DNA of 64,000 bases, from the IMG/VR virus record IMGVR_UViG_3300042945_001831, positions 17,458-81,457 of that record. One strand, given 5' to 3'. The position numbers and the translations under genes are program-made. Of this stretch, positions 1 to 64,000 are shown piece by piece. The stretch comes from a virus. The stretch's first letter is position 1; every line of letters starts with the position of its first letter. Under the pieces are notes generated by a model. It was not told the DNA's origin and made no database searches. It saw only the letters and a list, made by a program, of their open reading frames with translations.

Positions 1-3000
1 ACTTTACAAATTCCATCCGAAGCAAGATTTAAACAAAAAAAAATAGGTTCATATTATGCAACAAAAGAAATTCGTAAAATTTTAAATGACAATTTAGATC
101 AAAATACCTTTGAGGAGTTGGATGAACTTAATTCTCATTCTCCAATTATTGGTTGGGCATATGATGGCAATCCAATTTATGGACCGTATGGAAATTCAAA
201 GAGTATTGCAGATTCTTCTGGAACTGGTGGATTAAAGAGGATTGTTTCTGGATACACATTGGATCCAATTAATGATAATTCATTGAGACCATCATATCCA
301 TCTGGATATTTTATTGAAGATTACAATTTTGATGATAGTGGGGATCTTGATGAATATAACGGAAGATTTATTGTTAATTCTGATTTTCCAAATGGATCAT
401 ATGCTTATTTTTCAACTTTAGATGTAGATAAAAATCCAGAATTCCCATATATAACGTTTAAACATCATAATGCAACTGACTTATTCAATTATGATGTATT
501 GAAAACTCAATCAGATTCATATTTAAATACAGGAGAGTATAAGAGGAATATTACGCCACAAGGAATATCAGAGAAATATAAAAAATATCCTTTCTTTGAT
601 GATAATTTTAATTCCAATGTTGATTTACAAGTAATTCTTACAAAAAAATCTGGAATTTCAACAATTAGTGTTAAAGATGGTGGCACTAATTACAAAGTTG
701 GAGACAAAGTAATATTTTCAAATGATTCAAATATTAATTACAATGTAAAAGAAGTTTTAGGAAAAAATATTATATCAATTGCATCTTCAGAAATTATAAA
801 TGAAAATCTTGTTTTTTCATTTTTAGATAAAAAAGTTACTGCATTCAGCACAGTTCCTCACAATTTTGTAAATGGAGACATTGTTGAAATTTCTGGAATT
901 TCATCAGCACTATACAAAAACATAGAAGGATTAAAAACAATTGAAGTTTCAGCAGTAGTTTCATCATTGTCTGTTTCCATTGGAGACACAAGCACTACGG
1001 GAATTACTACATTTATCTCAATTTCAGATCCAACTTCAAATGGCAATTTTATCCCTAATAGTATCATACAAATTGATTCTGAGCAATTATTAATTTTAAA
1101 TCTTGACAATTATAATAACAGATATAGAGTTCAAAGGGCATATAATAATACCGTAGGATCAGCACACACAGCAACAAGCATAGTTCGTTTATTACCAAAA
1201 TCATTTACATTTAATAATAATTCACAAATACAATCAAATATTCAAACTAATTATTCGTATTATTTTAATCCAAATACTTCTATTGGAATTGGCAACAGTT
1301 ATACTAATGTTATCGTAGCAACATCTGGAAGTAATAATATTGTAAAATCTATTCCACCAAAATCAATATATTTACCAGATCACAAATTTAATACTGGAGA
1401 TTTAATTTCTTACACTTCTATAGGTTCAACAATAATTGCATCAAAAAATAGTTCTCTTACTCCAACATTTACATTGAATGATTTTCAAAATTTATATTGT
1501 GTTAAAATCAGTGATGAATATATTGGAATTTCCACAGAAAAAGTTGGATTTACTACTTCTTATGTTTATTTTGTTTCATATACGGGTTCAAATCATAAAT
1601 TTGAATCTATCAAAAATCAAGTAACAGGAAATTGTAAAAAAGTAAATGTCACAGTAACTGTTGAGGATTCAATTGATTTGATGAAAGGTGATAATATAAA
1701 TTTAAATATATTACCAAAATCAAATCAATATTTTAATTTTAAATTTAATGATGCTATAAAAAAATTAGTCGTCAATCCTGTTTCATTTGCATCGACAGCA
1801 GTTGGTGTTGGAACTGCAGATTCTACAATAACAATCAATAACCATAACTATAAAACTGGAGATGTAGTAGTATACACTGCAGAAAATCCAATCACACCAT
1901 TTGTGAATAATGGGATTTACTACGTAATAAAAATATCAAATTCATCTTTTAAATTGGCATCAAATTCTTATAATGCCACAAAACTAGATTATGAATATAT
2001 TGGGATTTCTTCATATGGTTCAGGAACTCACAATTTATCATTAATTAATCCAAAGTTAACTTTTTACAAAGGGAACAATGTTTCTATAGCAGTATCAGAT
2101 ACTAGCTTGTCTGGATATGATATTAAATTTTATTATGATAATGAATTTAAATCAGAATATAATTCAACTTTAATAAGAAAATATGGAGTAATTGGAAATT
2201 CAAATCCTTCATCAATAATAAACTTTTTTATTGATGATTCTATTGAAAAACAATTCTTTTATAGAATTGAAGGAAAAGATATAAAGTTTACTGATACTTA
2301 TCCTTCATCAGCAAATACCGATGTTCAAAATTATTCATTAATAGAAGTAAAACAATCCATATACAATGGATCTCATGTTGTTTCTGGAGTTGGTACAACT
2401 TCATTTAATTTTACTTTAGTTGGAACAGCAGAAACAACATTATACAATCAAACTGGGATTTCAACTGCTTATTATTTTACAAATTCTCAAAATGCAAAAG
2501 GAAAAATATTTTCAATAAAAAAAATTGACTCTAAATTAAATTTAGAAAGAATACCTCAAATTTCCTCTATAAGATCAATTGAAGGATCTGATGGTATTCT
2601 TTCAGTTGAATCAAATGATATTGGAAATATAAAAGATATTAAAGTTATAAATCAAGGTCTTGAATTTTCAAATAATAAAACATTAACACCAAAAGCAGAT
2701 GTATATACTATTTTAAAATTAAAAGATGTATATAAATTAAAAACAATTGGAATTTCTACTGGTGGTAAAAATTATACTTCTCCACCAAATGTAATTGCTA
2801 TTGGAAACTCATCAATTTTAACTAGAACTTCTATACAAGGAAGTTCTGTATCAAAAATAGAAATTATTTCAAATGACAGTGGATTATCGAATGACATTAG
2901 AATTTTACCAATCAATAATTCAAATGGAGTTGGTATTATTAATGCGACATCAAATTTTAAAATTAATACTTTATATCTAAAAGCACCACTTTTAGGATTT

Positions 3001-6000
3001 GTCGAATTTCCATTTGATATAGGAGATAAAATTTTTGTTGAAAACGTTTTAATAACTGATTCATCGGATGGTTATAATTCGAGTGATTATGATTATAAGT
3101 ATTTTACAGTTACTGAAATCAATACAATTTCTGGTTCGGAATATGTTAGATATTCAATTTCTGGTCTTGGTAATACTGGTGGATTATTCGATTCAACAAA
3201 AACTTTTGGTAGGGTCATAAAAGTAGATGATTTATGTTCATTTAATGTAGAATTTGAAAAAATTAATTTTCTAGAAGGCGAAAAGATAACTCAAATTAAT
3301 AATAATACAACCGCATATGTTTCCAAAAATGGTTGGGATTCAGAAGCACAAACTTTAAAAGTTATTAATATCGATGGAAAATTTGAGGAAAACAATCAAA
3401 TAAAAGGGTCTATAGGAAATTATAAATCAAGTATTGACTCTACATATTCATTTGATTTTGATTTAAATGTCAATTCAACTGTCAAAAAAGATAAAGATTG
3501 GAATACAGATAAAGGAAAATTAAATTTTGACAATCAAAGAATTCAAGATAGTGATTATTATCAAAGATTTTCATATTCTATAAAAGGAGAAGTTGAATAT
3601 GATGTGTGGAAAGAACCAGTTAACAGTTTAACTCATACCTCTGGATTTAAAAACTTTTCTAATTTAGAAATACTAAATGGAATTGGAAAAACATCTTCTG
3701 TGAAATCAACTGATTCGCAAATTGATTTAAATGTTGAAATATCAAGTTCATCTTCAGTAAATGATAGATTGTACTATGATCTTGCTTCTGAAGATACCAG
3801 CAATCAATCTTTGTCAAATATAATTAAATTTGATTCCAAAATTATTACAGACTACAATGAATCAAGAACAAATAAAGTTTTAGAAATTGATGATATTAGT
3901 TCACAATTTACGGGAATAACAACTACTATTGGTGGTCAAATTGTTGGTCTGACTTCATTTACTTTGTATAATAATGGAAATACACTATTATACAAACAAT
4001 TCAATTCTTCTGGAATAATAACATCTTCGTCATTGATAACAATTCCTGATCATGAATTTAATACTGGCGAAATATTGAAGTATTCTTCAAATGGAGGAAC
4101 ACCAATTGGAATTGTAACGACAACAATAGTTGGTGTTGGGACAACAACTATATTGCCATCTAATGTATATGCTATCAAAATATCCAAAGATACGATTAAA
4201 CTGGCAGTAGGATCAACTCAAGCATCTTCTGGAATAGCAATAACATTTACTTCTTCCGGCATTGGAACACAACACAGTCTTTCAGTTGAATCAAATTTGG
4301 CCTCAAGTAGATGTTTAATTACTATTGATAATATAATTCAAAGTCCATTATCTAAAAAAAATATATCAGTAGGATTGTCTACTCAAGTTGGATTGACCAC
4401 AACAACAATTTATTTGAATGATATTTCAAAGATTCAAGGAAAATCATTATTAAAAATAGAAAATGAAATTATTAAAGTCAATTTAGTTGGTGTCGGATCA
4501 ACCAATTCTCTCAATGTTATTAGAAGTTATATGGGATCTGTTGCATCCGCACATACTGTTGGTGCAGCAGTTACTGTACTGTCTGGTGATTATACTATAA
4601 ATGACGGTAAAATTTATTTTTCTGATGCTCCTTATGGTCCAACAGGAATTGGATCATTAACGTCAAAATCATCTTTTTCTGGAAGAGTATTTTATCGTTT
4701 AAATTATGGTACAAATTACATAATTGATGATATTTCAGAATCCTTTGATAGTATTCAAAACAAATTTAATTTAACAACAAACGGAACAACTTTATCTGGA
4801 ATACAAACCAGTTTTGGAATTGTTTTGGTCAATAATATTTTCCAAAGACCATTTTACGGGGATGTTGGATCTATTTTGGAGTCAGATTACCAAATTGTTG
4901 GTACTGGACAAACAATTAATTTTACTGGATCTGATTATAGAGATTTACCAAGAGGTGGAGTAATTAATGAATTTGATATAACAAACGGGAGTGGATATCA
5001 ATCACCATATAGGGCATCTGCGTATGTAACTGTTTCTGCTGGCGGAACAATTCAATCAATTGGATTATCAACTGGAGGATCTGGTTATACTGCCACACCT
5101 AGAGTTTCTATTGCAGATACACTTGGAGTTGGAATTGGGGCATCAATTATTTCATCAATAACAAATGGAATTGTGACTTCATTTACAATAATAAATCCAG
5201 GAAGTGGATATACATCTTCCAGCCCACCTACAGTTACTATAGATGAACCATATCCATACAAAAATCTATCATTAATTGGTGGTAATGGCAATGGAGCAAA
5301 AATGAATGTAGTAGTTGGTACGGGAGGAAGTATAATTTCATTTGATCTACAGAATCGTGGTTATAGATACAATGTAGGTGATGTGTTAACTCTTTCTGGA
5401 ATACCATTTAGAACTGGAATTGGAACTTCTGCATTTAAAGTTACAGTAAAGAATAGATATCAAAGTAAATTCTCTGGTTGGACTTTTGGTCAATTATTAG
5501 AACTTGATGATTTTAGCAATTTATTCAATGGATTTAGAAAGTCATTTTTATTAACAAGAACTATAGTCACTAAAGAATATTATAGTATAAATGCACAAAA
5601 AGATTCTGGAATTATTTTGAAAAATAATTTACTTATTTTCTTAAATGATGTATTACAAAAACCAGAAATAGATTACATTTTTAACGGTGGAACTAGACTT
5701 ACATTCCAAGAAGCACCAAAATCTGGAAGTAAATTAAAAATTTATTTTTATGTTGGGTCAACTGAAGATTATTTAATTATTAATGTAAATCAGTCAATAA
5801 AACCAGGAGATAGATTGAGATTACAAAAACAAAATAACGTTCCATCTCAAGACGAAAGAATCATTTATGAATTAATTGCATCAGATAGCGTAGAAACACA
5901 AACTTATGGTGGCATAGGAATAGTCACATCTTCCACATTCTTGAGACCAGTAGTTTGGTCAAAACAGTCTTCCGATATTATTATTGATGGAATTAAAATA

Positions 6001-6702
6001 TCAAAACAGAGAGATTATTTAGAACCACAAATATATCCAAGCACAAATATTATTGCATCAGTTGCATCGACTGATTCTAAAATTTATGTCAAAAATACGT
6101 ATCCATTGTTTAATAATTTAGATGATTTGTCACAAACTTTAAATGATATTAAAATAGTTGGTTTGGGAACTACTGCAGTGACAGAAAAAATAAAAAAAGT
6201 CACATATTCCGGAGATTGTGGAATTATTGTTGGAATTGCCACAAGTGCTACTGGAATAAGCACATCATCTCCTATGATTATTTTTGATATAATTCCAGAT
6301 CCAAATATTCCTGGAAATGTAGTTAAACCAGGAATTTCAACAGGTGATTATTTTGTTATTGAAAATACAATAATTGGATCTGGAGTCACTTCAATAAAGG
6401 ATAATTCATCTTCGATTGTTTCTGTTGGAAATAGCTTTATTGATAATGTTTATTATGCAAGTAATATTACTTCAATTGGATCAAGTTCCCTTCGTGTATA
6501 TTCAAACGTAAAATCTATTTCTGGAATAAACACATCATTATTACCCAAACTTAATTCTTACGGAACCTATACTTGGGGAACAATCAATATATCTAGAAAT
6601 TCAAATTCTAAATCATTTGAATTTTACAATCAAAATGGAATTGCTGGAATTGAAACATCAGCACATGTTTCTAGATTATTGCAATTAAGATTAACTTATT
6701 AA
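1..6702 (+). CDS. gp7: Large baseplate wedge initiator (cyanophage gp7-like), 5'-truncated; YHYH-type domain near the visible N-end
   Basis: Frame is open from base 1, so the TTG at 118 is not the true start. Contains HSPIIGWAYDGNPIYGPYG and GDLDEYNGRF motifs plus QDSDYYQRFSYSIK. Lies directly upstream of gp8. Confidence 0.75.
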   Translation, partial: TLQIPSEARFKQKKIGSYYATKEIRKILNDNLDQNTFEELDELNSHSPIIGWAYDGNPIYGPYGNSKSIADSSGTGGLKRIVSGYTLDPINDNSLRPSYPSGYFIEDYNFDDSGDLDEYNGRFIVNSDFPNGSYAYFSTLDVDKNPEFPYITFKHHNATDLFNYDVLKTQSDSYLNTGEYKRNITPQGISEKYKKYPFFDDNFNSNVDLQVILTKKSGISTISVKDGGTNYKVGDKVIFSNDSNINYNVKEVLGKNIISIASSEIINENLVFSFLDKKVTAFSTVPHNFVNGDIVEISGISSALYKNIEGLKTIEVSAVVSSLSVSIGDTSTTGITTFISISDPTSNGNFIPNSIIQIDSEQLLILNLDNYNNRYRVQRAYNNTVGSAHTATSIVRLLPKSFTFNNNSQIQSNIQTNYSYYFNPNTSIGIGNSYTNVIVATSGSNNIVKSIPPKSIYLPDHKFNTGDLISYTSIGSTIIASKNSSLTPTFTLNDFQNLYCVKISDEYIGISTEKVGFTTSYVYFVSYTGSNHKFESIKNQVTGNCKKVNVTVTVEDSIDLMKGDNINLNILPKSNQYFNFKFNDAIKKLVVNPVSFASTAVGVGTADSTITINNHNYKTGDVVVYTAENPITPFVNNGIYYVIKISNSSFKLASNSYNATKLDYEYIGISSYGSGTHNLSLINPKLTFYKGNNVSIAVSDTSLSGYDIKFYYDNEFKSEYNSTLIRKYGVIGNSNPSSIINFFIDDSIEKQFFYRIEGKDIKFTDTYPSSANTDVQNYSLIEVKQSIYNGSHVVSGVGTTSFNFTLVGTAETTLYNQTGISTAYYFTNSQNAKGKIFSIKKIDSKLNLERIPQISSIRSIEGSDGILSVESNDIGNIKDIKVINQGLEFSNNKTLTPKADVYTILKLKDVYKLKTIGISTGGKNYTSPPNVIAIGNSSILTRTSIQGSSVSKIEIISNDSGLSNDIRILPINNSNGVGIINATSNFKINTLYLKAPLLGFVEFPFDIGDKIFVENVLITDSSDGYNSSDYDYKYFTVTEINTISGSEYVRYSISGLGNTGGLFDSTKTFGRVIKVDDLCSFNVEFEKINFLEGEKITQINNNTTAYVSKNGWDSEAQTLKVINIDGKFEENNQIKGSIGNYKSSIDSTYSFDFDLNVNSTVKKDKDWNTDKGKLNFDNQRIQDSDYYQRFSYSIKGEVEYDVWKEPVNSLTHTSGFKNFSNLEILNGIGKTSSVKSTDSQIDLNVEISSSSSVNDRLYYDLASEDTSNQSLSNIIKFDSKIITDYNESRTNKVLEIDDISSQFTGITTTIGGQIVGLTSFTLYNNGNTLLYKQFNSSGIITSSSLITIPDHEFNTGEILKYSSNGGTPIGIVTTTIVGVGTTTILPSNVYAIKISKDTIKLAVGSTQASSGIAITFTSSGIGTQHSLSVESNLASSRCLITIDNIIQSPLSKKNISVGLSTQVGLTTTTIYLNDISKIQGKSLLKIENEIIKVNLVGVGSTNSLNVIRSYMGSVASAHTVGAAVTVLSGDYTINDGKIYFSDAPYGPTGIGSLTSKSSFSGRVFYRLNYGTNYIIDDISESFDSIQNKFNLTTNGTTLSGIQTSFGIVLVNNIFQRPFYGDVGSILESDYQIVGTGQTINFTGSDYRDLPRGGVINEFDITNGSGYQSPYRASAYVTVSAGGTIQSIGLSTGGSGYTATPRVSIADTLGVGIGASIISSITNGIVTSFTIINPGSGYTSSSPPTVTIDEPYPYKNLSLIGGNGNGAKMNVVVGTGGSIISFDLQNRGYRYNVGDVLTLSGIPFRTGIGTSAFKVTVKNRYQSKFSGWTFGQLLELDDFSNLFNGFRKSFLLTRTIVTKEYYSINAQKDSGIILKNNLLIFLNDVLQKPEIDYIFNGGTRLTFQEAPKSGSKLKIYFYVGSTEDYLIINVNQSIKPGDRLRLQKQNNVPSQDERIIYELIASDSVETQTYGGIGIVTSSTFLRPVVWSKQSSDIIIDGIKISKQRDYLEPQIYPSTNIIASVASTDSKIYVKNTYPLFNNLDDLSQTLNDIKIVGLGTTAVTEKIKKVTYSGDCGIIVGIATSATGISTSSPMIIFDIIPDPNIPGNVVKPGISTGDYFVIENTIIGSGVTSIKDNSSSIVSVGNSFIDNVYYASNITSIGSSSLRVYSNVKSISGINTSLLPKLNSYGTYTWGTINISRNSNSKSFEFYNQNGIAGIETSAHVSRLLQLRLTY

Positions 6703-6708
6703 TTAAAG

Positions 6709-6716
6709 TATAAATA
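6709..6716 (+). promoter_or_regulatory. T4-type late promoter TATAAATA
   Basis: Exact gp55 consensus in the intergenic gap before gp8. Confidence 0.8.
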
Positions 6717-6732
6717 GTCAAAAAGACACAAA

Positions 6733-8295
6733 ATGCCCGCCATAATTACTGATCAGTTTAGAATATTAAACACTGAAACTTTTGTTCAAAGTTTTACTGG
6801 AATTGGCACTACAACAAATTATTATTATAGTTTTTTGGCTCATCCAAATCCCACAAATACAAATATTGAAAATTATGGTACTTCTGATTGGCAAACAGAT
6901 CCACCAGAACCAAAAGATTCATTGAGAGAAGAAAATTTATACTTTGATAGTATGTTATTTTTAAAAAGAATAACATCCAATGATGTTGCTAGAATTATTC
7001 CTAGAATTAATTGGGAATCTGGCGTAAGATATGATATGTATAAAAATAATTATAGTATCGACAACCCTTCATCGCAAACTAATGCAAAAACTTTATATGA
7101 ATCTAGTTTTTATGTCTTAAATTCCGAATATAAAGTATACATTTGTTTAAATAATGGATCAAATCCAGAATATTTAAATGGACAAAAATCTTTATATGAA
7201 CCAAATTTTGTAGACACAAATCCACAACAAGCAGGAGATGATGGATATTTGTGGAAGTATCTTTATACAATTTCACCATCAGATATTTTAAAATTTACAA
7301 CTGAAAATTATATTCCTGTTCCAAAATTTTGGGGAGATCAAACAACAGAATCTATTAAAAATTCTGCAGTGAATGGAAAAATACAAACGGCAATTATAAA
7401 AAATAGAGGATCTGGATATACCCTTTCTGGTGGTGGAGGTTCAACTGGAACTATTACGGATATTCCAATACTAGGAGATGGCACTGGAGGAACAGTAACA
7501 ATAACAATTAATAGTGGAGAAATTGATACAATACAAGTTACAAATGGTGGTTCAAATTATACCAAAGCATTTATAAACTTTGGTGTTGGGTTAGGAGGAA
7601 ATCCAGAGATTACAGGAGGTTCTGGAGGTTCTTTTGAAGTAATTATTCCTCCAGTTGGTGGTCATGGATTTAATATTTATAAAGAACTTGGAGCATACAG
7701 GGCTATGGTCTATTCAAAATATGACTCTGACCCAGATTATGTAATTGGAAACAATTTTTCAAGAATTGGAATAATTAAAAATCCAGTTGTTTATGGTAGT
7801 CAAATAGAACCAATAAATACTTCCACAGCAACAAATCTTGGTGCATTAAAATTAAAACCAGTGGGAGCTGGTAATACATCGGATACATCATATCCAATAA
7901 ATGCATTAATAACACAATCTGTTGGAGTTGGGTCCACTGCAGTTGGATATGTTGCTTCTTGGAATGGAAATACTGGTATTTTAAAATACTATCAACCAGT
8001 TGGTCTCTCAACATTGTCTACATATGGATATAAGTTGAATTCATTTGTTGGTTCTGGAACAACAATAAATTGTTCCACCGTCAGTGGATCTCCATTAATT
8101 GTAGATACATCATTTGGAGGTGATAATATTCAAGTTGGCGGAAAAGTGATTCAACTCGGACAAACTTTTTCATCTGGAATTTCAAATCCAGATATAAAAA
8201 AATATTATGGTGAAATAATTTATATTGATAACAGAGCTCCAATCACGAGATCTGCTTCACAAAAAGAAGAATTAAAAATTGTAGTAGAATTCTAA
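6733..8295 (+). CDS. gp8: Baseplate wedge subunit
   Basis: MPAIITDQFRI start, YKVYICLNNG, DGYLWKYLYTI, and C-terminal GEIIYIDNR...QKEELKIVVEF typical of gp8. Confidence 0.9.
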   Translation: MPAIITDQFRILNTETFVQSFTGIGTTTNYYYSFLAHPNPTNTNIENYGTSDWQTDPPEPKDSLREENLYFDSMLFLKRITSNDVARIIPRINWESGVRYDMYKNNYSIDNPSSQTNAKTLYESSFYVLNSEYKVYICLNNGSNPEYLNGQKSLYEPNFVDTNPQQAGDDGYLWKYLYTISPSDILKFTTENYIPVPKFWGDQTTESIKNSAVNGKIQTAIIKNRGSGYTLSGGGGSTGTITDIPILGDGTGGTVTITINSGEIDTIQVTNGGSNYTKAFINFGVGLGGNPEITGGSGGSFEVIIPPVGGHGFNIYKELGAYRAMVYSKYDSDPDYVIGNNFSRIGIIKNPVVYGSQIEPINTSTATNLGALKLKPVGAGNTSDTSYPINALITQSVGVGSTAVGYVASWNGNTGILKYYQPVGLSTLSTYGYKLNSFVGSGTTINCSTVSGSPLIVDTSFGGDNIQVGGKVIQLGQTFSSGISNPDIKKYYGEIIYIDNRAPITRSASQKEELKIVVEF

Positions 8296-8299
8296 AGAA

Positions 8300-11200
8300 A
8301 TGGCACAAAACACTAATTTAAATATCTCTCCATATTTTGATGATTTTGATGAGAATAAAAACTACAAGAAAGTTTTATTCAAACCTGGATTTCCAATTCA
8401 ATCCAGAGAATTAAACACTCTACAATCAATTCTTCAAAATCAAACTGAAAAATTTGGTCAATATTTTTTTAAAGAGGGATCAGTTGTTATTCCAGGGGCA
8501 ACTTTTTATGATGATAGATATTTTGCCGTCAGAATAGATCCATATTTTTTAAATATACCAGTAAAAGAATATACAAGTATATTATCGTCCGAAGAAATTG
8601 AAATAAAAGGAGAAACTTCTGGTGTAACCGCAACTGTTGTTAATAGAATTACAGATACAGAATCCATAGATGGATTTGATACTCTTTATGTAAAATATAA
8701 ATCCTCGGGAACAGATCCAAATGTAAAAACTTTTATTGATGGTGAGAATTTAATTACGCTTTCGGATATTAATTATTCTTTAACTAAAATTTCAACAAAT
8801 AGTTCATTTGCAAAGTGTATAAATTCAAATGCAACTAAAATTGGATCTTCCGCTTCAATTAATGATGGAGTTTATTTTATAAGAGGATATTTTGTAAAAG
8901 TTCAAAAAGAAACAATAATTTTAGATCAATATAGCAATGCTCCTAGTTATAGGATTGGTTTATTAATTAATGAACAAATTATCTCAGCATCAAGTGAAAA
9001 TCAAGATCTTTTTGACAATGCTCAAGGATTTCCAAATGAATCAGCACCTGGAGCTGATAGATTTAAAATCAGTGCAAGTTTACACAAAAAAGAATTAACT
9101 GATTTAAATGATCAAAATTTTGTAGAATTAATTCGTGTAAATCAAGGAATATTGCAAAAATTTGTCAATAAAACAGAATTAAATATTTTCAAAGAAGAAT
9201 TAGCAAGAAGAACATTTGAAGAGTCTGGAGATTATTACGTTTCCCCATTTGCTATTGACGTTAGAGAATCTTTAAATGACAGAATCTCCAATAGAGGTGT
9301 ATATTATGAAAATCAATTAACGCAAAACGGAAATACTCCATCTGATGATATTTTTGTTTTGCAAGTTTCTCCAGGAAAAGCATATGTTAGAGGATATGAT
9401 ATTGATAAATTATCTACATCATCCATAGATTTAGTAAAACCAAGAACCACGAAATCAAAACAGAATGTAAGTTTACCAATAAAAATTGGAAATTTAGTCA
9501 GAACAAATAACGTGTATGGTTCTCCAAAAATTGGATTTTCAACAACATATACAATAAATTTGTTAAATCAAAGATTGGATAGCAATCGCACAATTGGATC
9601 AGCGACAACTATTGGCATCGCTAGAGTTTATGATTTCAATCAAAGATTTGTTTCTGGTATTTCGACCACTGAATACGATTTAAGACTTTTTGATATTCAA
9701 ACATATACTTCAGTTACAATTGGACTTGGTATCACTGCATCAGCAGATTCGCACATTAAAGGTCAATATAGTGGTGCAACTGGATTTTTGAAAAATTCAA
9801 TTGCAAATGAAACATCTTTAACCATATATGATACTAAAGGAAATTTTTCAATTAATGAACCAATTATAGTTAATGGAATTAATGTAGGTAGAAATTTAAC
9901 ATCAATAGTAGATTATAACTTTACTGATGTTAAATCAGTATATGGAGCAGTTGGAGTATCGACTTTTGCTTCTGATTTGGTTTTGGGACAAAAAGCAAAA
10001 GTTTTTACAGAAACAAGTCAATTTACAATTACTCCGGGAACGACAGGGATTAGTACAGTAACAAGCCCAAGTGTTTCGGATTTTAGGTCATTAGTAAAAA
10101 TTGGAGATATTGTACAATATTCTAGACCAGGATTTAGTACAATTACATACAATAGAGTATCAAATGTTTCTGCAACTAAGTTAACAGTTGTTGGTGTATC
10201 TACAGTCATTGGAGTGTGTGAAGGTAATCTTCCTTCTTCTGGGTCGGATTTGACTGTTACTGATTTTGATGTTGTAATTCCATCATTAGAGGATGCATCC
10301 AATCCTGGATATACAATTGATATACAAAATAGATATGTTTCTTCAATTAATTTATTAGATTCTACGTATATTGCAAGAAAACAAATTTTAAAAAATATTA
10401 CAGCATCTACATATACTTTTTATTTGAGTGATCTTGGAGATAATAATATTTATTTTGAACCATTCAAAGAAGATAATTATATTTTAACTTGGGAAACAGG
10501 ACAAAAGGAAGTTTTAACTAGCGCACAAGTATCGTTTAGTTCAAATTTAAGAGAATTGACTATTTCTGGTCTTTCTAGAACTGGAAACGCAACTTTATCT
10601 TGCACAGTAAAGAGAACAACACTTTCATCTAAAGAAAAAACATTAGTTAGATGCAATGAATTAATAATTAATAGATCAAAATATAGTGGATCTGGAATTG
10701 GATCAACTACTTTTAATGATGGCCTTACTTATAATTCAGTATATGGAACTAGAGTACAGGATGATGAAATTTCATTAAATTATCCAGACATTTATAGAAT
10801 TTTAGGTGTTTTTGAATCAAATGATAGTAATAATCCAACTTTACCAGCATTGACAGTCTCATCTCAATCTGACAGTTTTGTAAATAATGTAAAGATAGGA
10901 GAACAACTTATTGGAAATTCTTCTGGGGCACTTGCTCGTGTCGTGTATGTTGATGGATCAAATCAAATAAGGTTTGTATATGAAAATGAAAAAACTTTTG
11001 AAATTGAAGAAATAATAACATTTAAAACTTCTTCTATTGTTGCAACTATTAGTATTTTAATAGTTGGTGATAGAAATATTATTAGAAATTATCAATTTGA
11101 TGATGGGTATAGATTAGAATATGCAGATTATGGAAGAATTATAAGAAACTCTGGAATTGCAGAACCAACTAAAAAATTAAGTATTATTTTTGATTATTAT

Positions 11201-14200
11201 CAAAATAATGAATCATCTGGAACAGTTGAATCTGTAAATAGTTATAATTCATTAAATTATTCTAAAGAAATACCATCAGTATTGGGTGTACGAGCATCCG
11301 ACTATATTGATTTTAGACCAAAAGTTTTACCATATTCTACAACTAGTACACTATCGCCATTTTCATTCTCAAGTAGAAATTTTTCAGGATCTTCTTCTGA
11401 AACAATTGTTTCTAATGAAACAATTGTTGTAGATTATTCGTATTATCTTGGAAGACTGGATAGATTATATCTAACTAAAGATGGATTATTTGAAATAAAA
11501 AAAGGAGAACCATCAGAAAATCCAAAACTTCCTATTCCAAATAATGAAGGATTTGAAGTTGCAACAATTTCAATGAATCCTTATATGATTAATGCTACTA
11601 ATGATTGTTCAATAAAAACTATACCTCATAAGAGGTATACGATGAATGATATTGGGAATCTTGAGACAAGAATCAAAACATTAGAAGATTATACAACTCT
11701 TTCTTTACTTGAAACTGATACAAAAAATCTATCAATAAAAGATCCAAACACTGGACTTGATAAATTTAAATCAGGATTTTTTGTAGATACTTTTAGAAAT
11801 CACGAATCTCATAATTTGACTGGTGATTCTAAATTTGATATTGATATAGAAAATGGAGAATGCAGACCAAGATCAACAGAAAGAAATGTCTCTTTAATTT
11901 TTGAAACAAAATCGTCTTTAGCAAATCCAACAAATTCTGACTATCGTTGGATTGAAGATTTCGAATCTAACAATATTACAAGAAATGGTGTAGGTTTAAC
12001 TTTAAAATATACTGAAGTTCCATTTATTGTACAAGATCTTGCAAGTAGAACAGAAAATATAAATCCTTTCCATATAGCATTATATGCTGGAGCAATTGAA
12101 CTTACTCCAATATCTGATTTCTGGATTGAAGAAGTTATGCTGGAAACTCCAGATGTAATAAAAATTGATTCCGCTTTTGGTGCTGTTGCAGAATTGCTCG
12201 GAGTAGAGGATAGAGAAAACGGTGGAATGTCTGCAAGTTATTGGAATTCTCACGAAACAACTTGGACTGGAAAAGAATTAATTAAAGAAGAATTAGTTAG
12301 TAGTGATGTGATTAGTTCTTCTAGTGTTGTTGATGCACAACGTAGAAATCAAGTTCCACTTAGAAGAGACGTAACTACTACTACTAATGTACTTTCTAAT
12401 GATTATTTACAAACAATACAGCAAACAGGAATAAACAAAACTTTTGGTTTGCAACTAACTGCAGGTGAAGAAAAAATAAGTCTTGGAAATAGAGTTATTG
12501 GAGTTGATGTTTTATATAATTGTCGTTCTAGAAACATTGAAGTAGTTGGAAATAAATTAAAACCAAATACAAGATATTATGTCTTTTTTGAGAATACAGA
12601 TGTAACAGAATATTGCACTCCAAAACTTTTACCAATTACGATGAGAAGAGGGACATTTGCAACTTCTGATATTGTAAGAACTTCAATATCATCACAATCA
12701 GTTGGAAATCCTCAAATCAAATTTAGAGTTGCACAACTAAATCACAAATTTGGTGATTTTAAATCACCAACTGTAACTTACAGTACGGATCCATATACAT
12801 CATCTCCTTTGGGATCATCATATTCCAGCACTAGCACGATTGTAAATCTTGATACTGGAGATTTGGCACTTCTTGTGGATCCATCACGTTCTGGATGGGT
12901 TAGAAAAGGTTCTGTGATAGCAAATGAATCTGGAACTGCTGAAGCAGTTGTTAATGAATTGAGTTTAAGGAGCGATGAAAAAGGAACTCTTATTTTCTCG
13001 TTGTTTATTCCAGATCCAAAAATTCCAAGCAATCCCAAATTTACCACTGGACAGAATACAATTAGAATTACTACAAGTCCAACAAATGCAAACAATTTAG
13101 ACCCAGGTGAAAGTTCTGCACAAACTACTTACTTTGCTACTGGTTATGCACAAAATACTCAAGAACAAACACTTTCAATCAAAACTCCAGAAATTGAAAG
13201 AAAACAAATTGGTTCCGATCAACCAATTACACAAATAACACAAAGTCTTGATGAAAACAGAATTGAAACTAGAACAAATGTTTCTGATACTGGTTGGTAT
13301 GACCCTCTTGCTCAATCTTTCTTAATTGAAAGAGACAAGTATCAAGATGGAGTATTTGTTACTGGTGGAGAAGTTTACTTTAAAACAAAAGATGAAGTTT
13401 CTCCAGTTACAATCCAAATTAGAACTATGAGAGATGGTTCTCCAACTGGAGTAATCGTTCCATTTGGAGAAACTCAAGTAGATCCAAAAGATATTCCACT
13501 TTCCACAGATGGAAGTGCTCCAACTATATTTAAATTTTCAACTCCGGTATATTTGCAATCTGGATATGAATATGCACTTGTTTTAGTATCATCTACTAGC
13601 AAATACTTAACGTTTACATCTAGAGTTGGTGAGGAAGATTTAATTCTTGGGTCAATAAGCAATAAGCAACCATATATGGGTTCATTGTTTAAATCACAAA
13701 ACGGATCAACTTGGGATCCAAGTCAATTTGAAGATTTGAAATTCAAGCTCTTTAAGGCAAAGTTTGTAACAAACACTCCATCTAGTTTCATATTTTACAA
13801 TTCTGATCTTCCAAAAGGTAAGATTTTAAAAGAAAATCCAGCAACTTCATATTCTAAGAGACAATATGTTTCAATTGCAAATACAACTATTTCATTTGCT
13901 CAAGGAAATAGTTTAACACAAACTTCATCTTATGGTAATATTTTTGATTATGGTGGTCCAGTCGGATTAGGAACAAGTTCTTTAGTTGTATCTTCTTCTG
14001 GAATTGGATTAACTAATGGAACTTTTACTGGAATTGGATTTAGTGCATTGACTGGGTATGGAAGTTCTTGTGTTGCAACAGTCACTGTATCTAATGGTGC
14101 TATAAGTAATTTAAATGTAACAAGTGGTGGAAATGGATATAGATCTGGTGATTTGATTTTGGTAAATCAATTAGGAAACACTGGAACTGGCGTAAGAGCA

Positions 14201-15589
14201 ACAGTTGGAATTGTTTCTACTACAAACTTGTTGGTTATTGATGATGTAAATGGATCATTCAATACATTAGATTCTTTGACATATTACAATTCAACTGGTT
14301 CATCATTTGGACTTGCTGCTCCAACTTCTATCAATGATGATCCAATCAGAGATGGATATACATTATTGTTTGATCACAAAAATCACGGAATGCATTCAAG
14401 TTCAAATAAATTAGAAGTAATTAATTTCAATAGTGATTTGTCACCAACAATTCTTTCTTCATCTATTTTGGATACATCAACAACAATAACTGTAAGCAAT
14501 CCTGGAATATTAACTTCATTTGAAGGATCTGCCATAGGTGTTGCTAATACTGGATATTTGCTAATTGATAATGAAATAATTTCTTATAATTCTATTTCTG
14601 GAAATAATATTACAATTACTGAAAGGGGAATTGATAATAGTTTAAAAACAACTCATGCTATAAATTCATTGGTATATACTTATCAATTTAACTCTATTTC
14701 ATTAAGAAAAATCAATAAAACACACAATATTGATTCAAGAGAAAAAACATTTGATAGTTACTATTTAAAATTATCAGATACATCAAAATCATTTAAAACA
14801 ACCAAATCTGGCGGTGGAAAAAATCTTGAAGTTTCTCAAAATGTTCCATTTGAAGTTATTTCTCCAAGAATTAATTCAATAACACCTTCAGGAACAAATA
14901 TTACAGCAAGAATTAAAACAATTTCAGGAACAAGTATTAGTGGAAATGAATCATCATTTGCAGATCAAGGATATGAGAATGTTTCTTTAAATAAATTGAA
15001 TTATCTTAATAGTCCAAGAATTGTGGCATCGAAAGTAAATGAGTATAATTTACTTTCAAATGAAAAGTCATTTGCACTTGAAATGACTTTATCTACAACT
15101 AAAGAAGATGTATCGCCATTTATTGATTTGAATACTGCAAATATTATCGCAATTAGCAACTTGGTTGATGATAAAGTTGAAAACTTTGAGACTGATAATA
15201 GATGTAAAATTCCAGGAAGTGATCCAAATTCTGGAATATATGAAACTAAAAAAATATCTTTGGAGTTCCCAGCAAACTCACTTTATGTTCAATTTGATGG
15301 ACATAAATTTGCTGGAGCAGATATTCGAGTTATGTATAAACTTTATAGAAATGATAATTCAGATTTTCAACAAATTTATACTCCATTTAATACTGATGGA
15401 TCACCAGACAAAACAGTAAATTCAAATAACAATTTAAATCAATTTAGTGAATATAAATTTACTGCAGAAAATCTACCACAATTTAATGGATTTATGATTA
15501 AGGTTATTATGACCTCTAATGATCAATCAAAACCACCTAGAATTAAAAACTTTAGGTCAATTGCTCTTCGTTCATATGCAGCAGAATGA
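8300..15589 (+). CDS. Large VrlC-like virion structural protein (2429 aa)
   Basis: N-terminal NLNISPYFDDFD...KVLFKPGFPIQSRELNTLQSILQNQ, APGADRFKI and DPLAQSF motifs. Usual position after gp8 in cyanomyoviruses. Confidence 0.8.
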   Translation: MAQNTNLNISPYFDDFDENKNYKKVLFKPGFPIQSRELNTLQSILQNQTEKFGQYFFKEGSVVIPGATFYDDRYFAVRIDPYFLNIPVKEYTSILSSEEIEIKGETSGVTATVVNRITDTESIDGFDTLYVKYKSSGTDPNVKTFIDGENLITLSDINYSLTKISTNSSFAKCINSNATKIGSSASINDGVYFIRGYFVKVQKETIILDQYSNAPSYRIGLLINEQIISASSENQDLFDNAQGFPNESAPGADRFKISASLHKKELTDLNDQNFVELIRVNQGILQKFVNKTELNIFKEELARRTFEESGDYYVSPFAIDVRESLNDRISNRGVYYENQLTQNGNTPSDDIFVLQVSPGKAYVRGYDIDKLSTSSIDLVKPRTTKSKQNVSLPIKIGNLVRTNNVYGSPKIGFSTTYTINLLNQRLDSNRTIGSATTIGIARVYDFNQRFVSGISTTEYDLRLFDIQTYTSVTIGLGITASADSHIKGQYSGATGFLKNSIANETSLTIYDTKGNFSINEPIIVNGINVGRNLTSIVDYNFTDVKSVYGAVGVSTFASDLVLGQKAKVFTETSQFTITPGTTGISTVTSPSVSDFRSLVKIGDIVQYSRPGFSTITYNRVSNVSATKLTVVGVSTVIGVCEGNLPSSGSDLTVTDFDVVIPSLEDASNPGYTIDIQNRYVSSINLLDSTYIARKQILKNITASTYTFYLSDLGDNNIYFEPFKEDNYILTWETGQKEVLTSAQVSFSSNLRELTISGLSRTGNATLSCTVKRTTLSSKEKTLVRCNELIINRSKYSGSGIGSTTFNDGLTYNSVYGTRVQDDEISLNYPDIYRILGVFESNDSNNPTLPALTVSSQSDSFVNNVKIGEQLIGNSSGALARVVYVDGSNQIRFVYENEKTFEIEEIITFKTSSIVATISILIVGDRNIIRNYQFDDGYRLEYADYGRIIRNSGIAEPTKKLSIIFDYYQNNESSGTVESVNSYNSLNYSKEIPSVLGVRASDYIDFRPKVLPYSTTSTLSPFSFSSRNFSGSSSETIVSNETIVVDYSYYLGRLDRLYLTKDGLFEIKKGEPSENPKLPIPNNEGFEVATISMNPYMINATNDCSIKTIPHKRYTMNDIGNLETRIKTLEDYTTLSLLETDTKNLSIKDPNTGLDKFKSGFFVDTFRNHESHNLTGDSKFDIDIENGECRPRSTERNVSLIFETKSSLANPTNSDYRWIEDFESNNITRNGVGLTLKYTEVPFIVQDLASRTENINPFHIALYAGAIELTPISDFWIEEVMLETPDVIKIDSAFGAVAELLGVEDRENGGMSASYWNSHETTWTGKELIKEELVSSDVISSSSVVDAQRRNQVPLRRDVTTTTNVLSNDYLQTIQQTGINKTFGLQLTAGEEKISLGNRVIGVDVLYNCRSRNIEVVGNKLKPNTRYYVFFENTDVTEYCTPKLLPITMRRGTFATSDIVRTSISSQSVGNPQIKFRVAQLNHKFGDFKSPTVTYSTDPYTSSPLGSSYSSTSTIVNLDTGDLALLVDPSRSGWVRKGSVIANESGTAEAVVNELSLRSDEKGTLIFSLFIPDPKIPSNPKFTTGQNTIRITTSPTNANNLDPGESSAQTTYFATGYAQNTQEQTLSIKTPEIERKQIGSDQPITQITQSLDENRIETRTNVSDTGWYDPLAQSFLIERDKYQDGVFVTGGEVYFKTKDEVSPVTIQIRTMRDGSPTGVIVPFGETQVDPKDIPLSTDGSAPTIFKFSTPVYLQSGYEYALVLVSSTSKYLTFTSRVGEEDLILGSISNKQPYMGSLFKSQNGSTWDPSQFEDLKFKLFKAKFVTNTPSSFIFYNSDLPKGKILKENPATSYSKRQYVSIANTTISFAQGNSLTQTSSYGNIFDYGGPVGLGTSSLVVSSSGIGLTNGTFTGIGFSALTGYGSSCVATVTVSNGAISNLNVTSGGNGYRSGDLILVNQLGNTGTGVRATVGIVSTTNLLVIDDVNGSFNTLDSLTYYNSTGSSFGLAAPTSINDDPIRDGYTLLFDHKNHGMHSSSNKLEVINFNSDLSPTILSSSILDTSTTITVSNPGILTSFEGSAIGVANTGYLLIDNEIISYNSISGNNITITERGIDNSLKTTHAINSLVYTYQFNSISLRKINKTHNIDSREKTFDSYYLKLSDTSKSFKTTKSGGGKNLEVSQNVPFEVISPRINSITPSGTNITARIKTISGTSISGNESSFADQGYENVSLNKLNYLNSPRIVASKVNEYNLLSNEKSFALEMTLSTTKEDVSPFIDLNTANIIAISNLVDDKVENFETDNRCKIPGSDPNSGIYETKKISLEFPANSLYVQFDGHKFAGADIRVMYKLYRNDNSDFQQIYTPFNTDGSPDKTVNSNNNLNQFSEYKFTAENLPQFNGFMIKVIMTSNDQSKPPRIKNFRSIALRSYAAE

Positions 15590-15810
15590 ATAATTATTTA
15601 ATAGTAGAAACTGATAGAAATTTAATTAGAGATTTAGATTCTAATGCAATTGTAAATAAAAACAAAAATGAATATGATCAATTTTTAAAAATATCAGAAC
15701 AAAAATATAAAGAAAAAAAAGAATTTGAAGATTTAAAAAATGAAGTCAATTTAATAAAAAGTGATTTAAGTGAAATTAAATCACTTTTAACTTTTATTGT
15801 GAATAAATGA
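15586..15810 (+). CDS. Small conserved coiled-coil hypothetical protein
   Basis: ATGA overlap with upstream gene, LIRDLDSNAIVN motif, heptad C-terminus. Confidence 0.75.
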   Translation: MNNYLIVETDRNLIRDLDSNAIVNKNKNEYDQFLKISEQKYKEKKEFEDLKNEVNLIKSDLSEIKSLLTFIVNK

Positions 15811-15812
15811 CT

Positions 15813-15820
15813 TATAAATA
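15813..15820 (+). promoter_or_regulatory. Late promoter TATAAATA
   Basis: Exact consensus, intergenic. Confidence 0.8.
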
Positions 15821-15849
15821 ACTTAGAAAGATTTTAATTTAATGTAATA

Positions 15850-16188
15850 ATGTCTGCATATGTTAGTAACATAATTATTGATGCTGGAAGTGACTTTTCT
15901 CAAACTTTTTATCTTGAGCAATCTACAAATTCACCATTAAATTTATCTGGGTATACTGGAGCATCTTTAATAAAAAAGCACCCAGCAGCATTAAAAACTA
16001 TTGCAGCATTTGTAGTTTCATTTCCAAATAGAATCAATGGAGAAATTGTATTATCTTTGGGATCGACTATTACTTCCACGTTAAAACCTGGAAGATATTG
16101 TTATGATGTATTATTGAATAGTGGTACTAATGTTAAAACCAGAGTAATTGAAGGAAGTGCTATTGTTACTGCTGGAATTACTACTTAA
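15850..16188 (+). CDS. Small virion structural protein (beta-sandwich type)
   Basis: NIIIDAGSDF...LKPGRYCYDVLL...TRVIEGSAIV pattern, recurrent in cyanomyovirus tail regions. Confidence 0.7.
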   Translation: MSAYVSNIIIDAGSDFSQTFYLEQSTNSPLNLSGYTGASLIKKHPAALKTIAAFVVSFPNRINGEIVLSLGSTITSTLKPGRYCYDVLLNSGTNVKTRVIEGSAIVTAGITT

Positions 16189-16193
16189 CAAAA

Positions 16194-17213
16194 ATGTCAG
16201 ATATCAAAGTAAGAGTTGGATCACAAAATGCAATAAAAGTTATATCTACAGTTTCCGGAAAAACTGAAGGACGATTTCCCGGAGATTTAGTAGTAGAAGG
16301 AAATACATTTTTGGGAAATGATTCCAATGATGTATTATCTGTTATTGGAATTGCAACATTCGTTGGAAATATTACTCAAACAGGAACATTTACAAATTTT
16401 GGTGGGGCAATAATTGATGAAATTAGCATTTTTTCAAATGTAATTTCAACAAAATCTGGCACTGGAAATGTACTTTATATTGATCCATATCCAGATGGTT
16501 TGAGTAATGAAGGAAAAGTTGTAATTAAAGGTGATTTGCAAGTTGATGGAACTACAACCACAGTTAATTCAAGCATAATAAGCACAAACGAAACTATTTT
16601 AAATCTTGGTGATATTACAAGTATTAGAACTGTTATTTCTCCAGTCTCTTCTGGTGTAAGTACAATTTCATTGGATTCTATCATAGGTATTAATACTGGT
16701 GATATTATTTCTGGTTCAAATAGTCTTCCAATTTCATCTACAGACAGAACAATTGTTGGATATAATCCAACAACAAAAGTTATTACCATACAGGGATCTA
16801 CATTTTCAAGTATTTCTACCACAACCCAATTAACTATACAGCATTTTTATGACACAAATACAGATAGAGGTATTTCATTCGAATACAATACATCATCTGG
16901 TGTCGAAAATTATAAAAAAGGATTTTTTGGATTTAAAGATAATAGCGGTTACTTTACTTTTATTCCAGATGCTACATTTACAAATAGTGTAGTAACTGGA
17001 ACTAAAGGAACATTAGATATTGGTGCAATTTATTTAAATTTTGCATCTTCTGGTATTAGTACTAGAGGAGTATCTTATTTTGATTCATTTGGAAAATTAG
17101 TAAGTACAAATTCGCCAGAAATTGGATATGCAAGAACATCTAATTATATTCTAACCACAAATGATTCAAATGTTCCTGTTTGGACTAATATATTAGATGG
17201 AGGATCTTTTTGA
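16194..17213 (+). CDS. Tail fibre / baseplate-associated structural protein
   Basis: IKGDLQVDGTTTTVNS, DRGISFEY and terminal LDGGSF motifs of fibre-like proteins. Confidence 0.6.
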   Translation: MSDIKVRVGSQNAIKVISTVSGKTEGRFPGDLVVEGNTFLGNDSNDVLSVIGIATFVGNITQTGTFTNFGGAIIDEISIFSNVISTKSGTGNVLYIDPYPDGLSNEGKVVIKGDLQVDGTTTTVNSSIISTNETILNLGDITSIRTVISPVSSGVSTISLDSIIGINTGDIISGSNSLPISSTDRTIVGYNPTTKVITIQGSTFSSISTTTQLTIQHFYDTNTDRGISFEYNTSSGVENYKKGFFGFKDNSGYFTFIPDATFTNSVVTGTKGTLDIGAIYLNFASSGISTRGVSYFDSFGKLVSTNSPEIGYARTSNYILTTNDSNVPVWTNILDGGSF

Positions 17214-17214
17214 T

Positions 17215-17442
17215 ATGGATAGTCAAGTTGATGTCAATATTTTAATTAATGTGTACAATCAAAAAATATCTTCATTGATAAATCAAAATATTTTATTAGA
17301 AGCAAAAATTAAATCAAATTTAAAAGACTACGAAGAAGAAAAAAACACTCTTCTTATAAAAAATCTTGAACTGCAAAAAAAATATGATGAATTGAATAAA
17401 TCAAAGCAAAAAAATCAAAATGATCAAGATAAATACGAATAG
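17215..17442 (+). CDS. Small coiled-coil hypothetical protein
   Basis: ATG just after the upstream stop is preferred over 17197. NQNILLEAK coiled coil. Confidence 0.65.
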   Translation: MDSQVDVNILINVYNQKISSLINQNILLEAKIKSNLKDYEEEKNTLLIKNLELQKKYDELNKSKQKNQNDQDKYE

Positions 17443-17456
17443 GCGGAAATTTAAAA

Positions 17457-18272
17457 ATGTCTCAACCATCATCTCGTCAAGGTTTAATCGATTACTGCTT
17501 GAGAAAGCTTGGTTATCCAGTTTTAGAAATTAATGTTGATGATGATCAAATAGATGATTTAGTTGATGATGCCATTCAATACTACAATGAGAGGCATTAT
17601 GATGGAATTGAAAGGGTTTATTTAAAACACAAATTAGATAAAGATCAAGTAAATACATTAAGAACCGGGGTTACAACTTCAACTGCATCATCAAATGTTG
17701 GAGTAACTACAGTATCATACACAGAAACAAATAATTTTTTACAACTTCCAGATTATGTTATTGGAGTCAACAACGTATTTAAAGTTGATTCTAGTACTAT
17801 TTCTAGTGGATTATTCAATATTAAGTATCAAATATTTTTAAATGATTTATATTATTATGGAGCATTAGATCTTTTAAATTATTCAATGACAAAAACTTAT
17901 TTGGAAGATTTGAGTAGACTTCTAACACCAGATGTTCAAATAAGATTTAATAAAAAAAATCATAGGTTATATATGGATATTGATTGGGCACAAATGAGTG
18001 ATACAAATTATTTAATATTTGATTGCTACAGAATGATAAATCCATCAGACACGCCAAAAGTATATAATGATTTTTGGTTAAAAAAATATTTGACATCTTT
18101 AATTAAAAGACAATGGGGTCAAAATATGATTAAATTCCAAGGAGTTATGCTTCCTGGTGGTGTTCAACTAAATGGTAGACAAATTTATGATGATGCAGTT
18201 GCAGAAATAGATGAAATTGAGAAGCAACTTAAGTACGAATACGAATTGCCCCCAATGGATATGATCGGATAA
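17457..18272 (+). CDS. gp13: Neck protein
   Basis: LIDYCLRKLGYPVLEINVDDDQ and KRQWGQNMIKF...LPGGVQLNG motifs. Confidence 0.93.
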   Translation: MSQPSSRQGLIDYCLRKLGYPVLEINVDDDQIDDLVDDAIQYYNERHYDGIERVYLKHKLDKDQVNTLRTGVTTSTASSNVGVTTVSYTETNNFLQLPDYVIGVNNVFKVDSSTISSGLFNIKYQIFLNDLYYYGALDLLNYSMTKTYLEDLSRLLTPDVQIRFNKKNHRLYMDIDWAQMSDTNYLIFDCYRMINPSDTPKVYNDFWLKKYLTSLIKRQWGQNMIKFQGVMLPGGVQLNGRQIYDDAVAEIDEIEKQLKYEYELPPMDMIG

Positions 18273-18276
18273 TATT

Positions 18277-19674
18277 ATGTCACCACTTAATCCATTTTTT
18301 TTACAAGGTTCTGCAAGTGAACAAAGACTGGTTCAAGATTTAATTAATGAACAATTGAGAATGTATGGGCAAGATGTAGTATATCTTCCTAGAAAAATTA
18401 TTAATAAAAAAACTGTCATTAAAGAAGTAGTTGCATCAAAATTTGATGATTCTTTTAGAATTGAAGCATATTTGATGAATTATCAAGGATTTGGCGGTCA
18501 AGGAGATATATTATCAAAATTCGGAGTTCAAACTACAGATCAACTTACTTTAATAATATCAAAAGAAAGATATGAAGATTTCATATCTCCATTTTTAACT
18601 GGAGATGAACAAATAGAATTAACAACAAGACCAGAAGAAGGAGATTTGATATATTTACCATTAGATAATACAATTTTTGAAATTAAATATGTAGAAGGAA
18701 AAGCACCATTCTATCAGTTGAATAATTTGTATGTTTATGAATTGAGATGTGAAGTATTTGACTATGCATCTGACGATATTATTGATACTTCTATATCTGA
18801 AGTTGATGAATCCGTAGAAAATTTTGGATATATAACAACAATCAATATGGTTGGTGCTTCTGCAACTTCAGCATCAGCATCTGTAAGTTTATCCAATATT
18901 ACTGGAAAATCAGTTTCGAGTATAGATCTAATTAATGATGGAACTGGATATTTGTCCACCCCTATTGTTTCAATTTCAACTTCACCAAATGGTATTTCAG
19001 CAACAGCAGTTGCAATTATGACGTATCGTTCTGGACAAACTGGAAATTCTATTGATAAGATTTTAATAATCAACCCAGGATATGGATATACAATTGAACC
19101 AACAGTAACAATAAAATCAAATTCTGGTTCTGGAGCAATTGCAAGTGCAATTATTTCTAGTGGTTCACTTTCAAGTATTAGCATAATTAATACTGGATTT
19201 GAATATTCATCAGCACCAATAGTTTCAATTTCTACTGCTCCTCATGGTGGAACAAATGCCTCTGCAGTATCAACTATAAATTCAGATGGAGAAGTTACTT
19301 CCATAAGATACATCAATGCTGGTGCTGGATATACAATAGCACCAAATATCACATTCACATCACCTTCTGATAGTTCATTTGGAAATTATAAATTTAATGA
19401 AAATGTGAGGGGAGTTTCCACAGGAACAACTGCTTATGTATCTAAATGGGATTCTGTCAATAGAAAACTTGAAGTTAAAGTTACTAATGGAACATTTGCA
19501 GTTGGAGAAACTATTGTTGGTCTGGGAACAACTAATGGTTATAGTGCAAGTTATAAAGTTTTATCAATAGAAAGAGATGATTTGTATGATACATATGCAG
19601 AAAATATTCCTATAGAAAATGAAGCGGATAATATTCTCGATTTCAGCGAAAGAAACCCCTTTGGAGATTATTAA
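18277..19674 (+). CDS. gp14: Neck protein with inserted repeat domain
   Basis: EQRLVQDLINEQLRMYG, LSKFG, RPEEGDLIY, PFYQL and C-terminal DFSERNPFG. Confidence 0.92.
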   Translation: MSPLNPFFLQGSASEQRLVQDLINEQLRMYGQDVVYLPRKIINKKTVIKEVVASKFDDSFRIEAYLMNYQGFGGQGDILSKFGVQTTDQLTLIISKERYEDFISPFLTGDEQIELTTRPEEGDLIYLPLDNTIFEIKYVEGKAPFYQLNNLYVYELRCEVFDYASDDIIDTSISEVDESVENFGYITTINMVGASATSASASVSLSNITGKSVSSIDLINDGTGYLSTPIVSISTSPNGISATAVAIMTYRSGQTGNSIDKILIINPGYGYTIEPTVTIKSNSGSGAIASAIISSGSLSSISIINTGFEYSSAPIVSISTAPHGGTNASAVSTINSDGEVTSIRYINAGAGYTIAPNITFTSPSDSSFGNYKFNENVRGVSTGTTAYVSKWDSVNRKLEVKVTNGTFAVGETIVGLGTTNGYSASYKVLSIERDDLYDTYAENIPIENEADNILDFSERNPFGDY

Positions 19675-19704
19675 ATCTAAATAATTAATAAAACTTTTAA
19701 TATT

Positions 19705-20754
19705 ATGTTTGGACAATACTACTATCACGAAATAATTAGAAAGACTATCATTGCTTTTGGTACTCTTTTTAATACTATTGACATCAAGCATAAAACACAA
19801 AGTAATGAAGACTATAGTATTATTAGAGTTCCAATTGCTTATGGTCCAACAGAAAAGTTTCTTGCTAGATTAGAACAAAAACCAGATTTAAGAAAAAGAG
19901 TATCAATAACACTTCCGAGAATGTCATTTGAAATGACCAGCATTCGTTATGATAATAGTAGAAAAATTTCTACTATGCAAACATTTAAAGTATTAAATCA
20001 AGATAATAAAACTATAAAAAAAATGTTTATGCCTGTTCCATATAATATAGGCATACAACTTTCTATCATGACTCAATATAATGATGATGCTCTGCAAATC
20101 GTAGAACAAATTTTACCTTATTTTCAACCATCATTTAATCTTTCTGTAGATTTAGTATCTTCTATTGCAGAAAAAAGAGATATTCCAATGATTTTGGAAG
20201 ATGTATCATTCAAAGATAATTATGACAGTGGATATGAAGAAAAAAGAACTATAATTTATACATTAGACTTTACAGCAAAAACTTATCTATTTGGTCCAAT
20301 TCCAAATTCCGATGAAGGATTTATTAAAAAAGTACAAGTTGATTATTATAGCAACACAAATACTAAAAATGCTTCCAGACAACTTAGATACGTCGCGGAA
20401 CCAAGAGCAACAAAAGATTATGATGAAGATAATACTACAACATTAGCAGAAAATATTGATAATCAAATTACAAAATTTAATGTTGGAGACACCACAAATC
20501 TGTCTATTGATGATTATATTCAAATTGATACTGAATCAATGTTAATTAAATCAATTGACGGAAATACATTGACTGTAGTGAGAGGAAAAGACAACACACT
20601 TATTGAATCTCACATTAATGGAAGTTATATTAATTTAATCAATTCTTTAGATAATGATTTAATAGAACAAACTGATGATTTTGGATTTAGTGAATATCGT
20701 TATGATTATAACGATGGAAAAGTGTACAGTCCAACTAAAGGTACTGATGTATGA
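19705..20754 (+). CDS. gp15: Tail sheath stabilizer / tail terminator
   Basis: YHEIIRKTIIAFGTLFN, VPIAYGP, LPRMSFE and QIVEQILPYFQP. Confidence 0.92.
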   Translation: MFGQYYYHEIIRKTIIAFGTLFNTIDIKHKTQSNEDYSIIRVPIAYGPTEKFLARLEQKPDLRKRVSITLPRMSFEMTSIRYDNSRKISTMQTFKVLNQDNKTIKKMFMPVPYNIGIQLSIMTQYNDDALQIVEQILPYFQPSFNLSVDLVSSIAEKRDIPMILEDVSFKDNYDSGYEEKRTIIYTLDFTAKTYLFGPIPNSDEGFIKKVQVDYYSNTNTKNASRQLRYVAEPRATKDYDEDNTTTLAENIDNQITKFNVGDTTNLSIDDYIQIDTESMLIKSIDGNTLTVVRGKDNTLIESHINGSYINLINSLDNDLIEQTDDFGFSEYRYDYNDGKVYSPTKGTDV

Positions 20755-21182
20755 ATAATAAATTTGATGATATAAATGAAGCATTGGAGATAGAAGCAAC
20801 TCCAATAGAAAAAAAACTTGTAAAAAGATCTTCATCAAAATTATCTAGACCAATAGATATCAATGATTTGGATGCAGATTATGAGTATACAAGAGGGCAT
20901 TATTATGCGTTATTGGAAAAGGGACAAGAAGCCATTGATAGTATATTAGAACTAGCACAAAATTCAGAAAAAGCAAGAGATTTTGAAGTCGCACTTCAAG
21001 GAATTAAAAACATTGCCGATGTTGCTGATAAACTTATGGATCTACAACAAAAAAATAAAAAAATAAGAGAAGAAGAAACAAAACGACCATCTACAGTAAA
21101 TAATTCTGTATTCATTGGTTCAACAGCAGATCTTCATAAATTAATTAAAAATGGGTTCAACTCTGAAGATAAAACTAAATAA
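20751..21182 (+). CDS. gp16: Terminase small subunit
   Basis: DYEYTR, and NNSVFIGSTADL at the C-terminus. Confidence 0.9.
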   Translation: MNNKFDDINEALEIEATPIEKKLVKRSSSKLSRPIDINDLDADYEYTRGHYYALLEKGQEAIDSILELAQNSEKARDFEVALQGIKNIADVADKLMDLQQKNKKIREEETKRPSTVNNSVFIGSTADLHKLIKNGFNSEDKTK

Positions 21183-21202
21183 TAAAAGGTAGAGAAAAAA
21201 CA

Positions 21203-22672
21203 ATGAGCACTAACTCTTTTAAAAATTGGAGATTCATTACAGATATGATGATTTGCAATTCTATCATATCGGAAGATTATGAATTTTCAATGGCAAGAAG
21301 TGAGTTGAAAACTGCAAAAAGTGCAATTGATAGATTATTGAAAAAATTGAACGGTGAAGGAAATTTAGAAGCTTGGATACAATCAAAAATCACAAAAGCT
21401 GCTGATTATATTGATACTGTTGCTGACCATATGGATAGTGGAGAGTCAGAAACAGAAGTTAATGAGCAATTAAAACCACACAAAACGGTAGAGCAGATTG
21501 CAAGGAAACATCGTATGGATGTCTCGGATATTCAGAAGCAACTTGATATGGGTGCTCCAATTGAACACGAGCACACAAAAGATAAAACTTTAGCAATTGA
21601 TATTGCTCTTCAACATCTTGATGAAATTCCAGATTATTATACTCGTTTAAAAAAAATGGAAGCATCTGCAAAAAAAGAACATAAAAAGTTCAAAGATGTT
21701 AAAGAGACCGTAACAATTGAAGATGCGAAAGGAAATACATTTTTAGAAATTATTGATTTAATTAAACCAGAAAAAATGAAAGGTGTTAGTGAAGAAACTG
21801 CATCTGGAGATGAATCTCTCCACGATTGGTTTGCAAAATCAAGTGGAACAAATCCAAAAACGGGAAAAAAAGTAAAAGGATGGCCTCAAATTGGTGGAAA
21901 GTTTGCTGGTGCTCCTTGTGCCCGTCAACCAGGACAAACTACTAAACCAAAATGTGGTTCATCAAAAATGGCTGCAAATATGTCCGATGATGAAGAAGAT
22001 GCCGCAGCAAGAAGAAAAAGAAAGGAAGATCCAAATCCAAATAGAACAGGACAAGCAAGAAATGTTAAGACCGAAGAATTTGTAAACGAGGATGCTTGTA
22101 AAGAAAAAGTAAAATCTCGTTATAAAATTTGGCCTAGTGCTTATGCTTCTGGAGCAGTTGTAAAATGTCGTAAAGTTGGTGCTGCAAATTGGGGAACAAA
22201 ATCTGAAAGTACTGATTCACTTGGGGGTGATTGGCATACTCCAATTCGTGAAAGAGCAGATAGATATTGTCCAAAATGTGAAAAACTCGAAAGAAGAACA
22301 GAATGTAAGTATGGTACAAAATATTGGGATATGTTCTCCTTACCAGCAGAGATAATTAGTTCAAAAAAAGATTATAATATAACAATGCCGTATCCTGCAA
22401 ATGAATCAGCAACAATTGAAGATATAGATGAAAACTATCTACGAATACAAACTCGCGGAACAACTTATAGTATACTACTAAATTGGAGAGGGAAATATAT
22501 TACATCACAGATGTTTTTTCCGCAATTTACAAGACCAACGAAAAAACAAGTTACGGATGAAGTGAGAAAAATTTATCCAAATGCAATTGTCTTGTCATTT
22601 AATCCATCCACAAAAGACCCAACAAAACCATTATTATTTACTGGAGATGCAAATGGACCCAAACAGTATTGA
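21203..22672 (+). CDS. Modular hypothetical protein, candidate processed internal head protein
   Basis: Concatenated short modules separated by xxE/EE sites: EAWIQSKITKAADY, EHEHT...QHLDEIPDYYTRL, LHDWF...KPKC and KVKSRYKIWPSAYASGAVVKCRK. Confidence 0.7.
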   Translation: MSTNSFKNWRFITDMMICNSIISEDYEFSMARSELKTAKSAIDRLLKKLNGEGNLEAWIQSKITKAADYIDTVADHMDSGESETEVNEQLKPHKTVEQIARKHRMDVSDIQKQLDMGAPIEHEHTKDKTLAIDIALQHLDEIPDYYTRLKKMEASAKKEHKKFKDVKETVTIEDAKGNTFLEIIDLIKPEKMKGVSEETASGDESLHDWFAKSSGTNPKTGKKVKGWPQIGGKFAGAPCARQPGQTTKPKCGSSKMAANMSDDEEDAAARRKRKEDPNPNRTGQARNVKTEEFVNEDACKEKVKSRYKIWPSAYASGAVVKCRKVGAANWGTKSESTDSLGGDWHTPIRERADRYCPKCEKLERRTECKYGTKYWDMFSLPAEIISSKKDYNITMPYPANESATIEDIDENYLRIQTRGTTYSILLNWRGKYITSQMFFPQFTRPTKKQVTDEVRKIYPNAIVLSFNPSTKDPTKPLLFTGDANGPKQY

Positions 22673-22844
22673 ACTTCACAATTTAAGTAAAATATTTGAA
22701 TATGAAAAAATTTCAAGAACAATAGATAATTGTGATGATATAAAGTTTTTAAAAAATCTTTCTAAATCTTTTATTAAACTTTACTTTAAACAACAAGAAA
22801 CATTAACCGCAATAGAAGCAAATATAAAAATAAATGATGGTTGA
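22653..22844 (+). CDS. Small two-helix hypothetical protein, weakly NblA-like
   Basis: Start at ATG 22653 after GGAG. Sequence LSKIFEYEKISRTID...KSFIKLYFKQQE. Confidence 0.6.
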   Translation: MDPNSIELHNLSKIFEYEKISRTIDNCDDIKFLKNLSKSFIKLYFKQQETLTAIEANIKINDG

Positions 22845-24486
22845 AAAACATTATAAAGGAAATCCCAATTTAAAAGCTGAAAACGTTCAAATTGAATTTA
22901 CTAAAGAAAATATTGAAGAGTATATAAGATGTAAAGAAAATCCAATATATTTTGCAAAAAAATATGTAAAGATTGTTTCATTGGATCATGGATTAGTTCC
23001 GTTTGATATGTATGATTTCCAAGAGGAACTGATTAAAAATTTTCATTATAATAGATTTAACATCGCAAAACTCCCCAGACAAACTGGAAAATCGACGACT
23101 GTTGTATCATATCTTCTTCACTATGCTCTTTTTAACGATAATATAAGAATTGCAATTCTGGCAAATAAAGCAGAAACTGCTAGAGAACTTTTAGGTAGGT
23201 TGCAATTATCTTATGAAAATTTACCAGATTGGTTGCAGCAAGGTGTAGGTTCTTGGAACAAAGGTTCTTTGGAACTTGAAAATGGATCTAAAATTGTAGC
23301 AGCATCCACATCATCATCTGCTGTTCGAGGAAATTCTTTTAATATCATTTTCTTGGATGAATTTGCATTTATTCCAAATCATATTGCAGAACAGTTTTTC
23401 TCTTCTGTATATCCTACTATTTCTTCGGGACAAAGCACAAAAGTTATTATCATTTCAACTCCCAACGGGATGAACATGTTTTATAAACTTTGGCATGATG
23501 CGGAGAGAGGAAAGAATGGTTATATTCCACTAGAAGTTCATTGGTCTGCGGTGCCTGGAAGAGACGCAGAGTGGAAACGACAAACGATTGCGAATACTTC
23601 CGAAAGACAGTTTACGCAAGAGTTTGAGTGCGAATTTCTTGGGTCTGTTGATACTTTAATTGCTCCATCAAAACTTAGATCAATGGTCTACGAAGATCCA
23701 TTGAAAAAAAATAAAGGACTTGATGTATATTATGAACCAATTGAAGAAAATAGTTATTTGATGACGGTTGATGTTTCTAGAGGAATGAGTAATGATTATT
23801 CTGCATTTGTAGTTTTTGATATAACCACATTTCCATATAAAGTTGTTGCAAAATATAGAAATAATGAAATAAAACCCATGCTTTTTCCAAACATTATACA
23901 AGATGTCGCAAAAGCATATAATAAATGTTTTGTTTTAGTTGAAGTCAATGATATTGGAGAACAAGTATCAACAATACTTCATTTTGATTTGGAATATGAT
24001 AATATTTTAATGTGTTCAATGAGGGGCAGAGCAGGACAATTAGTTGGGCAAGGATTTTCTGGAAAAAAATCTCAACTTGGAGTGAAAATGTCCAAAACTG
24101 TAAAAAAAGTTGGATGTTCAAATTTAAAGACAATCATAGAAGATGATAAATTAATAATCAGTGATTATGATATTATTAGCGAATTGACCACTTTTATTCA
24201 AAAAAATCAATCATTTGAAGCAGAGGAAGGTTGCAATGATGATTTAGCCATGTGCTTAGTAATTTTTGCTTGGTTGGTTGTTCAAGATTATTTTAGAGAA
24301 ATGACGGATAATGATGTCCGCAAAAGAATATATGAAGAGCAAAAAGATCAAATTGAAGCGGACATGTCTCCATTTGGATTTATTATAGATGGACTCAATG
24401 AAGAAACTTCATTTGTCGATGTTGATGGTGATAGGTGGCACATTGATGAATATGGAGATAGATCATATATGTGGGAATATAATTAA
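22834..24486 (+). CDS. gp17: Terminase large subunit (no intein)
   Basis: Walker A PRQTGKST, Walker B IIFLDEFAF, and nuclease motif DDLAMC. Confidence 0.97.
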   Translation: MMVEKHYKGNPNLKAENVQIEFTKENIEEYIRCKENPIYFAKKYVKIVSLDHGLVPFDMYDFQEELIKNFHYNRFNIAKLPRQTGKSTTVVSYLLHYALFNDNIRIAILANKAETARELLGRLQLSYENLPDWLQQGVGSWNKGSLELENGSKIVAASTSSSAVRGNSFNIIFLDEFAFIPNHIAEQFFSSVYPTISSGQSTKVIIISTPNGMNMFYKLWHDAERGKNGYIPLEVHWSAVPGRDAEWKRQTIANTSERQFTQEFECEFLGSVDTLIAPSKLRSMVYEDPLKKNKGLDVYYEPIEENSYLMTVDVSRGMSNDYSAFVVFDITTFPYKVVAKYRNNEIKPMLFPNIIQDVAKAYNKCFVLVEVNDIGEQVSTILHFDLEYDNILMCSMRGRAGQLVGQGFSGKKSQLGVKMSKTVKKVGCSNLKTIIEDDKLIISDYDIISELTTFIQKNQSFEAEEGCNDDLAMCLVIFAWLVVQDYFREMTDNDVRKRIYEEQKDQIEADMSPFGFIIDGLNEETSFVDVDGDRWHIDEYGDRSYMWEYN

Positions 24487-24498
24487 AAATTAGTATTT

Positions 24499-24506
24499 TA
24501 TAAATA
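24499..24506 (+). promoter_or_regulatory. Late promoter TATAAATA
   Basis: Exact consensus before gp18. Confidence 0.8.
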
Positions 24507-24544
24507 TTTCTAGACAAAAATGAAACTTCTTCAGAGGGAAAAAC

Positions 24545-26914
24545 ATGTCGCTAAACTTAGTATCTCCGGGCGTCAAAACGAGAGAAGTTGACTTAACAAT
24601 TGGGAGAATTGATGCAATCAATGATCAAGTCGGCGCTATAGCAGGACCATTTGAGAAAGGACCAGTAAATGTTCCTATCTTAATTGAAACTGAAAACGAT
24701 CTTCTTAAAACATTCGGTAAGCCTCTTTCGACTGATGCTCAATATGAGTACTGGTTAGGTGCGTCATCATATCTTTCTTATGGTGGCATTCTTAGAGTTA
24801 TTAGAACAGATGGAGACAATTTAAATAATTCAAATGCTGGTGTTTCCGTAGCATCAACTACGCTTAAAATTTCCACATATGAAGATTACATCAATAACCA
24901 ACAAACTGCAACATCTTGGTACTATGCTGCCAAGAATCCAGGAAAGTGGGCAAATAATTTAAAAGTTTGCACGATTGATGCTTTTGCTGACCAAACTATT
25001 TCAGGCATATCAACTACTGGTGTATCTGTTGGAATGGGAATCACCCAGTCAATTGATGGTAGAGTGATTGCTGGTGCAGGATCAACTTCTTCTGCTACTG
25101 GTTATTTGAGAGGAATTATCACTGGTGTAGGTGCAAGTGAACTGTATGTAAAAGTATCTGAAACAGTTTCTGGAACAACAGTTTCGCAAATTGCTTATAC
25201 TGAAGGAAGTACATATGCATTCCAAACTCCAACAACATCTACTGTATCAACAACAGTTGGAGTTGCAACAACTTCTGGTTTTTTGAGTGAATCGTTTGAT
25301 GTTTCAATTACTGGAATCGTAACAACTGGAATTCTACTAGGTGATATTGTTTCTGGAACAAGTGTAGCAGCAGGAACAACGGTTGTTTCTATTGGAGCAA
25401 GTACAATTTTTGTTGACAAAACAATCACAGCAGGTATTGGAACAACAACGTTTACTTTTACAAGAGGTTCTACGTCATCAACTGTTTCAAATGCAATTCA
25501 AGTAATTACCACGGCAGGTGTAACAACTAGCTCAATTACTTCTGCTACATTGTCAGATTGGTATAACCAACAAACTTTAGGTCTTACTAATACTATAGTT
25601 TATTGGAAATCTATTGCAGAAAAACCAAAAACTTCACAGTATTGTGTAGAAAGAAATGGTCGTAATGACGAATTCCACCTTGCAGTTGTAGATGATACTG
25701 GTTTAGTAACTGGTATTGCTGGAAATGTTTTAGAAAAATATACTTACTTATCAAAAGCACTTGATGGTAAGATTTCACCAACAGAACCAGTATACTATAA
25801 AGATTCCATTGCAAATAAATCTTCATATATTTTTGCTGGATATGCACCAACTGGAACTGCTACTGGATTTGCATTAACTACTGGACTTACCGCTACTGGA
25901 ACTGGAAATTGGGGAGCAAATGCACAAGGAACTACATTTAGTGCTGCTGGAAATGTAACTTACAATTTGACTGGTGGTGTTGACTATTCTGCAAATGGTG
26001 GAATGAATGCGACACTTTCAAATATTATTTCATCTTATAATATTCTTACCAATCCAGCGGAATATTCAGTCAATTTCTTAATTTCTGGACCTTCTGGTGG
26101 TGCTACAATTTATGATTCACAATCAAAAGCAAATGCTTTAATTTCTATTGCAGAACAAAGAAAAGATTGCATTGCAGTTATTTCTCCACACAGAGATGGG
26201 GTTGTAAATGTTACCAACTCAGATACACAAACACAAAACGTTATTAATTTCTTTGATTCAATAACTTCATCTTCGTATGCAGTTTTTGATTCTGGATATA
26301 AGTATATGTTTGATAGATTTAATAACACCTTTAGATACGTTGCTTGCAACGCAGACATTGCTGGATTGATGGCTAGAACATCAATCAATCAATATCCTTG
26401 GTTCTCCCCTGCTGGTTCGTCCAGAGGTGGGATCAATGGTGCTGTAAAACTTGCTTACAATCCCTCACAAGCACAAAGAGATTTACTTTATCCAAAGAGA
26501 ATTAATCCAATTATTTTCTCTCCTGGTGCTGGAATCATCTTATTTGGTGATAAGACTGCACTCTCTTATGCTTCTGCTTTTGATAGAATCAACGTTCGTC
26601 GTTTGTTTTTGACAATTGAAGGAACAATTGAAAGGGCAGCAAGATCACAACTTTTTGAATTCAATGACGTAATCACAAGATCAAACTTTATTAACATTGT
26701 TGAACCATATCTCCGCGATGTCAAATCAAAGAGAGGAATTACTGATTTTGTCGTTATCTGTGATGAGACAAATAATACTCCCGATGTGATTGATGGAAAT
26801 CAATTCAGGGCTGATATTTTTGTAAAACCTGCAAGATCAATCAACTTCATTGGACTTACTTTCGTTGCTACTCGCACTGGAGTAAGTTTTGAAGAAGTCA
26901 TTGGAAACGTTTAA
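24545..26914 (+). CDS. gp18: Tail sheath protein
   Basis: LVSPGVKTREVD, WFSPAG, FDRINVRRLF and KPARSINFI. Confidence 0.96.
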   Translation: MSLNLVSPGVKTREVDLTIGRIDAINDQVGAIAGPFEKGPVNVPILIETENDLLKTFGKPLSTDAQYEYWLGASSYLSYGGILRVIRTDGDNLNNSNAGVSVASTTLKISTYEDYINNQQTATSWYYAAKNPGKWANNLKVCTIDAFADQTISGISTTGVSVGMGITQSIDGRVIAGAGSTSSATGYLRGIITGVGASELYVKVSETVSGTTVSQIAYTEGSTYAFQTPTTSTVSTTVGVATTSGFLSESFDVSITGIVTTGILLGDIVSGTSVAAGTTVVSIGASTIFVDKTITAGIGTTTFTFTRGSTSSTVSNAIQVITTAGVTTSSITSATLSDWYNQQTLGLTNTIVYWKSIAEKPKTSQYCVERNGRNDEFHLAVVDDTGLVTGIAGNVLEKYTYLSKALDGKISPTEPVYYKDSIANKSSYIFAGYAPTGTATGFALTTGLTATGTGNWGANAQGTTFSAAGNVTYNLTGGVDYSANGGMNATLSNIISSYNILTNPAEYSVNFLISGPSGGATIYDSQSKANALISIAEQRKDCIAVISPHRDGVVNVTNSDTQTQNVINFFDSITSSSYAVFDSGYKYMFDRFNNTFRYVACNADIAGLMARTSINQYPWFSPAGSSRGGINGAVKLAYNPSQAQRDLLYPKRINPIIFSPGAGIILFGDKTALSYASAFDRINVRRLFLTIEGTIERAARSQLFEFNDVITRSNFINIVEPYLRDVKSKRGITDFVVICDETNNTPDVIDGNQFRADIFVKPARSINFIGLTFVATRTGVSFEEVIGNV

Positions 26915-26934
26915 TCAACTAGAGGTAAAAAACA

Positions 26935-27564
26935 ATGGCGAACAATCCAAATACAAAAGATAGAACCCTTGATCAATTCAAGGGAAGAATGCTTCAAGGT
27001 GGGGCGAGACCTAATTTATTTGAATGTGAATTATTTTTTCCAACAGAAGCAATTCCAACTGGTTCTACTCCAGATACATTATCCGATGCTACTAGATTTT
27101 TAATTAAAGCAGCAGCTCTTCCAGCATCAACTCTTGGTATTATTGATGTTCCTTTTAGAGGAAGAAATCTTAAAATTGCTGGAGATAGAACATTTGATCC
27201 TTGGACAATCACTGTTATTAATGAGGTTAATTTCGATATCAGAACTGCATTTGAAAGATGGATGAACTTAATTAACAAGCACGAAGATAATGCTGGATTG
27301 ATCAATCCATTTGATTACCAACAAGATGCTTACGTCAAACAACTTGGAAGAGCAGGACTTAATGGAAATGTTCCAACCTCTGACACTCAACTTCCGGTAT
27401 TGAAGCAATATAAGTTTTATGGGGTATTCCCAACTTCAGTAAGTGATATTGCAGTTTCTTATGATTCTTCAGATACAATTGAAGAATTTACTGTAGATCT
27501 CCAAGTTCAATGGTGGGATGCTCTTGATGAAGATGGCAATACTCAACTTGGAACAGGTTCATAA
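26935..27564 (+). CDS. gp19: Tail tube protein
   Basis: GGARPNLFE, FRGRNLKIAGDRTFDPWTITV and IEEFTV. Confidence 0.95.
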   Translation: MANNPNTKDRTLDQFKGRMLQGGARPNLFECELFFPTEAIPTGSTPDTLSDATRFLIKAAALPASTLGIIDVPFRGRNLKIAGDRTFDPWTITVINEVNFDIRTAFERWMNLINKHEDNAGLINPFDYQQDAYVKQLGRAGLNGNVPTSDTQLPVLKQYKFYGVFPTSVSDIAVSYDSSDTIEEFTVDLQVQWWDALDEDGNTQLGTGS

Positions 27565-27589
27565 ATACTAAAAAGTATTTAAATTTTTG

Positions 27590-29266
27590 ATGGCTAAATT
27601 ATTTGGTTTTAAAATACAGAATACTGGAGATGATAAGTACAAAAAACTTATTTCTCCAGTTGCTCCTAACGACGAAGATAAGTCAGATTTCTATATATCT
27701 AGTGGTTTTTATGGACAATATGTAGATATTGAAGGAGTATATAAAAACGAACAAGACTTGGTAAGAAGATATCGTGAGATGTCTCTTCATCCAGAGTGTG
27801 ATAGTGCTATTGAAGATGTAGTAAACGAAGCAATTGTATCTGATGCAAATGATTCTCCAGTAGAAATTGATTTATCAAATCTTCCAGCATCAGATAAATT
27901 AAAAAAAATTATTCGAGAAGAATTTAAATATATTAAAGAAATATTGGATTTTGATAAAAAGTGTCATGAAATTTTTAGAAATTGGTATGTAGATGGAAGG
28001 ATCTTCTATCATAAAGTAATTGATATGAAAGATCCAAGTTCTGGAATTAAAGAAGTAAGATTTATCGATCCATTAAAAATTAGGTTTATTCGCAAAGCAG
28101 AACAAATATCAAATAATAACCAATCTTCAATGTTTGTAAACAAAGAAGGTTTAGAACAATATCAAGCTCCAAAGATTGAAGAATATTATTTGTATGATCC
28201 AAATAGCCCAACTTCAAGTGGTGGAACAATTTCTTATAGAAATGAATCAAAAAGTGTAAAAATTGCAAAAGACTCAATTACATATGTAACTTCTGGATTG
28301 GTGGACAGAAATAAACAAACAATCCTTTCATATTTACATAAAGCAATTAAGGCACTCAATCAACTTCGAATGATCGAGGATAGTTTAGTTATCTATAGAC
28401 TTTCTCGTGCTCCAGAACGTCGTATATTTTATATTGATGTTGGTAATCTTCCCAAGATTAAAGCAGAGCAATATTTACGAGATGTAATGAATCGTTATAG
28501 AAATAAACTTGTTTATAATGCCGATACTGGAGAAATTCGTGATGATCGTAAGCATATGGCAATGTTGGAAGATTTTTGGTTGCCTCGTAGAGAAGGTGGT
28601 CGTGGAACTGAAATCACTACACTTCCTGGTGGACAAAATCTTGGAGAACTTGCTGACATTGAATATTTTCAAAAGAAATTATACAAATCATTAAATGTTC
28701 CATCAAGTAGAATTGATGTTGGTGGTGGTGGTTTTAATTTAGGAAGATCATCAGAAATTTTAAGAGATGAATTAAAATTCACAAAATTTGTAGGAAGACT
28801 TAGAAAAAGATTTTCTGGAGTTTTTAATGATATGCTGAAAACTCAGCTCATTTTAAAAAATATTGTTACTCCAGAAGACTGGCAAATTTTAAATGATCAT
28901 ATTCAATATGATTATGTTTATGATAATCATTTTTCAAATCTTAAAGATAATGAACTTTTAAATGATCAGTTAGGTGTTGTTGCGGCAATGGAACCATATA
29001 TTGGAAGATATTTTTCTGCAGAATACGTCAGAACTAAAGTATTAAAACAATCTGATACAGAAATGTTGGAAATTGATAAGCAAATCAAAAAAGAGATTGA
29101 AGATGGTATTATTCCAGACCCCAATCAACCAATAGATCCAACAACTGGAATGCCTATGCAAGATATGAATGGATCTATGGATTTGGGGCAACCAATGATG
29201 GAGCCGGGATTAGAAAATCAAGCAAAAGCAACGCAAGTTCAAATGCCAAAAGGTGGAGAGATATAA
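27590..29266 (+). CDS. gp20: Portal vertex protein
   Basis: YRLSRAPERRIFYIDVGNLPK and EDFWLPRREGGRGTEITTLPGGQ. Confidence 0.97.
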   Translation: MAKLFGFKIQNTGDDKYKKLISPVAPNDEDKSDFYISSGFYGQYVDIEGVYKNEQDLVRRYREMSLHPECDSAIEDVVNEAIVSDANDSPVEIDLSNLPASDKLKKIIREEFKYIKEILDFDKKCHEIFRNWYVDGRIFYHKVIDMKDPSSGIKEVRFIDPLKIRFIRKAEQISNNNQSSMFVNKEGLEQYQAPKIEEYYLYDPNSPTSSGGTISYRNESKSVKIAKDSITYVTSGLVDRNKQTILSYLHKAIKALNQLRMIEDSLVIYRLSRAPERRIFYIDVGNLPKIKAEQYLRDVMNRYRNKLVYNADTGEIRDDRKHMAMLEDFWLPRREGGRGTEITTLPGGQNLGELADIEYFQKKLYKSLNVPSSRIDVGGGGFNLGRSSEILRDELKFTKFVGRLRKRFSGVFNDMLKTQLILKNIVTPEDWQILNDHIQYDYVYDNHFSNLKDNELLNDQLGVVAAMEPYIGRYFSAEYVRTKVLKQSDTEMLEIDKQIKKEIEDGIIPDPNQPIDPTTGMPMQDMNGSMDLGQPMMEPGLENQAKATQVQMPKGGEI

Positions 29267-29269
29267 ATA
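29262..29269 (+). promoter_or_regulatory. Late promoter TATAAATA
   Basis: Exact consensus overlapping the gp20 stop. Confidence 0.75.
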
Positions 29270-29297
29270 GTTTTTAGTTATTATATATCAAAACAGT

Positions 29298-29522
29298 ATG
29301 GATGATTTACTAGATATGATTGTTTCTGATGAGTCTCCTTCACAAATTTCAGACAAAATCAAAGAAATTCTTTTTACAAAAAGTGCAGAAAGAGTTGAGG
29401 CAATGAGACCTCAAGTTTCTTCTAGTCTTTTTGGTGAACAAGATGCAGAAACATATGAAGATGATGATGAAGAAGATGAGGATTATGAAGATGATGAAGA
29501 TTACACCGAGGATGAAGAATAA
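29298..29522 (+). CDS. Small acidic protein, possible prohead core component
   Basis: Lies between gp20 and gp21, where T4 has gp67/68. D/E-rich tail. Confidence 0.6.
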   Translation: MDDLLDMIVSDESPSQISDKIKEILFTKSAERVEAMRPQVSSSLFGEQDAETYEDDDEEDEDYEDDEDYTEDEE

Positions 29523-30070
29523 TGACAGTACATAAAGCCGTTGGTCTTGGAAATTCTATTGCAATTACTTCTGGATCTGCAACAACTTCATCTGCACTAT
29601 CTGTTCAAACAAAAGCATTAAGAGTTGTCGCAACTGCTCCAGCTTTTATTGCAATTGGAACAAATCCAACAGCATCAACAACGGATTATTATGTTCCAAG
29701 TGGAGGAACTGCAGTTCTTGCATTAAGTCCAGCATCACAAAGAGTTATTGGAATTACAACAGGAACTGTAACTACAATCACTTTTCCCGAAGGAACTGGA
29801 TCACCATTTGAAGTTGGAGATTTTGTTTCTTTATCTTCTGTTGGGCAATCATATTATAACTTTACACACCAACCTGTAACAGCAGTTGATTCTTCAACTG
29901 GATATAGTGGTTATTATTCTACTAGAGTCAGTATTGGAACAAATACTTCAGGAATTGTAACTGCATTTTCTACTGATGCAAATTTAAGAAAATCTGTGAG
30001 AATATCAGCATATGGAGCAGGAGCAGGAGCTTTATATTATCAACAAGTTCAAATTTCTGGAGACGCATAA
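29522..30070 (+). CDS. Conserved hypothetical (likely virion) protein
   Basis: Translationally coupled (TAATG). FPEGTGSPF and QQVQISG motifs; located in the head cluster. Confidence 0.7.
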   Translation: MTVHKAVGLGNSIAITSGSATTSSALSVQTKALRVVATAPAFIAIGTNPTASTTDYYVPSGGTAVLALSPASQRVIGITTGTVTTITFPEGTGSPFEVGDFVSLSSVGQSYYNFTHQPVTAVDSSTGYSGYYSTRVSIGTNTSGIVTAFSTDANLRKSVRISAYGAGAGALYYQQVQISGDA

Positions 30071-30072
30071 AA

Positions 30073-30723
30073 ATGAAACTCATCACAGAAGAAGTACAAA
30101 AAGTTGAATTTATTGTTGAAGGAAAGGGTTCTGAAAAAAAAATGTTTATTGAAGGTATTTTCCTTCAAGGTGATCTAGAAAATAGAAATAAAAGACGTTA
30201 CCCAACCCAGATTCTTGCTCGTGAAGTAAAAAGATATAATGAAGCATTTGTAGAAAAAGGTCGTGCTCTTGGAGAGTTGGGACATCCAGATGGTCCTACA
30301 GTAAATCTAGATAGAGTTTCTCACAAAATTGTTTCTCTAACTCAAGAAGGAAATAACTTTAGAGGAAAAGCACAACTTTTAGAAACACCAATGGGAAAGA
30401 TTGCAAAATCTTTAATTGGCGAAGGAGTTATGTTGGGTGTTTCTTCTCGTGGTATTGGTTCATTAACTCCAACAAATGAAGGATACTCAGTAGTTGGAGA
30501 AGATTTTATGCTTGCTACTGCTGCTGATATTGTTGCTGATCCTTCTGCTCCAGATGCTTTTGTAAACGGTATTATGGAAGGAAAAGAATGGATTTGGGAA
30601 GGAACTGTTTTGAGAGAAAAAAATGTAAGTAATATTCAAAGAAGAATAAATACATTAGTTGATCAGAAGAGATTGGATGAACAAAAACTCAATCTGTTCA
30701 ATGAATTTCTATCAAATTTATAA
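30073..30723 (+). CDS. gp21: Prohead protease
   Basis: ALGELGHP, GVSSRGIGS and DIVADPSAPDAFV. Confidence 0.96.
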   Translation: MKLITEEVQKVEFIVEGKGSEKKMFIEGIFLQGDLENRNKRRYPTQILAREVKRYNEAFVEKGRALGELGHPDGPTVNLDRVSHKIVSLTQEGNNFRGKAQLLETPMGKIAKSLIGEGVMLGVSSRGIGSLTPTNEGYSVVGEDFMLATAADIVADPSAPDAFVNGIMEGKEWIWEGTVLREKNVSNIQRRINTLVDQKRLDEQKLNLFNEFLSNL

Positions 30724-30725
30724 TT

Positions 30726-30733
30726 TATAAATA
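30726..30733 (+). promoter_or_regulatory. Late promoter TATAAATA
   Basis: Exact consensus before gp22. Confidence 0.8.
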
Positions 30734-30770
30734 AATATAGATTTAACACAGGTTTAATCGGAGAGTTCAA

Positions 30771-31940
30771 ATGTCCCGTGGTAACAATTTACAAGAAATG
30801 GAAACAGGCACTTCACAATCTCGTACTGCTGTAAATGCTAATGCAAAAGCAGGCGATCCAATGCAGAAATTAGATGCAGGAGCTGTTGCTGGTCAAACCG
30901 GCAGTTGGGAAGATCTTGGTGGTCCCACCCCAGAGAATTACAAATCAACTGATGATTCAGCAAAATTAAAAACTCCTGGAGCAACTCTTAAGCAAGTTAA
31001 GGACGTTATCAACAAAGGCGCAAAACCTGCTGAAGCAATGAAGGGAATGAAAGAAGAGGAAGAACTCGAAGATGAAGATCTTCTTTCAGAAGAAGAAGAG
31101 AAAGAAGATAGCGAAGAGGATGACGATGAAGATAAGAAAGAGAAAAAATCCAAAAAGTCAAAAGACGAAGAAGATGATGACGAAGAAGAAGATGATACTC
31201 CTATGAAAGAAGCATATGACATCGAAGAAGATGTCAATGCTCTTCTAGGTGGAGAAGATCTTTCTGAAGAATTCAAAGAAAAGGCAAAAATTATATTTGA
31301 GTCTGCAATCAATTCAAAGATCGTCGAAATTCAAGAATCACTAGAAGCACATTATGAAGCTCAATTAATTGAGCAAGTTGAAGATATGAAAGTTCAACTT
31401 GCCGAAAGAGTTGATGCATATCTCGAATATGTATCCGATGAATGGATGCAGGAAAATGAACTTTCAGTAGAAAGGGGACTCCAGGCAGAAATGACTGAAT
31501 CTTTCCTTTCTGGTCTGAAAGGACTTTTTGAAGAACATTATGTAACAATCCCTGAAGATAGATATGATGTACTTGAGAGTATGGTAGACAAACTTGATGA
31601 AATGGAGACAAAACTCAATGAGCAAATTTCAAAGAACGTTGCTCTTAATCAAAAACTAGCAGAATCAGTTGCTGATGTAATTTTCAGTGATATTTCTGAG
31701 GGACTTGCAGTTTCACAGAAAGATAAACTTGCTTCTCTAGCAGAAAGTGTTGAGTTTGAAAGTGAAGAAGACTATCGTGAGAAACTAGTAACATTGAGGG
31801 AAGCATATTTTCCCAAGAATACTGGCACTCAAAGAGATCATTCAGAAACATTAACTGAAGAAGGTTCAACTTATAATCAACCAGTTTCTGGTTTGATGGA
31901 ATCATATCTTCAGACTCTGAATAGAGTTTCAAAAAAGTGA
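30771..31940 (+). CDS. gp22: Prohead core scaffold protein
   Basis: LSEEFKEKAKIIFESA and VDAYLEYVSDEWM; acidic coiled coil between gp21 and gp23. Confidence 0.92.
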   Translation: MSRGNNLQEMETGTSQSRTAVNANAKAGDPMQKLDAGAVAGQTGSWEDLGGPTPENYKSTDDSAKLKTPGATLKQVKDVINKGAKPAEAMKGMKEEEELEDEDLLSEEEEKEDSEEDDDEDKKEKKSKKSKDEEDDDEEEDDTPMKEAYDIEEDVNALLGGEDLSEEFKEKAKIIFESAINSKIVEIQESLEAHYEAQLIEQVEDMKVQLAERVDAYLEYVSDEWMQENELSVERGLQAEMTESFLSGLKGLFEEHYVTIPEDRYDVLESMVDKLDEMETKLNEQISKNVALNQKLAESVADVIFSDISEGLAVSQKDKLASLAESVEFESEEDYREKLVTLREAYFPKNTGTQRDHSETLTEEGSTYNQPVSGLMESYLQTLNRVSKK

Positions 31941-31989
31941 TTTTTAAATCATAAATCAAACTAACAAATTTCCAAAAGAGGCAAAACAA

Positions 31990-33390
31990 ATGCAAATGTT
32001 CAATGCAGAACAATTGCAGGAAAAGTGGGCACCACTTCTAAACTATGAGGGTCTTGATAAAATCAAAGACTCACATCGTAGAATGGTAACTGCAGTCCTG
32101 CTAGAAAACCAAGAAAAATTCTTAAGAGAGGAGCGTGATTTCCTCTATGAAGGACCAACCAACTCAGCTGGAACTGGTGGTTTCTCAAACACTGGAACTG
32201 GTGCAGTTGCTACTGGTCCAGTTGCTGGTTTTGATCCAGTTCTTATTTCATTGATCAGACGTTCAATGCCTAACCTGGTCGCTTATGACCTCGCAGGTGT
32301 TCAGCCAATGAATGGTCCTACCGGACTTATCTTCGCAATGCGTTCACGCTACGGAACAAATAGAACAACTGGAGCTGAAGCATTCTTCAATGAAGCAGAT
32401 ACTTCATTCTCTGGAGAAAACGCAGCACAAAACCTCACAGGTTCCTTCACTGATGTCGCTGCTGGTTTTGGTACTACTTCGAACCCAGCAGGAACAAATC
32501 CAGGTCTTCTTAACCCAGTTGGAACTGCAGTAACCGCTAGCTACGCTACCGGACAAGCAATGAATACTGGCGATGCTGAATCACTCGGTGAAGCTGGTAA
32601 CATATTCAACGAAATGGCTTTCTCAATCGAGAAAGTTACCGTTACTGCAAAATCACGCGCACTGAAAGCTGAGTATTCACTAGAACTCGCTCAAGACCTC
32701 AAGGCAATTCACGGTCTAAATGCAGAAGCAGAACTTGCTAACATTCTCTCAACTGAAATCCTCGCTGAAATCAACAGAGAAGTTATTCGTACAATCTATA
32801 AGGTTGCAGAGCAAGGTGCTGCCGTTAATACTGCTACCTCTGGTATTTTTGACCTTGACGTTGACTCCAATGGTCGTTGGTCAGTTGAGAAGTTCAAAGG
32901 ACTTCTATTCCAAATTGAGCGCGATGCTAACGCAATCGCACAAAGAACTCGTAGAGGAAAGGGTAATATGATCCTCTGCTCGGCAGACGTTGCTTCGGCA
33001 CTCACCATGGCAGGTGTTCTTGATTACACCCCAGCACTTAATGCTAACCTCAACGTTGATGACACTGGTAATACCTTTGCTGGTGTTCTTCAGGGCAAGT
33101 ATCGTGTATATATTGACCCATATTCGGCAAACGTATCTGCTAACCAATACTACGTTGTTGGTTATAAGGGATCTTCACCTTATGATGCAGGTCTCTTCTA
33201 TTGCCCATATGTACCTCTCCAAATGGTACGTGCCGTTGGTCAGGACACCTTCCAGCCAAAAATTGGATTCAAGACTCGTTATGGTCTTGTTGCTAATCCA
33301 TTCGCTGAAGGAACTACTCAAGGTTCTGGTCGTCTTCTTGCTAACGCAAACCGTTACTACAGAAGAGTCCGCGTTGACAATTTAATGTGA
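31990..33390 (+). CDS. gp23: Major capsid protein
   Basis: GVQPMNGPTGLIFAMR, KSRALKAEYSLELAQDLKAIHGL and FQPKIGFKTRYG. Confidence 0.98.
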   Translation: MQMFNAEQLQEKWAPLLNYEGLDKIKDSHRRMVTAVLLENQEKFLREERDFLYEGPTNSAGTGGFSNTGTGAVATGPVAGFDPVLISLIRRSMPNLVAYDLAGVQPMNGPTGLIFAMRSRYGTNRTTGAEAFFNEADTSFSGENAAQNLTGSFTDVAAGFGTTSNPAGTNPGLLNPVGTAVTASYATGQAMNTGDAESLGEAGNIFNEMAFSIEKVTVTAKSRALKAEYSLELAQDLKAIHGLNAEAELANILSTEILAEINREVIRTIYKVAEQGAAVNTATSGIFDLDVDSNGRWSVEKFKGLLFQIERDANAIAQRTRRGKGNMILCSADVASALTMAGVLDYTPALNANLNVDDTGNTFAGVLQGKYRVYIDPYSANVSANQYYVVGYKGSSPYDAGLFYCPYVPLQMVRAVGQDTFQPKIGFKTRYGLVANPFAEGTTQGSGRLLANANRYYRRVRVDNLM

Positions 33391-33412
33391 GCCATTGGTT
33401 CACACATTACTG

Positions 33413-33439
33413 GAGGGTCCTTCGGGACCCTCTTTTTTT
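33413..33439 (+). terminator. Rho-independent terminator with cUUCGg tetraloop
   Basis: GAGGGTCC-TTCG-GGACCCTC followed by T7, after gp23. Confidence 0.92.
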
Positions 33440-33461
33440 ATGCAAATAAATACAAATAAAA

Positions 33462-34010
33462 ATGTCACAGACACCGTTCTCAAAACAATTATCAAATAGA
33501 AATTACTTATCTCCAGCTGGGTTTAAATTTTCTATTACAAAGATTCCAAAAGCAGATTTTTTTTCTAATTCTGCAAATATTCCTGGAATCAATCTTGGAG
33601 TTGCAATGCAACCAACTTACCTAAAGGATATTCCTGTTCCTGGTGATAAAATAACTTATGATGATTTGTCTTTTAGTTTTTTTGTAGATGAAAATTTAGA
33701 AAATTATCTTGAAGTCCATAAATGGATAAGAGGGCTTGGATATCCAGAAAGTATTCAAGAATTTTCTACATTAAAAGAAAATGATCAATATTTTCCCACC
33801 AATTCAGCAAAAAATCCATATAACGAATATTCTGATGCTTCTTTGTCTATCTACAACAGCAATTTCAATATAATTGCACAAATACATTTTAAAGATGTAT
33901 TTCCTGTGAGTTTATCTCCTGTGGATTTTGATGCAAAATCAGGTGATATCAATTATGTTGAAGCAGAGGTCACTTTTAAGTATTCTATATATGATATAGT
34001 TGTTTTATGA
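33462..34010 (+). CDS. gp3: Tail completion / tube terminator
   Basis: NYLSPAGFKF, VDENLENYLEVHKW and FKDVFPVSLS. Confidence 0.88.
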   Translation: MSQTPFSKQLSNRNYLSPAGFKFSITKIPKADFFSNSANIPGINLGVAMQPTYLKDIPVPGDKITYDDLSFSFFVDENLENYLEVHKWIRGLGYPESIQEFSTLKENDQYFPTNSAKNPYNEYSDASLSIYNSNFNIIAQIHFKDVFPVSLSPVDFDAKSGDINYVEAEVTFKYSIYDIVVL

Positions 34011-34013
34011 TTT

Positions 34014-34442
34014 ATGAACATTGATGAGATTCAATTATTATGGGAAGAAGATTCAAAAATAGATCAAGACAATCTCCACACGGAGTCATTAAAAATACCT
34101 TCACTTCACGCAAAATATTATAAAATTTACAATAATACGTTAACTCTCAAAAAATCTCAAGAAAACAAGTATAAAATTTTAAAAAAAGAAAAATGGCAAT
34201 ATTACACTGGAAAATCCGATCCTGATGTTTATATTAAAAATCCATTTGATCATAAAGTTTTAAAGCAAGATATAGACAAATATCTTGATGCTGATGAAGA
34301 ATTAATTATTTGTTTAACAAAAATTGAATATTATCAAATGATGATCAATTATTTGGAAAGTATTTTAAAAACAATATTAAACAGAACATATCAATTAAAA
34401 AATGCCATTGAATGGTCAAAATTTGTTGCAGGATATAGTTAA
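34014..34442 (+). CDS. uvsY: Recombination mediator
   Basis: ESLKIPSLHAKY and RTYQLKNAIEW; adjacent to uvsW. Confidence 0.9.
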   Translation: MNIDEIQLLWEEDSKIDQDNLHTESLKIPSLHAKYYKIYNNTLTLKKSQENKYKILKKEKWQYYTGKSDPDVYIKNPFDHKVLKQDIDKYLDADEELIICLTKIEYYQMMINYLESILKTILNRTYQLKNAIEWSKFVAGYS

Positions 34443-34445
34443 AAT

Positions 34446-35912
34446 ATGGCCGACATTATTATTAAAAAGAAGAACGAAATTTTCCTCACATTAAAAGCAG
34501 AACCACATATATTTCAAGAATTGTCAGATCATTTTACTTTTGAAATTCCTGGTGCAAAGTTTATGCCGCAATATCGCAGCAAACATTGGGATGGTAAAAT
34601 AAGATTATTTTCTACACATAATGGTGAAATTTATGTTGGTCTTTTAGATAAAATCATTTCTTGGGCAAAAAATCATGAATACTCAATTGAGTTTGAAAAT
34701 AATAAATTTTATGGAACTCCATTTGAAGAAAATGAGATGATCTCATATGAAGGAGTTTCTGATTATATGAATAAAATTTCAAAACATAAACCAAGAGATT
34801 ATCAAATTGATGCTGTTTGTGATGCATTGAAATATAATCGCAAACTTTTAATATCCCCAACTGCTTCAGGAAAATCTTTAATGATTTATTCTGTTGTTAG
34901 GTATTATATTGAATCAAATAAAAAAATTTTACTTATTGTTCCAACAACTTCTCTCGTGGAACAAATGTATAAAGATTTTGAAGATTATGGATGGAATGCA
35001 AAAGAATATTGTCATAAAATTTATTCAGGTAAAGAAAAAACAACCGATCTTCCTGTAGTGATTACAACTTGGCAATCAATATACAAATTGGATAGAAAAT
35101 TTTTTAAAAATTTTGAAGTTGTAATCGGAGATGAAGCACATCAATTTAAATCAAAGTCATTAATCAGCATTATGACTAAGTTGGATAATGCAAAGTACAG
35201 ATTTGGATTTACTGGAACTTTAGATGGATCACAGACTCATAAATGGGTTTTGGAAGGTCTATTTGGTCCTAGTTATAAAGTAACTCAAACAAAGGATTTA
35301 ATAGATAAAGGACATTTATCAAAATTACAAATTCGTGTTCTTTTGTTAAAACATAATGAACAGCAATTTAATGATTATGAAGAAGAAATTCAATATATTA
35401 TCAATCATCAAAAAAGAAATAATTTTATTAAAAATCTTGTAAATGATTTAAAAGGAAATACATTGGTTCTTTTTAATCGTGTTGAATCTCATGGAACTCC
35501 TCTTTATGAATTAATAAATAAATCAGTAGATAAGAATCGTAGAGTATTTTACGTTCATGGTGGAATAAGCACAGAAGAAAGAGAAAAAGTAAGAGAAATT
35601 ACAGAAAAAGAAAGTAATGCAATTATTGTTGCTTCTTATGGAACATTCTCAACTGGAATCAATATTAAAAATTTGCACAATGTAGTCTTTTCTTCTCCAA
35701 GCAAATCTAGAATAAGAAATCTACAATCTATAGGCAGAGTTTTAAGGAAAGGAGATAGCAAAACAAAAGCTATTCTTTATGATATTGCCGATGATATGAC
35801 TTACAAATCAAGAAAAAATTATACATTAAATCATTTAATTGAAAGAATAAAAATTTATAATGAAGAAAAATTTAACTATGAAATTATACAAGTTAATTTT
35901 AAAGAAAAATGA
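34446..35912 (+). CDS. uvsW: SF2 DNA/RNA-DNA helicase
   Basis: SPTASGKS, DEAH and LQSIGRVLR. Confidence 0.96.
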   Translation: MADIIIKKKNEIFLTLKAEPHIFQELSDHFTFEIPGAKFMPQYRSKHWDGKIRLFSTHNGEIYVGLLDKIISWAKNHEYSIEFENNKFYGTPFEENEMISYEGVSDYMNKISKHKPRDYQIDAVCDALKYNRKLLISPTASGKSLMIYSVVRYYIESNKKILLIVPTTSLVEQMYKDFEDYGWNAKEYCHKIYSGKEKTTDLPVVITTWQSIYKLDRKFFKNFEVVIGDEAHQFKSKSLISIMTKLDNAKYRFGFTGTLDGSQTHKWVLEGLFGPSYKVTQTKDLIDKGHLSKLQIRVLLLKHNEQQFNDYEEEIQYIINHQKRNNFIKNLVNDLKGNTLVLFNRVESHGTPLYELINKSVDKNRRVFYVHGGISTEEREKVREITEKESNAIIVASYGTFSTGINIKNLHNVVFSSPSKSRIRNLQSIGRVLRKGDSKTKAILYDIADDMTYKSRKNYTLNHLIERIKIYNEEKFNYEIIQVNFKEK

Positions 35913-36298
35913 ACGAAGACTTTTACGCAGCTATAAAATTAATATCTGGTGAAGAAATATTTTCTAAAGTATGTTCTTGTGAAGAAAAAGATAAAACTAT
36001 TTTAATTCTTGATACTCCAGTAGTTATTGAAACAATTAATATTCGTCAATTGGGAGTTAATGCAGTTCGTGTTAATCCTTGGTTAAAATATGCAAATGAT
36101 TCAATTTTAGTCATTAATATGGACAGAATAATTACAATTACTGAAATAAATGATGAATCAATAATTAAAGTATATAATAAATTTTTGAGAGATAAAGATA
36201 AAAAATCTTCTATGAGTAATATTAGTCCTAATATGGGATTTTTATCATCTATTGCTGAAGCAAGAGTATCTTTGGAGAAGTTATATAAAAATAATTAA
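35909..36298 (+). CDS. Conserved hypothetical protein (Sm-like fold suspected)
   Basis: IKLISGEEIF and PWLK motifs; usual position between uvsW and gp55. Confidence 0.75.
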   Translation: MNEDFYAAIKLISGEEIFSKVCSCEEKDKTILILDTPVVIETINIRQLGVNAVRVNPWLKYANDSILVINMDRIITITEINDESIIKVYNKFLRDKDKKSSMSNISPNMGFLSSIAEARVSLEKLYKNN

Positions 36299-36330
36299 AG
36301 CTATAATTGATCTTCAACCCTAACAGAGTG

Positions 36331-36359
36331 ATTATAGGCATATTCAAACTGTTTGTCAA
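36331..36359 (-). promoter_or_regulatory. Perfect sigma70 promoter on the minus strand (TTGACA-17-TATAAT)
   Basis: The + strand reads ATTATA at 36331-36336 and TGTCAA at 36354-36359, 17 nt apart. Confidence 0.7.
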
Positions 36360-36382
36360 CTATTTACTTGATGTGCTATAAT
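36353..36382 (+). promoter_or_regulatory. sigma70-type early promoter for gp55 (TTGTCA-18-TATAAT, extended -10 TG)
   Basis: TTGTCA at 36353 and TGC-TATAAT ending at 36382. Confidence 0.6.
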
Positions 36383-36407
36383 AAACCAAAACTAGTAAGA
36401 CTTATAA

Positions 36408-36875
36408 ATGAAAGAAAAGAAAAAAAATCCCAATTATGTTAATAATAAAGATTTTCATGATGCATTGATTACTCATAAGAGAAAAATGGATGAGTCAAAA
36501 GCTAATGGACTTCCACCGCCAAGAATTTCCAATTATCTTGGAGATTGCTTTTTGAAAATTGCTACTCATTTATCATATCGTCCTAATTTTGTAAATTATA
36601 TGTTTCGTGATGATATGATTTCTGATGGTGTGGAAAATTGTGTTCAATATATTAATAATTTTGATGTTAATCGTTCAAATCCGTTTGCTTACTTTACTCA
36701 AATTGTTTGGTATGCTTTTTTGAGGCGTATTTCTAGAGAAAAGAGACAAATGGAAATTAAAGATAAAATTATTGAACGCAGTGGATTTGAAGAGGTATTT
36801 ACTGCTGATGAAGGATACAATAGATCAAATTACAATACAATTAAAGACAATATTCAAATTAAATTAAATCAATGA
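36408..36875 (+). CDS. gp55: Late transcription sigma factor
   Basis: YVNNKDF, HLSYRPNFVNY, DMISDG and NPFAYFTQI..AFLRRI. Confidence 0.96.
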   Translation: MKEKKKNPNYVNNKDFHDALITHKRKMDESKANGLPPPRISNYLGDCFLKIATHLSYRPNFVNYMFRDDMISDGVENCVQYINNFDVNRSNPFAYFTQIVWYAFLRRISREKRQMEIKDKIIERSGFEEVFTADEGYNRSNYNTIKDNIQIKLNQ

Positions 36876-37915
36876 AGATTGGATTGATTACTGATACTCA
36901 TTATAATTTTAAAAAAGCAAATAAATCTTTTCATGATTATTTTGCAAAATTTTACAATGACATATTTTTTCCTACTTTAGAAAAACATAAAATTCAAACT
37001 GTCATTCATTTGGGCGATGCTTTTGATAGTCGCAAAGGTGTTGATTATTGGGCTCTTGATTGGGCGAAAAAAAATGTTTATGATAGATTTCAAGATTTAG
37101 GAATTACTGTTTATAATATTGTAGGAAATCACGATGCTTATTATAAAAACAGTAATGAAATTAATTCTATAGATACACTTCTTCAACAATATTATAATGT
37201 AGTTAAAGTTTCCAGACCAACAGAATATATTATTGAAGGAATGAAAACAGTTCTTCTTCCTTGGATATGCGCCGATAACGAAAAAGAAACTTTTGATCTT
37301 CTTGAAAAAACAGAAGCAAAAGTTATTTTTGGTCATCTTGAATTAAATGGATTTACAGTTTATCCAGGACAATATCAACAGGATGGATTGGATAAAAAAG
37401 TATTTCAAAAGTTTGATAGAGTTTATTCGGGCCATTATCATACTCGTAGTGATGATGGTAAAATTTTTTATATTGGAAATCCATATCAAATGTTTTGGAA
37501 TGATGTAAATGATGTAAGAGGATTTCATATTTTTGATACTAATGAATATGAATTGGAAAAATTTGATAATCCGTATAATATTTTTGAAAAAATATATTAT
37601 GATGAGACGGATTATAAAAAATTTAATACTTCATATTTGACAAATAAAATGGTTAAGATAATTGTTAGAAAAAAAGAAGATCATTTGATGTTTGATAAGT
37701 TTGTAGACAGTATACTTAAAGTAAATCCATTGGAACTTAAGATATCTGAAAATATTGATGTTTTTGATGATGATGTAGATTGTTCTGATATTACCACGGA
37801 AGATACATTGAGTATTTTGGATAAATATGTTCAAGAAGCAGACTTTGATTTAAATAAAGATATGATAAAAAAACTTCTACGAGATGTATACAAAGAAGCA
37901 TTAGAAATAGAATAA
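36872..37915 (+). CDS. gp47: Mre11/SbcD-like recombination nuclease
   Basis: TDTH, LGDAFD, GNHD and SGHYH metallophosphoesterase motifs. Confidence 0.95.
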   Translation: MKIGLITDTHYNFKKANKSFHDYFAKFYNDIFFPTLEKHKIQTVIHLGDAFDSRKGVDYWALDWAKKNVYDRFQDLGITVYNIVGNHDAYYKNSNEINSIDTLLQQYYNVVKVSRPTEYIIEGMKTVLLPWICADNEKETFDLLEKTEAKVIFGHLELNGFTVYPGQYQQDGLDKKVFQKFDRVYSGHYHTRSDDGKIFYIGNPYQMFWNDVNDVRGFHIFDTNEYELEKFDNPYNIFEKIYYDETDYKKFNTSYLTNKMVKIIVRKKEDHLMFDKFVDSILKVNPLELKISENIDVFDDDVDCSDITTEDTLSILDKYVQEADFDLNKDMIKKLLRDVYKEALEIE

Positions 37916-38202
37916 TGTTTATACTTACTATCAAAGAAAAGGAAAATGAAGGAGCATATGCAGTAATTGATGATGATGGCGAAAAGGCATTGTATTTTTT
38001 TGAAGAAGAAGATGATGCCGAAAGATATGCTGGTCTTTTGGAAGCAGAAGATTATCCAAAAATGGCTGTAATTGAAGTTGAAGATGAACCAGCAATAAAA
38101 ACTTGTGAGATGTATGGATATCATTATGTTATAATTACCCCAAATGAACTTGTAATACCTCCGCGAGAAAATGATTTTATTCAAGCAAATAACTTATCGT
38201 AA
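37915..38202 (+). CDS. Conserved hypothetical protein
   Basis: GAYAV...FEEEDDAERYA; coupled between gp47 and gp46. Confidence 0.8.
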   Translation: MFILTIKEKENEGAYAVIDDDGEKALYFFEEEDDAERYAGLLEAEDYPKMAVIEVEDEPAIKTCEMYGYHYVIITPNELVIPPRENDFIQANNLS

Positions 38203-39889
38203 TTTTTTATCATCAGGAAACCAACCAACTCAAATTAAATTTACAGAACATCCAACTACATTAATTGTTGGTGCAAATGGATCCGGAAAAAGCACAATGT
38301 TAGATGCTTTGTGTTTTAGTTTGTTTAATAAAGCATTTCGTAAAATTACAAAAGGGCAATTAGTCAATTCAACTAACGAAAAAGAATGTTTGGTTGAAAT
38401 TGAATTTAGTATTGGAACAAAAGAGTATAAAATTGTAAGGGGAATTAAACCAAATATTTTTGAAATTTGGATTGATGGTGTTTTGCAAAATAAAGCTGCA
38501 GCATCTACAGATCAACAAAAACAATTAGAAGATAATATTTTAAAATTAAATTATAAGTCATTTACTCAAATTGTAATTTTGGGTAGTGCTTCTTTTGTGC
38601 CATTTATGCAACTATCTACGGCAAATCGTAGAGAAGTCGTAGAAGATTTGTTGGATATTAAAATTTTTTCTGCGATGAATGCGGTAATTAAAGACAGAAT
38701 TAAAAATACAAATGATAAAATCAAAGAACTTTCTTTAAAGCAATCCATGACCGAAGAAAAGGTTGAGATGCAAAAAGATTTTATTGAAAGTATTGAGAAA
38801 AGTGGTAAAGAAAATATAGAAAAGAAAGAGGATAAAATTACTTCCATCATCACCTATATTAACCAATTGGCAGCAGAAAACGAACAAAAAGTATTAGTGG
38901 TGTCAGATAATCTTCAACCTCAATTGGAAGACCTTTTAGATGCATCTAAAAAATTAAAAAAACTTTCCAATTTAAAAGGAAAGATTTCCGAAAAAGTATC
39001 AAACATTACAGAACAGCATAAGTTTTTTAATAATAATTCGGTATGCCCTACCTGTACTCAAACTATTGAAGAGGAATTTAGATTAAATAAAGTAAATGAA
39101 TCTGAAACCAAAGCAAAAGAACTTCAGCAAGGTTATAATGAATTAAAAGATGCAATTCAACAAGAAGAAAAAAGAGAACGTGAATTTAATGCCATTTCAA
39201 AAAAAATCAATTCTTTAAATAATGAAATTTCCAACAATAATGTTAAAATTTCCCAACTTAATAAACAGACAAGAGACTTGGAACAAGAAATTCAAGACAT
39301 TGCCAATAAAATTAAAAATAGAAATGTTGAAAGAGAAGCATTAATTGAACTGGAGAATTCTTTAAATTTGATTCAAATTGAAAAAGCAAATGAAAAAGAA
39401 AATATAACTTATTATGATTTTGCTAATTTTTTAATGAAAGACGGTGGGATTAAAAGTAAAATTATAAAACAATATTTGCCATTGATGAATAAGCAGATTA
39501 ATAAGTATCTGCAAATGATGGACTTTTATATTAATTTTACTCTTGATGAAGAGTTTAATGAAAAAATTAAATCTCCTATTCACGAAGATTTTACATATGA
39601 AAGTTTTAGTGAAGGTGAAAAAATGAGAATTAATCTTGCAATTTTGTTTACTTGGAGAGAAATTGCAAGAATGAAAAATTCAGTTAATACTAATCTTCTT
39701 ATTTTGGACGAAGTGTTTGATAGTTCTTTAGATTTTATGGGAACAGATTATTTTACAAAAATTATTAAATATGTGATAAAAGATACTAATATATTTGTAA
39801 TTTCTCATAAGACAGACGAATTGATTGATAAATTTGATAGGATCATTAAGTTTGATAAAATTAAAGGATTTAGCAAAATGGTTGACTAA
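38171..39889 (+). CDS. gp46: Rad50/SbcC-like ATPase
   Basis: GANGSGKST, CPTC zinc hook, SFSEGEK and LILDEVFD. Confidence 0.96.
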   Translation: MILFKQITYRNFLSSGNQPTQIKFTEHPTTLIVGANGSGKSTMLDALCFSLFNKAFRKITKGQLVNSTNEKECLVEIEFSIGTKEYKIVRGIKPNIFEIWIDGVLQNKAAASTDQQKQLEDNILKLNYKSFTQIVILGSASFVPFMQLSTANRREVVEDLLDIKIFSAMNAVIKDRIKNTNDKIKELSLKQSMTEEKVEMQKDFIESIEKSGKENIEKKEDKITSIITYINQLAAENEQKVLVVSDNLQPQLEDLLDASKKLKKLSNLKGKISEKVSNITEQHKFFNNNSVCPTCTQTIEEEFRLNKVNESETKAKELQQGYNELKDAIQQEEKREREFNAISKKINSLNNEISNNNVKISQLNKQTRDLEQEIQDIANKIKNRNVEREALIELENSLNLIQIEKANEKENITYYDFANFLMKDGGIKSKIIKQYLPLMNKQINKYLQMMDFYINFTLDEEFNEKIKSPIHEDFTYESFSEGEKMRINLAILFTWREIARMKNSVNTNLLILDEVFDSSLDFMGTDYFTKIIKYVIKDTNIFVISHKTDELIDKFDRIIKFDKIKGFSKMVD

Positions 39890-39910
39890 TCTTTGGTTCT
39901 TTGGTATGAT
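39882..39910 (+). promoter_or_regulatory. sigma70-type early promoter (TTGACT-17-TATGAT, extended -10)
   Basis: Spacing and TG element read directly from the sequence. Confidence 0.7.
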
Positions 39911-39934
39911 TGATAAAGATAAATATACCTTTTT

Positions 39935-40261
39935 ATGACTTATTCTGAATTTGATATTATTATGCCCGAAAACACAAATGTTAATGGTTTCTGGAAATAT
40001 AATGAAGACAAAATTCTGAAACAACTTGAAGAGTATATTGCTAGTACTTATAAACAGCATTATGTGGACAGGACTGGTAATGGAACTGAACAAACCCTTG
40101 ATAAGATTAAACATAATCGTCGTGAAGGATTTTGTGCCGGAAATATAACCAAGTATACTGATCGCTATGATACTAAAGGAACACCTCGTGCCGACTTGTT
40201 TAAAGTATTGCACTATACTATTCTTTTGATTAATCATCTCAATCTCGTTGAAAACAAGTGA
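39935..40261 (+). CDS. DUF3310-like protein (T7 gp1.7 nucleotide kinase-related)
   Basis: HY...GFCAGNITKYTDRY..K....DLFKVLHY signature. Confidence 0.7.
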   Translation: MTYSEFDIIMPENTNVNGFWKYNEDKILKQLEEYIASTYKQHYVDRTGNGTEQTLDKIKHNRREGFCAGNITKYTDRYDTKGTPRADLFKVLHYTILLINHLNLVENK

Positions 40262-40278
40262 AACTCAAATCTCAAATT

Positions 40279-40944
40279 ATGAAACTATCTGAATCTACTA
40301 TTACTATTCTAAAAAACTTTGCTTCAATTAATCAGTCCATTCTGGTAAAAGAAGGTTCTAAACTTCGCACGATTTCGGTAATGAAAAATATTCTTGCCGA
40401 AGCAGAAATTAAAGAAAAGTTCACAAAAGATTTTGCGATTTATGACCTTAATCAATTTCTAAATGGATTGGGACTACACCAGGATCCTGACCTTGATTTT
40501 GAAAATGACTCGCACGTTATTATTCGTGAAGGAAAACGTCGTGTAAAGTATTTCTTTGCTGATCCAGAAGTAATTGTTTCACCACCAGAAAAAGATATTG
40601 TCCTTCCTTCTCAAGATGTTTGTTTTCAACTAGAACATTCTCAATTGGATAATTTGAAAAAAGCAGCAGCAGTTTATCAACTTCCAGATCTTTCTGCTAT
40701 TGGTGAAGCAGGCGTAATTCGTTTGGTTGTTCGTGATAAGAAGAATGATACTTCTAACGAATACTCAATCGTTGTGGGTGAGACCGATAAAGAATTCGCT
40801 TTTAACTTCAAGGTTGAGAACATCAAGATCATTCCTGGATCTTATGATGTGGTTGTGTCAGAAAAACTTCTGTCTAAATTCACAAATGAACGTTATAATT
40901 TGACTTATTATATTGCTCTTGAGCCAGATTCAACATTTAATTAA
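40279..40944 (+). CDS. gp45: Sliding clamp
   Basis: MKLSESTITILKNFASINQSI, FAIYDLNQFL and YYIALEPDS. Confidence 0.95.
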   Translation: MKLSESTITILKNFASINQSILVKEGSKLRTISVMKNILAEAEIKEKFTKDFAIYDLNQFLNGLGLHQDPDLDFENDSHVIIREGKRRVKYFFADPEVIVSPPEKDIVLPSQDVCFQLEHSQLDNLKKAAAVYQLPDLSAIGEAGVIRLVVRDKKNDTSNEYSIVVGETDKEFAFNFKVENIKIIPGSYDVVVSEKLLSKFTNERYNLTYYIALEPDSTFN

Positions 40945-40987
40945 TTATCTTCGTATGCCGTCAAGAAAACCTGAATGGATTTAAGTG

Positions 40988-41206
40988 ATGGATAATAGTC
41001 ATCCTGTTTGTAATTTATGTGGAGGTAAAGGATGTGAAAAGTGTCATAGTGGTTGGGAGTGTACTGGAGAAACCTGTAACAAATGTGCTATGGGTTGGGA
41101 ATTGGGATTAGATAAATCAACCATTTCTCAAAAGAGTTCTGGAATAACTCTTAGAACTGTGAATAATTTTGAAAAGACCGTTTGTGAATTAAATTATGAC
41201 AAGTGA
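40988..41206 (+). CDS. Small Cys-rich (Zn-binding) hypothetical protein
   Basis: CNLC..GCEKC.SGWEC...CNKC.MGWE; fills the gap between gp45 and gp44. Confidence 0.55.
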   Translation: MDNSHPVCNLCGGKGCEKCHSGWECTGETCNKCAMGWELGLDKSTISQKSSGITLRTVNNFEKTVCELNYDK

Positions 41207-42140
41207 ATTTCTTTTTGTGGAAAAGTACCGTCCTCAAGTGATTGAGGATTGTATTCTTCCTGATGATACTAAAAAAACATTCAAGGAGTTTGTAGAGAAG
41301 GGTGAGATCCCAAATCTCCTTCTTTCTGGACCTCCTGGTATTGGTAAAACTACAATCGCAAAAGCATTGTGTAATGAGTTGGGAGCAGATTATTATGTCA
41401 TCAACGGATCTGACGAAGGACGTTTCCTGGATACTGTACGGAACCAAGCGAAGAACTTCGCTTCGACCGTCTCACTTACGGGATCTTCTAAACACAAAGT
41501 CATCATCATCGATGAAGCAGATAACACGGGCAACGACGTTCAACTCCTACTACGGGCAAATATTGAGACATTTTATAATAACTGCAGATTCATCTTCACC
41601 TGTAACTACAAGAACAAGATCATCGAACCCCTGCACTCCCGATGTGCCGTCATCGACTTCACAATCAAAGGGAAACAAAAGGCACAACTTGCAGGAGCAT
41701 TCTTCAAAAGAGTTCTTCAAATCCTTGATCAAGAAAGGATTGAATATGATGAAAAGGTTGTTGTAGAACTTGTAACCAAACATTTTCCAGATTTTCGTCG
41801 TGTTCTCAACGAATGTCAAAGGTATTCTACTGGTGGGAAAATTGACACTGGAATTCTTGCATCCTTTTCTGATATTGCCGTAAATGATCTTATTCCTCAC
41901 CTCAAAAATAAAAACTTTCCTGAAGTTAGAAAGTGGGTGGTCTCCAACTTGGACAACGATTCTGGTATCGTTCTTCGCAGGGTGTATGATGCCTGTTATG
42001 GTTGCCTTTCATCCCAATCTATCCCTGCTGCCGTTCTTATTATTGCTAAGTATCAGTATCAGAATGCCTTTTGTGCAGACCAGGAGATTAATCTCCTAGC
42101 GGCATTGACTGAAATTATGTGTGAGTGTCAGTTCCAATGA
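41196..42140 (+). CDS. gp44: Clamp loader large subunit
   Basis: VEKYRP, GPPGIGKTT, IIDEAD and LHSRC. Confidence 0.96.
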   Translation: MTSEFLFVEKYRPQVIEDCILPDDTKKTFKEFVEKGEIPNLLLSGPPGIGKTTIAKALCNELGADYYVINGSDEGRFLDTVRNQAKNFASTVSLTGSSKHKVIIIDEADNTGNDVQLLLRANIETFYNNCRFIFTCNYKNKIIEPLHSRCAVIDFTIKGKQKAQLAGAFFKRVLQILDQERIEYDEKVVVELVTKHFPDFRRVLNECQRYSTGGKIDTGILASFSDIAVNDLIPHLKNKNFPEVRKWVVSNLDNDSGIVLRRVYDACYGCLSSQSIPAAVLIIAKYQYQNAFCADQEINLLAALTEIMCECQFQ

Positions 42141-42346
42141 ATCTATATAAAATCTCATATAAGAATCTAAAAGAAGAATCTATTAAAACAACTCCAGAAA
42201 ATGTAAAGGAGGCAAATGAAGCACTTTTTTATTCTAAAATGAATCTTCCACAGGCAGCAAAGCACTGTGGTATGACGCAGAAAGAAATGAAACTTACTTT
42301 TTTTGAATACCTTAAATATAATAAACCTGATTATGAAATCTCTTAA
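42137..42346 (+). CDS. Small hypothetical protein, possible HTH
   Basis: ATGA overlap with gp44; MNLPQAAKHCGMTQKEM. Confidence 0.65.
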   Translation: MNLYKISYKNLKEESIKTTPENVKEANEALFYSKMNLPQAAKHCGMTQKEMKLTFFEYLKYNKPDYEIS

Positions 42347-43211
42347 GACCCCTTGCCGCTACCCCGGTGGTAAGAGTAGAGCGGTCACTAAAATGGACCA
42401 ATACTTCCCAGATCTTCGCAACTATGATGAATTTCGTGAACCATTTCTTGGTGGAGGATCAGTTGCAATTCACATTACAAAGAAATATCCATACCTTAAG
42501 ATTTGGGTGAACGATCTGTATTCTCCACTTGTAAACTTCTGGCAGCAACTCCAGATGTTTGGGGATGATTTGAAGAATGAACTTAGTGGACTGAAGTTAG
42601 CATATTGTACACCAGAATTAGCAAGAGAATTATTTACAAAGTCAAAGGTACAAATCAATGATGAGTCTGAAACGAACCTTAATCGTGCTGTCGCTTTCTA
42701 TATTGTTAACAAATGTTCTTTTAGTGGTCTTACCGAAAGTTCTTCTTTTTCTCCACAAGCATCAAATAGCAATTTTTCATTGATGGGTATTGAGAAACTC
42801 CCAGAGTATTCAAAGTTAATTGCTAATTGGCGTATAACTAATTACTCCTATGATTATCTAATGGATGGAAACAAGAGTGCTTTTATGTATCTCGACCCTC
42901 CTTATGATATTAAGGATAATCTCTATGGGAATAAAGGATCAATGCACAAAGGATTTGATCACGATAAGTTTGCTGCTGATTGCAATTCCAACAATATGGA
43001 TATGTTGGTAAGTTATAATACTGATCAACTTGTCAAAGATCGTTTCTTAGGTGGAAAATGGAATGCTGCTGAGTTTGATTTGACTTATACAATGCGTTCT
43101 GTTGGTGAATATATGAGAGAGCAAAAACAACGTAAAGAACTGCTACTTTTTAATTATGGAATTGAAGGACTGGTTAAACTCGATCAATCAGACGAAGAAC
43201 AACCTAATTGA
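42333..43211 (+). CDS. dam: D12-class N6-adenine DNA methyltransferase
   Basis: RYPGGKS, EPFLGGGSV and YLDPPY. Confidence 0.92.
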   Translation: MKSLKTPCRYPGGKSRAVTKMDQYFPDLRNYDEFREPFLGGGSVAIHITKKYPYLKIWVNDLYSPLVNFWQQLQMFGDDLKNELSGLKLAYCTPELARELFTKSKVQINDESETNLNRAVAFYIVNKCSFSGLTESSSFSPQASNSNFSLMGIEKLPEYSKLIANWRITNYSYDYLMDGNKSAFMYLDPPYDIKDNLYGNKGSMHKGFDHDKFAADCNSNNMDMLVSYNTDQLVKDRFLGGKWNAAEFDLTYTMRSVGEYMREQKQRKELLLFNYGIEGLVKLDQSDEEQPN

Positions 43212-43536
43212 TGAAGATCCTTCACTTGAGAAGGAATATGCACCATACATTATTAATCGTTGCCTCTCTGGGCATATTGATTGTATTATGTTTGCAAATG
43301 AAATGAATAAGTATAACTTTTTGCCAAAAAAATTACAATATGATTTTTTTATAAATATCATTAGGAACAAGAAGAGATTTTCTCCTTGGATCAAAAAAGA
43401 AACAATTAAAGATCTTGATTATGTTAAAAATTACTATGGATATAGTAATGAAAAAGCACAGCAAGCTTTAAAGATTCTATCTAAAGAACAAATCGACTTC
43501 ATTAAATCTAAATTTGAAACTGGAGGAAAAAAATGA
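43156..43536 (+). CDS. gp62: Clamp loader small subunit
   Basis: YAPYIINRCLS, KRFSPW and YYGYSNEKA. Confidence 0.92.
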   Translation: MELKDWLNSINQTKNNLIDEDPSLEKEYAPYIINRCLSGHIDCIMFANEMNKYNFLPKKLQYDFFINIIRNKKRFSPWIKKETIKDLDYVKNYYGYSNEKAQQALKILSKEQIDFIKSKFETGGKK

Positions 43537-43970
43537 TTGCTGAACCTGAAGTAAAATGGTCTTCTGACCAAATGATTGAAGTATCTTTGAATGAGCCTGA
43601 TGATTTTCTTAAGGTTCGTGAAACTTTAACTCGTATTGGAGTTGCTTCACGAAAAGAAAAAAAGATTTATCAGTCTTGTCATATTCTGCATAAACAGGGA
43701 AAGTATTTTATTGTTCATTTTAAAGAATTATTTGCACTTGATGGCAAACACGCAAATCTTACTTTAAATGACGTACAACGTAGAAATCGTATTGTACAGT
43801 TACTTTCTGATTGGGGACTAATAACTGTTATTTTTCCAGAAAAAGTTACTGATATTGCACCACTTAATCAGATTAAAGTTTTATCTTATAAAGATAAAGA
43901 TGAATGGGAACTTGAAACCAAATATAATATTGGTAAGAAAAAAGTTAAATCGGAAGAGGAAACCGAATAA
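43533..43970 (+). CDS. regA: Translational repressor
   Basis: DDFLKVRETLTRIGVAS and QSCHILHKQGKYFIVHFKELFALDG. Confidence 0.96.
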   Translation: MIAEPEVKWSSDQMIEVSLNEPDDFLKVRETLTRIGVASRKEKKIYQSCHILHKQGKYFIVHFKELFALDGKHANLTLNDVQRRNRIVQLLSDWGLITVIFPEKVTDIAPLNQIKVLSYKDKDEWELETKYNIGKKKVKSEEETE

Positions 43971-44001
43971 AAAAAGACGGGTTTCCTACCCGTCTTTTTT
44001 T
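43969..44001. terminator. Bidirectional intrinsic terminator
   Basis: A-run-GACGGGT-TTCCT-ACCCGTC-T7. Confidence 0.85.
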
Positions 44002-44076
44002 ATGATTTCTTATAATTATATACGGATGCTGAAAAGGTCCACAAAACACAAACTCGCTTTTAAAGGAGCTACCATA

Positions 44077-44517
44077 ATGACTAATCTTGCAACATCGCGG
44101 TTTACTGCGTCTGATCTTCCTGCCTTGATGGACAGAATTACACGCAATAGCATTGGAATGGACGAATATTTTGATCGTCTATTGAATCTTCATGAAACTT
44201 CAACTAATTATCCACCTTATAATCTAATTCAAATTAATACCGTTGAATCTCATCTGGAACTCGCACTAGCAGGATTCAAGAAAGAAGAGGTTAATGTTTT
44301 TACAGAATATGGAAAACTTTTTGTCGAAGGGCAAAAAGCAGATGCTGAATCAGATAGGACGTTTATTCACAAGGGAGTAGCTAGTAGAAGTTTTAAACGA
44401 GTATGGACTTTATCAGATGACACAGAAGTACGTGAAGTTACATTTGAAGACGGACTTTTACGAATCGTACTTGGAAAAATAGTACCAGAGCATCATACTC
44501 GTAAAGATTATCTCTAA
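44077..44517 (+). CDS. hsp20: Small heat shock protein
   Basis: True start at 44077 after AGGAG. NYPPYN, LALAGF, HKGVASRSF and FEDGLL. Confidence 0.95.
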   Translation: MTNLATSRFTASDLPALMDRITRNSIGMDEYFDRLLNLHETSTNYPPYNLIQINTVESHLELALAGFKKEEVNVFTEYGKLFVEGQKADAESDRTFIHKGVASRSFKRVWTLSDDTEVREVTFEDGLLRIVLGKIVPEHHTRKDYL

Positions 44518-44525
44518 ATAGAACT

Positions 44526-44589
44526 GAATATCGTCGTCGCTATGCCACGGGAGGTAACTGGCAAAATCCAGTTGACACCTCCCATTTTT
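44526..44589 (+). ncRNA. Candidate ~60 nt small RNA ending in a terminator-like hairpin
   Basis: CTAAATA at 44514-44520, then a GC-rich leader, then GGGAGGT-AACTGG-caaaat-CCAGTT-gac-ACCTCCC-ATTTTT. Confidence 0.4.
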
Positions 44590-44600
44590 ATTGCTAAAAT
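44572..44600 (+). promoter_or_regulatory. sigma70-type promoter (TTGACA-17-TAAAAT, extended -10) embedded in the hairpin
   Basis: TTGACA at 44572-44577 and TAAAAT at 44595-44600. Confidence 0.75.
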
Positions 44601-44620
44601 TTTAAAAAAGGACATAAAAA

Positions 44621-44995
44621 ATGACTGTAAAGCTTGCATTATTGAAATCTGGTGAAGAAGTTATTTCTGATATTAAAGAATTTAGAGATCCTGATGATAA
44701 TTTAGTTTCTTATCTTTTTAAAAGGCCACATTACGTTAAACTATCTTCTTCTCAAGTATTAGTTGAGGGAGTAGAGCAAACAAAATATAATGCATCATTT
44801 TATAAATGGATGGCACTATCAAAGGATAATGATATTGTTGTTAATTATGATTGGGTAGTTTGTATTGTTGAACCAATTGATGAAATTAAAAAATCTTATG
44901 AGGAGAAAATGAATGGAGCAGGAAATAGTGGAAACGGAATCGGAGATTCTGACACAAGTAATAGTCTTACTGAATCGGTCAATTTTGATCAGTAA
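44621..44995 (+). CDS. Conserved hypothetical protein
   Basis: MTVKLALLKSGEEVI and DWVVCIVEP; usual position after hsp20. Confidence 0.8.
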   Translation: MTVKLALLKSGEEVISDIKEFRDPDDNLVSYLFKRPHYVKLSSSQVLVEGVEQTKYNASFYKWMALSKDNDIVVNYDWVVCIVEPIDEIKKSYEEKMNGAGNSGNGIGDSDTSNSLTESVNFDQ

Positions 44996-45209
44996 GATTC
45001 AGGAAGTATTGGCTGATATTGGTCAACCAGACTGTAGACTTATTTCTCCATATGAAATTGTAACCAGTGAATCTGGGGAAAAAACTCTAGTGAAGTGGTT
45101 AAACAATATTACAAATGATGTTGAAATTATGATTAGTTCAGATAAAATTTTGACTCTCGTTGAGCCAAATGGAAAATTACTTGATGATTATCTAGAAGTT
45201 ACAAAATGA
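44913..45209 (+). CDS. Conserved hypothetical protein
   Basis: DIGQPDCRLISPY and SSDKILTLVEP; precedes gp43. Confidence 0.75.
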   Translation: MEQEIVETESEILTQVIVLLNRSILISKIQEVLADIGQPDCRLISPYEIVTSESGEKTLVKWLNNITNDVEIMISSDKILTLVEPNGKLLDDYLEVTK

Positions 45210-47701
45210 GATTTTATACCAACGTCTATGAAAAATTTAATAAAATGTTGGTTCGTGGTTATGAGGACGGTAGGTATTTCCAATTAGAAGAAGAGTTTCA
45301 ACCAACTCTTTATGTGACTTCTAAAAAACAAAGTAAATACAAAACTCTTGATGGATTAAGTGTTGAACCAATTCAACCTGGAAAGATTTCTGATTGTAAG
45401 GAATTTTTAAAAAAATATGAAAATGTAGAAGGATTTACTGTTTATGGTAATGATAATTACAAAGCACAATATATTTCTGAAACTTATCCAGAAGATGAAA
45501 TTAAGTTTGATATTAAAAAAATTCGTCTCGTAACAATCGACATTGAGGTTGCATCAGAGAATGGATTTCCAAATGTATTTGATTGTGCAGAAGAACTTCT
45601 AGCAATCACATTACAAAATTATTCAACAAAGAATATCATTTGTTTTGCTTCTCGTCCTTATGTTAATACTCGCAAAGATGTAGTATATGTCGAATGTAGA
45701 GATGAAATTGATTTAATTCAGCACTTTCTTGCATTTTGGGAAAGAGAAACTCCTGATGTGATTACAGGTTGGAACTGTGAGTTGTATGATATTCCTTATA
45801 TTGCCGGAAGAATTGATAGAATTCTTGGCGAAAAAGAAGCACGTCGTCTTTCTCCTTGGGGAAATATTCACAAACGAGAACTTGTAATTAAGGGAAGGGA
45901 TCAAATCTTTTATGAGGTTTCTGGAATATCGATTATTGATTACCTTGACCTTTATAAGAAATTTACTTATAAAGCACAGGAATCTTATCGTCTAGACCAT
46001 ATTGCGAATGTGGAACTAGGTCAAAAAAAATTAGACCACTCTGAGTTTGAGACCTTTAAGGATTTTTATACAAAAGATTGGCAAAAATTTATTGATTATA
46101 ATATTCGAGACGTAGAACTTGTAGATCAATTAGAAGACAAGATGAAACTTATCGAACTATGTTTTACGATGGCTTATGACGCAAAAATAAATTTTAATGA
46201 TGTGTTCTTTCAGGTAAGAACTTGGGATGCAATCATTTATAACTATTTAAAAAAAAGAAACATTGTCATTCCTCCTAAAGATCGTTCGGAAAAGAGTGAT
46301 AAATTTGCGGGGGCATATGTTAAGGAACCAAAACCTGGAAAGTATGATTATGTAGTAAGTTTCGATTTGAATTCACTTTATCCGCATTTAATTATGCAAT
46401 ATAATATCTCACCAGAAACTTTGATTGATGCAAGACACCCAAGTGCAACAGTAGATAAAATTTTGAATAAAGAATTGGATCTTTCTGATTATAAAGACTA
46501 TGCAGTATGCCCGAATGGTGCGATGTATCGTAAAGACGTTCGTGGTTTTCTTCCAGAACTAATGGAGAAAATGTATAATGACCGTGTAATTTTTAAGAAA
46601 AAAATGTTGGAGGCAAAACAACAATATGAAAAGTCAAAGACGAAAGAATTAGAAAGGGAAATTTCAAGATGCAACAATATCCAAATGGCAAAAAAGATTT
46701 CTCTTAATAGTGCTTATGGTGCTATTGGAAATCAGTATTTCAGGTATTATAAACTATCAAATGCTGAAGCAATTACAATGTCTGGGCAAGTTTCCATTCG
46801 TTGGATTGAACGTAAAATGAATTCATATTTAAACAAAATTCTTAAAACAAATGATGTTGACTATGTTATTGCTTCAGATACTGATTCTATTTACCTTAAT
46901 ATGGGTCCTTTTGTTGAGACTGTATACAAGGGAAGAGAGAAAACTACTGAAGAAATTGTTGGGTTCCTTGATAAGGTCTGTGCGATGGAATTTGAAAAAT
47001 ATATTGAGAGTTCTTACCAAGAACTGGCTGACTATGTGAATGCATACGACCAGAAAATGCAAATGAAACGGGAAAATATTGCCGACCGTGGAATTTGGAC
47101 TGCCAAGAAACGTTATATCTTGAATGTCTGGGATAGTGAAGGTGTTCGTTATGATGAACCTAAATTAAAAATTATGGGATTGGAAGCAGTTAAATCTTCT
47201 ACTCCTGCACCTTGTCGTCAAAAGATTAAAGATGCTCTTAAAATTGTAATGACCAAAACTGAAGATGAAATGATATCTTTTATAGATAATTTCCGTAAAC
47301 AATTTAATAAACTTTCTCCAGAAGAAATTTCATTTCCACGTTCAATTAATGACGTTGATAAACATAAATGTTCATCAAATCTTTATAGTAAAGGAACTCC
47401 AATTCACGCAAGAGGAGCAATTCTTTATAATCATCTAATTAAAGAAAAGAAATTGGACAAGAAATATGCAAAAATTCAAAATGGCGAGAAGATTAAATTT
47501 TGTTATTTGAAACTTCCAAATCCAATTCGTGAGAATGTAATTTCTTATATTCAAGAATTCCCTAAAGAATTTGGATTAGACAAATACATTGATTATGACC
47601 TACAATTCAGTAAAGCATTTTTGGAACCAATGAAAGTAATTTTGGATGCAATTGAGTGGAATGTAGAAAAAAAAGTTAGTTTAGAATCATTTTTTGAATA
47701 G
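45206..47701 (+). CDS. gp43: Family B DNA polymerase (unsplit)
   Basis: DIEV exonuclease, SFDLNSLYP, KISLNSAYG and SDTDS. Confidence 0.98.
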   Translation: MRFYTNVYEKFNKMLVRGYEDGRYFQLEEEFQPTLYVTSKKQSKYKTLDGLSVEPIQPGKISDCKEFLKKYENVEGFTVYGNDNYKAQYISETYPEDEIKFDIKKIRLVTIDIEVASENGFPNVFDCAEELLAITLQNYSTKNIICFASRPYVNTRKDVVYVECRDEIDLIQHFLAFWERETPDVITGWNCELYDIPYIAGRIDRILGEKEARRLSPWGNIHKRELVIKGRDQIFYEVSGISIIDYLDLYKKFTYKAQESYRLDHIANVELGQKKLDHSEFETFKDFYTKDWQKFIDYNIRDVELVDQLEDKMKLIELCFTMAYDAKINFNDVFFQVRTWDAIIYNYLKKRNIVIPPKDRSEKSDKFAGAYVKEPKPGKYDYVVSFDLNSLYPHLIMQYNISPETLIDARHPSATVDKILNKELDLSDYKDYAVCPNGAMYRKDVRGFLPELMEKMYNDRVIFKKKMLEAKQQYEKSKTKELEREISRCNNIQMAKKISLNSAYGAIGNQYFRYYKLSNAEAITMSGQVSIRWIERKMNSYLNKILKTNDVDYVIASDTDSIYLNMGPFVETVYKGREKTTEEIVGFLDKVCAMEFEKYIESSYQELADYVNAYDQKMQMKRENIADRGIWTAKKRYILNVWDSEGVRYDEPKLKIMGLEAVKSSTPAPCRQKIKDALKIVMTKTEDEMISFIDNFRKQFNKLSPEEISFPRSINDVDKHKCSSNLYSKGTPIHARGAILYNHLIKEKKLDKKYAKIQNGEKIKFCYLKLPNPIRENVISYIQEFPKEFGLDKYIDYDLQFSKAFLEPMKVILDAIEWNVEKKVSLESFFE

Positions 47702-47710
47702 GAAAAAATT

Positions 47711-48715
47711 ATGGATTTTTTAAAAGATATTGTAAAAGAAATTGGTGGAGAATACACACAACTTGCGGCAGATATTGACGAGACTGAATCATATGTGGAC
47801 ACGGGTTCGTACATATTTAATGCTCTTGTATCTGGGAGTATCTTTGGTGGTGTATCTGGTAATAAAATCACTGCAATCGCAGGTGAAAGTTCTACTGGAA
47901 AAACTTTCTTCTCTCTCGCCGTTGTTAAAAATTTCCTTGACAATAATCCTACTGGATATTGTCTGTATTTTGATACTGAAGCAGCAATCACTAAATCCCT
48001 CTTGGAGAGTCGCGGCATCGACACATCAAGGCTTGTCGTGGTTAATGTTGTCACCGTAGAAGAGTTTCGTGGTAAGGCATTAAAAGCAGTTGACCTTTAT
48101 ATGAAGAAACCAGAAGTAGAACGCAGTCCTTGTATGTTTGTTCTAGATTCTCTTGGTATGCTTTCAACCAGTAAAGAGATCAATGATGCTCTGAATGACA
48201 AAGAAGTTAGGGATATGACAAAATCCCAACTGATTAAAGGTGCATTTCGTATGCTTACTCTGAAGTTGGGTCAGGCAAATATTCCTATGATCGTTACTAA
48301 TCATACCTATGATGTCATTGGTTCTTATGTTCCTACCAAAGAGATGGGTGGTGGTAGTGGACTTAAGTATGCTGCTTCTACCATCATTTATCTTTCAAAG
48401 AAAAAAGAGAAAGATGGAACAGAAGTCATTGGAAATATTATCAAGGCAAAGACTGCAAAGTCGCGTTTAAGTAAAGAGAATCAGGAAGTTGAAATTCGTC
48501 TTTTCTATGATGAACGTGGTCTTGATAGGTATTATGGTCTGCTTGAATTGGGTGAACTTGGTGGAATTTGGAAAAATGTTGCGGGTAGATACGAAATGGA
48601 TGGTAAGAAAATTTATGCAAAACAAATCCTTGCAGAACCAGAAAAATATTTTACTCCAGAAGTAATGCAAGCACTTGACGAAATTTCAAGAAAAGAGTTT
48701 AGTTATGGTGTATGA
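47711..48715 (+). CDS. uvsX: RecA-like recombinase
   Basis: [16 protein letters not shown] and MGGGSGLKY. Confidence 0.95.
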
Positions 48716-49257
48716 AAAACATCAGAATTATAAAAACTGGTATTGATATATCCAAGATACTAGAACAACTCAAACAGTACCCAGAAGATTGGGGATCTCA
48801 AAAAAAAATTAAAGGAACCGAACAGTTAGATCCCAAAAAATATATTACAACTGTTGATATTCTTCAATTGATAATGGGTGGAATAGAAAATCAAGGTCAA
48901 TATGTTGGAAATTCTGAAATTTGCATTCAAACACCTGCATATGAAAAGCACACAGAGATTCTTAAATTTTTAAAGACATATTTTAAGAAGATTCGTCGTT
49001 GTGCTTTTCTTTCTTTGCCTATTGGTGAAATTGTTGGAACTCATATTGATGAGGGAACTTACTATCTCACAAAAGATAGATATCATCTTTCCATTCAGGG
49101 AAAATACAAGTATACTGTTGGGGATGAAACTGTGATTGTTGAACCTGGAACTTTCTTTTGGTTTAATAATAAACTTCCCCATAGTGCTGAAAATATTGGT
49201 GATGAAGTTAGAATTACTTTTGTGTTCGATGCTCCACATCACAAACGAAATCCATAG
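48712..49257 (+). CDS. 2OG-Fe(II) oxygenase, Asp/Asn beta-hydroxylase-like
   Basis: HxD...H triad: THIDEG...NKLPHSAEN...RITFVFD. Confidence 0.8.
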
Positions 49258-49268
49258 TTAGAGGAGTA

Positions 49269-50645
49269 ATGGAAAAAGTCGAAACTACTATTTTGAGAAA
49301 TTTACTTTTCAATAATGATTATTGTAGAAAAGTATTACCTTTTATTAAAAATGAATATTTTGAAAACCTTCACGAGAAAGTAGTTTTTGAAGAGATTTGT
49401 AAATTTATTGTTGCTTATGAACAACTAGCAACCAAAGAAGTTCTTTTGATTGAAACAGAAAAAAGAACTGATATTACAGAAGATACTTACAAAATTATTT
49501 GTGATTATATTTCTAAACTTGATGATACACCGGCAGATAAACAATGGTTAGTAGATACTACTGAAAAGTGGTGTAAAGACCGAGCAATTTATCTTGCTCT
49601 TATGGAAAGTATTAAAATTGCTGATGGACAAGATGAAAAGAAGTCTAGAGATTCCATTCCAACAATTTTACAAGAAGCACTTTCTATTGGATTTGATAGC
49701 CACATTGGACATGATTACCTAAAAGATTACCAAGAACGATATGACTCTTATCACAGGAAAGAAGACAAAATCCCATTTGATTTGGAATATTTTAACAAAA
49801 TTACCAAAGGGGGCATCCCTAGTAAAACTCTTAACATCGCACTTGCTGGTACGGGTGTCGGGAAATCTTTATTCATGTGCCATGTGGCTAGCTCCGTCTT
49901 GCTCCAAGGACGGAACGTATTGTACATTACGCTTGAGATGGCAGAAGAAAAAATTGCTGAACGAATTGACGCAAATCTTTTAAATGTGAATATTAAAGAT
50001 ATTGAAACATTGCCAAAAATGATGTTTGATACAAAAGTAAATAATATTGCAAAAAAGACACAAGGAACTTTAATTATTAAAGAATATCCAACTGCTTCCG
50101 CACACGCAGGACATTTTAGAGCACTTCTAAATGAACTCTCTCTTAAGAAATCATTTAAACCTGATATTATTTTTATTGACTACCTTAATATTTGTGGATC
50201 CTCAAGATATAAGAGTAATTTTTCAGTTAATTCTTATTCGTATGTCAAAGCAATTGCAGAGGAACTTCGTGGTCTTGCAGTTGAATCAAATGTTCCAATT
50301 GTTTCGGCTACCCAGACTACTCGTAGTGGTTTTTCTAGCTCTGATCCTGACCTTACTGATACTAGTGAGTCCTTTGGTCTCCCTGCTACTGCTGATCTTA
50401 TGTTTGCCCTTATTAGCACAGAAGAGTTGGAACAACTTGGGCAGATTATGGTAAAACAATTGAAGAATCGTTATAATGATCCAACAATGAATAAAAGATT
50501 CGTAGTTGGTATTGATAGAGCAAAAATGCGTCTTTATGATGTGGAGCAAAGTGCTCAAAAGGATATACTTGACTCAGGACAGGAAGAAGAGTATACTTAT
50601 GAAGAATCTAAAAAAACAGACAAATTCTCAGGATTTAAATTTTAA
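49269..50645 (+). CDS. gp41: Replicative helicase (no intein)
   Basis: AGTGVGKS, ITLEM, IDYLNI and SESFGLPATAD. Confidence 0.96.
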   Translation: MEKVETTILRNLLFNNDYCRKVLPFIKNEYFENLHEKVVFEEICKFIVAYEQLATKEVLLIETEKRTDITEDTYKIICDYISKLDDTPADKQWLVDTTEKWCKDRAIYLALMESIKIADGQDEKKSRDSIPTILQEALSIGFDSHIGHDYLKDYQERYDSYHRKEDKIPFDLEYFNKITKGGIPSKTLNIALAGTGVGKSLFMCHVASSVLLQGRNVLYITLEMAEEKIAERIDANLLNVNIKDIETLPKMMFDTKVNNIAKKTQGTLIIKEYPTASAHAGHFRALLNELSLKKSFKPDIIFIDYLNICGSSRYKSNFSVNSYSYVKAIAEELRGLAVESNVPIVSATQTTRSGFSSSDPDLTDTSESFGLPATADLMFALISTEELEQLGQIMVKQLKNRYNDPTMNKRFVVGIDRAKMRLYDVEQSAQKDILDSGQEEEYTYEESKKTDKFSGFKF

Positions 50646-50649
50646 CAAT

Positions 50650-51060
50650 ATGACACAACGAATTGACTTTGATAAATATCAAAACTTTGTAGATGCAGTA
50701 ACATCTGATGCTTCTAAAGATTTTGTAGCACTTGCTGATCGTCTAGTTGCTCTGGATGAAAAAGGTGCAAACATTGAGCGTCTTTTGACTGCTGGTGTTG
50801 GCATTAATGCTGAAGGCGGTGAGTTTCTAGAAATTGTAAAAAAACTAGTTTTTCAAGGTAAATCTTGGAATGATGAGAATCGCACACATCTAATCAAAGA
50901 ACTTGGTGATATTATGTGGTATGTTGCCCAAGCTTGTATTGCTCTTAATGTTTCTTTTGATGATGTAATTCAGACAAATATTGATAAACTGATGAAGCGT
51001 TATCCAGATGGATTCTTTGATGTTTATTACAGTGAAAATCGTGAAACAGGAGACATCTAA
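50650..51060 (+). CDS. mazG: MazG nucleotide pyrophosphohydrolase
   Basis: Start at 50650. AEGGEFLEIVKK, KELGDIMWY and NIDKLMKRYP. Confidence 0.92.
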   Translation: MTQRIDFDKYQNFVDAVTSDASKDFVALADRLVALDEKGANIERLLTAGVGINAEGGEFLEIVKKLVFQGKSWNDENRTHLIKELGDIMWYVAQACIALNVSFDDVIQTNIDKLMKRYPDGFFDVYYSENRETGDI

Positions 51061-51239
51061 TGGCAAAAGCAGTATCTATTAAAATTGATGTTCGTGCTGC
51101 TGCGGCAGTTCGTCAAATCTTGTTTGATGCACAAAAAGGATATACTTATGATGAGGGTTCTGTTCCTCCTCGTATTGTTGATATTCGTAATGTGATTTCA
51201 GATCTTGATTCAAAAATTGAAGAACAAGTAAAAGAATAA
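51060..51239 (+). CDS. 59-aa hypothetical protein (below the ORF track cutoff)
   Basis: TAATG coupling to mazG. Reads MAKAVSIKIDVRAAAAVRQILFDAQKGYTYDEGSVPPRIVDIRNVISDLDSKIEEQVKE. Confidence 0.75.
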   Translation: MAKAVSIKIDVRAAAAVRQILFDAQKGYTYDEGSVPPRIVDIRNVISDLDSKIEEQVKE

Positions 51240-51243
51240 ATTG

Positions 51244-51281
51244 ATCTCCTCTTTCTAAATATAAGAAAGAGGAGATTTTTT
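51244..51281 (+). promoter_or_regulatory. 13-bp hairpin with CTAAATA late promoter at the loop; 3' arm contains the SD of the next gene; T-run follows
   Basis: ATCTCCTCTTTCT-AAATATA-AGAAAGAGGAGAT-TTTTT, with ATG at 51284. Confidence 0.8.
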
Positions 51282-51283
51282 GT

Positions 51284-52822
51284 ATGGCATTGCCCGCAGC
51301 AGAAATTATCAATGAAACAATGTGGGTAATCTATTTTTTGGTTGCTAAAAAATCTTCAAATTTTGTACTTAAAGGTACAAATATAGATGAAAATTTTATG
51401 ATTGATATTTTTGAATCCAAAGGAAAATTGTCTGGATTCATTAAAGATTATGGATTTAGCCAACAACTATCTGGATTGAGATCTGAAATTTCAAACATAG
51501 ATTCTAAAGTGAATTCTAAAGATGCAAAAAAATATTTTTCAGAAAATGGTTGGCACGATGCTTTGCAATCTCAAGTAAAAAATTTAATTAAAAATCAAAA
51601 AATATCATTTATTGATAAATTAAAAATAGTAAGACAAACTGATTTTTATGAGATGAGTGATATTAAAGAGTTTTTATCAAAAGTTTGGAAAATTTTTAAA
51701 TTTTCTGCAGCTTACGATAGATGGAATCCATCTGATGTTTGGTTTTATAGTGATATTGCCATTAGGGAGATAAAAGATTATATTAAACTGACATCGGTAA
51801 ATAAACAAGAAACAAATTTTTTACAAGATAGAATTAAAAAAAATCTAGCTATAGATGACATTGCGGGTTTAAATAAACTTATACTAAAACTTTATGAAGA
51901 AAAAAAATTAGCTCCAATTTCACTTAAAAAATCAACATTAAATAAAGGAGTTTATTCTTCTAGGATAGGATTAGTTAATGTTCCTCAAAATGATATGGGA
52001 AGACCAACCCCACCAAAAGTAACAGAAAAACAAGATCCAATAAAATTATATCCAAACAAATATATTTCTGGTGGAGTTCGTGGGTCCAAGGGAACAAATC
52101 TTAAATATGATATTGAAATAGATCAAGTAATTTTAGATATGGATGGTAACAAAAAATATAAAAGAGAAACAGATTCTGTAGTTTACGATGACAAAGGAAA
52201 AGTATTGGTTGTAACAAAAGAAGACAAATTTATAGAAGCTCAAGGTGGATCTTTTGGTATGAAAGATGCAGAAAAAGTTGTATATACTGCATCAGGTAGC
52301 AGAGAGATTAAAAAAATTAGAAGAGATGTGTTCAAAAAATCATTATCAAGTGATCTCATAAGCCAAGGTGAAATGATTGGAAAAACTTATGAAGATAAAT
52401 TAAAAAATTCTTATAATTATATTGAAGGAATGTCAAATGTTTTAGAACCATCTACTAAAAATAAAAAATTGGCATTTTCTGTTGCTGAAATTAATAATAA
52501 TCAAAATATGAAGGATAAAAAAGTATATGAGGAAGTACAAAATAAACTTGAAATTGCTCTTGCGGTAAAAAATTCTGGAAAAGAAGATGAAGTTATTTTG
52601 GATTTGTGGTCTGCTATAACAAGCAAAGGAATTACAAATAGAAAAGATTATGAAAGAATGGTTGAGAGAATTGGATATGGAATATATAATAGATCAAAAA
52701 AATCAGGACAAAAACAATTAACTCAAAAAGAAGCGGATGAATTAGCAAAACAATCATTGAGAGCAACAATAATGGGAAATCAATCTAAAGTTCCTGGTTC
52801 ATTTCATATCAAATTATATTGA
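51284..52822 (+). CDS. Lys-rich hypothetical protein, putative PD-(D/E)xK-type nuclease
   Basis: DRWNPSDVWF ... PISLKK motif pair. Confidence 0.5.
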   Translation: MALPAAEIINETMWVIYFLVAKKSSNFVLKGTNIDENFMIDIFESKGKLSGFIKDYGFSQQLSGLRSEISNIDSKVNSKDAKKYFSENGWHDALQSQVKNLIKNQKISFIDKLKIVRQTDFYEMSDIKEFLSKVWKIFKFSAAYDRWNPSDVWFYSDIAIREIKDYIKLTSVNKQETNFLQDRIKKNLAIDDIAGLNKLILKLYEEKKLAPISLKKSTLNKGVYSSRIGLVNVPQNDMGRPTPPKVTEKQDPIKLYPNKYISGGVRGSKGTNLKYDIEIDQVILDMDGNKKYKRETDSVVYDDKGKVLVVTKEDKFIEAQGGSFGMKDAEKVVYTASGSREIKKIRRDVFKKSLSSDLISQGEMIGKTYEDKLKNSYNYIEGMSNVLEPSTKNKKLAFSVAEINNNQNMKDKKVYEEVQNKLEIALAVKNSGKEDEVILDLWSAITSKGITNRKDYERMVERIGYGIYNRSKKSGQKQLTQKEADELAKQSLRATIMGNQSKVPGSFHIKLY

Positions 52823-52847
52823 ATAAATAACTAAAAATCCTGTGTAG

Positions 52848-54038
52848 ATGAAAAGTTTTTCCCAATTTATTAAAGAAGCAGTAGAAACACTTGCATCTAC
52901 TGAAGCAAAGAATCGTGGTCTTAAGGGAGATGGTCACGGAGATTGGTATGATAAACAGGGCAATCTTGTAGCAAAAACTGTAGGTGGAAAGTTAAAATAT
53001 TTTGGTCAAGGTGGTGCTGGAACTCAACAACAACAAGCACCACCACAACAACAAGCAGCATCACAACAGCAGAAGGCAGCACCACAACAAGCAACGCAGC
53101 AACAAGAAGCAGAACCAGAACAAACTAATGGTGTTGCAATTGTAATTGGAAGATTTAATCCTCCATCTAAAAATCACGGAGCATTATTAAAAGCAGGATT
53201 TTCTCAAGCAAAAAGAAGAGGATTTGAGTATCGTATCTATCCAAGTCGGATTCAGGACGATAATACAAATCCATTAAATCCAAAATTAAAGATTTCTTAT
53301 ATGAAATCAATGTTTCCAGATTATGCTGATTATATTGTAGATAGTCAAGATTCAAAAACTATTTTTGATGTATTGGGATCTTTGTATGAAGATGGATATA
53401 CTGATGTCGTGATCGTTGCTGGACAGGATAGACTTGGTGAATTTCAAAGTCTTGTTCATAAGGGTGATGGGCAATCGTATCAATTCAATAATATTGAAGT
53501 TGTTACATCTGGAGTAAAAGATCCTGATAGTGAAGTAGAAACTGCTGGCTCCTCTGCTTTGATGAGAGCTGCTGCAGCAATTGAAGATTTTTCTAGATTT
53601 TCTACTGGACTTCCACCAACAATGAAAAAGGGAGAACAAAAAGAATTGTTTAATACTATTCGTAGATCTATGAATGTCCAAGAAGATACTGAAATATGGA
53701 GAATTGCACCAGAATTGGATTATGAAGGATTGAGGTGGAATTATAAGAATAAAGGTCTTTATGAAGTTGGTAATTTAATTGAAAATTTAAATAGTGGATT
53801 GATTGGTGAAGTAATTCGTCGTGGAACAAATTATTTGATTTGTGTTACCGAAGATGGGATAATGTTTAAAAATTGGTTGAAAGATGTTCGTGAAGTATAT
53901 GAAATTGGAACTGATGAATATAGAGCACATTTTCAAAAAGGAACTCCAGGACAAGACGTTGAATCATATACCAATGTGAGAATTAAACCTACAGTGCCAA
54001 AAAAATCTATAAATATCAATAGAAAAAGAAGTATCTAG
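52848..54038 (+). CDS. Cytidylyltransferase-like nucleotidyltransferase with N-terminal extension and Gln-rich linker
   Basis: GRFNPP...H, NPL...K..YM..MFP and VAGQDR motifs. N-terminus MKSFSQFIKE. Confidence 0.82.
   Translation: MKSFSQFIKEAVETLASTEAKNRGLKGDGHGDWYDKQGNLVAKTVGGKLKYFGQGGAGTQQQQAPPQQQAASQQQKAAPQQATQQQEAEPEQTNGVAIVIGRFNPPSKNHGALLKAGFSQAKRRGFEYRIYPSRIQDDNTNPLNPKLKISYMKSMFPDYADYIVDSQDSKTIFDVLGSLYEDGYTDVVIVAGQDRLGEFQSLVHKGDGQSYQFNNIEVVTSGVKDPDSEVETAGSSALMRAAAAIEDFSRFSTGLPPTMKKGEQKELFNTIRRSMNVQEDTEIWRIAPELDYEGLRWNYKNKGLYEVGNLIENLNSGLIGEVIRRGTNYLICVTEDGIMFKNWLKDVREVYEIGTDEYRAHFQKGTPGQDVESYTNVRIKPTVPKKSININRKRSI
54008..54015 (+). promoter_or_regulatory. Late promoter TATAAATA
   Basis: Exact consensus about 30 nt upstream of the next ATG. 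Confidence 0.7.
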
Positions 54039-54043
54039 GTAAA

Positions 54044-55321
54044 ATGAGAACTTGGAAGGAAATTATAAAAGAAGCAACTGCTGCTGAAACACGTAAGGCA
54101 GGTGAAGCAGCTTTGAAAGAGATACAAGCAGAAAACAAAAAAGATAAAAATATAAAAAAGAAATCGGAATATACGGAATATTTGCAAAAGCAACTTGAAT
54201 TTAAAAAACAAAAATATGAAGATCAAAAGAAAGCACAGGTTGAAAGAATAAGACGAAAAGGAGTTCAACAGAATGTAGATAAAGCAAAGGCATCTATTTC
54301 TGGAATTAAAACTCAACAAATTAGTGATAAGGAGGGGGATGCTACTGCATACTCAAAAGCCATTGGGAATGTAGGTTCTGCTACTGCTGGTGTTGCAGGT
54401 GCTGCATATCACGGAGCACGAGCATTGTTGGCAAAAAGAGCAGCAGCAAAAAAAGCAGCAGAAGCAAAGGAAAAGCAAATAGAAAAAAAGCAACCAAAAG
54501 CAGGAGGCAGGCCACCTACTCCTAAACCAGCAACTCCTGGAGCAGGTTTGCCAAAACCTGCTGCGCCAAGATTAGGAGGAGCACCACAACCAAAATTACT
54601 TACTCCACAAACAAAAAAATTAGCTCCAGCAACAAAGAGACTTCCTCCTTCTGGTGGTGCTCCTGAAAGTTCTAGAGGTCCAAAACCAACATCGTTAGGT
54701 CAGAGAGCAAGACAAAATCCAGAACTTAAAAAGAGAATGATTGCTCAACGTAATGAGGAATATTCTAATTGGAGAGAAGAATTTCTTTATGAAATTGATA
54801 TTGAAAAACCAAATACCAAAGGAAAAAAGAAAGATATTGTTGATGTGATGCCAAAAAATGCAACAAATAAAATTGATCTCAATCCAAATGAAGGACAAGT
54901 AAAAGAATCAATTGAGAAGGAACCAATTGAAAAAGAAAATCCTGGAATGGATGTAAAAAAAAATCAACAACTGAAGCAGCAACTTATGCTTCAAAGAAAA
55001 ATTCAAATGGCTAAATTGACACAATTGAATAAAGGAATTCCACTTGAATCTTATGAATTTGAAGGAAATATAATTGATGAAGAAGGTCCTGTATTGTCTG
55101 TTGGAAGAGGAGAAAAACTTCCAGTAAGTAAAGGTGCTGGACTTACTGCTAAAGGTAGAGAAAAATACAATCGTGCAACTGGTTCAAATCTTCAAGCACC
55201 AGTAACTGGTGATGTAAAACCAGGAAGTAAAGCAGCACAACGCCGTAAGAATTTTTGCTCTCGTAGTAGAAGTTGGAAAGGCGAAAGAGGTTTAGCAGCA
55301 AGAAGACGTTGGAAGTGTTGA
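54044..55321 (+). CDS. Basic, low-complexity modular protein, candidate internal head protein
   Basis: MRTWKEIIKE start, K/A/P-rich centre, EEYSNWREE, and C-terminal GLTAKGR...RRKNFCSR...RRWKC module. Confidence 0.7.
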   Translation: MRTWKEIIKEATAAETRKAGEAALKEIQAENKKDKNIKKKSEYTEYLQKQLEFKKQKYEDQKKAQVERIRRKGVQQNVDKAKASISGIKTQQISDKEGDATAYSKAIGNVGSATAGVAGAAYHGARALLAKRAAAKKAAEAKEKQIEKKQPKAGGRPPTPKPATPGAGLPKPAAPRLGGAPQPKLLTPQTKKLAPATKRLPPSGGAPESSRGPKPTSLGQRARQNPELKKRMIAQRNEEYSNWREEFLYEIDIEKPNTKGKKKDIVDVMPKNATNKIDLNPNEGQVKESIEKEPIEKENPGMDVKKNQQLKQQLMLQRKIQMAKLTQLNKGIPLESYEFEGNIIDEEGPVLSVGRGEKLPVSKGAGLTAKGREKYNRATGSNLQAPVTGDVKPGSKAAQRRKNFCSRSRSWKGERGLAARRRWKC

Positions 55322-55322
55322 T

Positions 55323-56204
55323 GTGTCTGAAGAATTATCTGATTTTTTTAATCTACTAGCAGAAAATAAAAAAAAGAAAAAAGAAGAATTTGACTCTGTG
55401 GTCGGTGACTTGGGGTTAGATTCTGTTTTTGAAGAATTTGTCAACTTAAAAAAAGAAACTAAAAAGAAAAAAGTACAGGAACAAAAAACTGTTAGAGCAT
55501 TTGAAAAATGGTTATATACTGAGACACCTATAGAACAAGAACAAATTATTGAAAGTGCAATTGAAGAATCTTTTGATAAAGTTCTTGAGGTTTTTGGCGA
55601 TAATGAAGAAAATCTGATTGAAAAATCACTTGGATTACTTTCTGAACCATCAGATGTTAAACAAAAAAATGATCAATTAACTCCTCTGAACCAAAAGTTT
55701 GCAACACTTGATGATTTGCAAAAGCATTACAGCACTTTCCTTTCTCGTATTCAACAACAACTCTCCACAATAGGTGGAGGAGGAGAAACTCGTTTGAGAT
55801 ACTTAGATGATATTGTAGGTATTGCAACGAATTCTGGTGCTTATAATAATAAATTTTTACAATGGAATTCTACAACGAATAAAGCAGAGTTTGTTGATCC
55901 AAATGATGTTGGTGGCACAACAATTGTAAATATCTCTGGTATTACCACTTACTATCAGGCATCAAATGTTGACGATTATATTGGTGTAAATGCAAATGTT
56001 CCTGTAACAATAGTCCTTCCAATATCTCCAAATACTGGAAAAAAACTTATCGTAAAAGACGAAGGTAATAAGATTGCTACATACAATATAACAGTTCAGG
56101 CAGGTGCTGGAACAAGTGTAGAGAATGATAGTTCAGTTATTATGACTATCAATCATCAATCACTAACATATTTTTTTAATGGAAACAATTGGTTTATTGT
56201 CTAA
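55323..56204 (+). CDS. Hypothetical protein: charged coiled-coil N-half, GGGGE motif, fibre-like C-terminal domain
   Basis: RIQQQLSTIGGGGETRLRYLDD and DDYIGVN...TIVLP...GKKLIVKDE. Confidence 0.7.
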   Translation: MSEELSDFFNLLAENKKKKKEEFDSVVGDLGLDSVFEEFVNLKKETKKKKVQEQKTVRAFEKWLYTETPIEQEQIIESAIEESFDKVLEVFGDNEENLIEKSLGLLSEPSDVKQKNDQLTPLNQKFATLDDLQKHYSTFLSRIQQQLSTIGGGGETRLRYLDDIVGIATNSGAYNNKFLQWNSTTNKAEFVDPNDVGGTTIVNISGITTYYQASNVDDYIGVNANVPVTIVLPISPNTGKKLIVKDEGNKIATYNITVQAGAGTSVENDSSVIMTINHQSLTYFFNGNNWFIV

Positions 56205-56216
56205 CTAAATATCAAT

Positions 56217-56272
56217 ACCTGTGTGGTTCGCATCTATCAGGTGGAAAAGGTGCTTTCGGGCACCTTTTCTTG
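56217..56272 (+). ncRNA. Candidate small RNA (hairpin plus UUCG terminator) complementary to the downstream endonuclease leader
   Basis: CTAAATA at 56205-56211, ACCTG/CAGGT stem, then GAAAAGGTGC-TTTCGG-GCACCTTTTC. TGGTTCGCA (56224-56232) is the reverse complement of TGCGAACCA (56285-56293). Confidence 0.45.
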
Positions 56273-56280
56273 TATAAATA
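56273..56280 (+). promoter_or_regulatory. Late promoter TATAAATA for the endonuclease
   Basis: Exact consensus immediately after the terminator hairpin. Confidence 0.8.
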
Positions 56281-56306
56281 TTATTGCGAACCATAACAGA
56301 GTAGAA

Positions 56307-56873
56307 ATGATTTATTACACTTACGCATATTTGCGGGTAGATAGAACACCTTATTACATAGGAAAAGGAAAAGGTAATAGGGCATATAGAAGAAGATATA
56401 AAGGTGAAATAAAATCATCAAAAGATAAATCAAGAATAATCTTCCTCAAACAAAATCTAACTGAAGAAGAAGCATTTAGACACGAAAAGTATATGATTTC
56501 TGTCTTTGGTAGAAAAGATTTAGGAACTGGTATTCTTCATAATAGAACTGATGGTGGTGAAGGGTGTTCTGGAGCAAAAAGAAGTGAAGAAACAAAATTA
56601 AAAATGAGAACTCCTAAAAAAACAACAATAAATATGAAAAAACCAAAAAGTGAGGAGCATAAGAAAAAAATAGGATTGCATAGAAAAGGAAAAAAACACA
56701 CGGAAGAAGCAAGAAAAAAAATGAGTGATGCTCAGGTTAGGAGAATTATCACTGATGAATTTAGAGAAAAAATTCAAAAAAGTAGAATGGGAAGAAAACA
56801 TTCCGAAGAAACAAAACAAAAAATGAGAGAAAAAGCATTATTAAGAGAAGAACTAAAACGGAACAATAAATAA
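56307..56873 (+). mobile_element. Free-standing GIY-YIG-like homing endonuclease with NUMOD3-type repeats
   Basis: True start at 56307. YYTYAYL...PYYIGKG...R, E..AF..E and NRTDGGEG; repeats RSEETK, KSEEHK, HTEEAR and HSEETK. Confidence 0.85.
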
Positions 56874-56891
56874 GGTATCAGTATAATTGTT

Positions 56892-58637
56892 ATGTCTTAT
56901 AATCCTCTTCCACAACCAGCACAATCCGTAGTTCTTACAGGTGCTGGAACATCATTAGTTACTTATGCTAACCCATTTCCAGTATCTCTTGGAAGTTCAA
57001 GTATTACAATTAATGGAAGCATTACAATTCCAACAACTGTAAGTGTTGCAAGTTCTGCTGCAAATCCAGTTCATACTCATATTACTCAAATTGGTTCAAG
57101 TGGTCTTTTAGAAGACGAAGGTATTCCATATATGCCTATTGGTATTGGAACTGCACAAAATCTAAATCTTTCATATCTTCCAGTTGGCATTTCCACATTA
57201 CTGAATACTGTAAGTATAGGAAATACAGTATCAATCTCCAACACTTCTTTTTATGTTCTAAATCCAGTCACAACAGTCGCAGTATCAGGTATTGGTTCTA
57301 CTGTTACAGTTCAAGGAACAGTAGGAATTGGAACAACGGGGCAAGTATCAATCAACCTCAATAGTGCTCCTGTAAGTTCTACTAATCCCCTACCAGTTAC
57401 GGGAACACTGGGAATTTCTACAACAGCAGTAGTATCAACTACTCTACCATCAACTTCAAGTGATGCATTTGGTCGTTTAAGAATATCTCAACCTCTTACC
57501 TTATTTGATAGTTCTCACAGATATAGAGACAATAATCTTTGGGAAAGTTTAGTTGTAGGAACTGGTTCAACCGTTGGATTTGTAACCGCACAAGGTTTGA
57601 TTAATATTGGTATTGGAACTACTGCTGGTTGTTCTGTAATTAGAGAAACAACAAAAGTATTTTCATATCAACCAGGAAAATCTTTATTGATTTTGAATAC
57701 CTTTGTAATGAATGCACCAAAAACAAATCTAAGACAAAGAGTTGGATATTTTGGTGCTGATAATGGAATGTATCTGGAACTTGATGGGAATACTTTATAT
57801 TTTGTAGAAAGAAGTTTATCTACCGCAACCACAACCAGAGTCGCACAATCAAGTTGGAATATTGATAGGTTAGATGGAACTGGTGCTTCTGGTATCACAT
57901 TAGACACCACAAAAGCACAAATTCTTTGGATGGATATTGAGTGGTTGGGACTTGGAACCGTAAGAATGGGATTTGTAATCAACGGACAATTTATTCACTG
58001 CCATTCATTCCATCACGCAAATGTAATTGAATCAACTTATATCACAACAGCATCATTACCTTTGAGATATGAAATTGCTAATACAGGAATTACAACCAGT
58101 GCAAGCACACTTAAACAAGTTTGTTCTACTGTAATTTCAGAGGGTGGTTATGAACTTCGTGGATTGCAACAAGCAATTAGCATTCCAATTAATTCTCCAA
58201 GAACATTGGGAACTGCGGGAACATTTTATCCTGTAATATCTTTGCGTCTCAAAGCATCACCAAATCGTTTGGATGCGATTGTAATTCTCACAGCACTTTC
58301 TATAATGCCAATTAGCACTGGTAATTTTAATTGGCAAGTTAGAGCATCTGAAACTACTACTGGTGGTTCTTGGGTAAGTGCTGGAGATGATAGTGCTGTT
58401 GAATATAATATTACTGGAACTTCTGCTGCTGGGGGAAGAATACTAGCAAGTGGATTTTTTAACGCATCAAATCAAGCAGCAAGTCAAGTTGATATTCTGA
58501 AAGAAGCATTATTTAAGTTTCAGTTAGAAAGAAATGGATTAACTTCAACTCCTTATGAACTTACACTTGTGGTTGCTTCTGATGGTGGTAGTGATACTGT
58601 TGTTGCTTCTATGGACTGGGAAGAGATTAGTAGGTAA
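56892..58637 (+). CDS. Virion structural / fibre-like protein
   Basis: Ser/Thr/Val-rich N-half with NPxPV repeats; globular domain starting DAFGRLRISQPLTLFDS and containing YQPGKS and EWLGLG. Confidence 0.65.
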   Translation: MSYNPLPQPAQSVVLTGAGTSLVTYANPFPVSLGSSSITINGSITIPTTVSVASSAANPVHTHITQIGSSGLLEDEGIPYMPIGIGTAQNLNLSYLPVGISTLLNTVSIGNTVSISNTSFYVLNPVTTVAVSGIGSTVTVQGTVGIGTTGQVSINLNSAPVSSTNPLPVTGTLGISTTAVVSTTLPSTSSDAFGRLRISQPLTLFDSSHRYRDNNLWESLVVGTGSTVGFVTAQGLINIGIGTTAGCSVIRETTKVFSYQPGKSLLILNTFVMNAPKTNLRQRVGYFGADNGMYLELDGNTLYFVERSLSTATTTRVAQSSWNIDRLDGTGASGITLDTTKAQILWMDIEWLGLGTVRMGFVINGQFIHCHSFHHANVIESTYITTASLPLRYEIANTGITTSASTLKQVCSTVISEGGYELRGLQQAISIPINSPRTLGTAGTFYPVISLRLKASPNRLDAIVILTALSIMPISTGNFNWQVRASETTTGGSWVSAGDDSAVEYNITGTSAAGGRILASGFFNASNQAASQVDILKEALFKFQLERNGLTSTPYELTLVVASDGGSDTVVASMDWEEISR

Positions 58638-58642
58638 TTTTT

Positions 58643-58732
58643 ATGAGTGATAATATCTACTTAGGTAATCCACTTTTAAAAAAAGCAAATACACCTATAC
58701 AATTTTTACTGGATTATATTGAGAACTTATAA
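58643..58732 (+). pseudogene. Remnant of a terminase large subunit N-terminus
   Basis: MSDNIYLGNPLLKKANTPIQF aligns with resident gp17 HYKGNPNLKAENVQIEF, then loses similarity and stops after 29 codons. Confidence 0.7.
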
Positions 58733-58772
58733 TAAATAAATAAGATAGGATCATTCTTCACACGAGGTCATT

Positions 58773-58958
58773 ATGTCACTAGCAGCAATTATCGCTTGGG
58801 CAAATGCTAATCAAGCACTTATCGCAACTGTTCTTTTCGCAGTTTCAGAGGCACTTGGAGCGAATCCAAAAATCAAAGCAAACGGTCTTCTTTCACTTAT
58901 TCTTTTACAAGTTCAAGGACAACTAAAATCAAAGGGTGCTAAAGACTTAACACCTTAA
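58773..58958 (+). CDS. Small hydrophobic (membrane) protein
   Basis: SD GAGG; hydrophobic segments ALIATVLFAVSEALG and GLLSLILL. Confidence 0.7.
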   Translation: MSLAAIIAWANANQALIATVLFAVSEALGANPKIKANGLLSLILLQVQGQLKSKGAKDLTP

Positions 58959-58982
58959 TCATTTATTGATTAATATTTGGGA

Positions 58983-59017
58983 AGGGGGAGTTTGATACTC
59001 CCCTATTTTTATAAATA
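58983..59017 (+). terminator. Terminator followed by late promoter TATAAATA (59010-59017)
   Basis: GGGGAG-TTTGATA-CTCCCC-TATTTTT, then the consensus promoter. Confidence 0.75.
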
Positions 59018-59048
59018 AGTTTAGGAAAAAAAATTAACGAGAAAACAC

Positions 59049-60074
59049 ATGGCACTTTGGGGTATTTCAACATCTTCAGAAACTGCGGCAAATAATTACG
59101 CTATTCCAAAATTTCAAAAAGAAACGGACCGTAACACGAGCCCTTGGAATACTTTTGCAGATGTTCGTGGTTGGATTCAAAGAAGATACAAAACTAAAGA
59201 GAATTCAGGAATTTCCACTCGTTATTTTGATGAAGTTTTAGTTCCAGTTGTTGGAATTAATAGTACTAATACTGGTGGAACTACTGGTCTTGGTACTGCT
59301 GGTCCAGTTGCAGTTTTCTTCGAAGATCCTAATCAGGCATCACCAATTTCTATTGGTGGTGGTGCAACTACCGGTATTTCTACAAATACTACTGGTTATG
59401 TTCATGTTGTGTTTAATGAACTTGTTTTTGCTGGTGCTGGCGCAACAGTTAGAATTCGTACTTTTGATGCAAATAATGCTAATGAATCGACAGCAATTAT
59501 TGGATATGCCGTATCGAATACTGGCACTCAATATGCTTGGGCAGGACCTGCTACCAATCATGGATCACCAAATGTATACACAGGATATAATGGTCAGATT
59601 ACAAATAGAGTAGCATTTGCATTTACTTCACCAAGTTCAGTTCTGACTGCACAAGTTAATTTCTTAACATCTGCAACTTCGGCGGGTCAAACTGTTGCAA
59701 TTGGTGGAACAAATATTTGGGTTGATTCTGTGGCAAATGTTGCTGTGGGAAGTTCATTGACAATTACTGGAAAACTTACCAATGTTCCTGTTGTTTCAAT
59801 TGGTGATACTTTTGTAAGAATTGGAAGTGGAAGCACAATTGGCACGACAATTACTGCAGGAATTGCTGCTACTTTTAGTACAAGAACTAATGCTACTAAA
59901 TTGTTTATTGACGTTCCGAGTGGATTTGTTGGCGTCATTACCGATGGTTCAAATGGCGTTGGAGTAATCAGCTCATTTACGTCACAATTTGGGGATATTC
60001 TTCTTCGTAATGTTGCCGGTGCTGGAACAACTTCTGGGGTTGGACTCGGAACTACTACATTGACCGTTAGATAA
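59049..60074 (+). CDS. Virion structural protein (MALWG family)
   Basis: MALWG start, FADVRGW and VHVVFNELV; late promoter upstream. Confidence 0.7.
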   Translation: MALWGISTSSETAANNYAIPKFQKETDRNTSPWNTFADVRGWIQRRYKTKENSGISTRYFDEVLVPVVGINSTNTGGTTGLGTAGPVAVFFEDPNQASPISIGGGATTGISTNTTGYVHVVFNELVFAGAGATVRIRTFDANNANESTAIIGYAVSNTGTQYAWAGPATNHGSPNVYTGYNGQITNRVAFAFTSPSSVLTAQVNFLTSATSAGQTVAIGGTNIWVDSVANVAVGSSLTITGKLTNVPVVSIGDTFVRIGSGSTIGTTITAGIAATFSTRTNATKLFIDVPSGFVGVITDGSNGVGVISSFTSQFGDILLRNVAGAGTTSGVGLGTTTLTVR

Positions 60075-60081
60075 AAATTAA

Positions 60082-60453
60082 ATGAAGTTTGATGAATTGA
60101 GTGAAGAAAACTATATAATGTTTGCTATTAAACATTATGAAAATCCTCAAGCTGTAACGCAAGAGGATTTTTTTGAAGATATGAAAAGATTTAAATGGAT
60201 TAAACGATTATTAAATAAGTATAAAAATACTGGTGATTTGAATATTCATTTAACTATTAATCATTTTATTGTTTTGTATAATATTTTTGGAGAAGCAACT
60301 ACTCCTCTATTATTTTTTAAAATTGATAAAAATCTTTGGAGTGTGCTAAAAACATTTATTGTTTATCTTGGTAGAATTCCTGAATATCCAAAAACAGCAT
60401 TAAATGATATACCTATTGATGAAAAATGTTTTAATATACTCAAATCACTTTAA
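60082..60453 (+). CDS. Conserved hypothetical protein
   Basis: FAIKHYENP, DMKRFKWIKRLL and NHFIVLYNIFG. Confidence 0.85.
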   Translation: MKFDELSEENYIMFAIKHYENPQAVTQEDFFEDMKRFKWIKRLLNKYKNTGDLNIHLTINHFIVLYNIFGEATTPLLFFKIDKNLWSVLKTFIVYLGRIPEYPKTALNDIPIDEKCFNILKSL

Positions 60454-60668
60454 TGAAAAATAAAAGTCTTCAAAAAATTATTAATATTATTCGCTCCCTT
60501 CATGAAGAAAGTGGAGGTGGTGCTCCAACAAACAGTCTTATTGGAGGAAATATTGCAGGAACAAAAGAAGCAGGTGATGATCCTCCAGTAAGAAAGAAAA
60601 AAAATTATATCTACGGCACAGGATTCCGTAAAAATTGGATGCAAAAAAGAAATACACCACAAAACTAA
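60453..60668 (+). CDS. Small conserved hypothetical protein
   Basis: TAATG coupling; LHEE.GGGAPTN...IAG...DPPVRKKK. Confidence 0.7.
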   Translation: MKNKSLQKIINIIRSLHEESGGGAPTNSLIGGNIAGTKEAGDDPPVRKKKNYIYGTGFRKNWMQKRNTPQN

Positions 60669-60745
60669 TTAAAATAAATAATAATATATTGATTTATTAA
60701 ATTCGTTTCGTGATTTGGAAACGTAAATCAATCCTTTCGTCTAAA

Positions 60746-61186
60746 ATGTTTAATAACGCAACTGCCGATACAAAAATTGCTGTGTTAGAAGAAAGATTGT
60801 CATCATATGAACTTATGATGAAAAAGATTGATGAAGCGATTCAATTGATGGGCAAAACCAGTCAAAACATAAGTAAGATGCTTGCTGTTCATGATGAAAG
60901 AATTGAACAATGCCATAAAACTGACGACTTAATTACTAAATTGATTGATGAAGTAAGAGAACAGAACAAAGAACAATGTGATAATATATCAGAAAGAATT
61001 GATGATCTTGAGAAAGAAGTTTCTGATGTTTCGAAAATTAAGTGGATGACTGCAGGTTGTGGTGTTCTTTTAGTTGTTTTAATTGGAGCATTTGCTTCTC
61101 TCTTGTCAGGTTGGTGGACACCATCAGAAATGCAAATACAACGTCAAGGACACCTACATCGACAAAACGTTCCGGCTAACAATTGA
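60746..61186 (+). CDS. Coiled-coil protein with C-terminal transmembrane helix
   Basis: KIAVLEERL, MLAVHDERI and TM segment WMTAGCGVLLVVLIGAFASLL. Confidence 0.75.
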   Translation: MFNNATADTKIAVLEERLSSYELMMKKIDEAIQLMGKTSQNISKMLAVHDERIEQCHKTDDLITKLIDEVREQNKEQCDNISERIDDLEKEVSDVSKIKWMTAGCGVLLVVLIGAFASLLSGWWTPSEMQIQRQGHLHRQNVPANN

Positions 61187-61211
61187 CAAGAAGATAATTC
61201 TTTAGTAGGAT
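61183..61211 (+). promoter_or_regulatory. sigma70-type early promoter (TTGACA-17-TAGGAT)
   Basis: Read directly, upstream of the primase. Confidence 0.7.
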
Positions 61212-61234
61212 GATAGTCCTGAATATCTTTTGTG

Positions 61235-62236
61235 ATGAGTTATATTGATTCCAAATATATCGGGTTGGTTTCTTCCCGACTGGATAAGTTCGCCAAGAAA
61301 AAAGAAGGTCTTTATAACTTTAGATGTCCTTATTGTGGCGATAGTCAAAAGACAAAGAGCAAGGCAAGGGGGTATATTTATCAATTAAAGAACGATCATA
61401 ATTTCAAATGTCATAATTGTGGGACTTCCAGAACACTTACAAATTTTTTAAAAGATATGGATACTGTTCTTTATGATCAGTATGTGATGGAAAGATATAG
61501 AGAGGGAACTACCGGAAAAAGATCTCAAACAAAGAATCCAGAATTTAATTTTGAGAAACCAAATTTTTCAAAAAAGTCATTTAACCTTCCTACTATCGCA
61601 GAACTAAATAAAGAACACTTCGCAAGAAAATATTTAGAAGATAGAAAAATACCCAATAACTATCTGTGTGAATTGTATTTCTGTGAAAAGTTTAAAGAAT
61701 GGACGAATACTCAAAAACATACCTTTGATAAAATAGAAAAAGATGAACCACGAATCATTATTCCTTTAATCAATAAAGGAGAAATATTTGGATTTCAAGG
61801 TCGCAGTTTAAATAAAAAATCAAAGGTAAAATACATCACAATTATTCTTAATGATGCACATCCAAAAATTTATAATTTGGATAAACCAGATTATGATAAA
61901 ATTGTTTATGTTGTTGAAGGGCCAATTGATAGTATGTTTTTAGATAATTCAATTGCTATGGTTGGTGCGGATATTGATAAAATGTTTTTTTTATCTAACT
62001 TTGAAATAGAATTTGTGATGGTTTATGATAATGAAAAACGAAATAAACAAATTGTTGATAGGATGGAAAAAGCAATAGAAATGCGACTTCCAATCGTCAT
62101 TTGGCCAAATGACTTGAAAGAAAAAGATATCAATGATATGATCCTTTCAGGAATTGATGCCCAAAAAATCATCAAGGAAAATACTTATATGGGACTAGAA
62201 GCAAAAGCAAAACTTATTGGATGGAAACGAGTATGA
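61235..62236 (+). CDS. gp61: DNA primase
   Basis: NFRCPYCGDS, FKCHNCG, GFQGR, VEGPIDSMF and KDINDM. Confidence 0.96.
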   Translation: MSYIDSKYIGLVSSRLDKFAKKKEGLYNFRCPYCGDSQKTKSKARGYIYQLKNDHNFKCHNCGTSRTLTNFLKDMDTVLYDQYVMERYREGTTGKRSQTKNPEFNFEKPNFSKKSFNLPTIAELNKEHFARKYLEDRKIPNNYLCELYFCEKFKEWTNTQKHTFDKIEKDEPRIIIPLINKGEIFGFQGRSLNKKSKVKYITIILNDAHPKIYNLDKPDYDKIVYVVEGPIDSMFLDNSIAMVGADIDKMFFLSNFEIEFVMVYDNEKRNKQIVDRMEKAIEMRLPIVIWPNDLKEKDINDMILSGIDAQKIIKENTYMGLEAKAKLIGWKRV

Positions 62237-63918
62237 GCAACGGTACAAAGGTAATTAAAAGAAGTGGTGATAATGAACCTCTTGATCTGAATAAACTTCA
62301 CTTGATGGTTGAAGAATCATGTAGGGATCTTTCCGGCGTTTCTGCATCACAGGTTGAAATGCAATCCGGTATTCAATTTTATGATGGAATTACCACAGCA
62401 GAAATTCAAGAGATTTTGATTCGCTCTGCTTCTGATTTGATTGATTTGGATAATCCAAATTATCAATTTGTTGCAGCAAGGCTACTTTTGTTTTCTATAA
62501 GAAAATCTTTGTATGGAAGAGTTCAAGATCATCCTATTTTTATAAACCACATTAAAAATTGTGTTAATGTTGGAGTATATGATCCAGAAATTTTAACCAA
62601 TTATACAGAAGAAGAAATTGATAAACTTGGTAATTATATTAAACATAGTAGAGATTATCTTTTTACCTATGCTGGTCTTCGTCAAGTAGTTGATAAGTAT
62701 CTTGTTCAAGATCGCAGTAGTGGAAAAGTATATGAAACTCCTCAGTTCATGTACATGATGATTGCTGCTACTATTTTTGCTAGATATCCAAAAGAAACTA
62801 GAATTTCTTATATTAAAAGATACTACGACGCAATCTCAAAGCACAAAATTAATATTCCTACTCCGATTATGGCAGGAGTTAGAACACCACTTAGACAATT
62901 TGCGTCTTGTGTTCTCATTGATGTTGATGATACTCTCGATAGCATCTTTAGTTCTGATATGTCTATCGGCAGATATGTTGCACAAAGGGCGGGAATTGGT
63001 ATCAATTCGGGTCGAATCCGTGGCATCAACAGTAAAATCAGAGGCGGTGAAGTTGTCCACACAGGTGTTATTCCTTTCCTTAAAAAGTTTGAATCAACTG
63101 TACGTTGTTGTACTCAAAATGGTATTCGTGGCGGATCAGCAACTGTACACTTCCCAATTTGGCACCAAGAAATAGAGGATATTATCGTATTAAAAAATAA
63201 TAAAGGAACCGAAGATAACCGTGTTCGTAAGTTAGACTACAGTATCCAAATCAGCAAAATTTTCTATGAACGATTCATTCAAAACGGAGAAATCACACTC
63301 TTCTCTCCACACGACGTTCCTGGTCTTTATGATGCTTTTGGCACTGATCGATTTGACGACCTTTATGTGGGTTATGAACGAGATGGATCTATTCCAAGAA
63401 AAACTATTGGCGCTCAAGAACTCTTTCTAAATCTCCTGAAAGAACGTGCTGAAACTGGTCGTATTTACATTATGAATATCGACCATTGCAATTCTCACTC
63501 TTCCTTTATGGATAAGGTTGAGATGAGTAACCTTTGTGTTGCTGGTGATACTCAAATTAAAATCAAGTATCCAGAATCTGTTGGAGACCAATATGGTGTT
63601 TGGTATTGGAATGTTCTTGAAAAAGAAATTCAAATAGAAGACCTAGAAGATTATATTATTATGAGGCAGTGTGAAATGTATGACTCAAATTCCCCTCAGA
63701 TTGAAGTTCTTTCTTATAATACAGAAACTAATCAACAAGAATGGGCACAAATTACTAATTTTGCCGAAACATCACCAAAAGCAAAGGTTATGAAAATTAC
63801 TGATGAAGAAAGTGGTAAGAGTATTGTAGTGACACCAGAGCACAAAGTATTCACAAAAAATCGTGGATATGTAATGGCAAAAGACCTAACCGAAACTGAT
63901 GAATTGGTAATCAACTAA
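62233..63918 (+). CDS. nrdA: Ribonucleotide reductase class Ia alpha subunit, N-terminal part fused to an N-intein half
   Basis: ATP cone, PTPIMAG, QFASCVL and QNGIRGGS. RNR sequence stops at EMSNL, just before the catalytic Cys. Confidence 0.93.
   Translation: MSNGTKVIKRSGDNEPLDLNKLHLMVEESCRDLSGVSASQVEMQSGIQFYDGITTAEIQEILIRSASDLIDLDNPNYQFVAARLLLFSIRKSLYGRVQDHPIFINHIKNCVNVGVYDPEILTNYTEEEIDKLGNYIKHSRDYLFTYAGLRQVVDKYLVQDRSSGKVYETPQFMYMMIAATIFARYPKETRISYIKRYYDAISKHKINIPTPIMAGVRTPLRQFASCVLIDVDDTLDSIFSSDMSIGRYVAQRAGIGINSGRIRGINSKIRGGEVVHTGVIPFLKKFESTVRCCTQNGIRGGSATVHFPIWHQEIEDIIVLKNNKGTEDNRVRKLDYSIQISKIFYERFIQNGEITLFSPHDVPGLYDAFGTDRFDDLYVGYERDGSIPRKTIGAQELFLNLLKERAETGRIYIMNIDHCNSHSSFMDKVEMSNLCVAGDTQIKIKYPESVGDQYGVWYWNVLEKEIQIEDLEDYIIMRQCEMYDSNSPQIEVLSYNTETNQQEWAQITNFAETSPKAKVMKITDEESGKSIVVTPEHKVFTKNRGYVMAKDLTETDELVIN
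63535..63918 (+). mobile_element. Split intein, N-terminal half (127 aa)
   Basis: Block A CVAGDTQI, block B SIVVTPEHKVFT, then GYVMAKDLTETDELV and TAA. No C-terminal HN motif. Confidence 0.85.
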
Positions 63919-63922
63919 TATG

Positions 63923-63976
63923 ATAGGAAGTGTAATTTCCATATCTTATAAATAGTTATGAGATTACACTTCCTAT
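63923..63976 (+). promoter_or_regulatory. 14-bp inverted repeat enclosing late promoter TATAAATA (63947-63954)
   Basis: ATAGGAAGTGTAAT ... ATTACACTTCCTAT, ending 1 nt before ATG 63978. Confidence 0.85.
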
Positions 63977-63977
63977 A

Positions 63978-64000
63978 ATGAAAACATATATTGTTTATAA
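63978..64000 (+). CDS. Start of next ORF (MKTYIVY...), probably a homing endonuclease; truncated by the window
   Basis: Only 7 codons are visible. They resemble GIY-YIG N-termini, and the context fits. Confidence 0.4.

Follow-up and report, generated by a model that had tools for sequence, protein, structure and literature searches.

A probable 5′ control module with a covarying long-range RNA helix upstream of homing endonuclease genes in freshwater cyanophages

For a host phage, homing endonuclease genes (HEGs) are a double-edged possession, and only a few T-even examples show how they are silenced. The locus analyzed here, part of a 64,000-nt stretch of a viral record (the window), raises the question of how such a gene is held in check. 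A first-pass annotation, made from the sequence alone, had described a promoter motif, a hairpin, a terminator, a second promoter and a leader in the roughly 100 nt upstream of an endonuclease reading frame, and had proposed that a separately transcribed RNA represses the nuclease mRNA in trans or that the segment acts as a cis switch on read-through RNA. Every one of these elements was found in place when the sequence was checked.

The inserted cassette and its elements

Sequence comparison identifies the region 56205-56891 as a control module together with a mobile free-standing HEG, inserted in the genome of a freshwater T4-like cyanophage. We read it as an insertion because the flanking structural genes abut directly, with the cassette missing, in all 33 informative relatives (39 related loci were examined, six of which end before the junction). 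In the cassette-free loci the upstream stop codon is followed after 0-1 nt by the downstream ATG (TAA-T-ATG or overlapping TAATG), and among the related loci the insert is carried only by the window and by the near-identical L017 and L025. In the window, the upstream ORF (55323-56204) ends with a TAA codon at 56202-56204, the CTAAATA motif of the first putative promoter, P1, starts immediately after it, and the downstream structural gene begins with the ATG at 56892. By the junction comparison, P1 belongs to the inserted cassette (Table 1).

Table 1. Coordinates of the HEG cassette and its features within the window.
Feature	Coordinates	Strand	Description
Whole inserted HEG cassette	56205..56891	+	687 bp, between two structural genes
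P1, late-promoter-like motif CTAAATA	56205..56211	+	5′ edge of the cassette; putative promoter
Anti-leader, 5′ arm of the long-range helix	56216..56232	+	From the minimum free energy (MFE) fold; also forms the 5′ strand and loop of hairpin 1
Hairpin 1, alternative fold of the anti-leader	56217..56242	+	Outer stem ACCTG (56217-56221)/CAGGT (56238-56242), inner GTGG/CTAT, loop UUCGCAU
Intrinsic terminator (putative)	56243..56271	+	Hairpin 56243-56270 with GC-rich stem and UUCG loop; U-run to 56271; A-tract pairs with the U-run
P2, perfect T4-type late promoter TATAAATA	56273..56280	+	Between the two arms; putative activity
Leader, 3′ arm of the long-range helix	56285..56303	+	Reaches −4 of the start codon; contains TTGCGAACCATAACAG (56284-56299)
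Homing endonuclease ORF, 188 aa	56307..56873	+	ATG at 56307; GIY-YIG-type N-terminus (YYTYAYLR..TPYYIGKG), NUMOD3 repeats
P3, AATAAATA	56865..56872	+	Overlaps the HEG stop codon, 19 nt before the ATG at 56892

The module is ordered P1, hairpin 1 with the anti-leader, intrinsic terminator, P2 and a leader that stops 4 nt short of the ATG. The leader has no strong Shine-Dalgarno sequence, and ribosome-binding site (RBS) refers here to positions −13 to −4. P2 is almost always perfect across the copies described below; its TAAATA part is invariant in the 45-copy alignment and occurs in all rows of alignment A2 (read by eye), and inspection by eye likewise places P2 between the arms in the window and in every aligned copy. 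In T4, transcription starts (+1) about 6 nt after TATAAATA. The putative terminator at 56243-56271 was absent from the output of a simple terminator scan.

The endonuclease ORF, whose ATG was chosen from the conserved N-termini of homologues, matches Pfam NUMOD3 (E = 3.1e-9) and PHROG 314, "homing endonuclease" (E = 4.6e-16). P3, near the 3′ end of the cassette and with the same sequence in L017 and L025, is a candidate replacement late promoter for the downstream gene, a role that we infer because T4 HEGs are described as embedding promoters for downstream genes (PMC2988022). The more general idea of a late promoter at every cassette 3′ end was rejected: of 75 distinct tails, only 10 had TAAATA near the stop codon, the background being 6.3%. 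Many cassette tails in other loci carry an early-promoter stem-loop instead, similar to the PeSLs discussed below.

Distribution of the module and covariation of its RNA structures

About 103-105 copies of the module, about 78-80 of them distinct, were found in contigs of uncultured freshwater cyanophages and in phage S-SRM01, and all of them stand upstream of HEG-like ORFs. The covariance model R1 gave 103 matches from 69 sources (78 distinct), and a search with the exact core pattern gave 61 viral-contig loci. Complete copies numbered 63, of which 45 were unique, and four further copies end at locus borders. S-SRM01 and locus L019 hold six copies each, and the 81-kb record from which the window was taken holds one. 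Among the isolate genomes searched by blastn, the module occurred in S-SRM01 only. R1 applied to Syn9, S-PM2, P-SSM2, P-HM2 and S-CRM01 returned only weak rows (E = 0.04 for Syn9 and 0.2 for S-CRM01), and by eye the rows of Syn9 and S-CRM01 are an intergenic terminator and late promoter without complementary arms. A cmscan of 56000-56500 against Rfam returned two rows at chance level (28.2 bits for a gathering threshold of 54, and 14.7 for one of 298). In a lake metatranscriptome run (5% of words present), 56171-57041 had no read coverage, which is uninformative on expression either way; over 55300-57300, the reads in this run came from diverged relatives and fell on parts of the flanking structural genes only.

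Within the window itself, the case for a long-range helix is modest. RNAfold gave −39.4 kcal/mol for 56200-56320 (z = −5.6, with none of 200 shuffles as good), and the MFE fold consists not of hairpin 1 but of a 17-pair helix between the anti-leader and the leader that encloses the terminator and in which 8 of the 10 nt between −13 and −4 are paired. The complementarity of the hairpin's arm and loop to the leader, reported by the first-pass annotation, was borne out: CTGTGTGGTTCGCA (56219-56232) pairs with the leader, and the duplex of arm and leader reaches −23.3 kcal/mol compared with −10.1 ± 2.8 kcal/mol for shuffled leaders, none of 2000 of which did as well. Inverted repeats of at least 12 nt within 120 nt are common, however, with 116 pairs in the window, and a duplex scan found 23 other places, of 9139 sampled 29-nt windows, that pair about as well. 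The window's own inverted repeat is unexceptional by either the generic repeat scan or the duplex scan, and only comparison establishes the helix.

The comparative evidence is decisive, and it shows, at the level of aligned sequences, that the long-range helix, hairpin 1 and the terminator covary as RNA structures. Anti-leader cores came in 36 distinct versions forming 18 clusters, and at least 12 anti-leader/leader pairs were kept in 74 of 76 distinct full-length copies. Of the 29 pairs in the model, 28 have changed on both sides, and 94.7% of all cells pair. These values should be read with two facts in mind: the fitting of alignments A2 and A5 to the model structures biases them towards pairing, and many rows are close relatives, which inflates cell counts. 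The long-range pairs alone show both-side changes in 16 of 17. None of 500 shuffles matched the observed pairing on any measure, and sliding the partners by 1-3 columns left 33-49% paired. Cognate arms form duplexes of −22.7 kcal/mol on average, compared with −12.7 kcal/mol for swapped arms. In MFE folds of the read-through RNA, at least 10 long-range pairs formed in 44 of the 45 unique copies, the helix was 14-25 pairs long in most copies, and at least half of the 10 nt at −13 to −4 were predicted to be paired in 39 of 45. Helix cells contained 53 G-U or U-G pairs and 7 A-C or C-A combinations, an excess that argues for selection acting on the RNA of the sense strand and not on the DNA.

Hairpin 1, which competes with this helix for the anti-leader, is predicted in all 45 unique copies (−4.0 to −8.8 kcal/mol), and in each its loop and 5′ strand hold the anti-leader. 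Own strands pair better than swapped ones (−6.6 versus −4.4 kcal/mol; 0 of 5000 permutations), all five pairs show compensatory change and 79.3% of cells are paired. The two mutually exclusive folds that the first-pass annotation had seen are thus both conserved with compensatory changes, and the covariation of hairpin loop and leader, which it had named as a check on its proposal, is found in the alignments. Compensatory change also occurs in 12 of 12 terminator pairs, and divergent copies use other stems and GAAA loops. Two copies with mismatched arms, which are seemingly tolerated, are L070:304-410, where the anti-leader of one class and the leader of another are joined at the core, and L019:4-108, which is built likewise; judging from these sequences, recombination evidently takes place at the conserved core.

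The proteins encoded downstream are varied. Among 77 distinct ones, 44 contain NUMOD3, 6 GIY-YIG and 2 HNH domains, and further ones belong to PHROG homing or HNH endonuclease families. For classes B and C, which make up 24 of the 77 and were assigned by an N-terminal regular expression, there was no confirmed match to a nuclease family, and a profile search against PDB sequences gave nothing relevant. A class B/C AlphaFold model had a mean pLDDT of 72 (only 44-62 in the N-terminal domain), and Foldseek found no match to it at E ≤ 0.001, with the GIY-YIG domains of I-TevI and UvrC appearing only at E ~3; it is their motif that marks these two classes as putative nucleases. Arms and HEG classes are uncoupled: a given arm can precede several classes, and a given class can stand behind several arms. 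The arm TACCTGTAAGTCGCAT precedes four HEG classes, and more than 15 arms are found in front of class A.

Proposed mechanism and alternative readings

We propose that the 5′ control module probably silences the HEG in cis by RBS sequestration on read-through RNA, and that P2 transcripts escape; this cis switch, which the first-pass annotation had offered as its alternative, is the best-supported mechanism. Transcription from the upstream genes or from P1 would mostly stop at the intrinsic terminator. RNA that reads through would hold both anti-leader and leader, and their helix of ~17 pairs, extending to −4 of the ATG, would hide the ribosome-binding region and leave the nuclease untranslated. 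Transcripts initiated at P2, between the arms, would lack the anti-leader and be translated late in infection, and P3 would restore expression of the downstream gene. The scheme would follow the logic of I-TevI, segB and mobE of T-even phages, cast as a long-range helix around a terminator, and P1, hairpin 1 and the terminator would probably also yield an RNA of 51-59 nt. That the promoters and terminator are active and that the helix blocks translation is what we infer from these elements. Against this model stands the terminator that separates the arms, which is apparently an efficient one: there may be little read-through RNA, and if so, the reason for holding the arms so tightly is unclear under cis silencing alone. 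The model also leaves P1 and hairpin 1 without a role.

A reading compatible with cis silencing is that each cassette encodes its own small RNA (sRNA) of 51-59 nt, whose loop would seed pairing at the 5′ end of the mRNA of its cognate nuclease and so repress that mRNA in trans, which we regard as possible but doubtful. P1 would fire late and the terminator would release a two-hairpin RNA, a suggestion that we make tentatively; the loop of hairpin 1 might then nucleate at the very 5′ terminus of the P2 mRNA, with pairing spreading down the 5′ strand, although the balance is somewhat against it. With similar reserve, such pairing could be supposed to cover the ribosome-binding region and to damp nuclease synthesis or alter mRNA decay through a cassette-specific "address". 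The location of P1 inside the inserted cassette is consistent with such an RNA, as is the conservation of the motif: NNTAAATA stands at its place in 74 of 76 distinct full-length copies, with TAAATA preceded by A in 55 and by C in 19. Between the P1 motif and the first paired base of hairpin 1 lie 4-5 unpaired nt in 69 of the 76 and 3-6 in all of them, and the target begins at a similar spacing, 5-6 nt after P2. The promoter-to-terminator RNA is predicted to form two stacked hairpins, hairpin 1 first, in 76 of 76 distinct copies, and the covariation of hairpin 1 is not required by cis silencing. The first-pass annotation, which had placed a promoter motif before the hairpin, had also proposed pairing in trans, and the thermodynamics are favourable, with a net cofold gain after opening of hairpin 1 that averages −13.1 kcal/mol and is −5 kcal/mol or lower in 44 of 45 copies. 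Loop-adjacent pairs are almost purely Watson-Crick, with G-U pairs and mismatches in the outer helix, and cassettes that reside in one genome have different arms (six in L019, and four listed for S-SRM01).

Several observations weigh against the trans sRNA, beginning with the fact that the RNA is itself a prediction. The TAA in or just after the P1 motif doubles as the upstream stop codon in 59 of 99 rows, and in 78 of 99 the distance between that stop and the motif is −4 to +4; part of the motif thus has another reason for conservation, because the stop codon overlaps it. One P1 site in four is CTAAATA, which departs from the cyanophage consensus published as NATAAATA (PMC2984593). Covariation cannot tell pairing in cis from pairing in trans, and as to specificity, 5 of 118 same-genome combinations fall within 4 kcal/mol of the own pair, compared with 8.4% between genomes, which is not clearly higher; judged on duplex energy alone, 23 further sites of the window do about as well as the leader. 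By eye, Syn9 has a P1-like motif, a terminator and a late promoter without complementary arms, and this layout alone is therefore not evidence of an sRNA.

The long-range helix might instead be mainly an RNA-processing or stability element, either an RNase III-type substrate separating the upstream and nuclease mRNAs or a set of protective 3′ hairpins for the upstream mRNA. A helix of 14-25 pairs, as in most MFE folds, falls in the size range of double-strand RNase substrates, and the tandem hairpins would form the 3′ end of every transcript terminating here. We consider this unlikely, as cleavage is required by nothing in the data, a protective 3′ hairpin needs no complementarity to the leader of the next gene, and the helix lies precisely over −4 to about −22 across classes, which fits occlusion better than a generic processing site. 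That the element acts as DNA, as a recombination or cruciform site or as an operator bound by the endonuclease, has a parallel in the autorepression described for I-TevI at an operator overlapping its own late promoter (PMC2988022), and the core is evidently a point of recombination. Yet the G-U tolerance noted above is strand-specific and of the RNA type, the arms are independent of endonuclease class, and the three-way covariation of the anti-leader with the hairpin-1 strand and the leader has no DNA rationale, making this reading very improbable.

Cis silencing thus remains the preferred reading, and in freshwater cyanophages it is the regulatory module, not the nuclease alone, that moves and recombines. 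More than 100 natural copies with at least 18 compensatory versions of the helix constitute a rare resource for RNA structure-function work, and in the annotation of contigs from uncultured cyanophages the module can serve as a marker of late promoters and inserted HEGs. A P1 RNA, if one is made, would represent a new antisense layout (tandem, same strand, with its own promoter and terminator) and a library of orthogonal RNA pairs. Should it also repress in trans, the at least 18 covarying address classes would amount to largely orthogonal natural sRNA-leader pairs, and several selfish nuclease cassettes would coexist in one phage genome, each with a private brake.

Comparison with known systems

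The RBS-sequestration scheme of T4 I-TevI, segB and mobE is already known, as are the similar hairpins reported in 2009 for metagenomic HEGs. RBS-sequestering hairpins, together with a late promoter that lets late transcripts escape, are described as controlling T4 I-TevI, I-TevII, I-TevIII and segB and Aeh1 mobE (PMC2988022). In T-even HEGs, as in T4 genes e, soc and others, an upstream segment pairs with the ribosome site on long transcripts and a TATAAATA late promoter is positioned to leave the inhibitory arm out of late transcripts; T4 HEGs are also described with terminators and embedded promoters for downstream genes around them (PMC2988022). The module shares this plan, as the gene behind it is an HEG, the helix covers the ribosome-binding region by prediction and comparison, and the late promoter lies between the arms. 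It differs from the T-even HEGs in that the arms stand ~53 nt apart and enclose a complete intrinsic terminator, in being a portable unit of at least 100 copies common to several HEG classes, in the diversification of its arms into at least 18 classes, and in the second late-promoter motif and alternative hairpin that precede the anti-leader.

Dassa et al. (2009) described free-standing HEGs in "fractured genes" from GOS ocean and lake metagenomes, with 5′ UTR hairpins at 15 of 16 HEGs, 10 of them with TATAAATA, in which two complementary conserved motifs pair on the stem (PMC2677866). Those loci are likewise environmental and phage-like and include a freshwater lake, and from the text descriptions their hairpins possibly belong to the same element family as the window module. 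In contrast to the layout found here, the main text of that paper does not use the word "terminator", and its descriptions of these hairpins mention neither an upstream promoter nor a separate small RNA (PMC2677866). In view of this paper and of the T-even control described in PMC2988022, the first-pass statement that this arrangement had no description was too strong. What appears new from the sequence is P1, set 4-5 nt before hairpin 1, which predicts the two-hairpin RNA of 51-59 nt. None of the literature searched contained a tandem, same-strand antisense HEG system, although the motif may be among those shown in Fig. S4 of PMC2677866 or the candidate RNAs tabulated in PMC10690425.

PeSLs of T4-like phages, in which a short stem-loop terminator is followed by an early promoter (Arbiol 2010; Comeau 2014, PMC4122927), resemble the module as stem-loop terminators fused to a promoter, repeated many times in a genome, flanking variable ORFs, and acting as points of recombination. 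Multiple copies and recombination are likewise seen here, with six copies each in S-SRM01 and L019 and the two joined-class copies. PeSLs as described have an early promoter, lack flanking complementary arms and are not tied to HEGs, whereas the promoter after the terminator is here of the late type TATAAATA, not the early (sigma-70-type), and the module has late promoters and a covarying long-range helix. Another non-coding RNA linked to an HEG in a cyanomyovirus is CfrI of S-PM2, which is ~225 nt long and runs antisense across the HEG and psbA (PMC2984593); the RNA predicted here differs from it in being same-sense, 51-59 nt long and complementary to the leader only.

The likeness to a type I toxin-antitoxin pair, also drawn by the first-pass annotation, is an analogy only, as the product, 188 aa long and with NUMOD3 repeats, is a DNA endonuclease and not a small membrane peptide. 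The first-pass interpretation is supported in part: it held for the two folds, the upstream promoter motif and the cis switch, and did not hold for novelty and type I likeness, while its discrete ~55-nt RNA acting in trans is a candidate.

Parallels for an antisense RNA come from a mobile element and from phages. IS10 RNA-OUT is an antisense hairpin whose loop pairs with the 5′ end of the element's mRNA and covers the ribosome site, and it is transcribed from the opposite strand. C4 RNA of phages P1 and P7 is encoded upstream of its target on the same strand and has specificity alleles that covary, but it is processed from the operon transcript, without a promoter-terminator unit of its own. 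The module resembles antisense sRNAs in presenting its complementarity in a hairpin loop, as in all 45 unique copies, and is predicted to differ from both RNA-OUT and C4 in encoding a same-strand RNA with its own promoter and terminator.

An inserted endonuclease cassette

The virus record containing the window is an uncultured 81-kb sequence, estimated to be 43% complete, and neighbour comparison showed similarity to Synechococcus T4-like phages (~77% identity) only in the structural gene downstream of the homing endonuclease gene (HEG). We fetched 39 loci with relatives of the upstream ORF, six of which end before the junction. In all 33 informative loci the ATG of the structural gene lies 0-1 nt after the upstream stop (TAA-T-ATG or overlapping TAATG); because the flanking genes abut in these relatives, 56205-56891 (687 bp) is an insertion, with CTAAATA at its extreme 5' edge. 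A TATAAT hexamer is present at 56882-56887, between the HEG stop and the downstream ATG, and together with AATAAATA may give the structural gene two replacement promoters. The upstream gene ends in TGGTTTATTGTCTAA in the carrier (56190-56204, compared with loci L078-L116) and mostly in TGGTTCTTAATCTAA in the 33 nuclease-free relatives; several substitutions in these final codons lie no more than 10 nt from the site of insertion, the pattern one would expect were the carrier's copy of the nuclease target site altered. Other ORFs in the window include two very long ones on the + strand (1-6702, 2233 aa, open at the window start; 8300-15589, 2429 aa), 52848-54038, with a low-complexity stretch rich in glutamine/proline, and 54044-55321, whose middle is rich in lysine and alanine/proline and whose C-terminus matches DUF6321 (E = 4.9e-13).

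Features at the insertion (window coordinates)
Feature	Position	Description
Upstream ORF	55323-56204	TAA stop 56202-04; sequence of 55800-57300
P1, first late-promoter-like motif	56205-11	CTAAATA; sequence
Hairpin 1	56217-42	ACCTG/CAGGT, inner GTGG/CTAT stem, loop UUCGCAU
Predicted intrinsic terminator	56243-71	GC-rich hairpin, UUCG loop, U-run
P2, putative late promoter	56273-80	TATAAATA; sequence
HEG start ATG	56307	preceded by leader; ORF of 188 aa
AATAAATA	56865-72	3' end of insertion; overlaps HEG stop, 19 nt before downstream ATG

All elements listed by the first-pass annotation are present, at the positions it gave, in the sequence of 55800-57300, the terminator hairpin being absent from the output of a simple terminator scan. 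The HEG product has a GIY-YIG-type N-terminus followed by NUMOD3 repeats (Pfam NUMOD3, E = 3.1e-9) and matches PHROG 314 "homing endonuclease" (E = 4.6e-16). RNAfold gave -39.4 kcal/mol for 56200-56320 (z = -5.6; 0/200 shuffles as good), and the minimum-energy fold is not hairpin 1 but a 17-pair helix between the anti-leader (56216-32, the 5' strand and loop of hairpin 1) and the leader (56285-303), which encloses the terminator and extends to position -4 of the ATG. None of 2000 shuffled leaders equalled the real one in duplex pairing, 23 other sampled window sites had about equal pairing energy, and short inverted repeats are common (116 pairs); the window by itself provides moderate evidence only.

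Copies and portability of the module

Several copies of the upstream region were found in Synechococcus phage S-SRM01 by blastn, and an exact scan located the terminator-P2 core in 61 viral-contig loci. Our set comprised 63 complete copies (45 unique), four more being cut by locus ends. R1, a covariance model built on the long-range fold, returned 103 matches (78 distinct) from 69 sources; among these are ~35 divergent copies whose terminators have different stems and GAAA loops. S-SRM01 has six copies and the window's own record one. Upstream of P1 the sequence bears no relation between one context and another. The module is repeated and portable.

The ORFs downstream of the module are endonuclease-like: among 77 distinct proteins, 44 matched NUMOD3, six GIY-YIG and two HNH (E <= 1e-3), further ones matched PHROG homing or HNH endonuclease families, and some had weak matches to GIY-YIG, endonuclease VII or PD-(D/E)XK. 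For two related motif classes (24/77 proteins), PDB-sequence profile search, structure model and fold search yielded no family. Two related ORF classes behind the module (L019:5185-6054, L064:4311-5087 and 21 relatives, alignment A4) had no Pfam, PHROG or PDB-sequence match; their N-termini read, for example, Y.Y.YYSYEE..GY[FI]GS or IY.YKI.FE.VPYYYYG, their repeats are helical and of G[IV]HSLT.EER type, and they may represent an undescribed GIY-YIG-like endonuclease family. In loci other than the window's (L003, L020, L029, L054, L064, L071, L075 and others), the 90 nt that follow the nuclease stop contain, in many cassettes, conserved GGACACTTGA..ACTGGCACA, then a GC-rich stem-loop with TTGAAA in the loop, followed by TTT and either TGGTATGAT or TGTATAAT, each resembling an extended -10. 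The arrangement is reminiscent of a PeSL-type composite of terminator and early promoter, from which early transcription of the following gene would resume.

Covariation of two alternative folds

Anti-leader and leader are matched copy by copy, the mean duplex energy being -22.7 kcal/mol for own pairs vs -12.7 kcal/mol for swapped leaders. In the minimum-energy fold of the read-through RNA, 44/45 unique copies form at least 10 long-range pairs, and in 39/45 the anti-leader pairs with no fewer than half of the nucleotides from -13 to -4. Since alignment A2, like that of hairpin 1, was fitted to the tested structure and many rows are close relatives, we weighted pair-type and class counts above cell counts; 94.7% of A2 cells are paired (33-49% with partners slid by 1-3 columns), both sides change in 28/29 pairs, and 0/500 shuffles equalled A2 on any measure. 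The 12-nt anti-leader cores comprise 36 distinct sequences, grouped into 18 clusters, and anti-leader and leader covary, which was the check that the first-pass annotation proposed for sRNA loop and leader. At least 12 arm pairs are kept in 74/76 distinct full-length copies; the two exceptions, L070:304-410 and L019:4-108 (the latter without a P1 motif), have 9-11 pairs (-5.4 and -13.3 kcal/mol), and each combines the anti-leader of one class with the leader of another; both look like products of recombination across the conserved terminator-P2 core.

Hairpin 1 is predicted in 45/45 unique copies, its own strands (-6.6 kcal/mol) pairing better than between-copy swaps (-4.4 kcal/mol; 0/5000 permutations), and its model-fitted alignment contains compensatory changes in 5/5 pairs with 79.3% of cells paired. 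The anti-leader thus covaries with two alternative partners, which bears out the mutually exclusive folds proposed from the sequence.

Non-Watson-Crick cells of the long-range helix are G-U/U-G in 53 cases vs A-C/C-A in seven, a pattern that indicates selection acting on sense-strand RNA and not on DNA. This asymmetry makes an operator or cruciform at the DNA level unlikely, as does the fact that the arms do not track endonuclease class. A role of the helix or tandem hairpins in processing or stability is possible but unsupported. Taken together, the RNA regulatory module is genuine and under strong constraint.

Probable silencing in cis, a possible small RNA, and known systems

The function that we consider probable, and the best supported, is that the anti-leader/leader helix would silence read-through RNA in cis while P2 transcripts would escape, the promoter, terminator and translational effect being putative. 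The order anti-leader, terminator, TATAAATA, leader, nuclease is that of T4-type HEGs, as established for T4 I-TevI, I-TevII, I-TevIII and segB and Aeh1 mobE (PMC2988022): folding of long transcripts hides the ribosome site, and late transcripts, owing to where the late promoter is sited, do not include the inhibitory arm. Terminators are likewise used by T4 HEGs, which carry promoters for displaced downstream genes as well. In Dassa et al. 2009 (PMC2677866), metagenomic HEGs from ocean and lake have 5' UTR hairpins in 15/16 cases, ten of these contain TATAAATA, and two conserved motifs pair on the stem.

Left unexplained by the T4-type scheme is P1, which belongs to the mobile insert. P1 reads NNTAAATA in 74/76 distinct copies (TAAATA preceded by A in 55 and by C in 19), and in 69/76 the pairing of hairpin 1 starts after 4-5 unpaired nt; in parallel, the leader target starts 5-6 nt past P2. 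RNA from P1 to the terminator would be 51-59 nt long and fold into two stacked hairpins in 76/76 copies, and cofolding with P2 mRNA predicts a mean gain of -13.1 kcal/mol, the cost of opening hairpin 1 included. Physiologically meaningful action of this RNA in trans, as the first-pass annotation proposed for a ~55-nt antisense RNA, is conceivable, though we would sooner bet against it: the RNA is predicted from sequence, the upstream gene's TAA stop lies in or just after the P1 motif in 59/99 rows, covariation does not separate cis from trans, and greater orthogonality could not be demonstrated for co-resident cassettes than for random pairs. The predicted RNA resembles both IS10 RNA-OUT, in which a loop pairs with the 5' end of the mRNA, and the phage P1/P7 C4 RNA, encoded upstream on the same strand. 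CTAAATA also differs from the published cyanophage consensus NATAAATA (PMC2984593), and Syn9 has a comparable series (promoter-like motif, then terminator, then late promoter) that lacks complementary arms. There, in the gp134-gp135 region (NC_008296 119409-119499; L131 1501-1591), CATAAATAA overlaps the gp134 stop and is followed by a UUCG-loop terminator and by CCTAAATA before gp135.

A type I toxin-antitoxin system, the likeness first suggested, was rejected; the module is not one. The module matched no Rfam family. That the arrangement had no description does not hold for the overall scheme, familiar from T4-type HEGs (PMC2988022); for the P1/hairpin-1 part, and for address diversity, none was found in full-text searches covering the main texts of papers. 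The module shares with PeSLs a repeated, recombinogenic character but, strictly defined, falls outside that class, since its promoter is of the late type and PeSLs are without arms (PMC4122927). Relative to known HEG control, the P1/hairpin-1 part and address diversity appear to be new, and the putative small-RNA component is testable.
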